From positions 1 through 44,697 of the forward strand of contig JAWWBN010000003.1 of NCBI GenBank assembly GCA_033720955.1: a stretch of DNA of 44,697 nucleotides, given 5' to 3'. Below, piece after piece: positions 1 to 44,697 of this stretch. The notes below the pieces were generated by a model. The model was not told the origin of the DNA, searched no databases, and was given only the letters and a program-made list of their open reading frames with translations. The position numbers and the translations under genes were made by a program. Numbering within the stretch: position 1 is the first letter of the stretch; each line of letters starts with the position of its first letter. The DNA is from Thermoanaerobaculia bacterium. Lineage in GTDB: Bacteria; Acidobacteriota; Thermoanaerobaculia; Multivoradales; JAHEKO01.

Positions 1-1050
1 GGCACCACCGGCCGCCGGGTCGTCGAGGAGGCTCGCCGGCTGGGTCTGCCCATCCGGCTGGGCGGCCGCAGCCGCTCTTCGCTCGAAGAGCTCGCCCGGA
101 CCTTCGACGCCGAGATCCGGGTCGCCGAGCTCGACGACCCCGATGCCCTCGACGACGCCCTCGAGGGCGCCGCGGCGGTCCTCCACTGCGTGGGGCCCTT
201 CTTCAAGACGGCCAGGCCGGTCATCGAGGCCTGTCTCCGCCAGGGGGTCCACTACCTCGACATCGACGGCGAGCTCGACACCCTGGAGAGGACCCTGGCG
301 CTGGGGCCGCAGGCCGAGGCGGCGAAGATCGCCATCGTGCCCGGAGTCGGCTGGGACGTGGTTCCCACCGACTGCCTCGCCGCCCGTCTGTCGCGGGCGA
401 TGCCCGACGCCACCCATCTCGAGCTCGGCTTCGCGCGCGACGACTGGGTCTTCAGCGCCGGCTCCTTCAAGACCGCGGTGGAGCTCCTGCCGCGGCGCGG
501 GGCGGTGCGCCGGAACGGCGAGATCGTCACCACTCCCATCGCCGACGAGCTCTGCCGCATCGACCTGGGCGACGAGGTCAAGTGGGCCATGACCCTGCCC
601 TGGGGCGACGTCTCGACGGCCTACCACACCACCGGCATCCCCAACGTGAAGGTCTTCTACTGCGCACCGGTGATCCGCTACTTCATCCTCCGCTCGCTCG
701 ACCCCTGGCTGCCGTTCTACGCCGCTCCCGGGGTGCGCGAGCTGACCCGGGCGTGGGCCGATCTCGTCGCCCCCTCCCGCGATCTCCAGGAGCGGCCCGA
801 CTCGCGTACCCGGCTCTGGGGCAGCGTCCGCAACGCCGCCGGCCGGAGCCTCGTCGGCTTCGGGGAGACTCCCAGCATCTACGCCACCACGGCGACGGCG
901 GCGGTGGAGAGCGCCCGTCGCCTGCTCGAGGAGGGCGTGGCGCCTGGCGCCTGGACCCCCTCCCGGGCCTTCGGGCCCGACCTCGCCGAGGCCCTTCCCG
1001 GGGTGACCATGGGGCCGATCGTGCCCGGCACCGTCCCGCGCGTCGGATAG
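1..1050 (+). CDS. Saccharopine dehydrogenase-like NAD(P)-dependent oxidoreductase (trans-acting enoyl reductase family), 5'-truncated by the window edge
   Basis: Frame 1 is open from base 1 (GTTGRRVVEEA..LGGRS, tail of a Rossmann motif). Family motifs HCVGPF, GVHYLDIDGE, PGVGWDVVPTD, WGDVSTAYHTTGIPNV and GAWTPS. Confidence 0.85.
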   Translation, partial: GTTGRRVVEEARRLGLPIRLGGRSRSSLEELARTFDAEIRVAELDDPDALDDALEGAAAVLHCVGPFFKTARPVIEACLRQGVHYLDIDGELDTLERTLALGPQAEAAKIAIVPGVGWDVVPTDCLAARLSRAMPDATHLELGFARDDWVFSAGSFKTAVELLPRRGAVRRNGEIVTTPIADELCRIDLGDEVKWAMTLPWGDVSTAYHTTGIPNVKVFYCAPVIRYFILRSLDPWLPFYAAPGVRELTRAWADLVAPSRDLQERPDSRTRLWGSVRNAAGRSLVGFGETPSIYATTATAAVESARRLLEEGVAPGAWTPSRAFGPDLAEALPGVTMGPIVPGTVPRVG

Positions 1051-1100
1051 ACGCGGGAGAGACGCGGCCCGCAGCCCGGCGACCCGGGCGGCGGCCGCGG

Positions 1101-1109
1101 TGCTAAGAT
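1101..1109 (+). promoter_or_regulatory. Putative extended -10 element (TGcTAAGAT) for the 1207-6180 operon
   Basis: TGnTAnnnT match in the intergenic gap of otherwise very GC-rich DNA. Confidence 0.45.
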
Positions 1110-1206
1110 GCGGTCACTCGACGTCGAGTCCGGGCCGGAGGAGAGGCGGTCGCCGCCTTCCGGGGGCCGAGCGACCGGAGTCGGGTCGCCAAGCGGGGAG
1201 CGACAG

Positions 1207-2052
1207 ATGAAAGAAGACGAGAAGGGGCGCGCCGAGGCGCCTCGAGAGCGACCCCTCCTCCGGGAGGACCCTCTTCGGGAAGGACCCATCCGGAGCTGGT
1301 GGAACCTGCTCCGCGGCCCTCAGCAGCCGCCACGGCCGGCGGCCGGGTCCCGGGGCGCCGGCAACGGCGACGGCGGCGCGGGGGCGGAGAGCTTCAGCGA
1401 CGCGGTGGACCGGGGCGTTCGCCTGGGCTACGAGGTGATCGACGACCAGATCCGCCAGGGCCAGAGGGTGGCGGAAGAGCTCAACGCCCGCAACTACGGC
1501 GTGCAGTCCATGAATCGCGACATGCAGGAGATCGTCACCCGGTCGGCGCGCTACTACATGGACATGGCCTCCCTCTTCATGGACTTCATGACCCGTCTCC
1601 CCTCCGCTCTCGGCACCCCGCCGGGAGCCGGCATGCCGGGCGGCGCCGGGGAGTCGCCGGCGAACGGCGGCTGGGGAGCGGCCGCGGCCGCGGCCGCACC
1701 GTGGCTGCCGGCGCAGGACCCGGCGACGCCGCCGGCATCGCCCCAGGCGAAAGAGCCGCAGACCCCCCGCACCCCGGTCGATCTCCGGGTGGTCGCCAAG
1801 CGTCCGGTGACCGTCCGCCTGGACCTCGACCCGGTGGACCCGGCCGCCCGCCTCACCCTCCCCACGCTGATCTGCGCCGACCCGGAGAGCCCGCCCATCA
1901 CCGGCATCCGCTTCGAGCCGGCGGACGGCGAGAGCGCGGCCGCCTTCAGCGTCGAGGTGCCCGACGAGCAGCCGCCCGGGGTCTACTCGGGAGTGGTCTT
2001 CGAGGCCGGGAGCGGCGAGAAGTGCGGCACCCTGACGCTGCGTCTCGAGTGA
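1207..2052 (+). CDS. Hypothetical protein: N-terminal amphipathic helical module, Pro/Ala/Gly linker, C-terminal beta-sandwich-like domain
   Basis: ATG 1207 follows a GGGGAG SD. Helical segment DAVDRGVRLGYEVIDDQ..YG..RDMQ; beta-rich C-terminus with VPDEQPPGVYSG. Lies 13 bp upstream of the prenyl synthase. Confidence 0.75.
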   Translation: MKEDEKGRAEAPRERPLLREDPLREGPIRSWWNLLRGPQQPPRPAAGSRGAGNGDGGAGAESFSDAVDRGVRLGYEVIDDQIRQGQRVAEELNARNYGVQSMNRDMQEIVTRSARYYMDMASLFMDFMTRLPSALGTPPGAGMPGGAGESPANGGWGAAAAAAAPWLPAQDPATPPASPQAKEPQTPRTPVDLRVVAKRPVTVRLDLDPVDPAARLTLPTLICADPESPPITGIRFEPADGESAAAFSVEVPDEQPPGVYSGVVFEAGSGEKCGTLTLRLE

Positions 2053-2065
2053 CGGAGGGGGCGTC

Positions 2066-3102
2066 GTGACGGGCGCGGCGGGAGGCCTGGTCGAGAAGAT
2101 GACCCGGGAGTACGGCGGCGTCGTCCGCGACGCCCTCACCGGCTACCTCCCCTCCTGGGAGCCCCGGCGTCATCTCTACGACCTGGTGGCGGACTACCCG
2201 CACCGCGGCGGCAAGATGATGCGTCCCAGCCTGTGCATCGCGACGGCGCGCGCCTTCGGCGCCCGCACCGATCAGGCGGTCTGCTCGGCGGTCGCCATCG
2301 AGCTCTTTCACAACGCCCTGCTGATCCACGACGACATCGAGGACGGCAGCGAGGAGCGGCGGGGCCAGCCGGCCCTCCACGTGCTTCACGGGGTGCCCAT
2401 GGCGATCAACGTGGGCGACAGCCTCGGGCTGATGAGCCTGCGGCCGCTGCTCGACAACCGCATCGCCATCGGCCCGCGCCTGGCCATGCGGGTCCTCGAG
2501 GAGACCGAGCGGATGGCGCGCGAGTCGGCCGAGGGGCAGGCGATCGAGCTCGGCTGGCGGCGCGACAACGTCTGCAACCTGGACGACGACGACTACCTGC
2601 TGATGATCCTCAAGAAGACCTGCTGGCTGGCGGCCATCCACCCGGCTCGCGTCGGGGCGCTGATCGCCACCCGCGACGGGCTCGACCTGGAGCCCTTCCG
2701 CGCTTCGGTTTCTTCCTGGGAGCGGCCTTCCAGATCCAGGACGACCTCCTCAACCTCGAGTCCGACCCCAAGCTCTACGGCAAGGAGCCCGCCGGCGATC
2801 TCTGGGAAGGCAAGCGGACCCTGATGGTCATCCGGCTGCTGCGCGTGGCCGAGCCCGGCGAGCGGCGGCGGATCGAGCGGATCCTCGCCCAGCCGCGCCG
2901 CGAGCGCACCACCGGTGAGGTGCGGTGGATGCGGCGGCTGATCGACCGCTACGAGTGCATGGGGTACGCCCGCCAGGTCGCCCTCGGGATGGCCGGCGCG
3001 GCGCTCCACGAGTTCTCGCTGCTCTTCTCCGGACTCCCCGACAGCCCCGACAAGCAGTTCATCGAGGCCCTGGTCACCTGGGTGTTCGAGCGGGACCACT
3101 GA
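2066..3102 (+). CDS. Trans-isoprenyl diphosphate (polyprenyl) synthase, split by an apparent 1-nt deletion at ~2699-2700
   Basis: ORF 2066-2824 has GGKMMRP, FARM HDDIED..RRG, AINVGD, GQAIE and KKT. The frame of ORF 2233-3102 continues RFGFFLGAAFQIQDDLLN..GDLWEGKRT. Confidence 0.9.
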
Positions 3103-3119
3103 AGTCGGCGAAGCGACTC

Positions 3120-5284
3120 ATGGCGGAGCGGGAGAGGCCCATCGAGGTGGCGGTGATCGGCGGCGGCTGCGCCGGGATGGCCGCCGCGTTCGAGCTGACG
3201 CGACCGGAGCACGGGGGACGGTACCACGTCACGGTCTACCAGCAGGGCTGGCGGCTGGGGGGCAAGGGCGCCTCGGGGAGGGGGCCGGCCGATCGCATCG
3301 AGGAGCACGGGCTGCACCTCTGGCTCGGTTACTACGAGAACGCCTTCCGGCTCATGCGGGAGTGCTACGCCGAGCTCGACCGGGACCCCGAGAGCTGCCC
3401 CGTCGCCACCTGGCGCGACGCCTTCTTCCCCGACGCCCACGTCGCCCTGGCCGACCAGCGGTCGGACGGCTCGTGGATCAACTGGGCCGCCTTCTTCCCC
3501 CCCTCCGCCGGTGAGCCGGGGGACCCGCTGGACCAGCAGAACCCCTACAGCGTCCAGGGCTACCTGACCCGCACCGCGGAGCTGGTCGTGGAGCTCCTGC
3601 GCTCCATCCAGGTCCGTCAGGGGGCGGCCCGCGAGCGCGACCCCGATCCCGCCGAGAGCGCTTCGGCACCCACCCTGGAGAGCCTGGTGGACTCGGTCTT
3701 CCGGGTCGTCGGCCTCGGACAGCTCGCCACCCTGACGGCGGTGCGCGAGGCGGCCGGGCTGCTGGCGGCCATCGTGCACCAGCTACCCCTCTTCCCCAAG
3801 AACCTGGCGCTGCGGCTCCTCGACGCCGTGGCCTCGAACACCCACCGGCTCCTGGGCGACCTGCTGAGCCGCGACGACGAGCTGCGGCGTCTGTGGGCCG
3901 TCCTCGACATGCTCCTGGCGTGCATCCGCGGCTCGATCCGCTTCGGCCTGACCACCGATCCGCGCGGCTTCGACGCCATCGACGACTACGAGCTGCTCGA
4001 CTGGCTGCGGCTCAACGGCGCCTCGGAGATGGCGCTCGAGTCCAACTTCGTTCGCGGCCTCTACGACCTCGGCTTCGCCTACGAGAACGGCGACACCTCC
4101 CGGCCGGCGATGGCCGCCGGCGTCGGCCTCCGGGGAACGGTGCGGATGTTCTTCACCTATCGCGGCGCCCTCTTCTGGAAGATGCGCGCCGGCATGGGTG
4201 ACGTGGTCTTCGCCCCCTTCTACGAGGTGCTGCGCCGCCGCGGCGTCACCTTCCGGTATTTCCACCGCCTGGAGCGGATGCGGCTCGCCGACCCGGGGAG
4301 CGTGGGTCCGGGCGAGCGCCGGCACGTCGAGGCGCTGGAGCTCGACGTCCAGGCCGAGATCGCCGGCGGCGGCGAGTACGAGCCGCTGGTGGACGTGCGC
4401 GGCCTGCCCTGCTGGCCGGCCCGGCCGGACTACGGGCAGCTCGTGGACGGCGAGCGGCTGGAGAGCGAGGGGGTGGCCTTCGAGTCGTTCTGGGACCGCC
4501 GCAGGGTCGGCACCCGGACCCTCAGAGTGGGCGAGGACTTCGACCTGGTGGTGCTGGCGGTGGGCGGCGCGGCGGTTCCGCACGTCGCCGGCGAGCTGAT
4601 CGAGGCCAACGAGAAGTGGCGCAGGATGGCCGAGCACATGACCACGACGGCGACCCAGGCCTTCCAGCTCTGGATGAGCGCCGAGATGAAGGAGCTGGGC
4701 TGGGACCGGCCCCCCGTCAACCTCTCCGGTTTCGTGGAGCCGTTCGACACCTGGGCCGACATGCGGCAGCTCATCCCCGAGGAGAGCTGGGAGGGCTCGG
4801 TGAAGTCGATCTCCTACTTCTGCAGCTCTCTGCGCACGGAGGGGGCGCGCCGGCCCGGTCGGCGAGCCCCTATCCCGCCGAGATGCGGGAGCGGGTCCGC
4901 CGCAACGCCATCCGCTTCCTGAACCGGGACGTGGTCCAGATCTGGCCCCGGGCGGCGGAGGACGGCCTCTTCCGCTGGGAGGTGCTGGTGGCCGGGGACG
5001 GCCGCGCCCCCGAGGCGGCCGACGAGTCGGCCTTCGACAGCCAGTTCTGGACCGCCAACGTCAACCCGACCGACCGCTACGTGCTCTCCGCCCCGGGCAC
5101 CGTCAAGCACCGTCTCTCGCCCCTCGACAACTCGTTCGGCAACCTGACGGTGGCCGGCGACTGGACCCACTGCGGCCACAACATGGGCTGCGTCGAGTCG
5201 GCGGTCATCTCCGGCCGGGTGGCGGCCCACGCCATCAGCGGGTCGCCGGCCCTCGAGTCGATCATCGGCTACGACCACCCCTGA
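3120..5284 (+). CDS. FAD-dependent oxidoreductase of the phytoene/zeta-carotene desaturase (amine-oxidase fold) superfamily, apparent 1-nt frameshift in the G5 run at 4841-4845
   Basis: VAVIGGGCAGMAAA dinucleotide motif, LGGKGAS, IEEHGLHLWLGYYENAFRLM (cf. PDS/ZDS ExGLHxFFGxY). The C-terminus NLTVAGDWT..GCVESAVISGRVAA lies in the frame of ORF 4616-5284. Confidence 0.85.
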
Positions 5285-5298
5285 GACCCGAAGAGCGA

Positions 5299-6180
5299 AT
5301 GTCGTCCGATCGCCCCGGCAGGTTCCGCGACGACCCGACGGCCGGGCTCCTCTGGCCCGCGCTCTCGGCCCAGGACCGGGCGCGGCGCTACTACGACCTC
5401 TACGCGGAGATGCTCGGCGTCCTCTCCGGGGGGAGCGGCCTGCGCAATCTCGGCTACCGCGCCGGCTCCGAGCGGTTCGACGAGGCGCAGGCCGAGCTCT
5501 GCCGCCGCACCGTGGCCTCCCTGGGAGAGGGCCGCTGGCTCGACGTCGGCTGCGGCGAGGGCGGCGCCGCTTGTCTGCTGGCGGCCGAGCGGCCGGAGGT
5601 GGAAATCACCGGTCTCGACCTGCACCCCGAGTCGATCGAGGCCGCCCGCCGCCGCGCGGCCGCCGCGGGGCTCGAGGCCCGGGTACGCTTCGAGCGCGGC
5701 GACGCCTGCCGGATGCCCTTCTCCGGCGACGGGCTCTTCGACGGGCTGTACGCGCTCGAGACCGCCTGCCACTACCCGGACAAGAGCGCCTTCGCCTCCG
5801 AGGCCCGGCGGGTCCTCAAGCCGGGCGGCCGCTTCGCCCTGGCGGACTTCGTGATGAGCGAGCGCGGCACCGCCCTGCCCCAGAGGCTCGTCATCCGCTT
5901 CGTGCACCAGGGCATCGGCATGCCGTGGATGCACACCGCGACCGAATGGCGTGGTCTTCTCGAGCGGGCGGGCTTCCAGGGGGTGCGAGCCGCGGACATC
6001 ACGCCGCAGACCTCCGCCTGCTGGGACCTCTGGGCCCGCCGTCACCACGAGGTGCGCGAGGAGCTGGAGCGCCGCTACCCGCCCGCCCTGGTGGCGGCGG
6101 TGCGGGCGAACGTCGACGCGCTGGCCGCCGGAGCCGATGCCGGGCAGCTCCGCTACGCCCTGATCACGGCGCGCGCCTAG
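5299..6180 (+). CDS. Class I SAM-dependent methyltransferase (sterol/tocopherol-MT-like)
   Basis: RYYD..NLGY, motif I WLDVGCGEGG, GDACRMPF..FD, ETACHYPD, RVLKPGGRF. Confidence 0.9.
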   Translation: MSSDRPGRFRDDPTAGLLWPALSAQDRARRYYDLYAEMLGVLSGGSGLRNLGYRAGSERFDEAQAELCRRTVASLGEGRWLDVGCGEGGAACLLAAERPEVEITGLDLHPESIEAARRRAAAAGLEARVRFERGDACRMPFSGDGLFDGLYALETACHYPDKSAFASEARRVLKPGGRFALADFVMSERGTALPQRLVIRFVHQGIGMPWMHTATEWRGLLERAGFQGVRAADITPQTSACWDLWARRHHEVREELERRYPPALVAAVRANVDALAAGADAGQLRYALITARA

Positions 6181-6192
6181 CCGCGGCTAGGC
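6175..6192. terminator. Perfect 18-bp palindrome at a convergent gene junction (possible bidirectional hairpin)
   Basis: gcctagccgcggctaggc contains both TAG stop codons; no U-tract. Confidence 0.4.
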
Positions 6193-9100
6193 CCCGCCGG
6201 CGGCGTCCGCGAGGAGCTTCCGGGCGTCTCTCAGGTCCCGGCCGCTCTTGCCCGGATAGGAGGCCAGGATCGGCTCCACCAGCCCCGGGACCTCGTCGCC
6301 CCGTCCGCCCTCCAGCAGCAGACGCCCCAGCCCGACCGACGCCCGGAGCTCGAAGAGCCGTGCGCCCTGCCGGCCGGCCAGCTCGATCGCCGCGCGGTAG
6401 CACCTCTCCACGGCGCGGGGATCGCCGCCCGACTGGGCCAGGAGATCCCCCTCGTGACGCAGCATCTCGGCCTCGTAGTAGTGGTCCCCCGTCTCCTCCG
6501 AGATGCGACGTGCGGTGGCCAGCGCCTCGAGCCCCTCCACCGTCCTGCCGAGCAGCTTGCAGGCGACCACCACCTGCAGGTAGTGCGAGCCGTGCCCGGG
6601 CATCTTGGGGCTCACCAGCCCGTCCTTGAGCTCCAGGGACTGATAGATGTCCGCGAAGCCGTCGGGCTCCCCGGACCGCAGGATGGAGACCAGGCCCCTC
6701 CAGCTCAGGCTGTAGACCAGGTAGAACGGAAAACCGTGTTCCTGGCAGATCTCGAGGGAGCGCCCGGCCAGCCGCTCCAGCTCCTCCAGGTCGCGGCCCG
6801 CCTCCCAGCCGATGGCGCAGCCGATGCAGAGGGTCTCCGCCAGGGCGTAGGTGTCCTCCAACTGCTCGACCTGCTCCAGGGTCTTCTCGTACTCCGACCA
6901 GCCCCTGTCGGCCTCGCCGCGGATCTGGAGCGCCCAGCACCACATGTTGCGTCCGGCCAGGAGCGGGTCGGAGCCGTAGGCCATCATGCGCCCGGCGTGG
7001 CCTCCGATCTCGAACACCTCGGCCGGGGCCGAGAGCAGCTTCACCGCCTCCGCGAACCGGCCCTCGTAGAAGGCGATGGTGCCCTGCATCGACCCCGCCA
7101 CCGCACCCTGCACCGGATCCCCCGTCTTCTCCGCCAGCTCCCGGGCCCGTTGGCCGAGCTCGGTGCGCTTCTCCAGGTTCCCCAGAATGAAGTGGACGCC
7201 GTAGAGCAGGCTGAGGACCACCCCCTTGAGCTGATCGTCGCCCAGCTCGTCCGACAGCTCGTGCATGCGGTTGAAGTTGGCCACCGACGAGTCCGAGCCG
7301 AAGCCCTCGGTCGCCACCAGACCGCCCGCCAGCAGCGACCGGAGCTGGAGCTCGCGCTGCCGCCTCCCCACCGACTCCGGCAGCGACTCGAGCAGGGAGA
7401 GACCCTTGAACAGATGCGAGTTGGCCTCGGTGAAGGCCGACAGGCTGACGCTCGCCTCCCCGGCCAGGGCCCGGTAGTGGCTGGCCTTCTCGGGGTCCGA
7501 AGCCAGCTCGTAGTGCTCCGCTAGCTGGACGGCGATCTCCTCCGGCCGATCGCCGTGGAGGGACTCCAGGGTGGACGCGACCTCCTCGTGCAGGTAGGAG
7601 CGCTCCACCTCGTCCAACTGCTCGTAGAGATACTTCTGGAAGAGGGCGTGGCGGAAGCGGTAGATCGACACCCGCTTGCCGTCGATCCGCCGGACGCCCT
7701 GCGCCTTGACGAGCCGGTACCGCTTGTCGAGCTCCGAGCTGAGCATCTTGACGGTGACCCGGGGCGGCGTCTCCCGGATGGCGGCGATGACCTCGGCGGT
7801 GAACTCCTCGCCCTCCACGCTGGCCAGATCGAGCAACTCCCGGGCCTCCCCCGGGACACTGTCGATCCGCTCCCGCACGACGCCCTCGGTGCGCTCCGGC
7901 AGCACGCTCCAGTCGAGGGTCTCCGACTCCAGCCAGAATCCCTCGTCGTCCTGGACCACCATCCCCCTCTCGCGCATGCTGCGCAGGAGCTCGATGGTGA
8001 ACAGGGCGTGCCCCTGGGTGCGCTCGAACAGGGCGTCGCGGAAGCGGTCGCCGAACCGGTTGGGCTGGGTGTCCACGTAGGCGTCGAGAAAGCGCCGTCC
8101 CTCGGCCTGGTCGAGCTTGATCTCGATCTCCCCGAGGTCGCGTCGCAGCTCGTTCAGAACCGGCTCCAACGGATGGCGGTCGCCGTTCCTGCCGATAGGG
8201 ATCTCGGCGGAGCGGTAGGTGCCGACGACCAGGACCGGGGCGCCCGCGATCCGCCGTCCGAGATGCAGGAGGAGCCCGGCGGAGCCGCTGTCCAGCCAGT
8301 GCAGGTCCTCGAGGACGAGGACCAGGGGCCGCTGCGCCGCCAGGGTGACCAGCACGCGGCTGTAGCGGTCCACCAACTGATCCTCCCTCAACTTGGCGCC
8401 CTGGGGCGCCGCCTCGCCCGGCATCATGGAGACGAGTCGCGACAGCCACTCCGGCTGCCCCTGGACGCACTCCCGGGCGCGGCTCTGGAGCGGTCCGGCC
8501 GGGATCAGCGTCTCGATCAGCTCGGGACCCTGCTCCACGAGGGCCGCGATCGCGTCCGGGGCCAGCTCCCAGAGCGCCCGTCCGTGGCTCCGCCGGAGCA
8601 CGCCGACCTGAGTGGTGGTCTGGATGTCCCCCGTGAGCAGCTCGAGGATCTGGCGGAAGGGGTGATAGGGATCGCCGGCGCCGGTCAGCGCGTCGCAGCG
8701 CCCCGCCGCGACGACCACCGCCTCCTCGCGCTCCAGGGTCCGCGCGGCGAACTCGGCCGCCAGGGTCGTCTTGCCGCTCCCCGGCTCGCCGCTCACGAAG
8801 AGCACCCGGCCCCGGGAGGCGAGGGCCGAGGCCAGGCCCTCCTCGAGCTGCGCGAGCTCCCGGTCCCGGCTGACGAAGACGACCTCCGCGGCCACCTCCT
8901 CCGCCTCCTCGTCGAGGATGGCGGCCAGCTCCGAGCTGATCGAGGCGGCGGTCGGGGGCGCCGGCGCCGCCCCGCCCCGCAGCATGGCCAGCACCTCGGC
9001 GACGTCCTGGAACCTGTCGCTCGGGGACTTGGCGAGACATCGGGTGATGACGTAGGTCAGCCGGTCGGGCAGGTCGGGATCGAGGGTGCGAGGATCGGGG

Positions 9101-9921
9101 ACCGGCTCGGCGCGGTGCTTCATGGCCACCGTGATCGCCGAGTCGCCCTCGAAGGGAGGCTGCCCGAGGGCCATGCGATAGAGGGTCGCGCCCAGCGAGT
9201 AGATGTCCGACCGGGCGTCCACCTCCCGCCCCAGGACCTGCTCCGGAGACATGTAGTGAGGGGTTCCGATCATCGAGCCGTCGCCGGTGATCCCGGCGGT
9301 GGCCAGCGAGTGGGCGATACCGAAGTCCAGAATATGGGGCTGGTCGTCGCGGTCGATCATGATGTTCTGGGGCTTGAGGTCGCGGTGGACCACCCCCAGC
9401 CGGTGCGCTTCGGCCAGGCCGCGGCAGACGCCTTCGGCGATCGACAGCAGCCGCTCGGTGGCCAGGCGTCCCCGGCCGCGCAGTATCTTGGACAGCTCCC
9501 GGCCCTGGATGTACTCCATGGTCAGGTAGTAGGTCCCGTCCTCCTCGCCCAGGTCGAAGACCCGACAGACGTTGCGGTGGGCGATCTTGCGCGCCAGCTT
9601 GACCTCGTTGCGGAAGCGCGCCAGAAGGCCCTCGTCGGTGGCCCGCTCCGGGGCGATCACCTTGAGCGCCACCTCCTCGCCGATCTCGCGGTCGAGGACC
9701 TGGTAGACGACGCCCATCCCCCCCTTGCCGAGCTCGCGGACCAGCTCGTAGCGGCTGAAGAGGACCTGGCGGGGCGCCTCGATGGTCTCCGGCTCCGCCA
9801 CGTCGGGTCCGCCCAGCGGCTCCTGGCACGCCTGGCAGACCGACACGTCTGGCGGGTTGCGAGCCCCGCAGCGGGAACACAGCATCTCGTCCTTCCCCAG
9901 CCCGACAACCCCTTCGTCCAT
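6187..9921 (-). CDS. Zn-ribbon + Ser/Thr protein kinase + AAA/STAND-type ATPase + TPR-like helical protein
   Basis: CxxC..CxxC at the N-terminus; kinase motifs LGKGGMGVVY, VALK, HRDLKPQN, DFG, GTPHYMSPEQ; Walker A GEPGSGKT, Walker B LVLEDLHW; YRFRHAL; helical C-terminus ending LFELRA. Confidence 0.92.
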   Translation of the reverse strand: MDEGVVGLGKDEMLCSRCGARNPPDVSVCQACQEPLGGPDVAEPETIEAPRQVLFSRYELVRELGKGGMGVVYQVLDREIGEEVALKVIAPERATDEGLLARFRNEVKLARKIAHRNVCRVFDLGEEDGTYYLTMEYIQGRELSKILRGRGRLATERLLSIAEGVCRGLAEAHRLGVVHRDLKPQNIMIDRDDQPHILDFGIAHSLATAGITGDGSMIGTPHYMSPEQVLGREVDARSDIYSLGATLYRMALGQPPFEGDSAITVAMKHRAEPVPDPRTLDPDLPDRLTYVITRCLAKSPSDRFQDVAEVLAMLRGGAAPAPPTAASISSELAAILDEEAEEVAAEVVFVSRDRELAQLEEGLASALASRGRVLFVSGEPGSGKTTLAAEFAARTLEREEAVVVAAGRCDALTGAGDPYHPFRQILELLTGDIQTTTQVGVLRRSHGRALWELAPDAIAALVEQGPELIETLIPAGPLQSRARECVQGQPEWLSRLVSMMPGEAAPQGAKLREDQLVDRYSRVLVTLAAQRPLVLVLEDLHWLDSGSAGLLLHLGRRIAGAPVLVVGTYRSAEIPIGRNGDRHPLEPVLNELRRDLGEIEIKLDQAEGRRFLDAYVDTQPNRFGDRFRDALFERTQGHALFTIELLRSMRERGMVVQDDEGFWLESETLDWSVLPERTEGVVRERIDSVPGEARELLDLASVEGEEFTAEVIAAIRETPPRVTVKMLSSELDKRYRLVKAQGVRRIDGKRVSIYRFRHALFQKYLYEQLDEVERSYLHEEVASTLESLHGDRPEEIAVQLAEHYELASDPEKASHYRALAGEASVSLSAFTEANSHLFKGLSLLESLPESVGRRQRELQLRSLLAGGLVATEGFGSDSSVANFNRMHELSDELGDDQLKGVVLSLLYGVHFILGNLEKRTELGQRARELAEKTGDPVQGAVAGSMQGTIAFYEGRFAEAVKLLSAPAEVFEIGGHAGRMMAYGSDPLLAGRNMWCWALQIRGEADRGWSEYEKTLEQVEQLEDTYALAETLCIGCAIGWEAGRDLEELERLAGRSLEICQEHGFPFYLVYSLSWRGLVSILRSGEPDGFADIYQSLELKDGLVSPKMPGHGSHYLQVVVACKLLGRTVEGLEALATARRISEETGDHYYEAEMLRHEGDLLAQSGGDPRAVERCYRAAIELAGRQGARLFELRASVGLGRLLLEGGRGDEVPGLVEPILASYPGKSGRDLRDARKLLADAAGGA

Positions 9922-9973
9922 TGGCTGGTCCCCCGATTCTACTCTGCCGCCGCGTCGGCTCCGGGCGCTGGCG

Positions 9974-11437
9974 TCAGCCGGGGCGATCGCGCCCCGCAGC
10001 GCCGAAGGCCGCGCCCGCCAGACCTCTCGCCACGCGCATCTGCTTCTGATTGACCTCCCTCAGCCACTCGAGGGAGCGCTGCGGATCCCGCAGCATGGCC
10101 CGCCAGGCGGCGAGCCCGACCCCGGTCTGCTCCGCAGCACGGCGGGCCAGGTCGGCGAGGGGGCGCTCTCTGGAGAGACCCAGGATCGCCCGCCAGGTCT
10201 CGGGGCCGTAGGTGAGGGGCCGCAGGAGGTACTCCGGCCGCAGCATCTGGCTGATGGGGACGATGCCGACGTAGACGCCCCCCACCGTCTCGGCGTACCG
10301 CTCGTCGCGGTCCGCGGCCCGCAGCGAGAGGCGCAGGAACTCCATCATGAGGTCCGCCAGGTGGGTGTTGCGGGAGATGGTGACGAGGGCGTCGGCCATC
10401 AGGCTGTCCACGTCGTACCGCTGCCGCCACCGGCCCTCGTAGGCCGCCAGACGCCCCTCGCTGAAGTCCCCCGCGGCGACCGCGGCCTGGATCGTCTCGG
10501 CGGCGAGCCGGGCCGTCTCGAGGGCCATGGGGATCCCCTCGCCGGTCAGCGGGTCGGCGAAGGAGCCGGCGTCGCCGATCAGCAGGCCGCGCTCGAAGTA
10601 GTTCCGCCGGGCGCCGCCGTAGCTCTTCAGCGCCCATCCCCTGGGGGGCTCGACGCGGGGCGCGAAGCCGCGCTCGCGGCCCAGCTTCGTCACCAGATCC
10701 ACCGTGCGGTCGAAGTAGTCGCGCAGACGCATCTCGCTGCGCTTGGCGGGCTCGGCGATCGTGCCGACCCCGATGTTGAAGCACCCGTCCTTCGACGGGA
10801 AGACCCAGGCCAGACCGGGAAGATACTCGCGGTCCCACGACAGGATCGCGCCGTCCAGCGGGAAGCCCTCGCCGTAGCTGCGGATGCCGATTCCGACGTA
10901 GCGGTCGTCACGCATCGCCAGACCGGCGAGCCGCGCCACCGTCGACTCCGAGCCGTCCGCGCCGACGATCAGGCGGGCCTCGAGCCGCAGCCGCTCGCCG
11001 CCCTCGAGCCGGGCGTCGATCTCCACGGCGTCGGGGCCGACCTCGAACCCCTGGATACGGCAGCCCTCCAGCGTGCCCGCGCCGGCGCTCTGCGCGCCCC
11101 GGAAGATGATCTCGTCCAGCACGCGGCGCGGCACGGCGTGGGCGTAGTCGACGCACCCCTCCACGGCGGGGAGCGCCCCGGTCATCTCCAGCACGCCGTC
11201 GAGAAACACCGTCCCCGAGCGGATCTTGTCGTAGCCCAGGGCCTCGACCCGGGAAAAGCAGCCCAGATCCTCGAGGTGACGGATGGCGCGCGGGTTCATC
11301 ATCTCGCCGCACACCTTGTCGCGCGGGAAGCGCTCCTTCTCCACCAGCAAAGCGTCGAGCCCGGCGCGGGCGAGATGGATCGCCAGGGCGCTGCCGGCCG
11401 GCCCCGCGCCGACGATCACCGCATCGTAGGTCTTCAC
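9974..11437 (-). CDS. Geranylgeranyl reductase family FAD-dependent oxidoreductase with a C-terminal helical extension
   Basis: DAVIVGAGPAGS, FPRDKVCG, RRVLD, IVGADG, WVFP..NIGVG, LIGDAGSFADPLTGEGI. Confidence 0.88.
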   Translation of the reverse strand: MKTYDAVIVGAGPAGSALAIHLARAGLDALLVEKERFPRDKVCGEMMNPRAIRHLEDLGCFSRVEALGYDKIRSGTVFLDGVLEMTGALPAVEGCVDYAHAVPRRVLDEIIFRGAQSAGAGTLEGCRIQGFEVGPDAVEIDARLEGGERLRLEARLIVGADGSESTVARLAGLAMRDDRYVGIGIRSYGEGFPLDGAILSWDREYLPGLAWVFPSKDGCFNIGVGTIAEPAKRSEMRLRDYFDRTVDLVTKLGRERGFAPRVEPPRGWALKSYGGARRNYFERGLLIGDAGSFADPLTGEGIPMALETARLAAETIQAAVAAGDFSEGRLAAYEGRWRQRYDVDSLMADALVTISRNTHLADLMMEFLRLSLRAADRDERYAETVGGVYVGIVPISQMLRPEYLLRPLTYGPETWRAILGLSRERPLADLARRAAEQTGVGLAAWRAMLRDPQRSLEWLREVNQKQMRVARGLAGAAFGAAGRDRPG

Positions 11438-11530
11438 TTCGTGTGTTACTGTGTCACGCGGGCCCGCGAATTACAAAGCCGGCAGAGGGGCGCGCCGGTC
11501 CCGACGGTCGACGCAAGGGAGGACTCCCGC

Positions 11531-12205
11531 ATGAGCGACGAAAAAGCCGCACCGAACGGGGCCAAGGGGTCGGGCAGGGACTCCTGGGCCGAGGCCGCGG
11601 CCCTCTGGAACAGGGCCTTCGACGAGCAGGTGGACGACTGGCAGCGAGCCACCGAGAAGGTCGCGCGCTGGGCCTACGGACCGGCCGAGCTGCTGCGCGA
11701 CGTCCAGAACGCCTCCCTGCGCAACGTCCAGTTGGCCGTCGGCCTGAGCCGGCTGTGGGGATCGGCCTGGTTGACCGGCATGCCGGGCGGCATGGGGTCG
11801 CTGGAGGCCGAGCGCAAGGCGATCCAGGAGCAGGGCGAGAACTGCCGCCAGGCGGTGGCCAAGCGCGACGCCAAGGCCGTCGCCGCCTACTACACGGAGG
11901 ACGCGATCTACGCGAACCCCGCGGGCCCCACCCTCGTGGGCCGGGCGGCGATCCAGGGGCTCTACGAAGGCATCTTCGCCATGAGCGACCTGACCATCGA
12001 GTGGCACTCCACCCAACCGGTCGCCGTGGCCGCGGGCCGCGACATGGCGTGGGAGCTGGGCGAGACGACCCTCGCCGGCAAGCCGGAGGGGGCGCCGGCG
12101 ATCGACTTCCACGGCCGGTACCTGCTGGTGTGGCGCAAGGTGGACGGCGCGTGGCTCATGGCCGTGGACTTCCCCAACACCGCCCCACCGCCACCCGCGA
12201 AGTAG
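11531..12205 (+). CDS. SnoaL-like/DUF4440 (NTF2-fold) protein with an extra N-terminal helical module
   Basis: ATG 11531 follows a GGAGGA SD. C-terminal DAKAVAAYYTEDA..GRAAI..DMAWELG..GRYLLVWRKVDGAW is typical of DUF4440/YybH. Confidence 0.85.
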   Translation: MSDEKAAPNGAKGSGRDSWAEAAALWNRAFDEQVDDWQRATEKVARWAYGPAELLRDVQNASLRNVQLAVGLSRLWGSAWLTGMPGGMGSLEAERKAIQEQGENCRQAVAKRDAKAVAAYYTEDAIYANPAGPTLVGRAAIQGLYEGIFAMSDLTIEWHSTQPVAVAAGRDMAWELGETTLAGKPEGAPAIDFHGRYLLVWRKVDGAWLMAVDFPNTAPPPPAK

Positions 12206-12230
12206 CGCCCCGGACGCGGTCCGCCGCTAC
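12202..12230. terminator. Imperfect hairpin at a convergent junction
   Basis: Arms gtagcg/cgctac and cggac/gtccg, including both stop codons. Confidence 0.35.
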
Positions 12231-14638
12231 CAGCGGTAGGCGAGGTGCGCCAGCGCCCGGCGCCCGAGGACCGAGCCCGACCACACCTCGATGTGCTCGT
12301 CGTCCAGGAGGTTGCTCACGTTGAGCCCCGCCTCCCACCGGTCGGTGAGGTCGTAGGCGGCGACCAGGTTCACCACCTCGAACGAGGGGACCACCCCGTT
12401 GACCAGGCCCTCGGTCCACCGGAAGGACTCGACGAGCCGCACGTCGAGCGACGCCCGCAGCCGGTCGTCGCCGTAGTGGACGCCCAGGTTGGCGCGGTTC
12501 TCCGGCGCGTTGAAGCCCAGCGGGGTGGCCGGCAACGGGTCGTCGAACTCGAAGTCCAGCCAGGCGTAGTTGGCGTCCAGCGACCAGTTGTCGTCGATCG
12601 CCCAATCGACGGCGATCTCGGCTCCGCGGTTGTCCAGGCTGCCGGCGTTGGCCAGGGTGATGAGGGCGAAGAGGGGCTCGCTGGGCACCGGGTTGGTGAG
12701 AAAGGGACCCAGGAAGGGAATTCCGGCCAGGGTGGCCTCGAGCAGGGCGGCCACCTCGGCCGGCAGACCGGCGGGCGCCTGGTAGGGCCCGAAGTCGGGG
12801 TTGGCGCGGCCCAGGACCGTGCCCACCAGCGGGATGCCGGTGCGCACGAAGTCGTCGATCTTGGCGTCGAAGAGGTCGATGGTGAGGAAGGCCCGGTCGC
12901 CCAGGGTCCCCCGGTAGCCGATCTCGAAGGTGCGATTCTTCTCCACCTCGAGGCCGGCGTTGCCGACGGCCACCACCGGTGTCGGCGCGGCGAAGCCGCA
13001 GGCCACCTCGAAGGGCGCGCAGAACGCCTCGAAGGGGGAGAGGTCCAGGGCCGGGATCAGAGGCACCCGGACGAACAGCTCCGGGTAGTTCGGCGTCAGG
13101 AAGGCCTCGTTGTAGCCGAAGCGCAGGGTGTGGCCGGGGGAGATCGAGTAGACGGCCGCGGCCTTGGGCGAGATCTGGGAGCTGAAGGTGTCGCCGTCGT
13201 CCCAGCGGGCGGCGACGACCAGCTTGAGACGATCGCTGGCGTCGTAGTCGAACTGGGCGTAGAGGGCGGTGAAGTCGGCGTCCACCGGTCGCTCCAGCAG
13301 CGTCTGGAAGCCCTGGGCGTTGGCGGTGTCCACCTTCTCGTTCTTATAGGAGCCGCCGGCGACGAAGCGGCCCCGGCCCGCGGCCACCTCCCACCGGGTC
13401 TGGAACTCGGCGGTCCACCGGCTGTCCTCGACGGGGCTGCGCACGCCGGCCGAGAGATTGGTCGTGACGACCTCGCGGTCGGCCCAGGTGACGAGGAAGT
13501 TCCAGTGCGCGGCGTTGAGGTCGATCCGGCCCCACGGCCACTCGGTCCGGATGCCCTCGAAGCGGCCCGCCGCCGAGGGGCCCGTGATCGCCTTCGGCTC
13601 GACGTAGCCGCCCTCGACCACCAGGCTCCTGCCGGCGCCCAGGTCGCCGTCCACCCGCAGGCTGGCGAGCCCGATCTCGTTGTCGTCGCCCGACAGGGGC
13701 ACCGCCTCGAGCTGCAGACAGTCCACGGCGACCCCCGGCGGGCAGGGCTGCGAGTACTCCACGGTCTGGTTACGGGAGACGGCGAAATCCTCGTTGCGGC
13801 GATATCCGGCCAGACCTTTGAAGAACCAGCCGCCTCCCAGGTTCGTGTAGACCCCGGCGTCCGCCAGCACGGCGCCCGGGTCCCCCCCGGTGAAACGCAC
13901 GAAGCCGCCCTCGCCGTCCCTGGGCGACCGCGTGATCAGGTTGAGGACGCCGTTGAAGGCGTTGGCGCCGTAGAGGGCCGAGGAGGGTCCGCGCACCAGC
14001 TCGACGCTCTGGAGGTCGTCCAGCGGCGTCGTGACGGTCGACCAGTCGTGCGACCCGACCAGCGCGTACGAGCTGTCCCGGCCGTCCACCAGCACCGCGA
14101 TCCGGCGGTTCAGCAGGGTGTTGAGGCCACGGGTGTTGATCTTGAAGTCCCACACGTCGGTCTGGGTGAGCTCGAAGCCGGGCGAGGACTCGAGCAGCCG
14201 GGGAAGCTGGCCGGCGGAGGCGCGCAGGGCGATCGCCTGCGGCGTGACGGCGGTCACCGCCGCGGGAGCATCGACCACCCGCTCCACCCGCCGCGACGCT
14301 CCCCGCACCGTCAGGGTCTCGGCGTAGACGTACTCCCAGTCGACCTCCTGCCGCACGCCGGCGGTCACGCCCGCCTTGACGGTGACCGCCGCGGTGGCCG
14401 CGTTCGAGCCCAGGGTGAAGAAGAGCTCGTGGTCCCCGGCCTCGACGGCCTCGACGTGGAACCAGCCCCGGTTGTCGCTCACCGCCGCCGGCCGGCCGTC
14501 GAGGGCGACCGCGACACCGCTCACTCCGGAGCCGTCGGGGCGGACGACCTGGCCCGAGATGCGCCCCCTCTCCGCCGCTGCAGCCAGCGCAGCCGTCACC
14601 ACCACCACCATGCCCCCAACGACCAGCAATCTCCGCAT
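12227..14638 (-). CDS. TonB-dependent outer-membrane receptor with an N-terminal carboxypeptidase-regulatory-like domain
   Basis: Real start MRRLLVV at 14638 (AAGGAGG SD, signal peptide). Plug motifs INTRG, VLVDG and VELVRGPSSALYGANAFNGVLNLIT; NLLD; terminal aromatic residue (YRW). Confidence 0.93.
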   Translation of the reverse strand: MRRLLVVGGMVVVVTAALAAAAERGRISGQVVRPDGSGVSGVAVALDGRPAAVSDNRGWFHVEAVEAGDHELFFTLGSNAATAAVTVKAGVTAGVRQEVDWEYVYAETLTVRGASRRVERVVDAPAAVTAVTPQAIALRASAGQLPRLLESSPGFELTQTDVWDFKINTRGLNTLLNRRIAVLVDGRDSSYALVGSHDWSTVTTPLDDLQSVELVRGPSSALYGANAFNGVLNLITRSPRDGEGGFVRFTGGDPGAVLADAGVYTNLGGGWFFKGLAGYRRNEDFAVSRNQTVEYSQPCPPGVAVDCLQLEAVPLSGDDNEIGLASLRVDGDLGAGRSLVVEGGYVEPKAITGPSAAGRFEGIRTEWPWGRIDLNAAHWNFLVTWADREVVTTNLSAGVRSPVEDSRWTAEFQTRWEVAAGRGRFVAGGSYKNEKVDTANAQGFQTLLERPVDADFTALYAQFDYDASDRLKLVVAARWDDGDTFSSQISPKAAAVYSISPGHTLRFGYNEAFLTPNYPELFVRVPLIPALDLSPFEAFCAPFEVACGFAAPTPVVAVGNAGLEVEKNRTFEIGYRGTLGDRAFLTIDLFDAKIDDFVRTGIPLVGTVLGRANPDFGPYQAPAGLPAEVAALLEATLAGIPFLGPFLTNPVPSEPLFALITLANAGSLDNRGAEIAVDWAIDDNWSLDANYAWLDFEFDDPLPATPLGFNAPENRANLGVHYGDDRLRASLDVRLVESFRWTEGLVNGVVPSFEVVNLVAAYDLTDRWEAGLNVSNLLDDEHIEVWSGSVLGRRALAHLAYRW

Positions 14639-14764
14639 GCCTGCCTCCTTCCCGGTCGCAGCTCCCCGCCCGACTTGATCCCAGGTCTCTGGTATCGTAG
14701 TCGGCAATCTGAGTGGCGGGCAAGCTAGTTGGGCGGACGACCCGTTCGCCTCGTGGGAGGAAGC

Positions 14765-17700
14765 GTGAGCACCAAGCCGTCGTCGAGGAGGCTCCTCGGG
14801 TCCAGACAGTTCGTCGAGGCCGGGGGCTACCGGGAGCTCGACTTCAGCAATGTGAGCATGCGCACCTTCCCGCTGCGCGCCAACATCGCCCAGCTCCAGC
14901 GCTTCTGCGACGCCTATCTCAACATCGCGCCGCCGGAGATCGCCCACTTCCGGCCGGTTGCGCCGTTTGTCCTCTTCCAGGTCCTCAACTACGGCCGGAT
15001 GTCGCCGGTGGCCAAGAACGTCGGCTGGGTGGCGCAGCACGAGGTCCTCTTCGGGGTGCCGGTGGTGGGCCACTGGCACTACGAGGGCGAGAGGGTGGAG
15101 GGGCTGGCCACCGTCAGCCCCTTCATCTTCGTGGACAACGACTGGTCGGTGCAGCTCGGGCGGGAGATCTACGGCTGGCCCAAGTTCCCGGCGCAGGTGG
15201 TTCCGGAGGTCAACGCCTGGCTCCGGGATCCGCGGCTCGCGCGCCGGCTGCTCAACCTCAAGACCAAGGTCTTCCCGCGCCTCTACGCCGGGATGCCGCA
15301 GTTGAACCTGCCCATCGTCGAGGTCCTCCAGTCGCCCACCGGCCTCGGACAGTGGCCACCCGACTTCAACTACCTGATGGGGCCCCTGACCCAGCTCCCC
15401 CAGGCCTTCTTCGACGGCCTGGCGGCGCTGCCCGACGTGATGCGGAGCCTCCTCGGCTTCTGGGCGCCCCAGAGCCAGGGCGACCTCGGGGGCACCTTCA
15501 TGGGACAGCTCGAGCAGCTCTTGAGCATCCCTCCGGAGGCGCTGGTCAACACCCTCAACGTCAAGCAGTTCCGCTCCTCCCGGGCGGGAGTGGCCGCCTA
15601 CCAGTCGCTGGTGAACGGGGTGATGGAGACCCGCGCGACCCTGGCGAGCGGGCTGCTGGGGAGCGTGGACCAGCTCCGGGGCGACCCTTCGGGCGGTCTC
15701 AGCCTCCTGATCCACCGCTACCCCGACTTCCCGATCATCGAGAGCCTCGGGCTGCACGTCCAGAACCAGTGGTCGGCGGGAGGCCACGCGGTGGCGGAGC
15801 TCAAGCCCTTCCTGCCGTTCTGGACCATCGTCGACCTGCGCTACAACATGGGTCAGAGGCTCTGCTGGCGCTCGCTCCAGACCGACTGGTCGACCGGCGA
15901 CGAGCCGGCCGACGACTCGTCGCGAAGGGTGGCCGTCTTCAACACCGCTCTCGGCCCGGTTCTCGAAGCGGTCCAGGGGCCTTTCGAGTTCTTCGACACG
16001 ACGATCCGCGTCCTGCCGCTCAAGGCCAGCGAGCGGCGGCTCACCCTGGCGGACAACAGTGGGGCCGACGCGCTCGCACCCGGCGACCTGCCCGACCTGG
16101 GCCATACGGTAGGCCGCCAGTTCAAAGAGGCGCTGATCGCCGCCCTGCAGCAGGGCGGCCTGCCCTCGGACCCGGCCCAGCTCGACATCCAGCTCACCTT
16201 CCTGCCCGTCGTCCTGCTCCTGGTCGAGAAGCTCGGCTCGATGTCGGCCGAGGCCAACGACATCGGGTTCTGGGGCGGTCGCACCGTGAGCTTCGCCCGG
16301 ATCCTGAACGTCAAGCTCATCAGCGTCGAAGACCAGGTGCCCGCGGTGGACACCAACTTCCTCGTCATCCCCTTCGCCTTCGCTCAGGACCCGATCGCCG
16401 TCAGCGCGAGCCGCGAGGTCCTCGGCCTGCCCACGGAGTTCGCGCAGATCCAGGCCGAGGCGGACCCGTGGGTGGAGAGCTCGACGCGCGACTTCGACCA
16501 CCCGCTGATCCGCGTCTGCGTCCGGGACTACCCGGCGCTGGGCGTGGGCCAGGAGGCGACGGTGCGGACCCTCTTCCACATCGACCGGGTGGCGCCGACT
16601 CCCGGGCTGGCGCCGGTGAGCCTCAAGCCCTACCGGGTCTTCCACGAGCAGGCCCTGGACCCGGCCCGACCCGGCACGGTGCTCTCCTACCTGACCCTCA
16701 AGCAGTTCCGCGACGAGGAGGACCCGACCCTCGTCTGCTACCGCGAGCTGGCCGTGCAGGACCGGGTGATCGGCAAGTGGGAGGGGGTCCAGAGCGGCAA
16801 GAGAGCCGAGGTGGACCAGCTTCCCGGCGAGTACGAGGTCCGATTCCAACGGCTCCCGAGCTGGCCGCTAGTCGAGACGCTGGGGCTGGAGGTCGAATGG
16901 GAGGTGGACGAGCGGGGCGTGGAGACCGCCGTGTGCAAGGTGGAGGATCCGCACTGGGTCAAGGCGGATCTGCGGTGGAACCTGCCCGTGAACCTGCGGT
17001 GGCAGTCGGTGGACGGCGTCTGGCGACACGGCTACCGGCAGCAGGGCGACGAGTACGGCCCGGCCTCGGTGTATCTGCTGGACTTCATCTCCCGCGCTCG
17101 CGCGGCGACCCTGCGGTCCGGATTCCTTCCTCTGGAGCGGCCCCAAGGCTTCGTGGAGCGCTTCAACGACTCGGTGGACGAGCTGGCGCGCGACGACGCC
17201 CTCGCCAGCGCCACCCAGAACCTCTTCCCCCCCAGCATGCGGGATCCCAAGCTGGTGACCCTCGACGATCTCGTGCGGGGGTTCCCGGCGACGATCGAGG
17301 CCCCGACCGCTTTCAGCATGCCGTCGCGGGCGGACCTCTACCCCGCGCCCCCCCTGCAGTTCGACGACGTCGAGACGATCGTGGCCGGTTTCGAGGTCGC
17401 GCCGGAGCCGCTGGAGAAATGGATCCCGGCGCCCCTGGAGCCGGTCGCCGGCCCCAGCCGGCCGGGCCGCCTCTTCCTCGTCTACAACCGGTACCCGGAC
17501 GGGAGCCCCTTCGGCGCCTTCCAGGAGGTGGCGATCGTGACCCCGGTCCGCGCCCGGGGCACCCGACTCGTCTTCTGTCTCTACTCGCTGGTGGACAACG
17601 ACGAGGCGCTCAGCGCCGGCCGCGAGTGCTGGGGATTCCCGCGCAAGCTCGGCGAGATCCACTTCTCGGAAGAGAGGGGCATCCTCGTGGCGCGGCGGGC

Positions 17701-18094
17701 GGGATGGGTGTTGGCGAGCGCCGAGCTGGGGAAGAGCGAGCCGACGAGCCCGACGGCGCTGGAGAGGTGGAATCTCGACCAGGTCAACCTGCAGGTCCTT
17801 CCGGGAGTGGCGGGGCAGCCGCCGGCGGTGCAGCGCCTGACCATCGTGAAGGCGGAGGACGTGCGGATCCGCGAGGCCCTCGTCGGGGACGGCGTGGTCG
17901 GAGCCCTCGGCCGCGCCGATGCCGGCCCCGACCAGCGCAAGGGGCCCCACCCGCTCGCGGAGCTCACGAAGAGCCGCACGGAGGCGGGAAGGAAGGGTCG
18001 CTACCACCGCTTCCGCTGCAGCTTCCGGCTGCCTCCGGGGGACGTGCTCTTCGACTACCTGACCGGCTGGGAAGCGCCGCTCGGCCCCGGCTGA
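14765..18094 (+). CDS. Large protein with three acetoacetate-decarboxylase (ADC)-like domains
   Basis: GTG 14765 follows GGGAGG. Three ADC signature segments: GREIYGWPK, SREVLGLPT, GRECWGFPRK. Duplicated KQFR..Y..L and PxxExLGL motifs. The last domain begins SMP..YPAPP..WIPAPLEP like canonical ADC. Confidence 0.8.
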   Translation: MSTKPSSRRLLGSRQFVEAGGYRELDFSNVSMRTFPLRANIAQLQRFCDAYLNIAPPEIAHFRPVAPFVLFQVLNYGRMSPVAKNVGWVAQHEVLFGVPVVGHWHYEGERVEGLATVSPFIFVDNDWSVQLGREIYGWPKFPAQVVPEVNAWLRDPRLARRLLNLKTKVFPRLYAGMPQLNLPIVEVLQSPTGLGQWPPDFNYLMGPLTQLPQAFFDGLAALPDVMRSLLGFWAPQSQGDLGGTFMGQLEQLLSIPPEALVNTLNVKQFRSSRAGVAAYQSLVNGVMETRATLASGLLGSVDQLRGDPSGGLSLLIHRYPDFPIIESLGLHVQNQWSAGGHAVAELKPFLPFWTIVDLRYNMGQRLCWRSLQTDWSTGDEPADDSSRRVAVFNTALGPVLEAVQGPFEFFDTTIRVLPLKASERRLTLADNSGADALAPGDLPDLGHTVGRQFKEALIAALQQGGLPSDPAQLDIQLTFLPVVLLLVEKLGSMSAEANDIGFWGGRTVSFARILNVKLISVEDQVPAVDTNFLVIPFAFAQDPIAVSASREVLGLPTEFAQIQAEADPWVESSTRDFDHPLIRVCVRDYPALGVGQEATVRTLFHIDRVAPTPGLAPVSLKPYRVFHEQALDPARPGTVLSYLTLKQFRDEEDPTLVCYRELAVQDRVIGKWEGVQSGKRAEVDQLPGEYEVRFQRLPSWPLVETLGLEVEWEVDERGVETAVCKVEDPHWVKADLRWNLPVNLRWQSVDGVWRHGYRQQGDEYGPASVYLLDFISRARAATLRSGFLPLERPQGFVERFNDSVDELARDDALASATQNLFPPSMRDPKLVTLDDLVRGFPATIEAPTAFSMPSRADLYPAPPLQFDDVETIVAGFEVAPEPLEKWIPAPLEPVAGPSRPGRLFLVYNRYPDGSPFGAFQEVAIVTPVRARGTRLVFCLYSLVDNDEALSAGRECWGFPRKLGEIHFSEERGILVARRAGWVLASAELGKSEPTSPTALERWNLDQVNLQVLPGVAGQPPAVQRLTIVKAEDVRIREALVGDGVVGALGRADAGPDQRKGPHPLAELTKSRTEAGRKGRYHRFRCSFRLPPGDVLFDYLTGWEAPLGPG

Positions 18095-18172
18095 CCGCCG
18101 GGGGCGGGCGCCAAGAGGGCGCGTGGTATCTTGACGCCGGGCGCCGCCGGCCGGACGGCGCCTCTTCGCGTC

Positions 18173-19906
18173 ATGCTCGACACCATTCTCAGCGGCCAGC
18201 AGGAGGTCCTCCTCGCCGAGGAGCGGGCGCTGCTGCGCGGTCTCCAGGCGGGCCTGGCACGGTGGCAGGCCGGCGAGGAGGACCAGGCGACCCTGGAGCG
18301 CTCCATCGCCAGCCTCGACGAGCTCTTCCTTCTGGTGGTGGTGGGCGAGTTCAACTCCGGCAAGAGCACCTTCATCAACGCGCTCCTGGGCGAGCGGCTG
18401 CTCGAGGAGGGGGTCACCCCCACCACCCGGCGGATCCACCGGCTGCGGCACGGCGAGACCCGCCAGCGGCAGCTCGGCGACGACGGCATCGAGGAGATCG
18501 CCGCCCCGATCGACCTGCTGCGTCAGGTGCGGATGGTGGACACGCCGGGCACCAACGCCCTGGACCGGGAGCACGAGGCGATCACCCGCCGCTTCGTGCC
18601 GCGCTCCGACCTGGTGCTGTTCGTGACGTCGGCCGACCGCCCGCTGACCGAGAGCGAGCGGGCCTTCATCGAGTCGATCCGCGAATGGGGAAAGAAGCTC
18701 GTCCTGGTGATCAACAAGGTCGACTTCCTGGCCAACAGCAAGGGCGCCCTCGACGAGGTGCGCGTCTTCGTGGAGGAGAACGCGAAGAAGATTCTCGGCG
18801 CCGTGCCGCCCCTCTTCGCGGTCTCCGCCCGGGATGCCCTGTCGGCCAAGACCGGCGCCGCCGACCCGACCCTGGTGGCCCGCAGCGGCTTCGAGGAGCT
18901 CGAGATCTACCTCCGCGACACCCTGGACGAGAAGGAGCGCGTGCGGCTCAAGCTCCTGAGCCCGCTGGGTGTGGCGCGGCGGCTGGCCTCCGACTACCTG
19001 GCCTCGGCGGAAGAGAGCGCCGAGCTGCTGCGGGACGACTTCGCCACCCTGGAGGAGATCGAAGGCCAGCTTGCCGTCTACCAGGAAGACATGGCGGCCG
19101 CCTTCCGCTACCGCCTCTCCGACGTGGACAACGAGCTGCACGAGTTCGAGCGGCGGGGCGACGAGTTCTTCGAGGAGACCCTTCGCCTGTCGCGGGCCAT
19201 CGACCTGATGAACCGGTCGAAGATCCAGGCCGACTTCGAGCGCAAGGTGGTGGCCGACGCGCCGAAGCGGCTCGAGGAGAAGGTCGAGTCGGTCATCGAC
19301 TGGATGGTGGAGGCCGAGCTCAAGCAGTGGCAGGCCACCCACGAGCAGATCGCCAAGCGCCGCACGGAGGCGTCGGCCGGGGCCAACCTGCTGCCCAGCC
19401 TGGACTACAACCGCGGCCGTCTGCTGGAGACGGTGGGCCGCACCGCCCAGCGCACCATCCGCTCGTACGACCAGCAGGCCGAGGCGGGCCGGATGGCCGA
19501 GTCGGTGCGCACCGCGGTGGCCGGCACCGCGCTGATCGAGGCCGGCGCCGTGGGGCTGGGCACCGTATTCACCCTGCTGGCCACCTCGACGGCCGCCGAC
19601 GTCACGGGGCTGGTGGCCGCCGGCACCCTGGCGGTCCTGGGCCTCTTCGTGCTGCCGGCCCGCCGTCGCAAGGCCAAGCAGGAGCTGTCGAAGAAGATCG
19701 CCACCCTGCGCGACAGCCTGATGACCTCGCTCACCGCCCAGTTCGACCGCGAGGTGGAGGGCTCCGCCCACCGGATCCGCGAGGCCATCGCCCCTTACAC
19801 CCGGTTCGTCCGCGCGGAGCGCGAGCGGCTCGAGGAGATGCGCCGGGGGCTCGGGGAGATCTCGGCCAACCTGGAGCGGCTGCAGGACGTCATCGAGGGA
19901 GCCTGA
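18173..19906 (+). CDS. Bacterial dynamin-like GTPase (DLP/FZL-like)
   Basis: G1 GEFNSGKS, G2 TPTT, G3 DTPG, G4 NKVD; coiled-coil stalk and a hydrophobic hairpin near the C-terminus. Extended -10 TGgTATCTT at 18124-18132. Confidence 0.9.
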   Translation: MLDTILSGQQEVLLAEERALLRGLQAGLARWQAGEEDQATLERSIASLDELFLLVVVGEFNSGKSTFINALLGERLLEEGVTPTTRRIHRLRHGETRQRQLGDDGIEEIAAPIDLLRQVRMVDTPGTNALDREHEAITRRFVPRSDLVLFVTSADRPLTESERAFIESIREWGKKLVLVINKVDFLANSKGALDEVRVFVEENAKKILGAVPPLFAVSARDALSAKTGAADPTLVARSGFEELEIYLRDTLDEKERVRLKLLSPLGVARRLASDYLASAEESAELLRDDFATLEEIEGQLAVYQEDMAAAFRYRLSDVDNELHEFERRGDEFFEETLRLSRAIDLMNRSKIQADFERKVVADAPKRLEEKVESVIDWMVEAELKQWQATHEQIAKRRTEASAGANLLPSLDYNRGRLLETVGRTAQRTIRSYDQQAEAGRMAESVRTAVAGTALIEAGAVGLGTVFTLLATSTAADVTGLVAAGTLAVLGLFVLPARRRKAKQELSKKIATLRDSLMTSLTAQFDREVEGSAHRIREAIAPYTRFVRAERERLEEMRRGLGEISANLERLQDVIEGA

Positions 19907-19943
19907 GACCCGCGGGGGGAGACGGCTCCGGAGCGCGCGGCGG

Positions 19944-20984
19944 TTGAGAAGAGTGCTCCAGGGCGTCGTCGCCGGCGCGCTGCTGCTGGGGCTCGCCCTC
20001 CTCCTCGGGCCCCGGCCCGCGAGCCTGGACGAGACGCCGCTCTCCCCCACCCCCTGCTTCGACCGGCCCGCCCAGGTCGAGGCCTATCTCGCGCGCTCGG
20101 AGAGCCGGTTCGACGACGTCACCCCCGGGACCGGGAAGACGGTGATCTGGGCCGATCCCGAGCGCCGGGAGCGGACGCCGGCCGCTGTCGTGCTGCTGCA
20201 CGGCTTCTCCGCCAGCCGTCAGGAGGTCGCGCCGCTCGCCGAGCGGGTGGCGGGCCGGCTCGGCGCCAATCTCTTCGCCACCCGCCTCACCGGGCACGGA
20301 CGCACCCCGGAGGCGCTGGGGCGGGCGACGCTGCGGGAGTGGCTGGACGACACGCGCGAGGCGCTCGCGGTGGGCCGGGCGATCGGCGGCCGGGTGGCGG
20401 TGGTCGGCGTGTCGCACGGCGCCACCCTGGCGCTCTGGGCCTCCCTGGGCGGTGCCGCGGAGGCTCCCGACGCCCAGGTCCTGATCTCCCCCAACCTCGG
20501 CCCGCGGGACCCCCGGGCGCGCTTCCTCACCTGGCCGTGGGCCGGCTGGCTGGTGCCGCGGCTGCTCGGCCGCACCCACTCCTTCGAGCCCCGGAACGAG
20601 CTGCAGGAGCGCTACTGGACCACCTCCTACCCGGTGGAAGCCCTCTTCCAGGTGGCGGCGGCCGAGAAGCTGGTCCGGCGCCGGGCGAAGGGCGGCGTCG
20701 AGCTCGCGATCCCCACCCTGGTGCTCTACTCGCCGGACGACCAGGTGGTGGACCCGGCCAGGATCCGGGCCTTCTTCGAGGGCAGCGGCGCGGTGCTCGA
20801 GCCCGTGGAGGGCGCCGAGGACCCTTCCCGGCACCTCCTCGCCGGCGACGTCCTCTCGCCCGGAACCACGGATGCGATGGCCTCCCGGATCGCGCGTTTC
20901 CTCAGAGAGGCGGCCCTGTCCGCTCCCGGCTCGGGCGACGACCCGGCCGCCGGACCGCTAGACTCTCTGCCCTCGCGCCGCTAG
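19944..20984 (+). CDS. Alpha/beta hydrolase (lysophospholipase/carboxylesterase-like) with an N-terminal membrane anchor
   Basis: LLHGFS, LTGHG, nucleophile elbow GVSHG, DDQVV, HLLAG. Confidence 0.88.
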   Translation: MRRVLQGVVAGALLLGLALLLGPRPASLDETPLSPTPCFDRPAQVEAYLARSESRFDDVTPGTGKTVIWADPERRERTPAAVVLLHGFSASRQEVAPLAERVAGRLGANLFATRLTGHGRTPEALGRATLREWLDDTREALAVGRAIGGRVAVVGVSHGATLALWASLGGAAEAPDAQVLISPNLGPRDPRARFLTWPWAGWLVPRLLGRTHSFEPRNELQERYWTTSYPVEALFQVAAAEKLVRRRAKGGVELAIPTLVLYSPDDQVVDPARIRAFFEGSGAVLEPVEGAEDPSRHLLAGDVLSPGTTDAMASRIARFLREAALSAPGSGDDPAAGPLDSLPSRR

Positions 20985-21050
20985 CTCAACGGATAGAGCA
21001 CCAGACTTCGGATCTGACGGTTGGGGGTTCGAATCCCTCGCGGCGCGCCA
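20975..21050 (+). tRNA. tRNA-Arg (anticodon TCG)
   Basis: 76-nt cloverleaf: acceptor GCGCCGC/GCGGCGC, D arm GCTC/GAGC, anticodon loop CTTCGGA, T loop TTCGAAT, encoded CCA. Candidate -10 TAGACT at 20959-20964. Confidence 0.95.
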
Positions 21051-21165
21051 TGCAAGCTGCCTGCGGAGCTTCGAGGACCGCCCGTCGAGGGGTCCGGCCC
21101 TGCGCGGGATCGGGATCGATCCGTGCAACCCACTCGACCATCGCCGCCGCGCGCCCGGCCGCCCG

Positions 21166-21843
21166 TTAGACGCACCACTCGTGGTCCTGCATCAGGCAGT
21201 GGTGGGATGTCCATCCCGTCCAGGTGCCATCCGGGTGATCGGGGTTCCGGTCTCTGCGCCAGCAAAGAACGTTGGTGTCCAGGCATCGGAACTGCCAAGT
21301 CTCGTCCTCGCCCAGGACCTTGATCCCCCGGTCCGCGCCCTTCTCGCAATCCGACGAAGGACCGACGCGAGCGTTGACCCGGACGCGGTCCCAGTCGCAG
21401 TTCTTGAGAATCACCCGGACGCTGTCGGTTGGCGCCGGACTCGACTCCGGCTCGGCATCGGGCGCGGACAGCGGGGCGGCCGCCCCCGGGCTCGGCTCGG
21501 CCGTGGTCCCGGTACAGCGGCTGTACCTGGGGCAGCAGGAGATCTGGCGCAGCGAGCACCAGCCGCCATGACCCACCGTCCTCGAGTCGTCGGGATAGAT
21601 GTCCAGCCGTGCGTCCGGGCATCTCGCGATGTCCCACTTCACCGTGATCCGGTAGCTGCACCGGTTCGTGACCGTCGACTCGTCGCCCCGGTCGCGTACC
21701 TTGGCACAGCTTGGCAGGGGTGCTCTGTCCTCCCGGCCACAGGCGTCGGCTCTCGCCTCCGCTGCCCCCATCGCTCCGACGCCGAGGATCAGGCCGACCA
21801 GGGTCAACGCCTCCAACCCGGCGCGGTTGCGAAGCTCCTTCAT
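21166..21843 (-). CDS. Secreted two-domain cysteine-rich protein; domain 1 resembles the tendamistat fold
   Basis: GGGAGG SD, signal peptide ending AEARA, two Cys-rich domains joined by a Pro/Ser/Ala linker. Confidence 0.75.
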   Translation of the reverse strand: MKELRNRAGLEALTLVGLILGVGAMGAAEARADACGREDRAPLPSCAKVRDRGDESTVTNRCSYRITVKWDIARCPDARLDIYPDDSRTVGHGGWCSLRQISCCPRYSRCTGTTAEPSPGAAAPLSAPDAEPESSPAPTDSVRVILKNCDWDRVRVNARVGPSSDCEKGADRGIKVLGEDETWQFRCLDTNVLCWRRDRNPDHPDGTWTGWTSHHCLMQDHEWCV

Positions 21844-21989
21844 CTTGCCTCCCTTCGGACGTAGTCGCGTCTTGCGGGCGAGACACGAGAGAGCGGACCG
21901 AAGGGAGACATCTCCCTGGGCACCCCGCTCGCTCCCCGGGCGCGGTCCCGGGACGCCCCGGACCGCTTGCGAAATCTGATTAACAGGAG

Positions 21990-22019
21990 AGTTTACCTGA
22001 GCCTTCCATCCAGGGTCAA
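21990..22019 (-). promoter_or_regulatory. Putative sigma70-type promoter for the islet gene (TTGACC-N18-TAAACT)
   Basis: Minus-strand -35 at 22019-22014 and -10 at 21995-21990 within an AT-rich patch. Confidence 0.5.
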
Positions 22020-22060
22020 GGCGACCGGTCAGAGGTTCCGCCCTTCTTCAGAGGTTCTCT

Positions 22061-22091
22061 CGGTCGGGGTTTCGAATCCCTCGCGGTGCCA
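22061..22091 (+). repeat. Degenerate duplicate of the tRNA-Arg 3' end (attR-like)
   Basis: 16-bp exact core ttcgaatccctcgcgg plus matching flanks. Confidence 0.85.
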
Positions 22092-22233
22092 TACCGATCC
22101 CGCGCGAAGGCCGACGGACGAGGTCGCCGGGGCGACCGGCGCAAGGGCTTCTCCCGCCCTCGTGCTAGCATGCCGGTGAACCTGAAAAAAGTTGGCTGGT
22201 CTGTCCGGTTGCCGCCGAGTGAGGAGGTTGCGC

Positions 22234-22884
22234 ATGCCATTATCGCGGAGGGCCCTTCTTCAGGCGTTCGTGCCGTTCGCCCTGGCCGGCCAGGTGCGGG
22301 CCGAGCACTGGTGTGGATCTCCGAAGGGGTACCTCTGGGGCTACCAGGATTGCGACGCCTGGGTGGACCTCGAAAGGGGTTTGGCCGCCGGGCAGACCCA
22401 GGAGAAGACGCTGACCTGCTGGGCGGCGGCGATCGCCACGGTCTTCAGGTACCACGGCTACCCGGTTTCCCAGAGCACGATCATCCGGGCGCACCATGGC
22501 TGGGACGTCAACATGCGCGGCGGGCCCTACTCCACTCTGTCGAGGACCGTGAACGGTACGAGGTGGCGAGATTCGCAGGGCAGGCAGTTCGTAGCCAGGA
22601 CGGAGGGCATCTTCGATTACTACGCCGGCCGTGGCGAGCTGAGCAACTCGGACGTCGTCGCGCAGCTTCAGTACAACAGGCCGCTGATCGTCGGGACGAG
22701 AAGTCACGCCATGGTGATCTTCAGGATGGAGTACCTGTACAACAGGTACCTGGACTCGATCCGGCCGAAGGTCGTGCACGTCTGGGATCCGTGGCCCGGT
22801 GTCGGTTTCCGGGCGCTTCGGCGTGAGGAGATGACCGCCGGCGCGGACCTGCTCTACGTGGCCGCCGTGAGAATCGTCCACTAG
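22234..22884 (+). CDS. Papain-like cysteine peptidase (C39-like) with a twin-arginine signal
   Basis: GAGGAGG SD; MPLSRRALL..QVRA; Q....TCWAA, SHAMVI and VWDPWP give a Cys-His-Asp triad. Extended -10 TGcTAGCAT at 22163-22171. Confidence 0.78.
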   Translation: MPLSRRALLQAFVPFALAGQVRAEHWCGSPKGYLWGYQDCDAWVDLERGLAAGQTQEKTLTCWAAAIATVFRYHGYPVSQSTIIRAHHGWDVNMRGGPYSTLSRTVNGTRWRDSQGRQFVARTEGIFDYYAGRGELSNSDVVAQLQYNRPLIVGTRSHAMVIFRMEYLYNRYLDSIRPKVVHVWDPWPGVGFRALRREEMTAGADLLYVAAVRIVH

Positions 22885-22919
22885 ATCGACGCGTCGCGCC
22901 AGGCGGCCGATGACCTCAA

Positions 22920-22950
22920 GGTCGGGAAGCTCCCGGTGGACTTCCCGACC
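22920..22950 (+). terminator. Stem-loop downstream of the peptidase gene
   Basis: 10-bp perfect arms ggtcgggaag/cttcccgacc; no U-tract. Confidence 0.45.
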
Positions 22951-23112
22951 GGATGCCACCTCCCACACCTTCCTTTCGCTCGGGCGGCCCCGATTCCAGC
23001 GTACGGCTCCGCTTGACGGGATGCTCCTCCTGACGGTCTACCGGCGCCGGATTCCCGAGCTGCTCCGGCCGCCCTCCACGGACGGCGCGGCCAGCGCCTA
23101 GAATTCCTTCCC

Positions 23113-24312
23113 GTGAGAGAAGATGAGACGGTGCAGGGGCTCTCCGGCGCGTCCCACGGCTGCGAGGTCTCGGTGGTGATGCCCTGCCTGAACGAGGCCG
23201 ACACCCTGGAGAGCTGCATCGCCAAGGCGCAGAAGGCGCTCGCCGACCACGGCATCGACGGCGAAGTGATCGTCGCCGACAACGGCAGCACCGACGGCTC
23301 GGTCGAGATCGCCCGCCGGATGGGCGCGCGAGTGGTGCCGGTGGCCGAGCGCGGCTACGGCAACGCCCTGGCGGGCGGCTTCGCCGCCGCCCGCGGCCGA
23401 TTCCTGCTCATGGGCGACGCCGACGGCAGCTACGACTGGCTCGCGGCGCCGGCCTTCGTCGAGAAGCTGCGCGAGGGGCACGACCTGGTGCAGGGCTGCC
23501 GGCTTCCGGCCGGCGGCGGGACGGTCCTGCCGGGGGCCATGCCGCCGCTGCACCGGTGGATCGGCAACCCGGGACTCTCCTTTTTGGTGCGCCGCTTCTT
23601 CAAGCTGCCGATCCACGACGTCTACTGCGGCCTGCGGGGGCTCACCGCCGAGCTCTTCCGGCGTCTGAAGCTGCGCTGCGGCGGCATGGAGTTCGCGACC
23701 GAGATGATGATCAAGGCGCAGCTCCGCGGCGCCAAGATGGCCGAGATCCCCATCACCCTGCACCCCGACGGCCGGGTCGCCCATCCGCCGCACCTCCGTA
23801 CCTTCCGCGACGGCTGGAGAACCCTGCACTTCTTCCTGATGATGAGCCCGCGGTGGCTCTTCCTCTACCCGGGAGCGGCGCTCGTGGCCCTGGGGGCGGC
23901 GGGCTACGTCGTGGGCCTCCCCGGCCTCACCCTGGCGGGCGTGCACTTCGAGGCCCACACCCTCCTGGTGGCCAGCCTCGCCCTGATCCTCGGCTACCAG
24001 TCGCTGCTCTTCGCGGTCGTCGCGCGGCTCTTCGCCGATCTCACCGGGCTCCTGCCGCTCTCCCGGAGCTACGCCCGGATCGCCGGCAGGCTGGAGCCGC
24101 AGCGGGGCCTGGCGATCGGCGCCGGGGCCATCGTGGCCGGGCTCTTGCTGGTCCTGATCGTCCTCCTGCGCTGGAGCCAGGGCGGCTTCGGTGACCTCGA
24201 CTACGGCACCACCATGCGCTGGGTCATCCCCGGCGTGACCCTGACCGCGCTGGGCTTCCAGACGATTCTCACCGCCTTCCTGGTCAGCCTGCTCCAGTTC
24301 TCGCGCCGGTGA
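23113..24312 (+). CDS. Glycosyltransferase family 2 (polyprenol-phosphate glycosyltransferase-like) with C-terminal TM helices
   Basis: VSVVMPCLNE, VADNGSTDGS, GYGNAL, GDADGSY (DxD), GMEFATEM, LRTFRDGWR. Confidence 0.92.
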   Translation: MREDETVQGLSGASHGCEVSVVMPCLNEADTLESCIAKAQKALADHGIDGEVIVADNGSTDGSVEIARRMGARVVPVAERGYGNALAGGFAAARGRFLLMGDADGSYDWLAAPAFVEKLREGHDLVQGCRLPAGGGTVLPGAMPPLHRWIGNPGLSFLVRRFFKLPIHDVYCGLRGLTAELFRRLKLRCGGMEFATEMMIKAQLRGAKMAEIPITLHPDGRVAHPPHLRTFRDGWRTLHFFLMMSPRWLFLYPGAALVALGAAGYVVGLPGLTLAGVHFEAHTLLVASLALILGYQSLLFAVVARLFADLTGLLPLSRSYARIAGRLEPQRGLAIGAGAIVAGLLLVLIVLLRWSQGGFGDLDYGTTMRWVIPGVTLTALGFQTILTAFLVSLLQFSRR

Positions 24313-27300
24313 GCGCGCTTCGGCCGTCGCGACCCCCCGGCCGGGAGGGGAAGAGCGGTCCCCGCGTCAGGCCCGCCGAGCGCCAGATGAAGTAGACCGC
24401 CGGGAAGACCAGCAGCTCGGCCACGAAGGAGGTCACGACGCCGCCCAGCATGGGCGCGGCGATCCGCCGCATGACGTCGGAGCCGGCCCCGGTGGCCCAG
24501 AGGATCGGCGCCAGGGAGATGAGGATCGTCAGCACGGTCATCATCTTCGGGCGGATGCGCTGCACCGCCCCGTGGTCCACGGCGGCGGCCAGGTCGGAGT
24601 AGGACGTCATCCGCCCCTCCCGCGTCCACCGCTCCCAGGCCAGGTCGAGGTAGAGCAGCATCACCACGCCGGTCTCGGCCGCCAGCCCCGCCAGGGCGAT
24701 CATGCCCACCCCCACCGCGATGGACCAGTCGTAGTCCAGCAGGTCGATCAGCCAGATGGAGCCCACCAGCGAGAACGGGATGGCCGAGAGCACGATGGCG
24801 GTCTTCACCAGCGAGCGCAGGTGGAGGTAGAGGATGAGAAAGATGAGCGCCAGGGTCAGCGGCACGATGAGCCAGAGCCGCTTCTGGACCCGCTGCATGT
24901 ACTCGTACTGGCCCGACCAGAAGAGGGTGGTGCCGGGAGGCAGCTCCACCCGGCGCGCCACCTCCTCCCGCGCCCGCTCCACCCACGACCCGACGTCGAT
25001 CCCCTCGAGATCGACGTAGACCCAGGCGTTCGGGCGGGCGTTCTCCGACTTGATCCCCGGCGGCCCCTGGCGCAGCCGGATGTCCACGAGCTGCCCCAGC
25101 GGCACGTGGCCGCCCACCGGCGTCGAGACCAGGATCCCCTCGAGCGCCACCGGGTTGTCGCGCAGCTCCCGCGGGTAGCGCAGGTTGATGGGGTACCGCT
25201 CGAGCCCCTCCACCGTCCACGAGATGTTCATGCCGCCCACCGCCGACTGGATCACGTCCTGGACGTCGCCCACGGTGACCCCGAACCGCGCCGCCGCCTC
25301 GCGGTCGATGTCGAAGTCGAGGTAGCTGCCCCCCATCACCCGCTCGGCGTAGGCCGACAGGGTCCCGGGCAGGGGCTTGACCACCGCCTCGATCTCCTTG
25401 GCGATCCGCTCCAGCTCGGCCAGGTCGGAGCCGCCCACCTTGATCCCCACCGGCGTCTTGATGCCGGTGGAGAGCATGTCGATGCGGGTCTTGATCGGCA
25501 TGGTCCAGGCGTTGGTGACCCCGGGGAACTGGATGGCGTCGTTCATCTCGGCGATCAGCTCGTCCTTGGTGAGCCCCGGCCGCCACTCGGAGGGGTCCTT
25601 CAGCACGATCGTGGTCTCGATCATCGACAGCGGCGCCGGGTCGGTGGCGGTCTCGGCCCGGCCCACCTTTCCCAGCACCGTCTCCACCTCCGGAAAGGAG
25701 CGGAGGATCTTGTCGGTCTGCTGCAGCAGCTCGCGCGCCTTGCTGATGGAGATGCCCGGGAACGTGGTGGGCATGTAGAGCAGGTCGCCCTCCCACAGCG
25801 GCGGCATGAACTCCGATCCGATCCGCCCCAGGGGCACCAGGGTCAGGGCGACGATCACCAGGGTCGCGAGCACCACCGGCCAGCGCCACGAGAGCGCCCG
25901 GTCGAGCACCGGGGTGTAGAGGAAGCGCAGCAGCCGCGAGACGGGATGGCGCTCCTCGCTGTAGATCCGCCCGCGGACGAACCAGTACATCAGCACCGGC
26001 ACGACCGTCACCGCCAGCACCGCCGAGATCGCCATGGCGTACGTCTTGGTGAACGCCAGCGGCTTGAAGAGCCGCCCCTCCTGGGCCTCGAGGGTGAAGA
26101 TGGGGAGGAAGGAGACCGTGATCACCAGCAGGGTGAAGAAGAGGGTGGGACCCACCTCCTGCGCCGAGCGCAGGATGATCTCGAACCGCGAGCGCTCGCC
26201 GCGCCACTCCTCGTAGTGCTTGTGGGCGTTCTCCACCATGATCACGGCGGCGTCCACCAGGACCCCGATGGAGATGGCGATCCCGCCCAGCGACATGATG
26301 TTGGCGCCCAGCCCCTGCCACTTCATGATCAGGAAGGCCAGGAGGATCGAGACCGGGATGGAGACGATGGCGACGAAGGCGGAGCGGACGTGGAAGAGGA
26401 AGATCAGGCAGACCAGGGCCACCACCACGAACTCCTCGACCAGGGTGTGAGTCAGGGTGTCGATGGCGTCGTCGATCAGCCCGGTGCGGTCGTAGGCCAC
26501 CGAGATCTCGACGTCGTCGGGGAGACCCGACCGGAGCTCCGCCAGCCGCTCCTTCACCCGCTCCACCGTGGACCGGGTGTCGGCGCCCCACCGCACCACC
26601 ACGATGCCGCCCACCGTCTCGCCCTCGCCGTTCCAGTCCGCCAGGCCGCGGCGGATCTCCGGCCCGACGGTCACGTTGGCCACGTCCCGCAGCAGGATCG
26701 GCACCCCCCCGGGCCCCACGTCCAGAACCGCGTTCTCGAGGTCGCGGATCTCCCGGACGTAGCCGCGGCCGCGGACCATGAACTCGCGCTCCGACATCTC
26801 CACCAGGCGCCCCCCCACCTCGACGTTGGAGCGCTGGATGGCCGTCTTCACCCTGGCCAGCGGCAGGTCGTAGGCCCGCAGCCGCACCGGGTCCACCTCG
26901 ACCTGGTACTGGCGCACGAAGCCGCCCATGGACGCCACCTCGGCCACCCCTTCCACCGAGGAGAGGCCGTACTTCAGGTACCAGTCCTGGAGGCTGCGCA
27001 GCTCGGCGAGCGAGCGGCGGTCGGAGTTGAGCACGTACATGAATGCCCAGCCCACCCCGGTGGCGTCGGGCCCGAGCTGCGGCGACACCCCTCGCGGCAG
27101 ATCGCGGCTCAGCCCCGACAGGTACTCCAGCACCCGCGACCGCGCCCAGTAGAGGTCGGTGCCGTCGTCGAAGATGACGTAGACGAAGGAGAAGCCGAAG
27201 AAGGAGTAGCCGCGCACCACCTTCGCGTAGGGCACCGCCAGCATCTTGGTGGTGATGGGGTAGGTGACCTGGTCCTCCACCACCTGGGGCGCCTGTCCGG

Positions 27301-27460
27301 GATACTCGGTGAAGACGATCACCTGCACGTCGGAGAGATCCGGGATCGCGTCCACGCGGATCTCCCGCACCGCCCAGACGCCGGCGAGGACGGACAGCGC
27401 CAGCCCCACGGTCACCAGGAGCTGGTTCCGGAGGGACCACTCGATGAGCCTACGAAGCAT
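24284..27460 (-). CDS. cusA: CusA-type Cu(I)/Ag(I) RND efflux permease
   Basis: DAIPDLSDVQVI, LGPDATGVGW, NIMSLGGIAI, RIRPKMMT. Metal-site Met residues in LLYMPT, PLSMIET and RIDMLSTG. Confidence 0.95.
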   Translation of the reverse strand: MLRRLIEWSLRNQLLVTVGLALSVLAGVWAVREIRVDAIPDLSDVQVIVFTEYPGQAPQVVEDQVTYPITTKMLAVPYAKVVRGYSFFGFSFVYVIFDDGTDLYWARSRVLEYLSGLSRDLPRGVSPQLGPDATGVGWAFMYVLNSDRRSLAELRSLQDWYLKYGLSSVEGVAEVASMGGFVRQYQVEVDPVRLRAYDLPLARVKTAIQRSNVEVGGRLVEMSEREFMVRGRGYVREIRDLENAVLDVGPGGVPILLRDVANVTVGPEIRRGLADWNGEGETVGGIVVVRWGADTRSTVERVKERLAELRSGLPDDVEISVAYDRTGLIDDAIDTLTHTLVEEFVVVALVCLIFLFHVRSAFVAIVSIPVSILLAFLIMKWQGLGANIMSLGGIAISIGVLVDAAVIMVENAHKHYEEWRGERSRFEIILRSAQEVGPTLFFTLLVITVSFLPIFTLEAQEGRLFKPLAFTKTYAMAISAVLAVTVVPVLMYWFVRGRIYSEERHPVSRLLRFLYTPVLDRALSWRWPVVLATLVIVALTLVPLGRIGSEFMPPLWEGDLLYMPTTFPGISISKARELLQQTDKILRSFPEVETVLGKVGRAETATDPAPLSMIETTIVLKDPSEWRPGLTKDELIAEMNDAIQFPGVTNAWTMPIKTRIDMLSTGIKTPVGIKVGGSDLAELERIAKEIEAVVKPLPGTLSAYAERVMGGSYLDFDIDREAAARFGVTVGDVQDVIQSAVGGMNISWTVEGLERYPINLRYPRELRDNPVALEGILVSTPVGGHVPLGQLVDIRLRQGPPGIKSENARPNAWVYVDLEGIDVGSWVERAREEVARRVELPPGTTLFWSGQYEYMQRVQKRLWLIVPLTLALIFLILYLHLRSLVKTAIVLSAIPFSLVGSIWLIDLLDYDWSIAVGVGMIALAGLAAETGVVMLLYLDLAWERWTREGRMTSYSDLAAAVDHGAVQRIRPKMMTVLTILISLAPILWATGAGSDVMRRIAAPMLGGVVTSFVAELLVFPAVYFIWRSAGLTRGPLFPSRPGGRDGRSALTGARTGAG

Positions 27461-28931
27461 CGCCGCCTCCGCCTCCGCCGCCGCCGGCCGCCCGCTGCGC
27501 CAGCATCTTCTGGATCGCCGCCTGGAGGCTCGCCTCGGAGTCGATCAGGAACTGGGCCGACGTCACCACCCGCTCGCCCGGGGTCAGACCTTCCAGCACC
27601 TCCACCCGCCCCCGCTCCTGGTGCCCCAGGGTGACCTCGCGCGGCGCGAAGCGCCCGCCGCCCAGATCCACCACCACCACGTTGCGCTGGCCGGTGCGCA
27701 GGACCGCCAGCGCGGGCACCGTCAGCGCCTGGTGCGCCGCCAGGGGCTCGAAGGTCACGGTGGCGAACATCCCCGCCCGCAGCCGCCCCCGGGGGTTGGG
27801 CACCTCGAGCTTGACCCGCACGGTGCGAGTCTTCTCCGACAGCTCGGGCTCGATGAAGCGCACCGTGCCGCGGAAGGTCTCGCCGGGGAAGTAGGTGAAG
27901 GTCACCTTGGCCGGGGTGCCGGCCTCGATCCAGGCGAACTGGTCCTCGAAGACCTCCACCGAGAGCCAGAGGGAGGAGAGGTCGGCGATGTGGTACGCCT
28001 CCATGCCCGGCTTCACCGCCATCCCCTCGAGACCGGGGATCCGCTTCATCACCAGCCCGCCGGCCGGGGCCACCACGTCGAGGGTGCGGAAGATCTCGCC
28101 GGTCTCCTCGAGACGGGCGACCTGCTCCGCCGAGATGTCCCAGTAGCTCAGCCGGGTGCGGGCGGCGTCCACCAGCGCCTCGGCCCGCCGCCGCGCCTCC
28201 TCCGCCCCGGGGAAGGAGCGCGCGTACTCGATGGCCGACAGCAGCTCCTGCTCGGTCTGCACCAGCTCCGGCGAGTAGATCTCGAAGAGGGGCTGCCCCT
28301 TCACCACCGGCTCGCCCACGTAGTTCACGTAGACCTTCTCCACGAAGCCGCTGAACTTGGTGGTGACGGTGACCATCCGCTCCTGGTCGTACTCCAGGTA
28401 GCCCACGGTGCGGATCTCGTGACGCAGATCGGCCAGCTCGGCCGGCGCGGTCTGGACGTTCATGTTCTGGATCACCGAGGGGTCGATGCGCACGGCGCCC
28501 GAGGGGGCCGCGGCGGCCGCGGCCTCGTCGGCGTAGACGGGCAGATACTCCATCCCCATCTCGTCCTTCGTCGGCACGGGGGAGGTGACGGTCGGGTCCA
28601 TCGGGTTGCGGTAGAAGAGCACCTCGCGCTCGCCGGCCGGCGGCGCCGCCGGCCCGGACGCGACCGGAACGAGGTCCATGCCGCAGATCGGGCACTCCCC
28701 GGGGCCGTCCTGGAGGACGTGGGGGTGCATGGAGCAGGTCCAGAGCTCGACCTCTCCGGGCCCGGCGTCGGCGTCCCCCGCCGCGGGGGCACCGCTCGGC
28801 GGATGCCCCGGCGCGCGGCGCGCCAGATCCAGCGGATCCTCCAGCACGAGATAGGCGACCAGCGCGCCGGCGGCGATCCACCCCAGACGGGCGATCCAGC
28901 GCGGCACGAGACGGTCGGTGGCGTCGGTCAT
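27450..28931 (-). CDS. cusB: CusB-type RND periplasmic adaptor with heavy-metal-binding motifs
   Basis: WTCSMHP..CPICGMDL, YRNPMDP..KDEMGM, IYSPEL, LRAGMF, QFLIDSE. Confidence 0.92.
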   Translation of the reverse strand: MTDATDRLVPRWIARLGWIAAGALVAYLVLEDPLDLARRAPGHPPSGAPAAGDADAGPGEVELWTCSMHPHVLQDGPGECPICGMDLVPVASGPAAPPAGEREVLFYRNPMDPTVTSPVPTKDEMGMEYLPVYADEAAAAAAPSGAVRIDPSVIQNMNVQTAPAELADLRHEIRTVGYLEYDQERMVTVTTKFSGFVEKVYVNYVGEPVVKGQPLFEIYSPELVQTEQELLSAIEYARSFPGAEEARRRAEALVDAARTRLSYWDISAEQVARLEETGEIFRTLDVVAPAGGLVMKRIPGLEGMAVKPGMEAYHIADLSSLWLSVEVFEDQFAWIEAGTPAKVTFTYFPGETFRGTVRFIEPELSEKTRTVRVKLEVPNPRGRLRAGMFATVTFEPLAAHQALTVPALAVLRTGQRNVVVVDLGGGRFAPREVTLGHQERGRVEVLEGLTPGERVVTSAQFLIDSEASLQAAIQKMLAQRAAGGGGGGGGDAS

Positions 28932-30283
28932 GACGGGGGTCCCTCCAGGGGAGCGGCCACGGCCCCTTCGAGCCGCGCCCGGTCGATCGCGTAGTCGGCC
29001 GCGGCCCGCGCCACGGCGGTGCGGGCCGCGAAGAGGACGTGCTCCGCGTCCAGCAGGTCCAGGGCGTTCAGGGTTCCGGCCACATAGCCGGAGCGGGCGG
29101 AATCGAGCGACTCCCCCGCCTGGAGCAGCAGCACCTGCTCGAGCAGGCGGAGCTGGCGCCAGCCCAGCGGCAGCCGCCCGACCAGCTCGTCGAGCTGGCC
29201 GGCGATGTCGGCGGCGACACCGCGGCGCGCCTCCTCCGCCGCGCGAAGGCGCTCGCCGGCCTCGGCTCGGGCGGCCCGCAGCCCCTGCCGCCAGATCGGC
29301 AGGCTGACCCCGCCCTGGAGGCCGAAGACGTCGTCGCCGTTGCCGGGTGGCGGCTGGAGCCGCCCGGGCAGATCGTCCCGCGGATCGACCAGGGTGTAGG
29401 TCAGGCCGAAGCTGAAGTCCGGGCGCGAGCGACGCCGCGCCAACTCCTCCATCGCCTCGGCCCGCGCGACGCGGACCGCCGCCGCCCCGAGCTCGGGACG
29501 GTGGGTGAGGGCGGTGCGCTGGAGCGCCTCCCGGTCGAGCCTCGGCTCCTCGAGGGCCGGCAGCCGCGGCTGGGCGCCCAGGTCGCCCGCGGGACGGTCG
29601 GCGAGGGCCGCCAGAGCGGCCGCGAGCACCGTGCGCCGCCGCTCCAGCTCGAGCTGACGGCTCTGGATGCGGGTGATCTCAGCCTGCAGCTTGACCACCC
29701 CCTGTCCCGGTCCCACCCCGGTTGCGTACCGCGTGCGGGCGATCTCCTCGTGCTGGAGCAGGTGGCGCTCGAACTCCTCGTTGATGCCCACCTGCTCGGC
29801 GACGAAGGCCAGCTCGTACCAGAGCCGCCGGGCCTCGGTGACGAGCTCCAGCCGGATCGCCTCCGTCTCGGAGGCCAGCGCCTCCGCCTCGAGCGCCGCC
29901 GCCCGCTCCTCGAGCCCCAGCTTGCCGAACCCCGGCCAGCGCTGGGTGAGGGCCAGCATGAGCCGCTGCGGGCCGACGCGGGTCTCGGGGGGCGCCAGGA
30001 AGGCCGTGGACCCCAGCATGGGGTCGGGGAGGGCTCCGCGGCGAACCGCCTCGTGCGCGGCGGCCCGCGCCCGCGCCTCCGCCGCGGCCAGCCGCGGGTT
30101 GCGCGCCAGGATCTCCTCGATCCGCTCCCGCAGGCGGGGGTCCTCCACCGAGCGCGCGAGAAGCGCCGCTCCCCCCTCCCCCGGTGGCGCCGGGGCCGTC
30201 GTTTCACTGCTCCCCGCCGTCTCCGCGGCCGCGGCCGCGAGCAGCAGGGCTGCCGCCAGGTGGCGGCGGATCCTCCGCTCCAT
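28928..30283 (-). CDS. TolC-family outer-membrane efflux protein (CusC-like)
   Basis: ATG 30283 with an AAGGAG SD and signal peptide; LPDP, RYATG, SLPIW, YVAG..LDLLDA; 4-nt overlap with cusB. Confidence 0.9.
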   Translation of the reverse strand: MERRIRRHLAAALLLAAAAAETAGSSETTAPAPPGEGGAALLARSVEDPRLRERIEEILARNPRLAAAEARARAAAHEAVRRGALPDPMLGSTAFLAPPETRVGPQRLMLALTQRWPGFGKLGLEERAAALEAEALASETEAIRLELVTEARRLWYELAFVAEQVGINEEFERHLLQHEEIARTRYATGVGPGQGVVKLQAEITRIQSRQLELERRRTVLAAALAALADRPAGDLGAQPRLPALEEPRLDREALQRTALTHRPELGAAAVRVARAEAMEELARRRSRPDFSFGLTYTLVDPRDDLPGRLQPPPGNGDDVFGLQGGVSLPIWRQGLRAARAEAGERLRAAEEARRGVAADIAGQLDELVGRLPLGWRQLRLLEQVLLLQAGESLDSARSGYVAGTLNALDLLDAEHVLFAARTAVARAAADYAIDRARLEGAVAAPLEGPPS

Positions 30284-30287
30284 GCTC

Positions 30288-30367
30288 GATCTCCTTCCGT
30301 CCGGTCCCTCTCGCCCGGGCCGCGACGACCGCGGCCCTCGGGCGCACCTCACCCGCGGAAGGGGATC
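30288..30367 (-). promoter_or_regulatory. SD-sequestering stem between the leader ORF stop codon and the TolC gene
   Basis: mRNA arms GAUCCCCUUCCG (30367-30356) and CGGAAGGAGAUC (30299-30288) pair at 11/12 positions; inner GC hairpin at 30312-30344. Confidence 0.7.
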
Positions 30368-30710
30368 AGATCAGCAGAGATCGGAAGAGGGTGTAGAGCG
30401 GGCGGACCGCGGTGGGCGCCGGGAGGGCACCTCTCCTCGAGCCATCCGTCCGCGCCGGGGCCTCCGCGGCGGCGGCCGTCGCCACGACGGCCGGGGCCAG
30501 ACCGCGCAGCTCGGAGGGCGGCGGCGCCGGCGTGTCCCGGAGACAGCACTCGTCCGCCGTGAGCGACGGGCCGTGACAGGCCGGCTCCGGGCGGGCCCTG
30601 GACTCCATGGGGCAGCGCTCCAGCGCCTCGCAGGTCGCGAGGCCGCCGGCCGCCAGCGGCGAGGCCAGGGCTACGGAGAGGAGCACGAGGGCGAGACCAC
30701 GGCGTCTCAT
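30366..30710 (-). CDS. Small (114 aa) exported Cys/His-containing leader-like protein upstream of the cus operon
   Basis: MRRRGLALVLLSVALASPLAA signal, C..C..CH..CC cluster, Pro/Ala linker, ends RPLYTLFRSLLI. TATACT lies 7 nt before the ATG. Confidence 0.75.
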   Translation of the reverse strand: MRRRGLALVLLSVALASPLAAGGLATCEALERCPMESRARPEPACHGPSLTADECCLRDTPAPPPSELRGLAPAVVATAAAAEAPARTDGSRRGALPAPTAVRPLYTLFRSLLI

Positions 30711-30745
30711 CGCCCGAAGTATAGCGCCCCCGGACGGCCTCCGGC

Positions 30746-32740
30746 CTACTCTTCGGCCGGCGCCGGCTCGGGTCCGCGCAGGTCGGCCGGCTCGAACTCG
30801 GCGTCCACCTCCACCCGCTCGACCACCATCGACTCCAGCCGCGCCCCGAACTCGAGATCCACCCGGTGCGGCAGCACCAGCCCGTCCGCCTCGCGGAAGT
30901 CGTCGTAGAAGGCGCGCTGCCGCATGGGCTCGGGGAGCTGGGTGAAGTCCATGACCGTGCTGTCCACCGCCACCTCCAGGAAGCTCTCCGGATCCAGGTG
31001 CCAGATCTCCGTCGCGCCGTCCGGCAGGGTCAGCTCGACGTCCACGGTGGGGCGCCCCTCGATCTCGCCCGCCCCGGCCAGCGCCGCCGTCGCGCCCCGC
31101 TCCCGGTAGTCCAGGAGCGCCGGACCGAACCAGGCCTCGCGCTCGAACTGCCTCTTGTACGGGTCCTCCTCCACCCTCTGGGGCTCCGGGAAGAGAAGCG
31201 GGTGACGGCCCCAGGCGCCTCGCTCGTCGCGGGCGCGGATCGCCGGCCCGCCGAGCATCTCGAAGCTCAGGCGGTAGAGGTCGCCGCGGCGACGCAGCAG
31301 CTCGAAGGGGGAGACCTCGCTGAAGGCGGCGTAGCTGCCGCTCATCGCCAGCGAGGTGACCCGCCGCCACCGCTCCGCTCCGCCACGGGCCGCGACGTGA
31401 CGGGCGATCACCTCCTCCAGGTCGATCTGCGACGGCACCGCCCGCTCCCCCGCCGGCGGCGCCGGGGCCGCGGCCGTCACCGCCGGCACGGCCTCTCCCC
31501 CACCCACCCCGCAGACGTCGTAGGCCACGATCTCGTCGAAGTCGCGCAGATAGAGACGTCCGTCCGCCAGGCTCGGGGCGGTCCAGGCGCGGCCTCGCAT
31601 CGCGGCGATCCGCCCCAGCTCGACGTACGCCTCCGGCGTGGCGCGAACCAGCGCCAGGGTGCCGTCGTCGGCGAGCACGAAGAGCAGGTCGCCGGCGGCC
31701 ACCAGCGACCCCTTGCCCAGCCCGCGCTGGGCCCACCTGCGCTCCCCGGTGGCGGCGTCGAGACAGCGGAAGGTGGCGTTGTCGAAGCCGTAGAGGTGGC
31801 CGTCCACCACCACCGAGGTGTTGAAGTGGTTGCGCATCAGCCGCTCGCTCCAGACCTCCTCGGTGCGGAAGCCCTCCCCGTCGCGCAGGACCCGCACCAT
31901 CAGGCCGCCGAAGCCGTCGTCCGAGCTGGCGACGAAGAAGCGGTCCGGCGGCAGGAAGAGCGGGCTGACGATGATCGCCAGGCCGGCCGTGGGCTGCCGC
32001 CAGAGCACCTCCCCCGCCGTCGACAGGGAGACCAGCTCCGAGTTCACGCGGCGGAAGAAGACGTACTGGCGGACTCCGTGCAGCTCGACCGCGATCGGCG
32101 ACGAGTAGCCCGGAGGCCCTTCGAGGGCCCCCCAGCGCACCTCGCCCGTGGCCCGATCGAGGGCCACGACCCCCGGCGCCTCGCCCGGCTTGCCCGTCTC
32201 CAGCAGCAGCAGGTCGCCGTCCACCAGCGGCGAGACCGAGTAGCCGAACCGCGGCGGCCGCTCCTCGTCGCCCAGCAGGCTCCTCTTCCAGCGCACGGCG
32301 CCGTCGCCGGCCTCGAGGGCGGCGAGGACGCTCTGCGAGGAGACCACGTAGACCGTGCCGCCCGCCACCGTGGGAGAGGCGCGGGGCCCGTCCGCCGGGA
32401 AGGCCTCGCCGCTCGCCCCCAGAGATACGCTCCAGAGCCGCTCGCCGGTCGCCCTGTCGAGGGCGAGCGCCACCTCCTCGCCCCCCTCCAGGGCGAGGGT
32501 GTAGAGCCGGTCGCCGACGACCGTGATGCCCGAGTAGCCGCCGCCGATGGGACGCCGCCACAGCTCTCGCGGCCGCGTCTCCACCCAGGCCGGCAGCAGC
32601 CCCTCCGCAGCGCCCCGACCGTCCCGCCCCGGTCCCCGGAACTGCGGCCAGTCGTCGCCGGCGAGGCCGGGCCGGGGCGCCAGCAGAAGGCCGAGTCCGA
32701 GCAGGGCGAGGGCGAGAGGGCGGAGCGGACCGGTGCGCAT
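30746..32740 (-). CDS. Secreted PQQ-like beta-propeller protein fused to a C-terminal LolA-like/lipoprotein-sorting-like domain
   Basis: ATG 32740 with a GGAGG SD; DWPQFRGP; repeated ALDxxTGExxW; YSSP; WTAP..LYLR; then EEVIARHVAARGG..FYDDFREADGLVLPH. Confidence 0.85.
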   Translation of the reverse strand: MRTGPLRPLALALLGLGLLLAPRPGLAGDDWPQFRGPGRDGRGAAEGLLPAWVETRPRELWRRPIGGGYSGITVVGDRLYTLALEGGEEVALALDRATGERLWSVSLGASGEAFPADGPRASPTVAGGTVYVVSSQSVLAALEAGDGAVRWKRSLLGDEERPPRFGYSVSPLVDGDLLLLETGKPGEAPGVVALDRATGEVRWGALEGPPGYSSPIAVELHGVRQYVFFRRVNSELVSLSTAGEVLWRQPTAGLAIIVSPLFLPPDRFFVASSDDGFGGLMVRVLRDGEGFRTEEVWSERLMRNHFNTSVVVDGHLYGFDNATFRCLDAATGERRWAQRGLGKGSLVAAGDLLFVLADDGTLALVRATPEAYVELGRIAAMRGRAWTAPSLADGRLYLRDFDEIVAYDVCGVGGGEAVPAVTAAAPAPPAGERAVPSQIDLEEVIARHVAARGGAERWRRVTSLAMSGSYAAFSEVSPFELLRRRGDLYRLSFEMLGGPAIRARDERGAWGRHPLLFPEPQRVEEDPYKRQFEREAWFGPALLDYRERGATAALAGAGEIEGRPTVDVELTLPDGATEIWHLDPESFLEVAVDSTVMDFTQLPEPMRQRAFYDDFREADGLVLPHRVDLEFGARLESMVVERVEVDAEFEPADLRGPEPAPAEE

Positions 32741-32822
32741 GAGGGACCTCCTTCGATAGTCGGTCCGGCCGCGCGCCGCGCCCGGACGCGCCGATCCTAC
32801 CGCCCGGTCGCGGCCCTGGGGC

Positions 32823-34340
32823 TCAGGCCCCGGCGACACCGGCCGGGGAGCGGCCCCGGGGGCGCGCCGACTCGCCGCTCTCGGCCTCTCTGCGGATGCC
32901 CCGCAGCATGCCGCGGAAGACGAAGCCGTGGAAGGGCAGCACCGCCCCCCAGTAGAGCAGCCCCAGCAGCCCGCGCGGCTGGAAGCGCGCCGTCTGGATC
33001 AGACGGCACGGACCCAGCTCGCGGCTCTCGGCCTCGATCTCGAACTCGAGCAGCGCCTCGCCCGGCAGCTTCATCTCGGCCCGCAGGCTGAGCCAGCGGT
33101 CGGGCTCGATACCCGTCACCCGCCAGAAGTCCAGCGCGTCGCCGTAGGCCAGCTCGTCCGGGTCGCGCCGGCCGCGCCGCAGCCCCGGCCCGCCCATCAG
33201 CCGGTCCAGAAAGCCGCGGACCCGCCAGAGGACGTCGGCGGCGTACCAGCCGTGCCCGCCGCCGATCCGGGCGACGGCGCGGAAGACCGCCGCCGGGCCG
33301 GCCGCGATGGTGACCTCCTCGCGGTCCACGAAGGTCGTGCCGCCGGCCCAGTCGGGGTCGCCGGGAATCGGTCCGGCGTCGGACCAGGAGGTCTCGACGT
33401 CGTGGCGGGCGATCCTGCCGAGGGCCGCCTCGATCGACTCGCGCACCGTGAGCAGCCGCTGGGGCATGAGCCGGGCCGCGCGGTCGTCGCGCACCACCAC
33501 CGGGTTCCGCAGACCCTCGGCCAGCGGCCGGGCGATGTGCCGGCTGAGCGGCGTCACCAGGTGGATCCAGAGCGAGCTCAGCTTGGGGGTGAGCACCGGC
33601 ACCGGGAGGACGATCCGCCGGCCCAGGCCCAGGCAGTCGGCCATGAGCCGCATGATCTCGCGGTAGGAGAGGATCTCCGGGCCGCCGATGTCCAGCGTCC
33701 GGCCCCGCGTCTCCGGCGTCTGCAGGGTGGCCACCAGGTAGTGGAGGACGTTGCGCACGGCGATCGGCTGACAGGGGGTGCTCACCCAGCGCGGCGTCAC
33801 CATGATCGGAAGGCGCTCCACCAGGTAGCGCAGGATCTCGAACGAGGCCGAGCCCGAGCCGATGATCATGGCGGCGCGCAGCACCGTCACCGGCACGCCC
33901 CCCTCCGCCAGCGCCCCCTCCACCTCGCGGCGCGAGCTCAGGTGCTCCGAGAGCCCCTCGCCCGTCTCGCCCAGGCCGCCCAGGTAGACGATCTGCTCGC
34001 AGCCCGCCCTGGCCGCCGAAGCCGAGAAGCTGCGCGCCAGGTCGCGGTCGCGCTCGGCGTAGTCCTCGCCGGCGGCCAGCATGGAGTGCACCAGGTAGAA
34101 GGCGTGATGGCAGCCGCGCATCTTCTCGGCCAGGCTCGCGGCCCCCACGTCCCCCTGGACGATCTCCACGTCGGGCGAGTCGGCCCAGGGCCGCGCGTCG
34201 AGCTTGCGCGGGCTGCGGGCCAGACAGCGCACCCGGTAGCCCGTCTCGAGCAGGCGAGGCACCAGGCGGCCGCCGATATAGCCCGACGCCCCGGTCACGA
34301 AGACCGGGGCCCTCTCCGTCGCTGCCTGCTGCCGACTCAC
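32823..34340 (-). CDS. ybjT: Atypical SDR oxidoreductase with a DUF2867 domain (YbjT-like); start uncertain
   Basis: VFVTGASGYIGGRL, YLVHSM, HLSSRREV, IIGSGSASFE, GDALDFWRV, AEMKLPG, GLLYW. Confidence 0.88.
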   Translation of the reverse strand: MSRQQAATERAPVFVTGASGYIGGRLVPRLLETGYRVRCLARSPRKLDARPWADSPDVEIVQGDVGAASLAEKMRGCHHAFYLVHSMLAAGEDYAERDRDLARSFSASAARAGCEQIVYLGGLGETGEGLSEHLSSRREVEGALAEGGVPVTVLRAAMIIGSGSASFEILRYLVERLPIMVTPRWVSTPCQPIAVRNVLHYLVATLQTPETRGRTLDIGGPEILSYREIMRLMADCLGLGRRIVLPVPVLTPKLSSLWIHLVTPLSRHIARPLAEGLRNPVVVRDDRAARLMPQRLLTVRESIEAALGRIARHDVETSWSDAGPIPGDPDWAGGTTFVDREEVTIAAGPAAVFRAVARIGGGHGWYAADVLWRVRGFLDRLMGGPGLRRGRRDPDELAYGDALDFWRVTGIEPDRWLSLRAEMKLPGEALLEFEIEAESRELGPCRLIQTARFQPRGLLGLLYWGAVLPFHGFVFRGMLRGIRREAESGESARPRGRSPAGVAGA

Positions 34341-34426
34341 AACTCTTCTCTTCGCCACCCGCCCCCGCGCGGTTTCGACCCCGGACCGGCGGGCTCCTCG
34401 CCGTCGCCCGATGATAGGTTCCTCCA

Positions 34427-35797
34427 ATGAGTCTCGAGACCATCGACCCCTCCACCGGCCAGCCGATCGCCCGCTACGAGGAGATGGGCGGCGACGAGGT
34501 TTCCTCGCTGGTGGCAGCCGCCGCCGCCGCTCAGCGGGAGTGGCGGCGCACCCCCTTCTCGCACCGGGCCGCCTGCCTGCAGCGGGCCGCGGAGGCGCTG
34601 CGCGAGGGGGCGGCCGGGCACGCCCGGCTCATGGCCCGCGAGATGGGCAAGCCGCTGGCCGAGGGCCGCGCCGAGGCCGAGAAGTGCGCCTGGGTGTGCG
34701 ACCACTACGCCGAGCATGCCCAGGAGCTCCTCGCGCCCCGGCCCGCCGAGACCGACGCCGCGGCGAGCTACGTCGCCTACCGCCCACTGGGCGTGGTCCT
34801 GGCCATCATGCCGTGGAACTTCCCCTTCTGGCAGGTCTTCCGCTTCGCCGCGCCGGCGCTGGCGGCCGGCAACGGCGCCCTGCTCAAGCACGCCCCCAAC
34901 GTGCTGGGCTGCGCCGAGGCCATCGAGGGCGTCTTCCACGACGCCGGGATCCCCCGCGACCTGTTCCGCTCCCTGCGGATCGAGGTGGACGCGGTCGGGG
35001 ACCTCATCGAGGACCCCCGGATCCAAGCGGTCACCCTGACCGGAAGCACCCGGGCCGGCAGGGAGGTGGCCTCGCGGGCGGGCGCCGCGATCAAGAAGAC
35101 CGTCCTCGAGCTGGGCGGCAGCGACGCCTACCTGATCCTGGAGGACGCCGACCTCGAGCGGGCGGCGCGGGCGTGTGTGAAGAGCCGGCTGATCAACACC
35201 GGTCAGAGCTGCATCGCCGCCAAGCGGCTGGTGGTCGTGGAGGCGGTGCGCGAGCCCTTTGAGGAGCTGCTGATCCAGGGCATGCGGGAGGCGCGGATGG
35301 GAAACCCGCTGGTGGACCCGGAGGTGGACGTCGGCCCGCTGGCGCGGCTCGACCTGCGCGACAACCTGGCGCGCCAGGTGCGCGAGAGCGTCGAGGCCGG
35401 CGCCCGGGCGGTGCTGGGCGGCGAGGTGCCGGACGGTCCCGGCGCCTTCTACCCGCCCACCGTGCTGACGGGCGTGGGGCCGGGGATGCCGGCCTACCAC
35501 GAGGAGCTCTTCGGGCCGGTGGCGGCGGTCCTCCCGGTGGCCGACGAGGCCGAGGCGATCCGGGTGGCCAACGACACCAGCTACGGCCTCGGTGCCGCGG
35601 TCTTCACCCGCGACGTCGGGCGCGGGGAGCGGATCGCCGCCGACGAGCTCGAGGCGGGCTCCTGCTTCGTGAACGCCTTCGTGAAGAGCGATCCGCGGCT
35701 GCCCTTCGGCGGCATCAAGGAGAGCGGCTACGGCCGCGAGCTGGCGGCCGACGGCATCCGCGAGTTCGTCAACGTCAAGACGGTCTGGGTCGAGTAG
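34427..35797 (+). CDS. sad: NAD(P)-dependent succinate-semialdehyde dehydrogenase (Sad/GabD1-like aldehyde dehydrogenase)
   Basis: IMPWNFPFWQVFRF, LKHA, LTGS, LELGGSD, GQSCIAAKR, EELFGP, PFGGIKESGYGRE. Confidence 0.92.
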   Translation: MSLETIDPSTGQPIARYEEMGGDEVSSLVAAAAAAQREWRRTPFSHRAACLQRAAEALREGAAGHARLMAREMGKPLAEGRAEAEKCAWVCDHYAEHAQELLAPRPAETDAAASYVAYRPLGVVLAIMPWNFPFWQVFRFAAPALAAGNGALLKHAPNVLGCAEAIEGVFHDAGIPRDLFRSLRIEVDAVGDLIEDPRIQAVTLTGSTRAGREVASRAGAAIKKTVLELGGSDAYLILEDADLERAARACVKSRLINTGQSCIAAKRLVVVEAVREPFEELLIQGMREARMGNPLVDPEVDVGPLARLDLRDNLARQVRESVEAGARAVLGGEVPDGPGAFYPPTVLTGVGPGMPAYHEELFGPVAAVLPVADEAEAIRVANDTSYGLGAAVFTRDVGRGERIAADELEAGSCFVNAFVKSDPRLPFGGIKESGYGRELAADGIREFVNVKTVWVE

Positions 35798-35804
35798 GCG
35801 GCTG

Positions 35805-35990
35805 GTGGAGCCGCTCGAGGAGATCGAGATCTCCTGCCCCTACTGCGGCGAGCCGGTCACCCTCGCCGTCGAGGCCGACCTGGCCGGCGAGCTGGTGCAC
35901 GACTGCGAGGTCTGTTGCAACCCGTGGCGGGTCACGGTGCGGCGCGACGGGGACGGCGCCCGGGTCGAGGCCCACCGCCTCGACGACTGA
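35805..35990 (+). CDS. CPXCG-motif cysteine-rich small protein
   Basis: CPYCGE..DCEVCCNP, 61 aa. Confidence 0.85.
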   Translation: MEPLEEIEISCPYCGEPVTLAVEADLAGELVHDCEVCCNPWRVTVRRDGDGARVEAHRLDD

Positions 35991-36018
35991 GGGGCGCCGT
36001 CCCGTCCCGCGGCCGGGG

Positions 36019-36891
36019 CTACTCCTCGCCCTCCTGGCCGCCCATGAGACCGGCCGAGTTGTAGTGGAGCACGACCAGGATGCGGTCGGAGTGCCGGGAG
36101 AAGTCGAAGTTGGTCCTCATCGTCTCCATCCACTCCTTGCGGTCTTCCTCGGACATGGCGGCCATGTTGGCTTCTTCGGCGGCCAGCAGGTCGTCCATGT
36201 CGCCCAGATCGCTCATCGCCACGTAGCCGGAGATCCGGTTCATGGCTCCTTCGGCGTGGATCTCCGAGACCATCGCACCGTGCCCGATGATCTTGCCGTC
36301 GGCGACCAGCTTGTCCATCATGGGCGCCCGCCTCTTCCTGTACAGGTCGCCCAGCCCGCCGACGGCCTGCATGCTCTGCGCATCGAAGTAGCTGACCAGG
36401 ATGTAGCCCGGACGCTGGTCCACGTCACCGGCGACGTGAACGAAGCGGGAGATCTCGTCGTAGTGCGAGCCGTGCACGGTGAGCTCGTCCCACGTGGCCT
36501 GGTCCGCCGCCATCTCCTCCGGCGTCTTGGCCCCCATGGCGGCCATGAACCGCGAGACGAACTCGTTGACGCCGGCCCAGCTCGTGAAGCTCACCCACTC
36601 GAGGTGAGTCCAGTCGTCGCCGGGAAAGTGGTTGACCCCCTGGGCCACGCCCCAGGAGATGGCGTGCCCGTCGGCCAGCAGGCCGTCGTAGATCTTGCCG
36701 CCCTCGGTGGCGATGTGGCGTCCCAGCTCGCCCGACTTGCCCGGCTCGGCCGTGATGTAGGACACCCAGAGGATGGGCATGGTCTCCGGCTCCGCCTCCT
36801 CGTGGCTCGCCGCCGGCGCCGGCGCCGGCAGAAGCATCAGACAGACCAGGGCGAGAGCCAGAAGCAGTTCCGACCGCGCGATTCTTCCCAT
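36019..36891 (-). CDS. Secreted hypothetical protein, probably two NIPSNAP-like (dimeric alpha/beta barrel) repeats
   Basis: Signal peptide; internal duplication YDGLLADGHAISWG / MDKLVADGKIIGHG, each followed by H.D.I. Confidence 0.7.
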   Translation of the reverse strand: MGRIARSELLLALALVCLMLLPAPAPAASHEEAEPETMPILWVSYITAEPGKSGELGRHIATEGGKIYDGLLADGHAISWGVAQGVNHFPGDDWTHLEWVSFTSWAGVNEFVSRFMAAMGAKTPEEMAADQATWDELTVHGSHYDEISRFVHVAGDVDQRPGYILVSYFDAQSMQAVGGLGDLYRKRRAPMMDKLVADGKIIGHGAMVSEIHAEGAMNRISGYVAMSDLGDMDDLLAAEEANMAAMSEEDRKEWMETMRTNFDFSRHSDRILVVLHYNSAGLMGGQEGEE

Positions 36892-37029
36892 GAGAGATCT
36901 CCTCGGACGTACGCCGACCCGGGAGGGGGCGGCGCGGTTCAGCAGGAAAGGCCGGGCAACGGGACCCCGGCCCGAGAACGGATTGTCGATGATCTTACCA
37001 GATTCCGGCGGGGTGGGGTCGTCCCCGGG

Positions 37030-38937
37030 CTACCTGTCCGCCCTGCCGGTGTAGGCCCCGCCGGTCAGCACCGAGAAGCCGTTGTAGAGCACCAGCGGAC
37101 CCGCGGCGTGATGGGTGACGTCGCCGCCGTTGCCGACCACGAAGTCGCCGGCGCCGGTCACGTTCCCCGCCCGCAGCTCGCCGCAGCCGCGCACCGGGGC
37201 CTGTACGGTGGTGACGGTGGCGCTCTCCTGCACCAGCGGATCGGTGGCGTCGCAGCTCACCCGCTCCATGGCCCGCTCGGCGCTCCACGGGCCGGGGCAG
37301 GTGGCCTCCAGCGCCCGCACCTTCCAGGTGTAGCCGGGGCCCACGGAGAGGGTCGGCGAGCTGGGCTGGACCTGGCACAGGGCGCCGGCGCAGGTCGACC
37401 CGGCGGCGTAGGGCGGCGCGGGGGTGAGAGCCTGCGGCGAGCCGTCCTCGCGCACTTCGAGCTCGTAGTCGCTGGCGCCGGGCACCGACGACCAGCGGTA
37501 GACCGGGTCGCCGATCACCAGCTCGCCCGAGGGCGAGTTGGCGGAGGGCGCCGTGGCCGGCGGCACGGTGAAGCCCTGCGAGGCGCTCCAGGGGGCCTCG
37601 CACGGGTTGAGCGCCCGGACCTTCCAGGTGTAGACGTCGCTGGCCAGGGACAGCCCGGGCGACGCGGTGCAGACCGATCCGGCGCAGACGGCGCCGGCGG
37701 CGTAGGTCTGGTCGTGGACGGTGCCGCCCCCCGACAGCTCCACCAGCAGCCGGTAGGAGGTGGCCCCGGCGATCTCCCCCCAGGTGAAGGAGGGGGTGTT
37801 CCCCCCCTGGCAGCCGGCCGGCGCGGTCAGGGTGGTCACGGGGCCGGTCGGGCTGGTGGCGACGGTGTAGCTGGCCACCGCGCTCCAGGGGCCGAAGCCG
37901 CCGGGATTGCGGCCCCGGACCCGCCACTGGTGGGCCCCGTCGCCGTGGGCCAGGGGGCTGGCCAGGGAGCAGTCGTTGTCCGGGCTCGAGTCGGGCTGGC
38001 AGAGGTCGGGCTCGCCGGCTCGGAAGTCCACCTCCTGGAGCCACTCCCGCCAGGCGCCGCTGTCGATGTCGATCTCGTAGAAGGTGGCGTGCTCCCCCGC
38101 CCCCTTGGTGAAGTCGAAGGTGGGTGGATCGCCGCAGAAGGCCGCCCCGCCGGCCGGCGTCAGCACGGTGGGCGCGGCCGGCTTGGGAGAGGCGGTCATG
38201 GTCTCGAAGAAGCGCAGCCCCAGCATGTCGAAGCCGTCGTTGCCCGGGTGGCCCACCACGCACTTCTCGTTGTAGTGGAGGGAGAAGCAGGTGGTCTCGC
38301 TGTGGCCGTGGCGGTCGGTCCCCGCCGGGCAGAGCTCGCTGGCCTGGTCGGCGAAGTAGCGGTTCCGCGCCGCGGTGTAGGAGATGATCTCGGTCCGGAG
38401 GTTGGTGACCCAGGTCTTGGCCCAGTTCTTCACGCCTCCCTGGGTGCACGAGGCGGGTCTCTGGGTGGCGTCGGAGACCCAGGGGTGGAACTGGATCACC
38501 GAGGCGTGCAGGACGTCCACCCCCACCTCGATGGCGTCTTCGTCCATCGCCAGCAGGTTGGCCTTGATGGCGCTGATGGGGCGGCCGTTGAAGATGTCGT
38601 TGGTCCCCTCCATCAGGAGGACCAGGTCCCAGGTCTGGCCGGCGGGCGGGTTGGGCAGGACGGTGTCCCTCAGCCGGGTGATGCCGCCGGAGGTCTCCTC
38701 GGCCGCCAGCCCCCGGTTGTGGAGGGAGCAGGTGTCGGGAGCGCACCAGCCGGAGGCGCTCAGACTCGCGGCGAGCTGCTGCTGGTAGTCGTAGGGCGAC
38801 ACCTGGGGGCAGCAGCTCCCCTGGGTGATGCTGTCGCCGAAGGCGGCCACGGTGAAGTCGTCCGCCGTGGCGGGGCTCGCCGCGAGAGCCGCCAGCAGGC
38901 CGGCCGCAAGGGTCGCTCCGAGAAGCCCGCTCCTCAC
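37030..38937 (-). CDS. Secreted SGNH/GDSL hydrolase with three FN3-like repeats and a C-terminal beta-stack domain
   Basis: GTG 38937 overlaps the upstream stop. FGDSIT, NRG, EGTND and GHP; three repeats with WxVRxxN/E..PWS. Confidence 0.82.
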   Translation of the reverse strand: MRSGLLGATLAAGLLAALAASPATADDFTVAAFGDSITQGSCCPQVSPYDYQQQLAASLSASGWCAPDTCSLHNRGLAAEETSGGITRLRDTVLPNPPAGQTWDLVLLMEGTNDIFNGRPISAIKANLLAMDEDAIEVGVDVLHASVIQFHPWVSDATQRPASCTQGGVKNWAKTWVTNLRTEIISYTAARNRYFADQASELCPAGTDRHGHSETTCFSLHYNEKCVVGHPGNDGFDMLGLRFFETMTASPKPAAPTVLTPAGGAAFCGDPPTFDFTKGAGEHATFYEIDIDSGAWREWLQEVDFRAGEPDLCQPDSSPDNDCSLASPLAHGDGAHQWRVRGRNPGGFGPWSAVASYTVATSPTGPVTTLTAPAGCQGGNTPSFTWGEIAGATSYRLLVELSGGGTVHDQTYAAGAVCAGSVCTASPGLSLASDVYTWKVRALNPCEAPWSASQGFTVPPATAPSANSPSGELVIGDPVYRWSSVPGASDYELEVREDGSPQALTPAPPYAAGSTCAGALCQVQPSSPTLSVGPGYTWKVRALEATCPGPWSAERAMERVSCDATDPLVQESATVTTVQAPVRGCGELRAGNVTGAGDFVVGNGGDVTHHAAGPLVLYNGFSVLTGGAYTGRADR

Positions 38938-39986
38938 TGCGGCGGCCCCCAGGGCGCCACGGCGTCGATCGCGGCCTCGCCGAGCACCCCCGCCGGCCAG
39001 ATGGCCCGGGGAGCGTCCGGGTCGAGAAGATCCACCAGCGGGGGCACGGCCGGTGTGCCCGAGATCACGGAGTGCCGCCCCGCCGCGCCGGCCGCGCCCA
39101 CCTCCTGGACGACCCAGGCGGCCCGCTCCGCCTCCCGGTAGACCAGCGCCAGACCCTGCGCCCCGGCCAGGAAGTAGGGCCGGTGCGATCCCTTGCGGCC
39201 GAAGGCGCCCGTGAGCGCCCACCCCCCGTTCGGCAGGAGCCGCGCCTGGCGCAGGCGGTAGTCCTGACCGTCGAAGGTGTTCCAGACCACCAGGGCGCCG
39301 CCGCCCCGGGTGGCCGCCACCGTCACCGCGTAGTCGGGCACCCGGTTGGGCGGGTTGAGCTGCGCCGGCGGCGACCAGCCCGCCTCGCCTCTCCGGCTCC
39401 AGAGGATCTCGGCGTCCCCCTCGAGGTCGTCGGCCGCCCAGACGGCCAGCCACGACCCGTCCTCCAGGACGGCGGCGGCGAGGCCGGTCTGCTGTCCCGT
39501 CGCCGGTGGCGAGACCTCCTCCGGACGGCCCCAGCCGGTGCCGGTCCAGGCGGCGGCCCAGACCGTCAGCTCGTCGTACCGGCCCCCCACCAGCCAGAGA
39601 AGGCCCGCGAGCTCGAGCCCCCGCATGACGGGGAGCGGCTGGCCGCGGGCGGCGCCGACGCGGGGCGGAAGCGCCGGCAGCTCCGAGAGGACCCCCTCCT
39701 TCGACTCCAGTAGATAGATCTCCTGGCCGGGGGGATCGGGGCGGACCCCCGCGGCGATCCAGCCCCTCCTCGTCGCGGCGAGCCGCTCGATCCCCGCCCC
39801 CGGGGGCAGCTCGACCGTCACGACCCGTCCGGCGGGCCCCTCGACCCAGGCCCCCTCCACCGTCTCGATCCAGGCGAGGGGCGCCGTCGAGTTGGGCGCC
39901 TGCGCCACCCGGATCGGCGCCTGGGCCCAGACGGACGCGGCGACCAGGCCCAGGAGCGGGCCGAGCAGCTTCGGCGAGGATCTCAT
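38934..39986 (-). CDS. Secreted hypothetical protein (Trp-rich, beta-propeller-like repeats)
   Basis: Signal peptide; repeated LxVW..D..I.W..W..P pattern; translationally coupled to the SGNH gene. Confidence 0.7.
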   Translation of the reverse strand: MRSSPKLLGPLLGLVAASVWAQAPIRVAQAPNSTAPLAWIETVEGAWVEGPAGRVVTVELPPGAGIERLAATRRGWIAAGVRPDPPGQEIYLLESKEGVLSELPALPPRVGAARGQPLPVMRGLELAGLLWLVGGRYDELTVWAAAWTGTGWGRPEEVSPPATGQQTGLAAAVLEDGSWLAVWAADDLEGDAEILWSRRGEAGWSPPAQLNPPNRVPDYAVTVAATRGGGALVVWNTFDGQDYRLRQARLLPNGGWALTGAFGRKGSHRPYFLAGAQGLALVYREAERAAWVVQEVGAAGAAGRHSVISGTPAVPPLVDLLDPDAPRAIWPAGVLGEAAIDAVAPWGPPQ

Positions 39987-40244
39987 CGTGACGGTCTCGA
40001 GGGTGGAAAGGGCGGAGAAGCTCCCGGCGAGAGGGCAATTCTACCAACCGGCCGTCCTCCAGCGGCCGATCGGCCCGCCAGCTTTGCAACCGCCGTGCCC
40101 GAAAAAAAATTACCGGCGGAAGAGAAGGAGGTTCCTCCCGCCGGTGTCGGGGAAGCTTCAGGGGAATGAAGCTGATCTAGACTCGTGCATCTATAGCCGG
40201 GCGTCTATGGAAGACGTCACAGCCGGGCCCGGGGGGTTTTCGCC

Positions 40245-40667
40245 ATGAGCGCCGACGAGATGGAGATCTTCAGCCACGACTGGTCGCTGGCGCTGGGCTC
40301 GGCGCTCAACGCCAGCGAGGCCTACCGGAAGGCCGCGGGAGATTGGGAGGGGTCGCTGGTCTTCGCCCTGCGGCGGCCGGAGGGGTCGGAGGAGATCGGA
40401 ACCTACCTCAACCTCGGCGGGGGCATCTGCCGCGAGGCGCGGCAGGCGACGCCGGGCGACGTCGAGGGAGCAGACTACCTGCTGCGCGCCGACGCCCGGA
40501 CCTGGCGCCGGCTGCTGGCCGGCGAGACCGACCCGATCTTCGCCATCATGACGGGCAAGCTGGAGCTGGCCCGTGGCGGGGTGGCGGGCCTGCTCCCCCA
40601 CGCCGCCGCCGCGCAGCAGCTCGTCCAGACCGCCGCCGCCCTGGGCGGCCGCTTCCCCGAGGCCTGA
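40245..40667 (+). CDS. SCP2 sterol/lipid-binding domain protein
   Basis: FSxxW..LN..Y..A..WEG and W..LL.GE.DP..AIM.GKL.L pattern. Confidence 0.8.
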   Translation: MSADEMEIFSHDWSLALGSALNASEAYRKAAGDWEGSLVFALRRPEGSEEIGTYLNLGGGICREARQATPGDVEGADYLLRADARTWRRLLAGETDPIFAIMTGKLELARGGVAGLLPHAAAAQQLVQTAAALGGRFPEA

Positions 40668-40670
40668 CCG

Positions 40671-41588
40671 TTGGCGACCCGGACCTTCCAGACCACCAGC
40701 CCCCGCGGCCTCGACCACGAGCTGCTGCCCATGCGGCTGTGGGCGAAGGCCAAGCGGCGGGGCGTCTGGGACCCGCGCGCGATCGACTTCTCCACCGACC
40801 GCCGGCAGTGGCCCGAGCTCACCGAGGAGGAGCGCGACCTGCTGCTGCGGCTGACCTCCCTCTTCCAGGCCGGCGAGGAGTCGGTCACCCTGGATCTGCT
40901 GCCCCTGATCGGGGTGATCGCCGCCGAGGGGCGGCTCGAGGAGGAGATCTACCTGACCTCCTTCCTCTGGGAGGAGGCCAAGCACGTCGAGCTCTTCCGC
41001 CGGTTTCTGGACGAGGTCGCGGGCGACGCCAGCGACCTGTCGCGGTACCACACGCCGAGCTACCGCACGATCTTCTACGACGAGCTCCCGGGCGCCATGT
41101 CGGCCCTGGCGGCGGACGCCTCGCCGGCCGCGGTGGCGCGGGCCTCGGTGACCTACAACATGATCGTCGAGGGGGTGCTGGCCGAGACCGGGTACCACGG
41201 CTACCAGCGGGCGCTGGAGAGACGCGGGCTGCTGCCCGGGATGCTCTCGGCGGTGAAGCTGCTGCGCGGCGACGAGGCGCGTCACCTGGCCTACGGGGTC
41301 TTCCTGCTCTCGCGTCTGGCGTGCGAGCACGGCGAGCCCGTCTGGGCGGCGATCGAGCGCCGCATGGCCGAGCTTCTGACCCCGGCGATGCAGGTCATCC
41401 AGGAGGCCTTCGCGGCCTACGAGGTGGTCCCCTTCGACCTCGACCTCGAGGAGTTCTCCCGGTTCGCGATGACCCAGTTCCAGAAGCGGATGACCCGGAT
41501 CGAGCGCGCCCGCGGCCGCACCCTCGACGAGGTGCTGCGGCAGGACGAAGACGGGGACGAGATCGACAGCGGCGAGCCGCCGTCGTAA
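40671..41588 (+). CDS. R2-like ligand-binding oxidase (R2lox, Mn/Fe ferritin-like)
   Basis: WDP..IDF..D, FQAGEESVTLDL, EEAKH, TYNMIVEGVLAETGY, DEARH. Confidence 0.92.
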   Translation: MATRTFQTTSPRGLDHELLPMRLWAKAKRRGVWDPRAIDFSTDRRQWPELTEEERDLLLRLTSLFQAGEESVTLDLLPLIGVIAAEGRLEEEIYLTSFLWEEAKHVELFRRFLDEVAGDASDLSRYHTPSYRTIFYDELPGAMSALAADASPAAVARASVTYNMIVEGVLAETGYHGYQRALERRGLLPGMLSAVKLLRGDEARHLAYGVFLLSRLACEHGEPVWAAIERRMAELLTPAMQVIQEAFAAYEVVPFDLDLEEFSRFAMTQFQKRMTRIERARGRTLDEVLRQDEDGDEIDSGEPPS

Positions 41589-41599
41589 TATCCCGCCCG

Positions 41600-41788
41600 A
41601 TGCCTCTGCACCGATCCCGCCGTCACCGGATCATCGGCGGCGTCTGCGGCGGTCTGGCCGACTGGCTGGGCTGGAGCCCGACCGCGACGCGGCTGGTCTA
41701 CGTCATCGTGTCGCTCGCGTCGGTCGCCTTCCCGGGGATCCTGGCCTACCTGATCCTCTGGATCGTCATGCCGCTCGAGCCCCGCTAG
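41600..41788 (+). CDS. pspC: PspC domain protein
   Basis: LHRSR..RIIGGVCGGLA..R..YLILWIVMP. Confidence 0.88.
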   Translation: MPLHRSRRHRIIGGVCGGLADWLGWSPTATRLVYVIVSLASVAFPGILAYLILWIVMPLEPR

Positions 41789-41807
41789 CTCCGGGGCCGG
41801 CCCACCG

Positions 41808-42962
41808 ATGTTCGGCCGCCGCTTCGAGCTCTTCCGGGTCTTCGGAGTGCCGCTGCGCATCGACCTCTCCTGGTTCGTCGTGGCGGCCCTGGTGGCCTGG
41901 TCGCTGGCCACCGGCTTCTTCCCCTCGACGGCCGAGGGGCTGGACGGCCGGACCTACTGGGCCATGGGGATCGTCGGGGCGGTGGCGCTCTTCGCCTCGG
42001 TGGTGCTGCACGAGCTGGCCCACGCCCTGGTCGCGCGCTCCTACGGCCTCCCCATCCGCGGCATCACCCTGTTCATCTTCGGCGGCGTGGCCGAGATGGA
42101 GCGCGAGCCCCCCAGCCCGGCGGCCGAGTTCGCCGTGGCCATCGCCGGGCCGCTGGCCAGCCTGGGGATCAGCGTCGTCTGCTTCGCCGCCTCGGCCCTC
42201 GGAGGCGACCTGGGCCTCGGCGGGCCGGCGGTGACGGTGCTCGGCTACCTGGCGGGCATCAACCTGATCCTGGTGGTCTTCAACATGGTGCCCGCCTTCC
42301 CCCTGGACGGCGGCCGGGTGCTGCGCTCGGCGCTCTGGCGGGCGCGCGACGACCTGCGCTGGGCCACCCGGGTGACCTCGATGATCGGCGGCGGCTTCGG
42401 CCTCTTCCTGATCGCGGTCGGGGTCTGGCGGGTGGTGGCCAACGGCGACCTCTTCGGCGGCCTCTGGATGTTCCTCATCGGCCTCTTCCTGCGCAACGCC
42501 GCCCAGATGTCGTACCAGCAGCTCCTGGTGCGGCGCAGCCTGGAGGGCGAGCCGGTGCGCCGCTTCATGGTGGACGACCCGGTCTCGGTGCCGCGGTCGA
42601 TCTCGGTGGAGGAGCTGGTGGAGCGCTACATCTACCGGCACCACCACAAGCTCTACCCGGTGGTGGACGGCGAGCGGCTGCTGGGCTGCGTCACCACCCG
42701 CGACGTCAAACAGTTGCCGCGCGAGGAGTGGACGCGCCAGAGCGTCGGCGCCATCGCCCGGCCCCTGACGGAGGAGAACTCGGTGAAACCCGAAACCGAC
42801 GCGATGGACGCGCTGGCCCAGATGCGGCGCACCGGCTTCTCGCGCCTGATGGTGGTCGAGGAGGGCCGGCTGCTGGGGATCATCACCCTCAAGGACATGC
42901 TGGACTTCCTCGCCCTCAAGGTCGAGCTGGAAGGGGCCCAGGCGGCCGGGGAGGCCGCATGA
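41808..42962 (+). CDS. Site-2 protease (M50) with a CBS pair
   Basis: HELAH, LFIFGGVA, AGP, FNMVPAFPLDGGR, two CBS domains. Confidence 0.93.
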   Translation: MFGRRFELFRVFGVPLRIDLSWFVVAALVAWSLATGFFPSTAEGLDGRTYWAMGIVGAVALFASVVLHELAHALVARSYGLPIRGITLFIFGGVAEMEREPPSPAAEFAVAIAGPLASLGISVVCFAASALGGDLGLGGPAVTVLGYLAGINLILVVFNMVPAFPLDGGRVLRSALWRARDDLRWATRVTSMIGGGFGLFLIAVGVWRVVANGDLFGGLWMFLIGLFLRNAAQMSYQQLLVRRSLEGEPVRRFMVDDPVSVPRSISVEELVERYIYRHHHKLYPVVDGERLLGCVTTRDVKQLPREEWTRQSVGAIARPLTEENSVKPETDAMDALAQMRRTGFSRLMVVEEGRLLGIITLKDMLDFLALKVELEGAQAAGEAA

Positions 42963-44521
42963 CCCGCGAGCGCTGGGGCACCCGCATCGGCCTGGTGCTG
43001 GCGATGGCCGGCAACGCCGTGGGGCTCGGCAACTTCCTGCGCTTCCCGGTGCAGGCGGCCGAGAACGGCGGCGGCACCTTCATGATCCCCTACTTCATCT
43101 CCTTCCTCCTGCTGGGGATCCCGCTCATGTGGATCGAGTGGACCATCGGCCGCTTCGGCGGCGCCCACGGCCACGGCTCCACCCCGGGCATGCTGGACGC
43201 CCTGACCGCCCGCCGGCGGGGGTGGGTCAAGTACTTCGGCGGCCTGGGTCTGCTGATGCCGCTGGTGGTCTTCTCCTACTACACCTACGTGGTCTCCTGG
43301 ATGCTGGCCATGAGCTTCTTCAGCCTCACCGGCCGCTACTTCGGCCTGGGCGAGATCGACAGCATGGCCGGCTTCCTGGTGTCGTACCAGGACGTGTTCG
43401 ACACCGCGGCCGGGGTGCCCGGATGGGCGACGGTGCTCTTCTTCGCCGTCACCTTCGGCTTCATCGCCTGGGTGCTGGCTCGGGGCATCAGCGGCGGCAT
43501 CGAGAAGCTCGCCCTCTACGGCATGCCCATCCTCTTCCTCTTCGCCTTCGTGCTCATGGCCCGGGTCCTCACCCTGCCGCCGGTCGAGGCCGCCCCGACC
43601 GACGGCCTGAACTTCATCTGGAACCCCGACTGGACGAAGCTGGGGGACGCCGGGGTCTGGCTGGCGGCGGCCGGGCAGATGTTCTTCACCCTCTCGGTGG
43701 GGATGGGGACCATCCAGTGCTACGCCTCCTACCTGCGCAAGAAGGACGACGTGGCGCTCACCGGCCTCTCCACCGCGGCCACCAACGAGTTCGCCGAGGT
43801 GGTGCTGGGCGGCACGATCGCCATCCCGGCGGCGGTGGTCTTCTTCGGCGTCACCCGCACCCGGGAGATCGCCGAGGGGGGCGCCTTCGACCTGGGCATC
43901 GTGGCCATGGGGGTGGTCTTCCAGGGCCTGCCCGGGCCGGAGCTGGTGGGACGGCTGGTGGCCTTCCTCTGGTTCTTCCTCCTCTTCATCGCCGGCATCA
44001 CCTCCAGCGTCGCCATGGCCAGCCCCGCCATCGCCTTCCTCCAGGACGAGCTGGGCATCAAGCGCCGGCAGGCCGCCACGGGCATCGCCGCCCTGGGCTT
44101 GTCGCTGGCCGCCTTCCACATGATCTTCTTCCGCTTCGGCGTGCTCGACGAGTGGGACTACTGGGCCGGGACCTTCGGGCTGGTGGTCTTCGCCACCGGC
44201 CAGGTGCTGCTCTTCTCCTGGGTCTTCGGCATCGGCCGCGGCTGGGAAGAGCTCCACCGGGGCGCCGACATCCGCGTCCCGTCCATCTTCCGGCCCGTCA
44301 TGAAGTGGGTCACGCCGGCCTTCCTGCTGATCCTGCTGGGCTGGTGGGGGGCCACCGAGGCCTTCCCCATCCTGCTCATGCGCGACGTCGAGGACCCGGA
44401 GACCCTCCCCTACCGCTGGGCCAGCCGCCTGCTCATGGTGGCCCTGGCGGCCGTCTGCGTGTGGCTCATCCGCAAGGCGTGGCGCCGCCGCGCCGTCATC
44501 GAGAGGGAGGCGAGGCCATGA
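42959..44521 (+). CDS. Sodium-dependent amino-acid transporter, NSS family (close LeuT-like)
   Basis: RERWGTRIGLVLAMAGNAVGLGNFLRFPVQAAENGGG, GQMFFTLSVGMG, NEFAEVVLGG, AGITSS. Confidence 0.95.
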   Translation: MTRERWGTRIGLVLAMAGNAVGLGNFLRFPVQAAENGGGTFMIPYFISFLLLGIPLMWIEWTIGRFGGAHGHGSTPGMLDALTARRRGWVKYFGGLGLLMPLVVFSYYTYVVSWMLAMSFFSLTGRYFGLGEIDSMAGFLVSYQDVFDTAAGVPGWATVLFFAVTFGFIAWVLARGISGGIEKLALYGMPILFLFAFVLMARVLTLPPVEAAPTDGLNFIWNPDWTKLGDAGVWLAAAGQMFFTLSVGMGTIQCYASYLRKKDDVALTGLSTAATNEFAEVVLGGTIAIPAAVVFFGVTRTREIAEGGAFDLGIVAMGVVFQGLPGPELVGRLVAFLWFFLLFIAGITSSVAMASPAIAFLQDELGIKRRQAATGIAALGLSLAAFHMIFFRFGVLDEWDYWAGTFGLVVFATGQVLLFSWVFGIGRGWEELHRGADIRVPSIFRPVMKWVTPAFLLILLGWWGATEAFPILLMRDVEDPETLPYRWASRLLMVALAAVCVWLIRKAWRRRAVIEREARP

Positions 44522-44640
44522 CCCCCTTCGCCCTGGGCTTCATGACCGTCAGCATGGTGGCGGTGACCGCTCTGGCCGGATTCTGCCTGCTGCGCATCGT
44601 GCGCGAGCCGGAGGATCCGCCGGGCGACGACGACGTGTAG
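44518..44640 (+). CDS. Small single-TM protein, probable NSS transporter small subunit (MetS-like)
   Basis: ATGA overlap with the transporter stop; MTPFALGFMTVSMVAVTALAGFCLLRI followed by an acidic tail; 40 aa. Confidence 0.65.
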   Translation: MTPFALGFMTVSMVAVTALAGFCLLRIVREPEDPPGDDDV

Positions 44641-44697
44641 GCCGGCGGCCGGCCCGCAGCCGGGAGCTCGGGGGTGCGGCGGCGACGCCGCCGCACC

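Follow-up and report, generated by a model that had tools for sequence, protein, structure and literature searches.

A cysteine-rich, exported small protein encoded ahead of a Cus-type efflux operon in Acidobacteriota as a candidate metal-sensing leader peptide

What is a 114-codon reading frame doing directly ahead of a copper/silver efflux operon: does it encode a leader peptide by which the pump is controlled, or a small protein that works alongside it? The ORF in question, P0001, lies on the minus strand of the window (the whole 44,697-nt stretch of DNA analysed here), at 30366..30710, as do all the features described below; it encodes 114 aa followed by TGA, and its product would be an exported, Cys-rich leader or small protein. 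Here, I favour, at a probability of roughly 0.5, the reading that P0001 is an exported leader of the CutF kind, which senses metal, acts in cis and bears a new, non-proline pause/arrest motif at its stop codon.

P0001 would be the first cistron of a four-gene operon (leader, TolC/CusC, CusB and CusA). It is followed by genes for an outer-membrane efflux protein (OEP) of the TolC/CusC type (451 aa, 28928..30283; PF02321 at 1.5e-30), a CusB-type adaptor with an N-terminal heavy-metal-binding domain (27450..28931; PF16576 at 5.5e-72, PF19335 at 8.5e-14, CusB subfamily at 6.8e-51) and a CusA-type RND pump (1058 aa, 24284..27460; TIGR00914 at 1155 bits). The start of cusB overlaps the stop of the TolC-type gene (ATGA), and the CusA gene overlaps the end of cusB by 11 nt. 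The pump scores 1188 bits against E. coli CusA and 555 against ZneA; its Met residues align with those of E. coli CusA in the stretches ...LLYMP..., ...APL.M.ETT... and ...RIDMLSTG..., and I take them to be the Cu(I) triad. A CusA-type RND protein, a CusB-type adaptor and an OEP thus stand together in one operon, as in Cus-type (CusCBA) systems. An in-frame GTG at 30352, which would lengthen the TolC-type protein by 23 codons, was rejected as its start because it is not conserved in frame elsewhere and has no Shine-Dalgarno sequence (SD), whereas the ATG has one. In 19 of 22 other loci the leader is likewise followed by an OEP gene, and the gene upstream is not conserved.

The signal peptide predicted for P0001 is of the Sec type and covers residues 1-22 (30645..30710). 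By inspection, the N-terminus MRRRGLALVLLSVALASPLAAGG is an export signal, with an RRR n-region, a hydrophobic core and small residues; AF2 models a helix over residues 3-21, and L10, L15, P18 and L19 are nearly invariant (alignment A1). A metal-ligand cluster follows at residues 27-56 (30543..30632), made of C27, C33-P-M, C45-H46 and C55-C56; C27, C33, P34, M35, C45, C55 and C56 are invariant in alignment A1, and C33, C45, C55 and C56 across 26 family sequences. Next come an Ala/Pro-rich spacer of 47 residues (57-103; 30402..30542), variable in sequence and constrained in length, and the conserved C-terminal motif PLYTLFRSLLI (residues 104-114; 30369..30401), a candidate pause/arrest element; the C-terminus reads RPLYTLFRSLLI and is followed by TGA. 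No globular fold is predicted (pLDDT 62, pTM 0.21), AF2 placing helices at the signal and at 107-113 only; the hydrophobic positions of the tail are spaced i, i+3/4, i+7. P0001 has no match in Pfam or NCBIfam. GC per codon position is 0.75/0.67/0.89, in DNA of 72% GC. A lipoprotein reading of the first Cys was rejected because the residue before it is, by eye, too variable for a lipobox; likewise, the rare codons CGA and TCT at 110-111 were dropped as an argument, as they are not conserved in relatives.

Judged by sequence, P0001 belongs to a small, unannotated family in Acidobacteriota, taken here as 78 distinct sequences and 25 loci with DNA. A word-indexed protein search with P0001 returned only the self-match, and the relatives came from HMMER and genome searches. 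Among 1.84 billion representatives, HMMER returned 12 proteins, namely the query, one unrelated repeat protein and 10 family members; all of these 10 carry the tail motif at their end, nine being full-length and the tenth a gene call truncated to 79 aa. The repeat protein (P0002, 700 aa) matched over residues 20-64 only and is an unrelated Cys-containing repeat. Also set aside were L005 (G041, E 3.9e-4), where no ORF with the motif occurs, the doubtful members L029 and L032 (internal stops, or a fragment of 68 aa that lacks the tail), and the noise-level matches L002 and L008-L013. Several families of the order have full-length homologues.

Within the family, conservation is confined to the tail motif, the Cys residues and the distance from the CC pair to the C-terminus. 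The first-pass annotation had proposed to check the conservation of the Cys cluster and of an LY.L...LLI-stop motif, and both hold: the Cys residues are invariant among relatives, and the motif is conserved at the amino-acid level, the pattern [PH]-[LRF]-Y-x-L-[FYH]-x-x-[LF]-L-[IL] standing at the very C-terminus in 75 of the 78 distinct sequences. Within the close group, pairwise differences in the tail motif are 25 synonymous against 8 nonsynonymous, and those in the spacer are 26 synonymous against 236 nonsynonymous (262 codon differences in total); the constraint on the tail therefore lies on the peptide and not on the RNA. All 78 distinct sequences have their CC pair 57-66 residues from the C-terminus; the distance from the first Cys to CC varies from 25 to 71 (full-length sequences), and the N-terminal domain varies by up to 46 residues. 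Tail position 109 alternates between F, Y and H. In a subgroup, genus g27, DPPP occurs 14-17 residues before the end, yet the terminal residues are PRYRLFSALLL. A literature search for the tail peptides gave no match, and one on arrest peptides with leaderless mRNA, efflux and Shine-Dalgarno listed nothing relevant; the tail, with no proline at its end, resembles none of the arrest motifs checked. A conserved C-proximal motif under amino-acid-level selection is present, and it is placed such that an arrested ribosome would open the structure downstream.

That structure begins at the stop codon itself. The TGA (30366..30368) stands at the base of a helix, P1, whose 5' arm GAUCCCCUUCCG (30356..30367) consists of the GA of the stop and an anti-SD UCCCCUUCCG, and whose 3' arm CGGAAGGAGAUC (30288..30299) holds the AAGGAG SD of the TolC-type gene (30291-30296); the arms pair at 11 of 12 positions. 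Nested in P1 is an apical GC hairpin (30317..30337) of 8 bp, 30330-30337 / 30317-30324, with loop GUCGU; its equivalent is present in the per-locus folds of other loci, no U-tract follows it, and a terminator scan found no terminator-like site. The anatomy drawn at first pass, i.e. a 114-aa ORF with an export signal, a C/C/CH/CC cluster and a Pro/Ala spacer, a stop codon in the 5' arm of an 11/12-bp stem against the SD, a further GC hairpin inside the stem and no adjacent cusRS, cueR or cusF, is therefore confirmed, the last by a Pfam scan of 21 neighbouring ORFs, among which none of the three and no other metal regulator was found.

Taken alone in this genome, P1 is only mildly unusual. The 131-nt fold has a minimum free energy of -71.1 kcal/mol (z = -2.89), a value reached by 2 of 200 shuffles, and 56 of 1266 other long ORFs of the genome (4.4%) match the pairing quality of P1 in the same geometry. 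It is raised above chance level by its conservation across loci. The spacer between leader and next gene measures 71-82 nt in 24/24 loci (82 nt for P0001), and the 5' arm begins between -2 and +3 of the stop codon. The leader stop is TGA in 25/25 loci with DNA, the genome background being 744 TGA in 1278 ORFs; this conservation may simply reflect pairing with the UCA before AUG. Compared with 300 shuffles (at most 9 as good), the P1 duplex passes in 16 of 19 genome loci and in 4 of 5 metagenome loci, P1 being weak in genome loci L016, L022 and L028 and in metagenome locus L034. Across 16 lineages, cognate arms pair at -19.3 kcal/mol and non-cognate arms at -15.9 kcal/mol, with 0 of 20000 permutations as good. 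A covariance model built from 8 close loci recovers the element at the right place and on the right strand in 12 of 15 other independent loci. In an alignment fitted to that model, canonical pairs fill 374 of 407 pair cells, and several pairs alternate between GC, UA and CG; the count covers 20 distinct sense rows, the covariance-model alignment (A5) containing antisense and two spurious rows as well. These per-locus folds, duplex tests and covariance model were used instead of a MAFFT alignment of 19 intergenic regions, from which no RNAalifold structure was obtained because it is not structure-aware. The stem covariation anticipated at first pass is thus found, and the stop/anti-SD:SD helix is kept through compensating changes. 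Rfam covariance models run over 30150-30850 gave no family, only two sub-threshold chance matches.

In silico, then, the ribosome-binding site of the TolC-type gene and the bases up to its start codon are shown to be locked in the conserved, predicted P1, the opposite strand of which is the leader's UGA together with the 10-12 nt after it. A ribosome on the leader's last codons or stop must therefore have melted P1. Translational coupling through this helix is well supported by the comparison of loci; ribosome stalling, copper or silver sensing and action in cis only are steps that I can only infer.

As to how P0001 is itself started, a -10-like hexamer, TATACT (30718..30723), lies 7 nt upstream of its ATG, with no SD in between, and a leaderless start is plausible. 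In 17 of 20 genome loci the start is preceded by a TAnnnT hexamer that ends 6-9 nt away, as against 27 of 2585 ATG/GTG triplets in the same loci; the arrangement is absent from L003, L004 and L007 and from 4 of 5 metagenome loci. The leaderless ORF of the first-pass annotation is made plausible by the hexamer and the missing SD; a consensus promoter scan found no sigma-70 site with a -35 element upstream of P0001, and the preceding gene ends only 35 nt away.

The closest parallel is CutF of Rhodobacter capsulatus (cutFOG), a leader in which a Sec signal and a Cys motif are combined with a C-terminal motif for stalling and with a stem-loop that shields the next SD until a ribosome held at the leader's end melts it (PMC9973294; bioRxiv 10.1101/2025.02.05.636593). 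P0001 shares with CutF a length below 150 aa, a Sec signal, periplasm-exposed Cys ligands, a conserved C-terminal element, the place of first gene in a copper-detoxification operon, an intergenic region below 100 nt and a stem-loop shielding the SD of the next gene, which here too would be melted by a ribosome at the leader end. The differences are no less clear. CutF has a CxxxC motif and stalls at a PPP repeat, countered by EF-P, whereas the last 15 residues of P0001, TAVRPLYTLFRSLLI, are without PP, and no C-terminal stalling motif of the RAPP or PP/PPP type is present; instead, an 11-residue non-proline tail runs up to the stop codon, which is itself part of the helix. The cluster of P0001, C-x5-CPM ... 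CH ... CC, has neither the CxxC of CruR nor the CxxxC of CutF, and the gene downstream encodes a pump channel in place of a multicopper oxidase. In size, signal peptide (inspection and AF2 helix) and 82-nt distance to an OEP, P0001 answers to the description of 'CutF-like' proteins in Ozturk et al. 2023; it lacks the PP that their filter demands and that g27-type members would provide.

None of 26 family members matches PF11162 (DUF2946, the CruR/CutF family) at E up to 10, and PF11162 occurs in 1 of 301 Acidobacteriota genomes sampled. Aligned by hhalign with the phylum's one DUF2946 protein, family alignment A2 gives a probability of 0.2%, a single-sequence target making this a weak test; in the ESM Atlas the nearest clusters are unnamed, and a weak lead is a cluster with 23% PF11162 members (score 0.93). 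Given no DUF2946 match and no RAPP or PP end, the earlier wording, the same logic with a different, non-RAPP terminal motif, is a fair description. Its use on an RND pump is not new: the most frequent downstream neighbours of CutF-like proteins are the outer-membrane efflux proteins CusC/CzcC/SilC, according to Ozturk et al. 2023 (PMC9973294). On the whole, the earlier interpretation is partly supported.

The second parallel is CruR of Bordetella pertussis (PMC9426467), an upstream ORF whose product carries an export signal, a Cys motif (CXXC) and, 45 residues from the latter, a conserved C-terminal arrest motif (RAPP); copper control needs this spacing, which is conserved. CruR works via Rho-dependent termination, its intergenic region being 162 bp long; copper lifts the arrest and turns an uptake transporter off, and the signal peptide is reported to be dispensable (PMC9426467). 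P0001 has in common with it the upstream ORF, the export signal, the Cys motif and the conserved C-terminal motif at a kept spacing, whereas the spacing (57-66 residues), the motif and the readout, an SD-masking helix, are different. In SecM, MifM and VemP, as outlined in PMC9973294 and bioRxiv 10.1101/2025.02.05.636593, arrest near the C-terminus frees the next gene from an SD-masking structure, and pulling force ends the arrest. They, too, are exported or membrane-inserted leaders ahead of such a structure, yet they monitor the secretion or insertion machinery and not metal, their arrest motifs are unrelated and they arrest at sense codons.

In TnaC, SpeFL and PepNL, a conserved nascent peptide ends at the stop codon, with key aromatics about 6-12 residues from the peptidyl-transferase centre; the stop of TnaC is UGA, read by RF2. 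P0001 shares with them a conserved peptide ending at the stop; they differ in sensing a small molecule in the tunnel, in not being exported and in acting mostly through Rho or downstream coupling, and no sequence similarity between them and P0001 was seen. CusF, the periplasmic Cu(I)/Ag(I) chaperone of cusCFBA, is likewise a small exported protein of a Cus-type operon, from which P0001 differs in being Cys-based and having no predicted fold; CusF-family PF11604 matches neither P0001 nor the neighbours scanned with Pfam. Compared by description only, CusD and SilD of Cupriavidus metallidurans are, like P0001, encoded by small ORFs ahead of cusC and silC; Fig. 6 of PMC9973294 shows both among the CutF-like proteins.

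In the mechanism proposed here, P0001 would most likely be a cis-acting leader peptide that is exported and senses Cu(I)/Ag(I) through its thiols. The channel gene would be translated according to the frequency and duration of ribosome occupancy at the leader end, and CusB and CusA would follow through the ATGA and 11-nt overlaps. The tail P-L-Y-x-L-F-x-x-L-L-I with its UGA would be a nascent-chain pause/arrest element in the exit tunnel, at or just before termination, and the 57-66-residue spacer would at that moment hold the CC pair, and with it the upstream Cys/His/Met ligands, where the Sec channel opens into the periplasm. By analogy with the CutF model, metal on the emerging cluster, replacing disulfide formation or folding, would remove the pulling force that releases the ribosome; P1 would then stay open, the pump would be made at high periplasmic Cu(I)/Ag(I), and a dedicated transcription factor next to the operon would not be needed. 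A stronger version can be offered tentatively, at somewhat less than even odds: PLYxLFxxLL[IL]-UGA may be a new arrest-peptide class that slows or blocks termination (possibly in an RF2-specific manner), is tuned by Cu(I)/Ag(I) via a Sec-channel ruler of ~60 residues and switches on CusCBA. The mRNA would then be mostly leaderless, the spacer a transmembrane molecular ruler, and the paused ribosome would keep the helix open, chained couplings switching on CusCBA with no transcription factor.

The main rival, which I consider less likely, is an ordinary periplasmic copper-binding accessory protein, a functional analogue of CusF or a tethered metallochaperone. P1 would merely couple its translation to that of the pump, so that both are made together with no regulated pause, and its conserved amphipathic C-terminal helix would serve for docking to the membrane, the pump or some further periplasmic protein. 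The lack of a cusF in the operon, a cluster rich in Cu(I)-type ligands (Cys, Met, His) and codon-position GC as in a normal gene all agree with such a protein; the last residues are predicted to be helical with hydrophobics at i, i+3/4, i+7, and an amphipathic helix might just as well serve the mature protein for docking or for binding to the membrane. SD-masking helices commonly couple translation in operons, and coupling alone, with no regulated pausing, would explain the RNA architecture. However, no fold is predicted beyond the signal peptide and the last 7 residues, a 47-residue spacer free in sequence and fixed in length is odd for a simple tether, the F/Y/H at position 109 would fit ring stacking better than a lipid-facing helix, and both the type of stop codon and its exact place at the base of P1 are conserved. 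A complex prediction of CusB residues 41-493 with the mature small protein has a score of 0.00, no answer being returned, and speaks neither for nor against docking.

Alternatively, and improbably, the leader may be a membrane-targeting and coupling device with no metal sensing: the signal peptide would bring the ribosome-mRNA complex to the Sec translocon, P1 would limit the translation of envelope proteins to membrane-located mRNAs, and the Cys cluster and tail would serve another purpose, e.g. rapid turnover of the peptide via an apolar C-terminal degron. The export signal is indeed conserved, the three downstream products are all envelope proteins, the LLI/LLL end is apolar like that of the substrates of tail-specific periplasmic proteases, and SecM is reported to localise secA translation; such a device nevertheless leaves unexplained the invariant Cys/His/Met ligands, the fixed distance from CC to the terminus and the conserved P-L-Y-x-L-F before the last three residues. 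Chance, that is a spurious ORF with a fortuitous GC-rich stem in DNA of 72% GC, where long ORFs occur in all frames and 4.4% of comparable genome positions pair as well, is refuted by the comparative data (motifs are conserved, codons drift synonymously, helices covary, and full-length homologues occur in several of the order's families) and may safely be discounted.

To sum up, the exported metal-sensing leader remains the preferred reading. Leaders of this kind are a very recent principle (CruR 2022, CutF 2023-2025), defined so far by DUF2946 and proline-based stalling motifs. If the reading is true, the principle arose, or diverged past recognition, in Acidobacteriota, a non-proline C-terminal motif ending exactly at the stop codon can serve it, and a whole tripartite Cu/Ag efflux pump is governed by such a leader. 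Surveys that require PP (PMC9973294) would miss families like this one, and counts so far may therefore understate how widespread the mechanism is. With leader and hairpin taking about 430 nt, the system is also compact, and it bears on two questions: whether arrest at termination can be brought about without proline, and how a periplasmic ligand signal reaches the peptidyl-transferase centre. Should P0001 instead be a stable accessory subunit, it would be a new small partner of the Cus pump, replacing CusF.

The small open reading frame on the reverse strand at 30710-30366, which the first-pass annotation had read as 114 codons with an export signal, a C/C/CH/CC cluster and a Pro/Ala spacer, was confirmed on translation: 114 residues and a TGA, with an export-type N-terminus (MRRRGLALVLLSVALASPLAAGG), a candidate ligand cluster (C27, C33-P-M, C45-H and the CC pair C55-C56), an Ala/Pro-rich spacer (residues 57-103) and, at the C-terminal end, the tail PLYTLFRSLLI. 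Both the signal peptide and the non-lipoprotein status were called by eye. The window has a GC content of 71.9% and consequently carries open frames on all strands; the GC per codon position of the small ORF (0.75/0.67/0.89) is coding-like. The protein has no match in Pfam or NCBIfam; its AF2 model (26-row alignment, pLDDT 62, pTM 0.21) is confined to the signal helix and, at residues 107-113, a short helix, and the ESM Atlas model is likewise poor. Codons 110-111 (30378-30383, reverse strand), 4-5 codons ahead of the stop, are both rare, CGA accounting for 3.1% of Arg and TCT for 1.3% of Ser codons; among homologous loci, the CGA recurs in L003 and L007 and is absent from L004 and L006.

Downstream of the small ORF, the 82-nt spacer folds such that GAUCCCCUUCCG, made up of the final two stop-codon bases and the ten that follow, pairs at 11 of 12 positions with CGGAAGGAGAUC, which contains the AAGGAG SD of the following TolC-type gene and ends 4 nt ahead of its AUG, the tip of the stem being an 8-bp GC hairpin; the refolding bears out the stop-embedding stem and nested hairpin drawn by the first-pass annotation. 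The 131-nt fold has a z of -2.89 (2/200 shuffles as stable), and the duplex of the two arms reaches -24.5 kcal/mol against -13.4 ± 3.7 when shuffled (1/300 as good). Among 1266 other long ORFs of the genome taken with the same geometry (-15.1 ± 5.0), 56 (4.4%) reach -24.5; the window locus by itself is therefore insufficient for the stem claim.

It is the comparison across loci that raises the stem above chance. The stop is TGA in all 25 loci with DNA (genome background of 1278 long ORFs: 744 TGA, 518 TAG, 16 TAA), and the next start codon, preceded by a GGAGG-like SD, lies 71-82 nt downstream in each of the 24 loci long enough to include it. Single-sequence MFE folds give a three-tier hairpin in 15 of 19 loci, namely P1, joining stop and anti-SD with the SD up to the AUG, an inner P2 and an apical, GC-rich P3; the 5' arm of P1 starts within -2 to +3 of the stop codon. 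The P1 duplex beats its shuffles (<=9/300 as good) in 16 of 19 genome loci (not in L016, L022 and L028) and in four of five metagenome loci (not in L034). Across lineages the P1 arms vary and change together, as in UGACGCUCCU/AGGAGCGUCA (L025), CAGCUCC/GGAGCUG (L007) and CACUCCUC/GAGGAGUG (L006). Kin not being independent, locus counts overstate the independent observations, and the arm swap took about 16 lineages as distinct; here, exchange weakens the mean pairing from -19.3 to -15.9 kcal/mol and 0/20000 permutations reach the cognate value; a 14-locus version including three close relatives has the same outcome. RNAalifold on the eight closest loci yields 22 pairs across P1-P3, and a covariance model built from these recovers the element, correctly placed and oriented, in 12 of a further 15 independent loci (L006, L022 and L028 being missed). 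In the covariance-model alignment several P1-P3 pairs alternate between GC, UA and CG, and 374 of 407 pair cells over 20 distinct sense rows are canonical, a figure that leans towards the model to which the alignment was fitted. No Rfam family matches the hairpin region.

Three further features of this region are recorded. In L028 (1785-1900, forward strand) the ATG after the hairpin reaches a stop in 9 codons and P1 is weak; here the system may have decayed or been rearranged. A near-invariant GGUGA(A/G)GUGCG(C/U)CC, 13-27 nt after the stop in the narrow group of loci (L001, L003, L004, L007 and L034-L038), forms the 5' side of P2, holds an SD-like GAGGUG and is conserved beyond what pairing needs. 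Ahead of its ATG, the TolC gene has 23 further open codons in frame, beginning with a GTG at 30352 (30284-30352, reverse strand) and spanning the entire hairpin; other loci do not retain this extension in frame.

As to the family itself, a word-indexed protein search matched the query alone, and HMMER against 1.84 billion representatives (E <= 0.001) gave 12 proteins: the query, ten relatives 79-126 aa long (one of which is a gene call truncated at its N-terminus), each ending in [PLH][LRF]Y[TR]LF[RT][AST]LLI, and a 700-aa protein of about nine near-identical repeats. The last (P0002), which matches leader residues 20-64 in six stretches (E 3.9e-9), looks like an unrelated repeat protein with an inflated score and was rejected. 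Six-frame searching with the single protein identified a full-length homologue in 4 of 60 relatives; the profile matched 18 of 401 genomes sampled within the class (query genome included, two doubtful) and, in a 5.8-billion-cluster collection, 53 clusters, none with a Pfam domain and the named ones all 'hypothetical protein' from Acidobacteria/Acidobacteriota. Two contig loci are attributed by their records to Thermoanaerobaculia MAGs, and five metagenome loci were added to the locus set. None of the conclusions draws on the unpublished genome G001.

Conservation was counted over 78 distinct sequences. The last 11 residues fit [PH]-[LRF]-Y-x-L-[FYH]-x-x-[LF]-L-[IL] in 75 of them, the exceptions ending in ...PLGLFTLHSVWRI (twice) and ...DRLSLFQSLLI; the CC pair stands 57-66 residues from the C-terminal end in 78/78, and its distance from the first Cys varies from 25 to 71 in full-length sequences. 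A 26-sequence alignment covering all subgroups shows no variation at C33, C45 or C55-C56. The three features whose conservation the first-pass annotation had singled out for checking, the Cys cluster, the tail and the stem, are thus all upheld, the last by the superior pairing of cognate arms. In the four closest DNA sequences, pairwise codon differences are 25 synonymous and 8 nonsynonymous in the tail, 26 and 236 in the spacer, so that the constraint on the tail is one on the peptide and that on the spacer one on length alone.

The small ORF is followed, on the same strand, by an OEP/TolC-type gene (28928-30283, domain match; OEP, outer-membrane efflux protein), a CusB-type adaptor (27450-28931, domain match) whose N-terminal heavy-metal-binding domain occupies residues 64-90 (28661-28741, reverse strand; PF19335, 8.5e-14), and a CusA/CzcA-type RND pump (24284-27460, family match). 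Against E. coli CusA the pump reaches 1188 bits, against ZneA 555 bits, and it retains the Met residues in the stretches aligned with CusA LLYMP, APLEMVETT and RIDMLSTG, which I take to be the Cu(I) triad of CusA. By ORF coordinates, the TolC-type stop and the CusB start overlap as ATGA (28928-28931) and CusB and CusA share 11 nt (27450-27460), both on the reverse strand; through such chained overlaps, leader control could spread pump-wide by translational coupling. An OEP gene is the next ORF in 19 of 22 loci; of the three others, contig ends leave about 100 residues of two, and the third (417 residues, also cut by a contig end) has no Pfam match. The preceding gene, a PQQ/BamB-like propeller (30746-32839) ending 35 nt upstream of the small ORF, has no counterpart near it in any other locus, hence the conserved unit starts at the small ORF. 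The first-pass annotation saw no cusRS, cueR or cusF nearby, and indeed none of the 21 neighbouring ORFs scanned encodes a two-component or MerR-type protein or matches the CusF family. Elsewhere in the window lie unrelated ORFs for a 1244-aa, STAND-like Ser/Thr kinase fused to AAA_16/TPR (6187-9921, reverse strand), a dynamin-family GTPase (18131-19906, forward strand) and an M50 site-2 protease with CBS domains (41808-42962, forward strand).

A ribosome covers roughly a dozen nt downstream of its A site; since P1 starts at the stop codon, a ribosome on the last codons or the UGA must have unwound it. Such a ribosome would free the SD and AUG of the channel gene, so that channel expression, and through the overlaps that of CusB and CusA, would depend on full translation of the leader and would rise with the ribosome's dwell time at its end. 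This translation-dependent unmasking of the SD is highly probable. The tail may further act as a nascent-chain pause or arrest element at termination, and the 57-66-residue ruler, gauged from the lengths of the exit tunnel and the Sec channel, would span both, so that the ligand cluster would be at the periplasmic exit once the ribosome has arrived at the stop; there, binding of Cu(I)/Ag(I) might lengthen the pause by blocking a disulfide or a folding step whose pull would otherwise draw out the chain. For the full model, a tail-dependent pause tuned by metal, I would put the probability at roughly 0.5. The metal-tuned pause is copied from the published CutF model, in which (bioRxiv 10.1101/2025.02.05.636593) copper keeps the disulfide from forming, the stall at PPP is maintained and the cutO SD stem-loop melts.

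The chief rival, less probable but serious, is a real periplasmic copper-binding accessory protein that is just coupled in translation to the pump and whose C-terminal amphipathic helix would dock onto a partner or the membrane. The lack of a predicted fold, a spacer free in sequence and fixed in length, the alternation of F, Y and H at position 109 and the invariant stop codon favour a leader over such a protein, yet do not prove it. That the leader is a membrane-targeting and coupling device devoid of metal sensing is improbable, since it accounts for neither the ligand cluster nor the ruler. A chance origin of ORF and stem is excluded by the comparative data.

The pausing leader so proposed resembles CutF and CruR in logic, but family membership fails on every sequence criterion tested: none of 26 family members matches PF11162 (DUF2946) at E up to 10, hhalign against the one DUF2946 protein that 301 genomes from the phylum yielded gives a probability of 0.2%, the small protein lacks CXXC and CxxxC motifs as well as RAPP, and PP is absent from the last 15 residues of the window protein. 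In CruR, too, a fixed spacing from Cys to arrest motif matters for regulation (PMC9426467). The first-pass annotation had envisaged the CutF/CruR logic with a non-RAPP end, applied to an RND pump; the distinct motif stands, while the application is not new, for Ozturk et al. 2023 (PMC9973294) already note such leaders ahead of RND outer-membrane genes. A genus-level subgroup of loci (g27) carries DPPP 14-17 residues from the C-terminal end and would pass the PP filter of that paper, so that its members may already figure in the supplementary lists; by geometry, a ribosome stalled at this PPP would lie too far upstream for P1. A full-text literature search with the tail peptides returned no paper, and among the DUF2946/copper matches listed none concerns the small-ORF family. 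New are the tail motif, its flush position against a UGA embedded in the helix, the lineage and a design that is mostly leaderless.

On this last point, TATACT stands 7 nt ahead of the small-ORF ATG with no intervening SD, and a consensus scan detected neither a complete sigma-70 site nor a terminator. In 17 of 20 genome loci, against a background of 27 of 2585 ATG/GTG triplets in these loci, the start has a TAnnnT hexamer ending 6-9 nt ahead of it; only one of five metagenome loci has it, and the close relatives L003, L004 and L007 have TATA(C/G)T 37-42 nt upstream instead. The start called leaderless by the first-pass annotation is thus, judging from sequence, likely so in the window and most loci, and not universally. 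Seven g27 loci (L017, L019, L020, L021, L023, L026 and L027) share a conserved CCGGAGTA(T/C)(C/T)TCAGG box about 25-45 nt upstream of the -10-like hexamer, which could serve as an operator or as an atypical -35 element; in either case, transcriptional control would exist as well.
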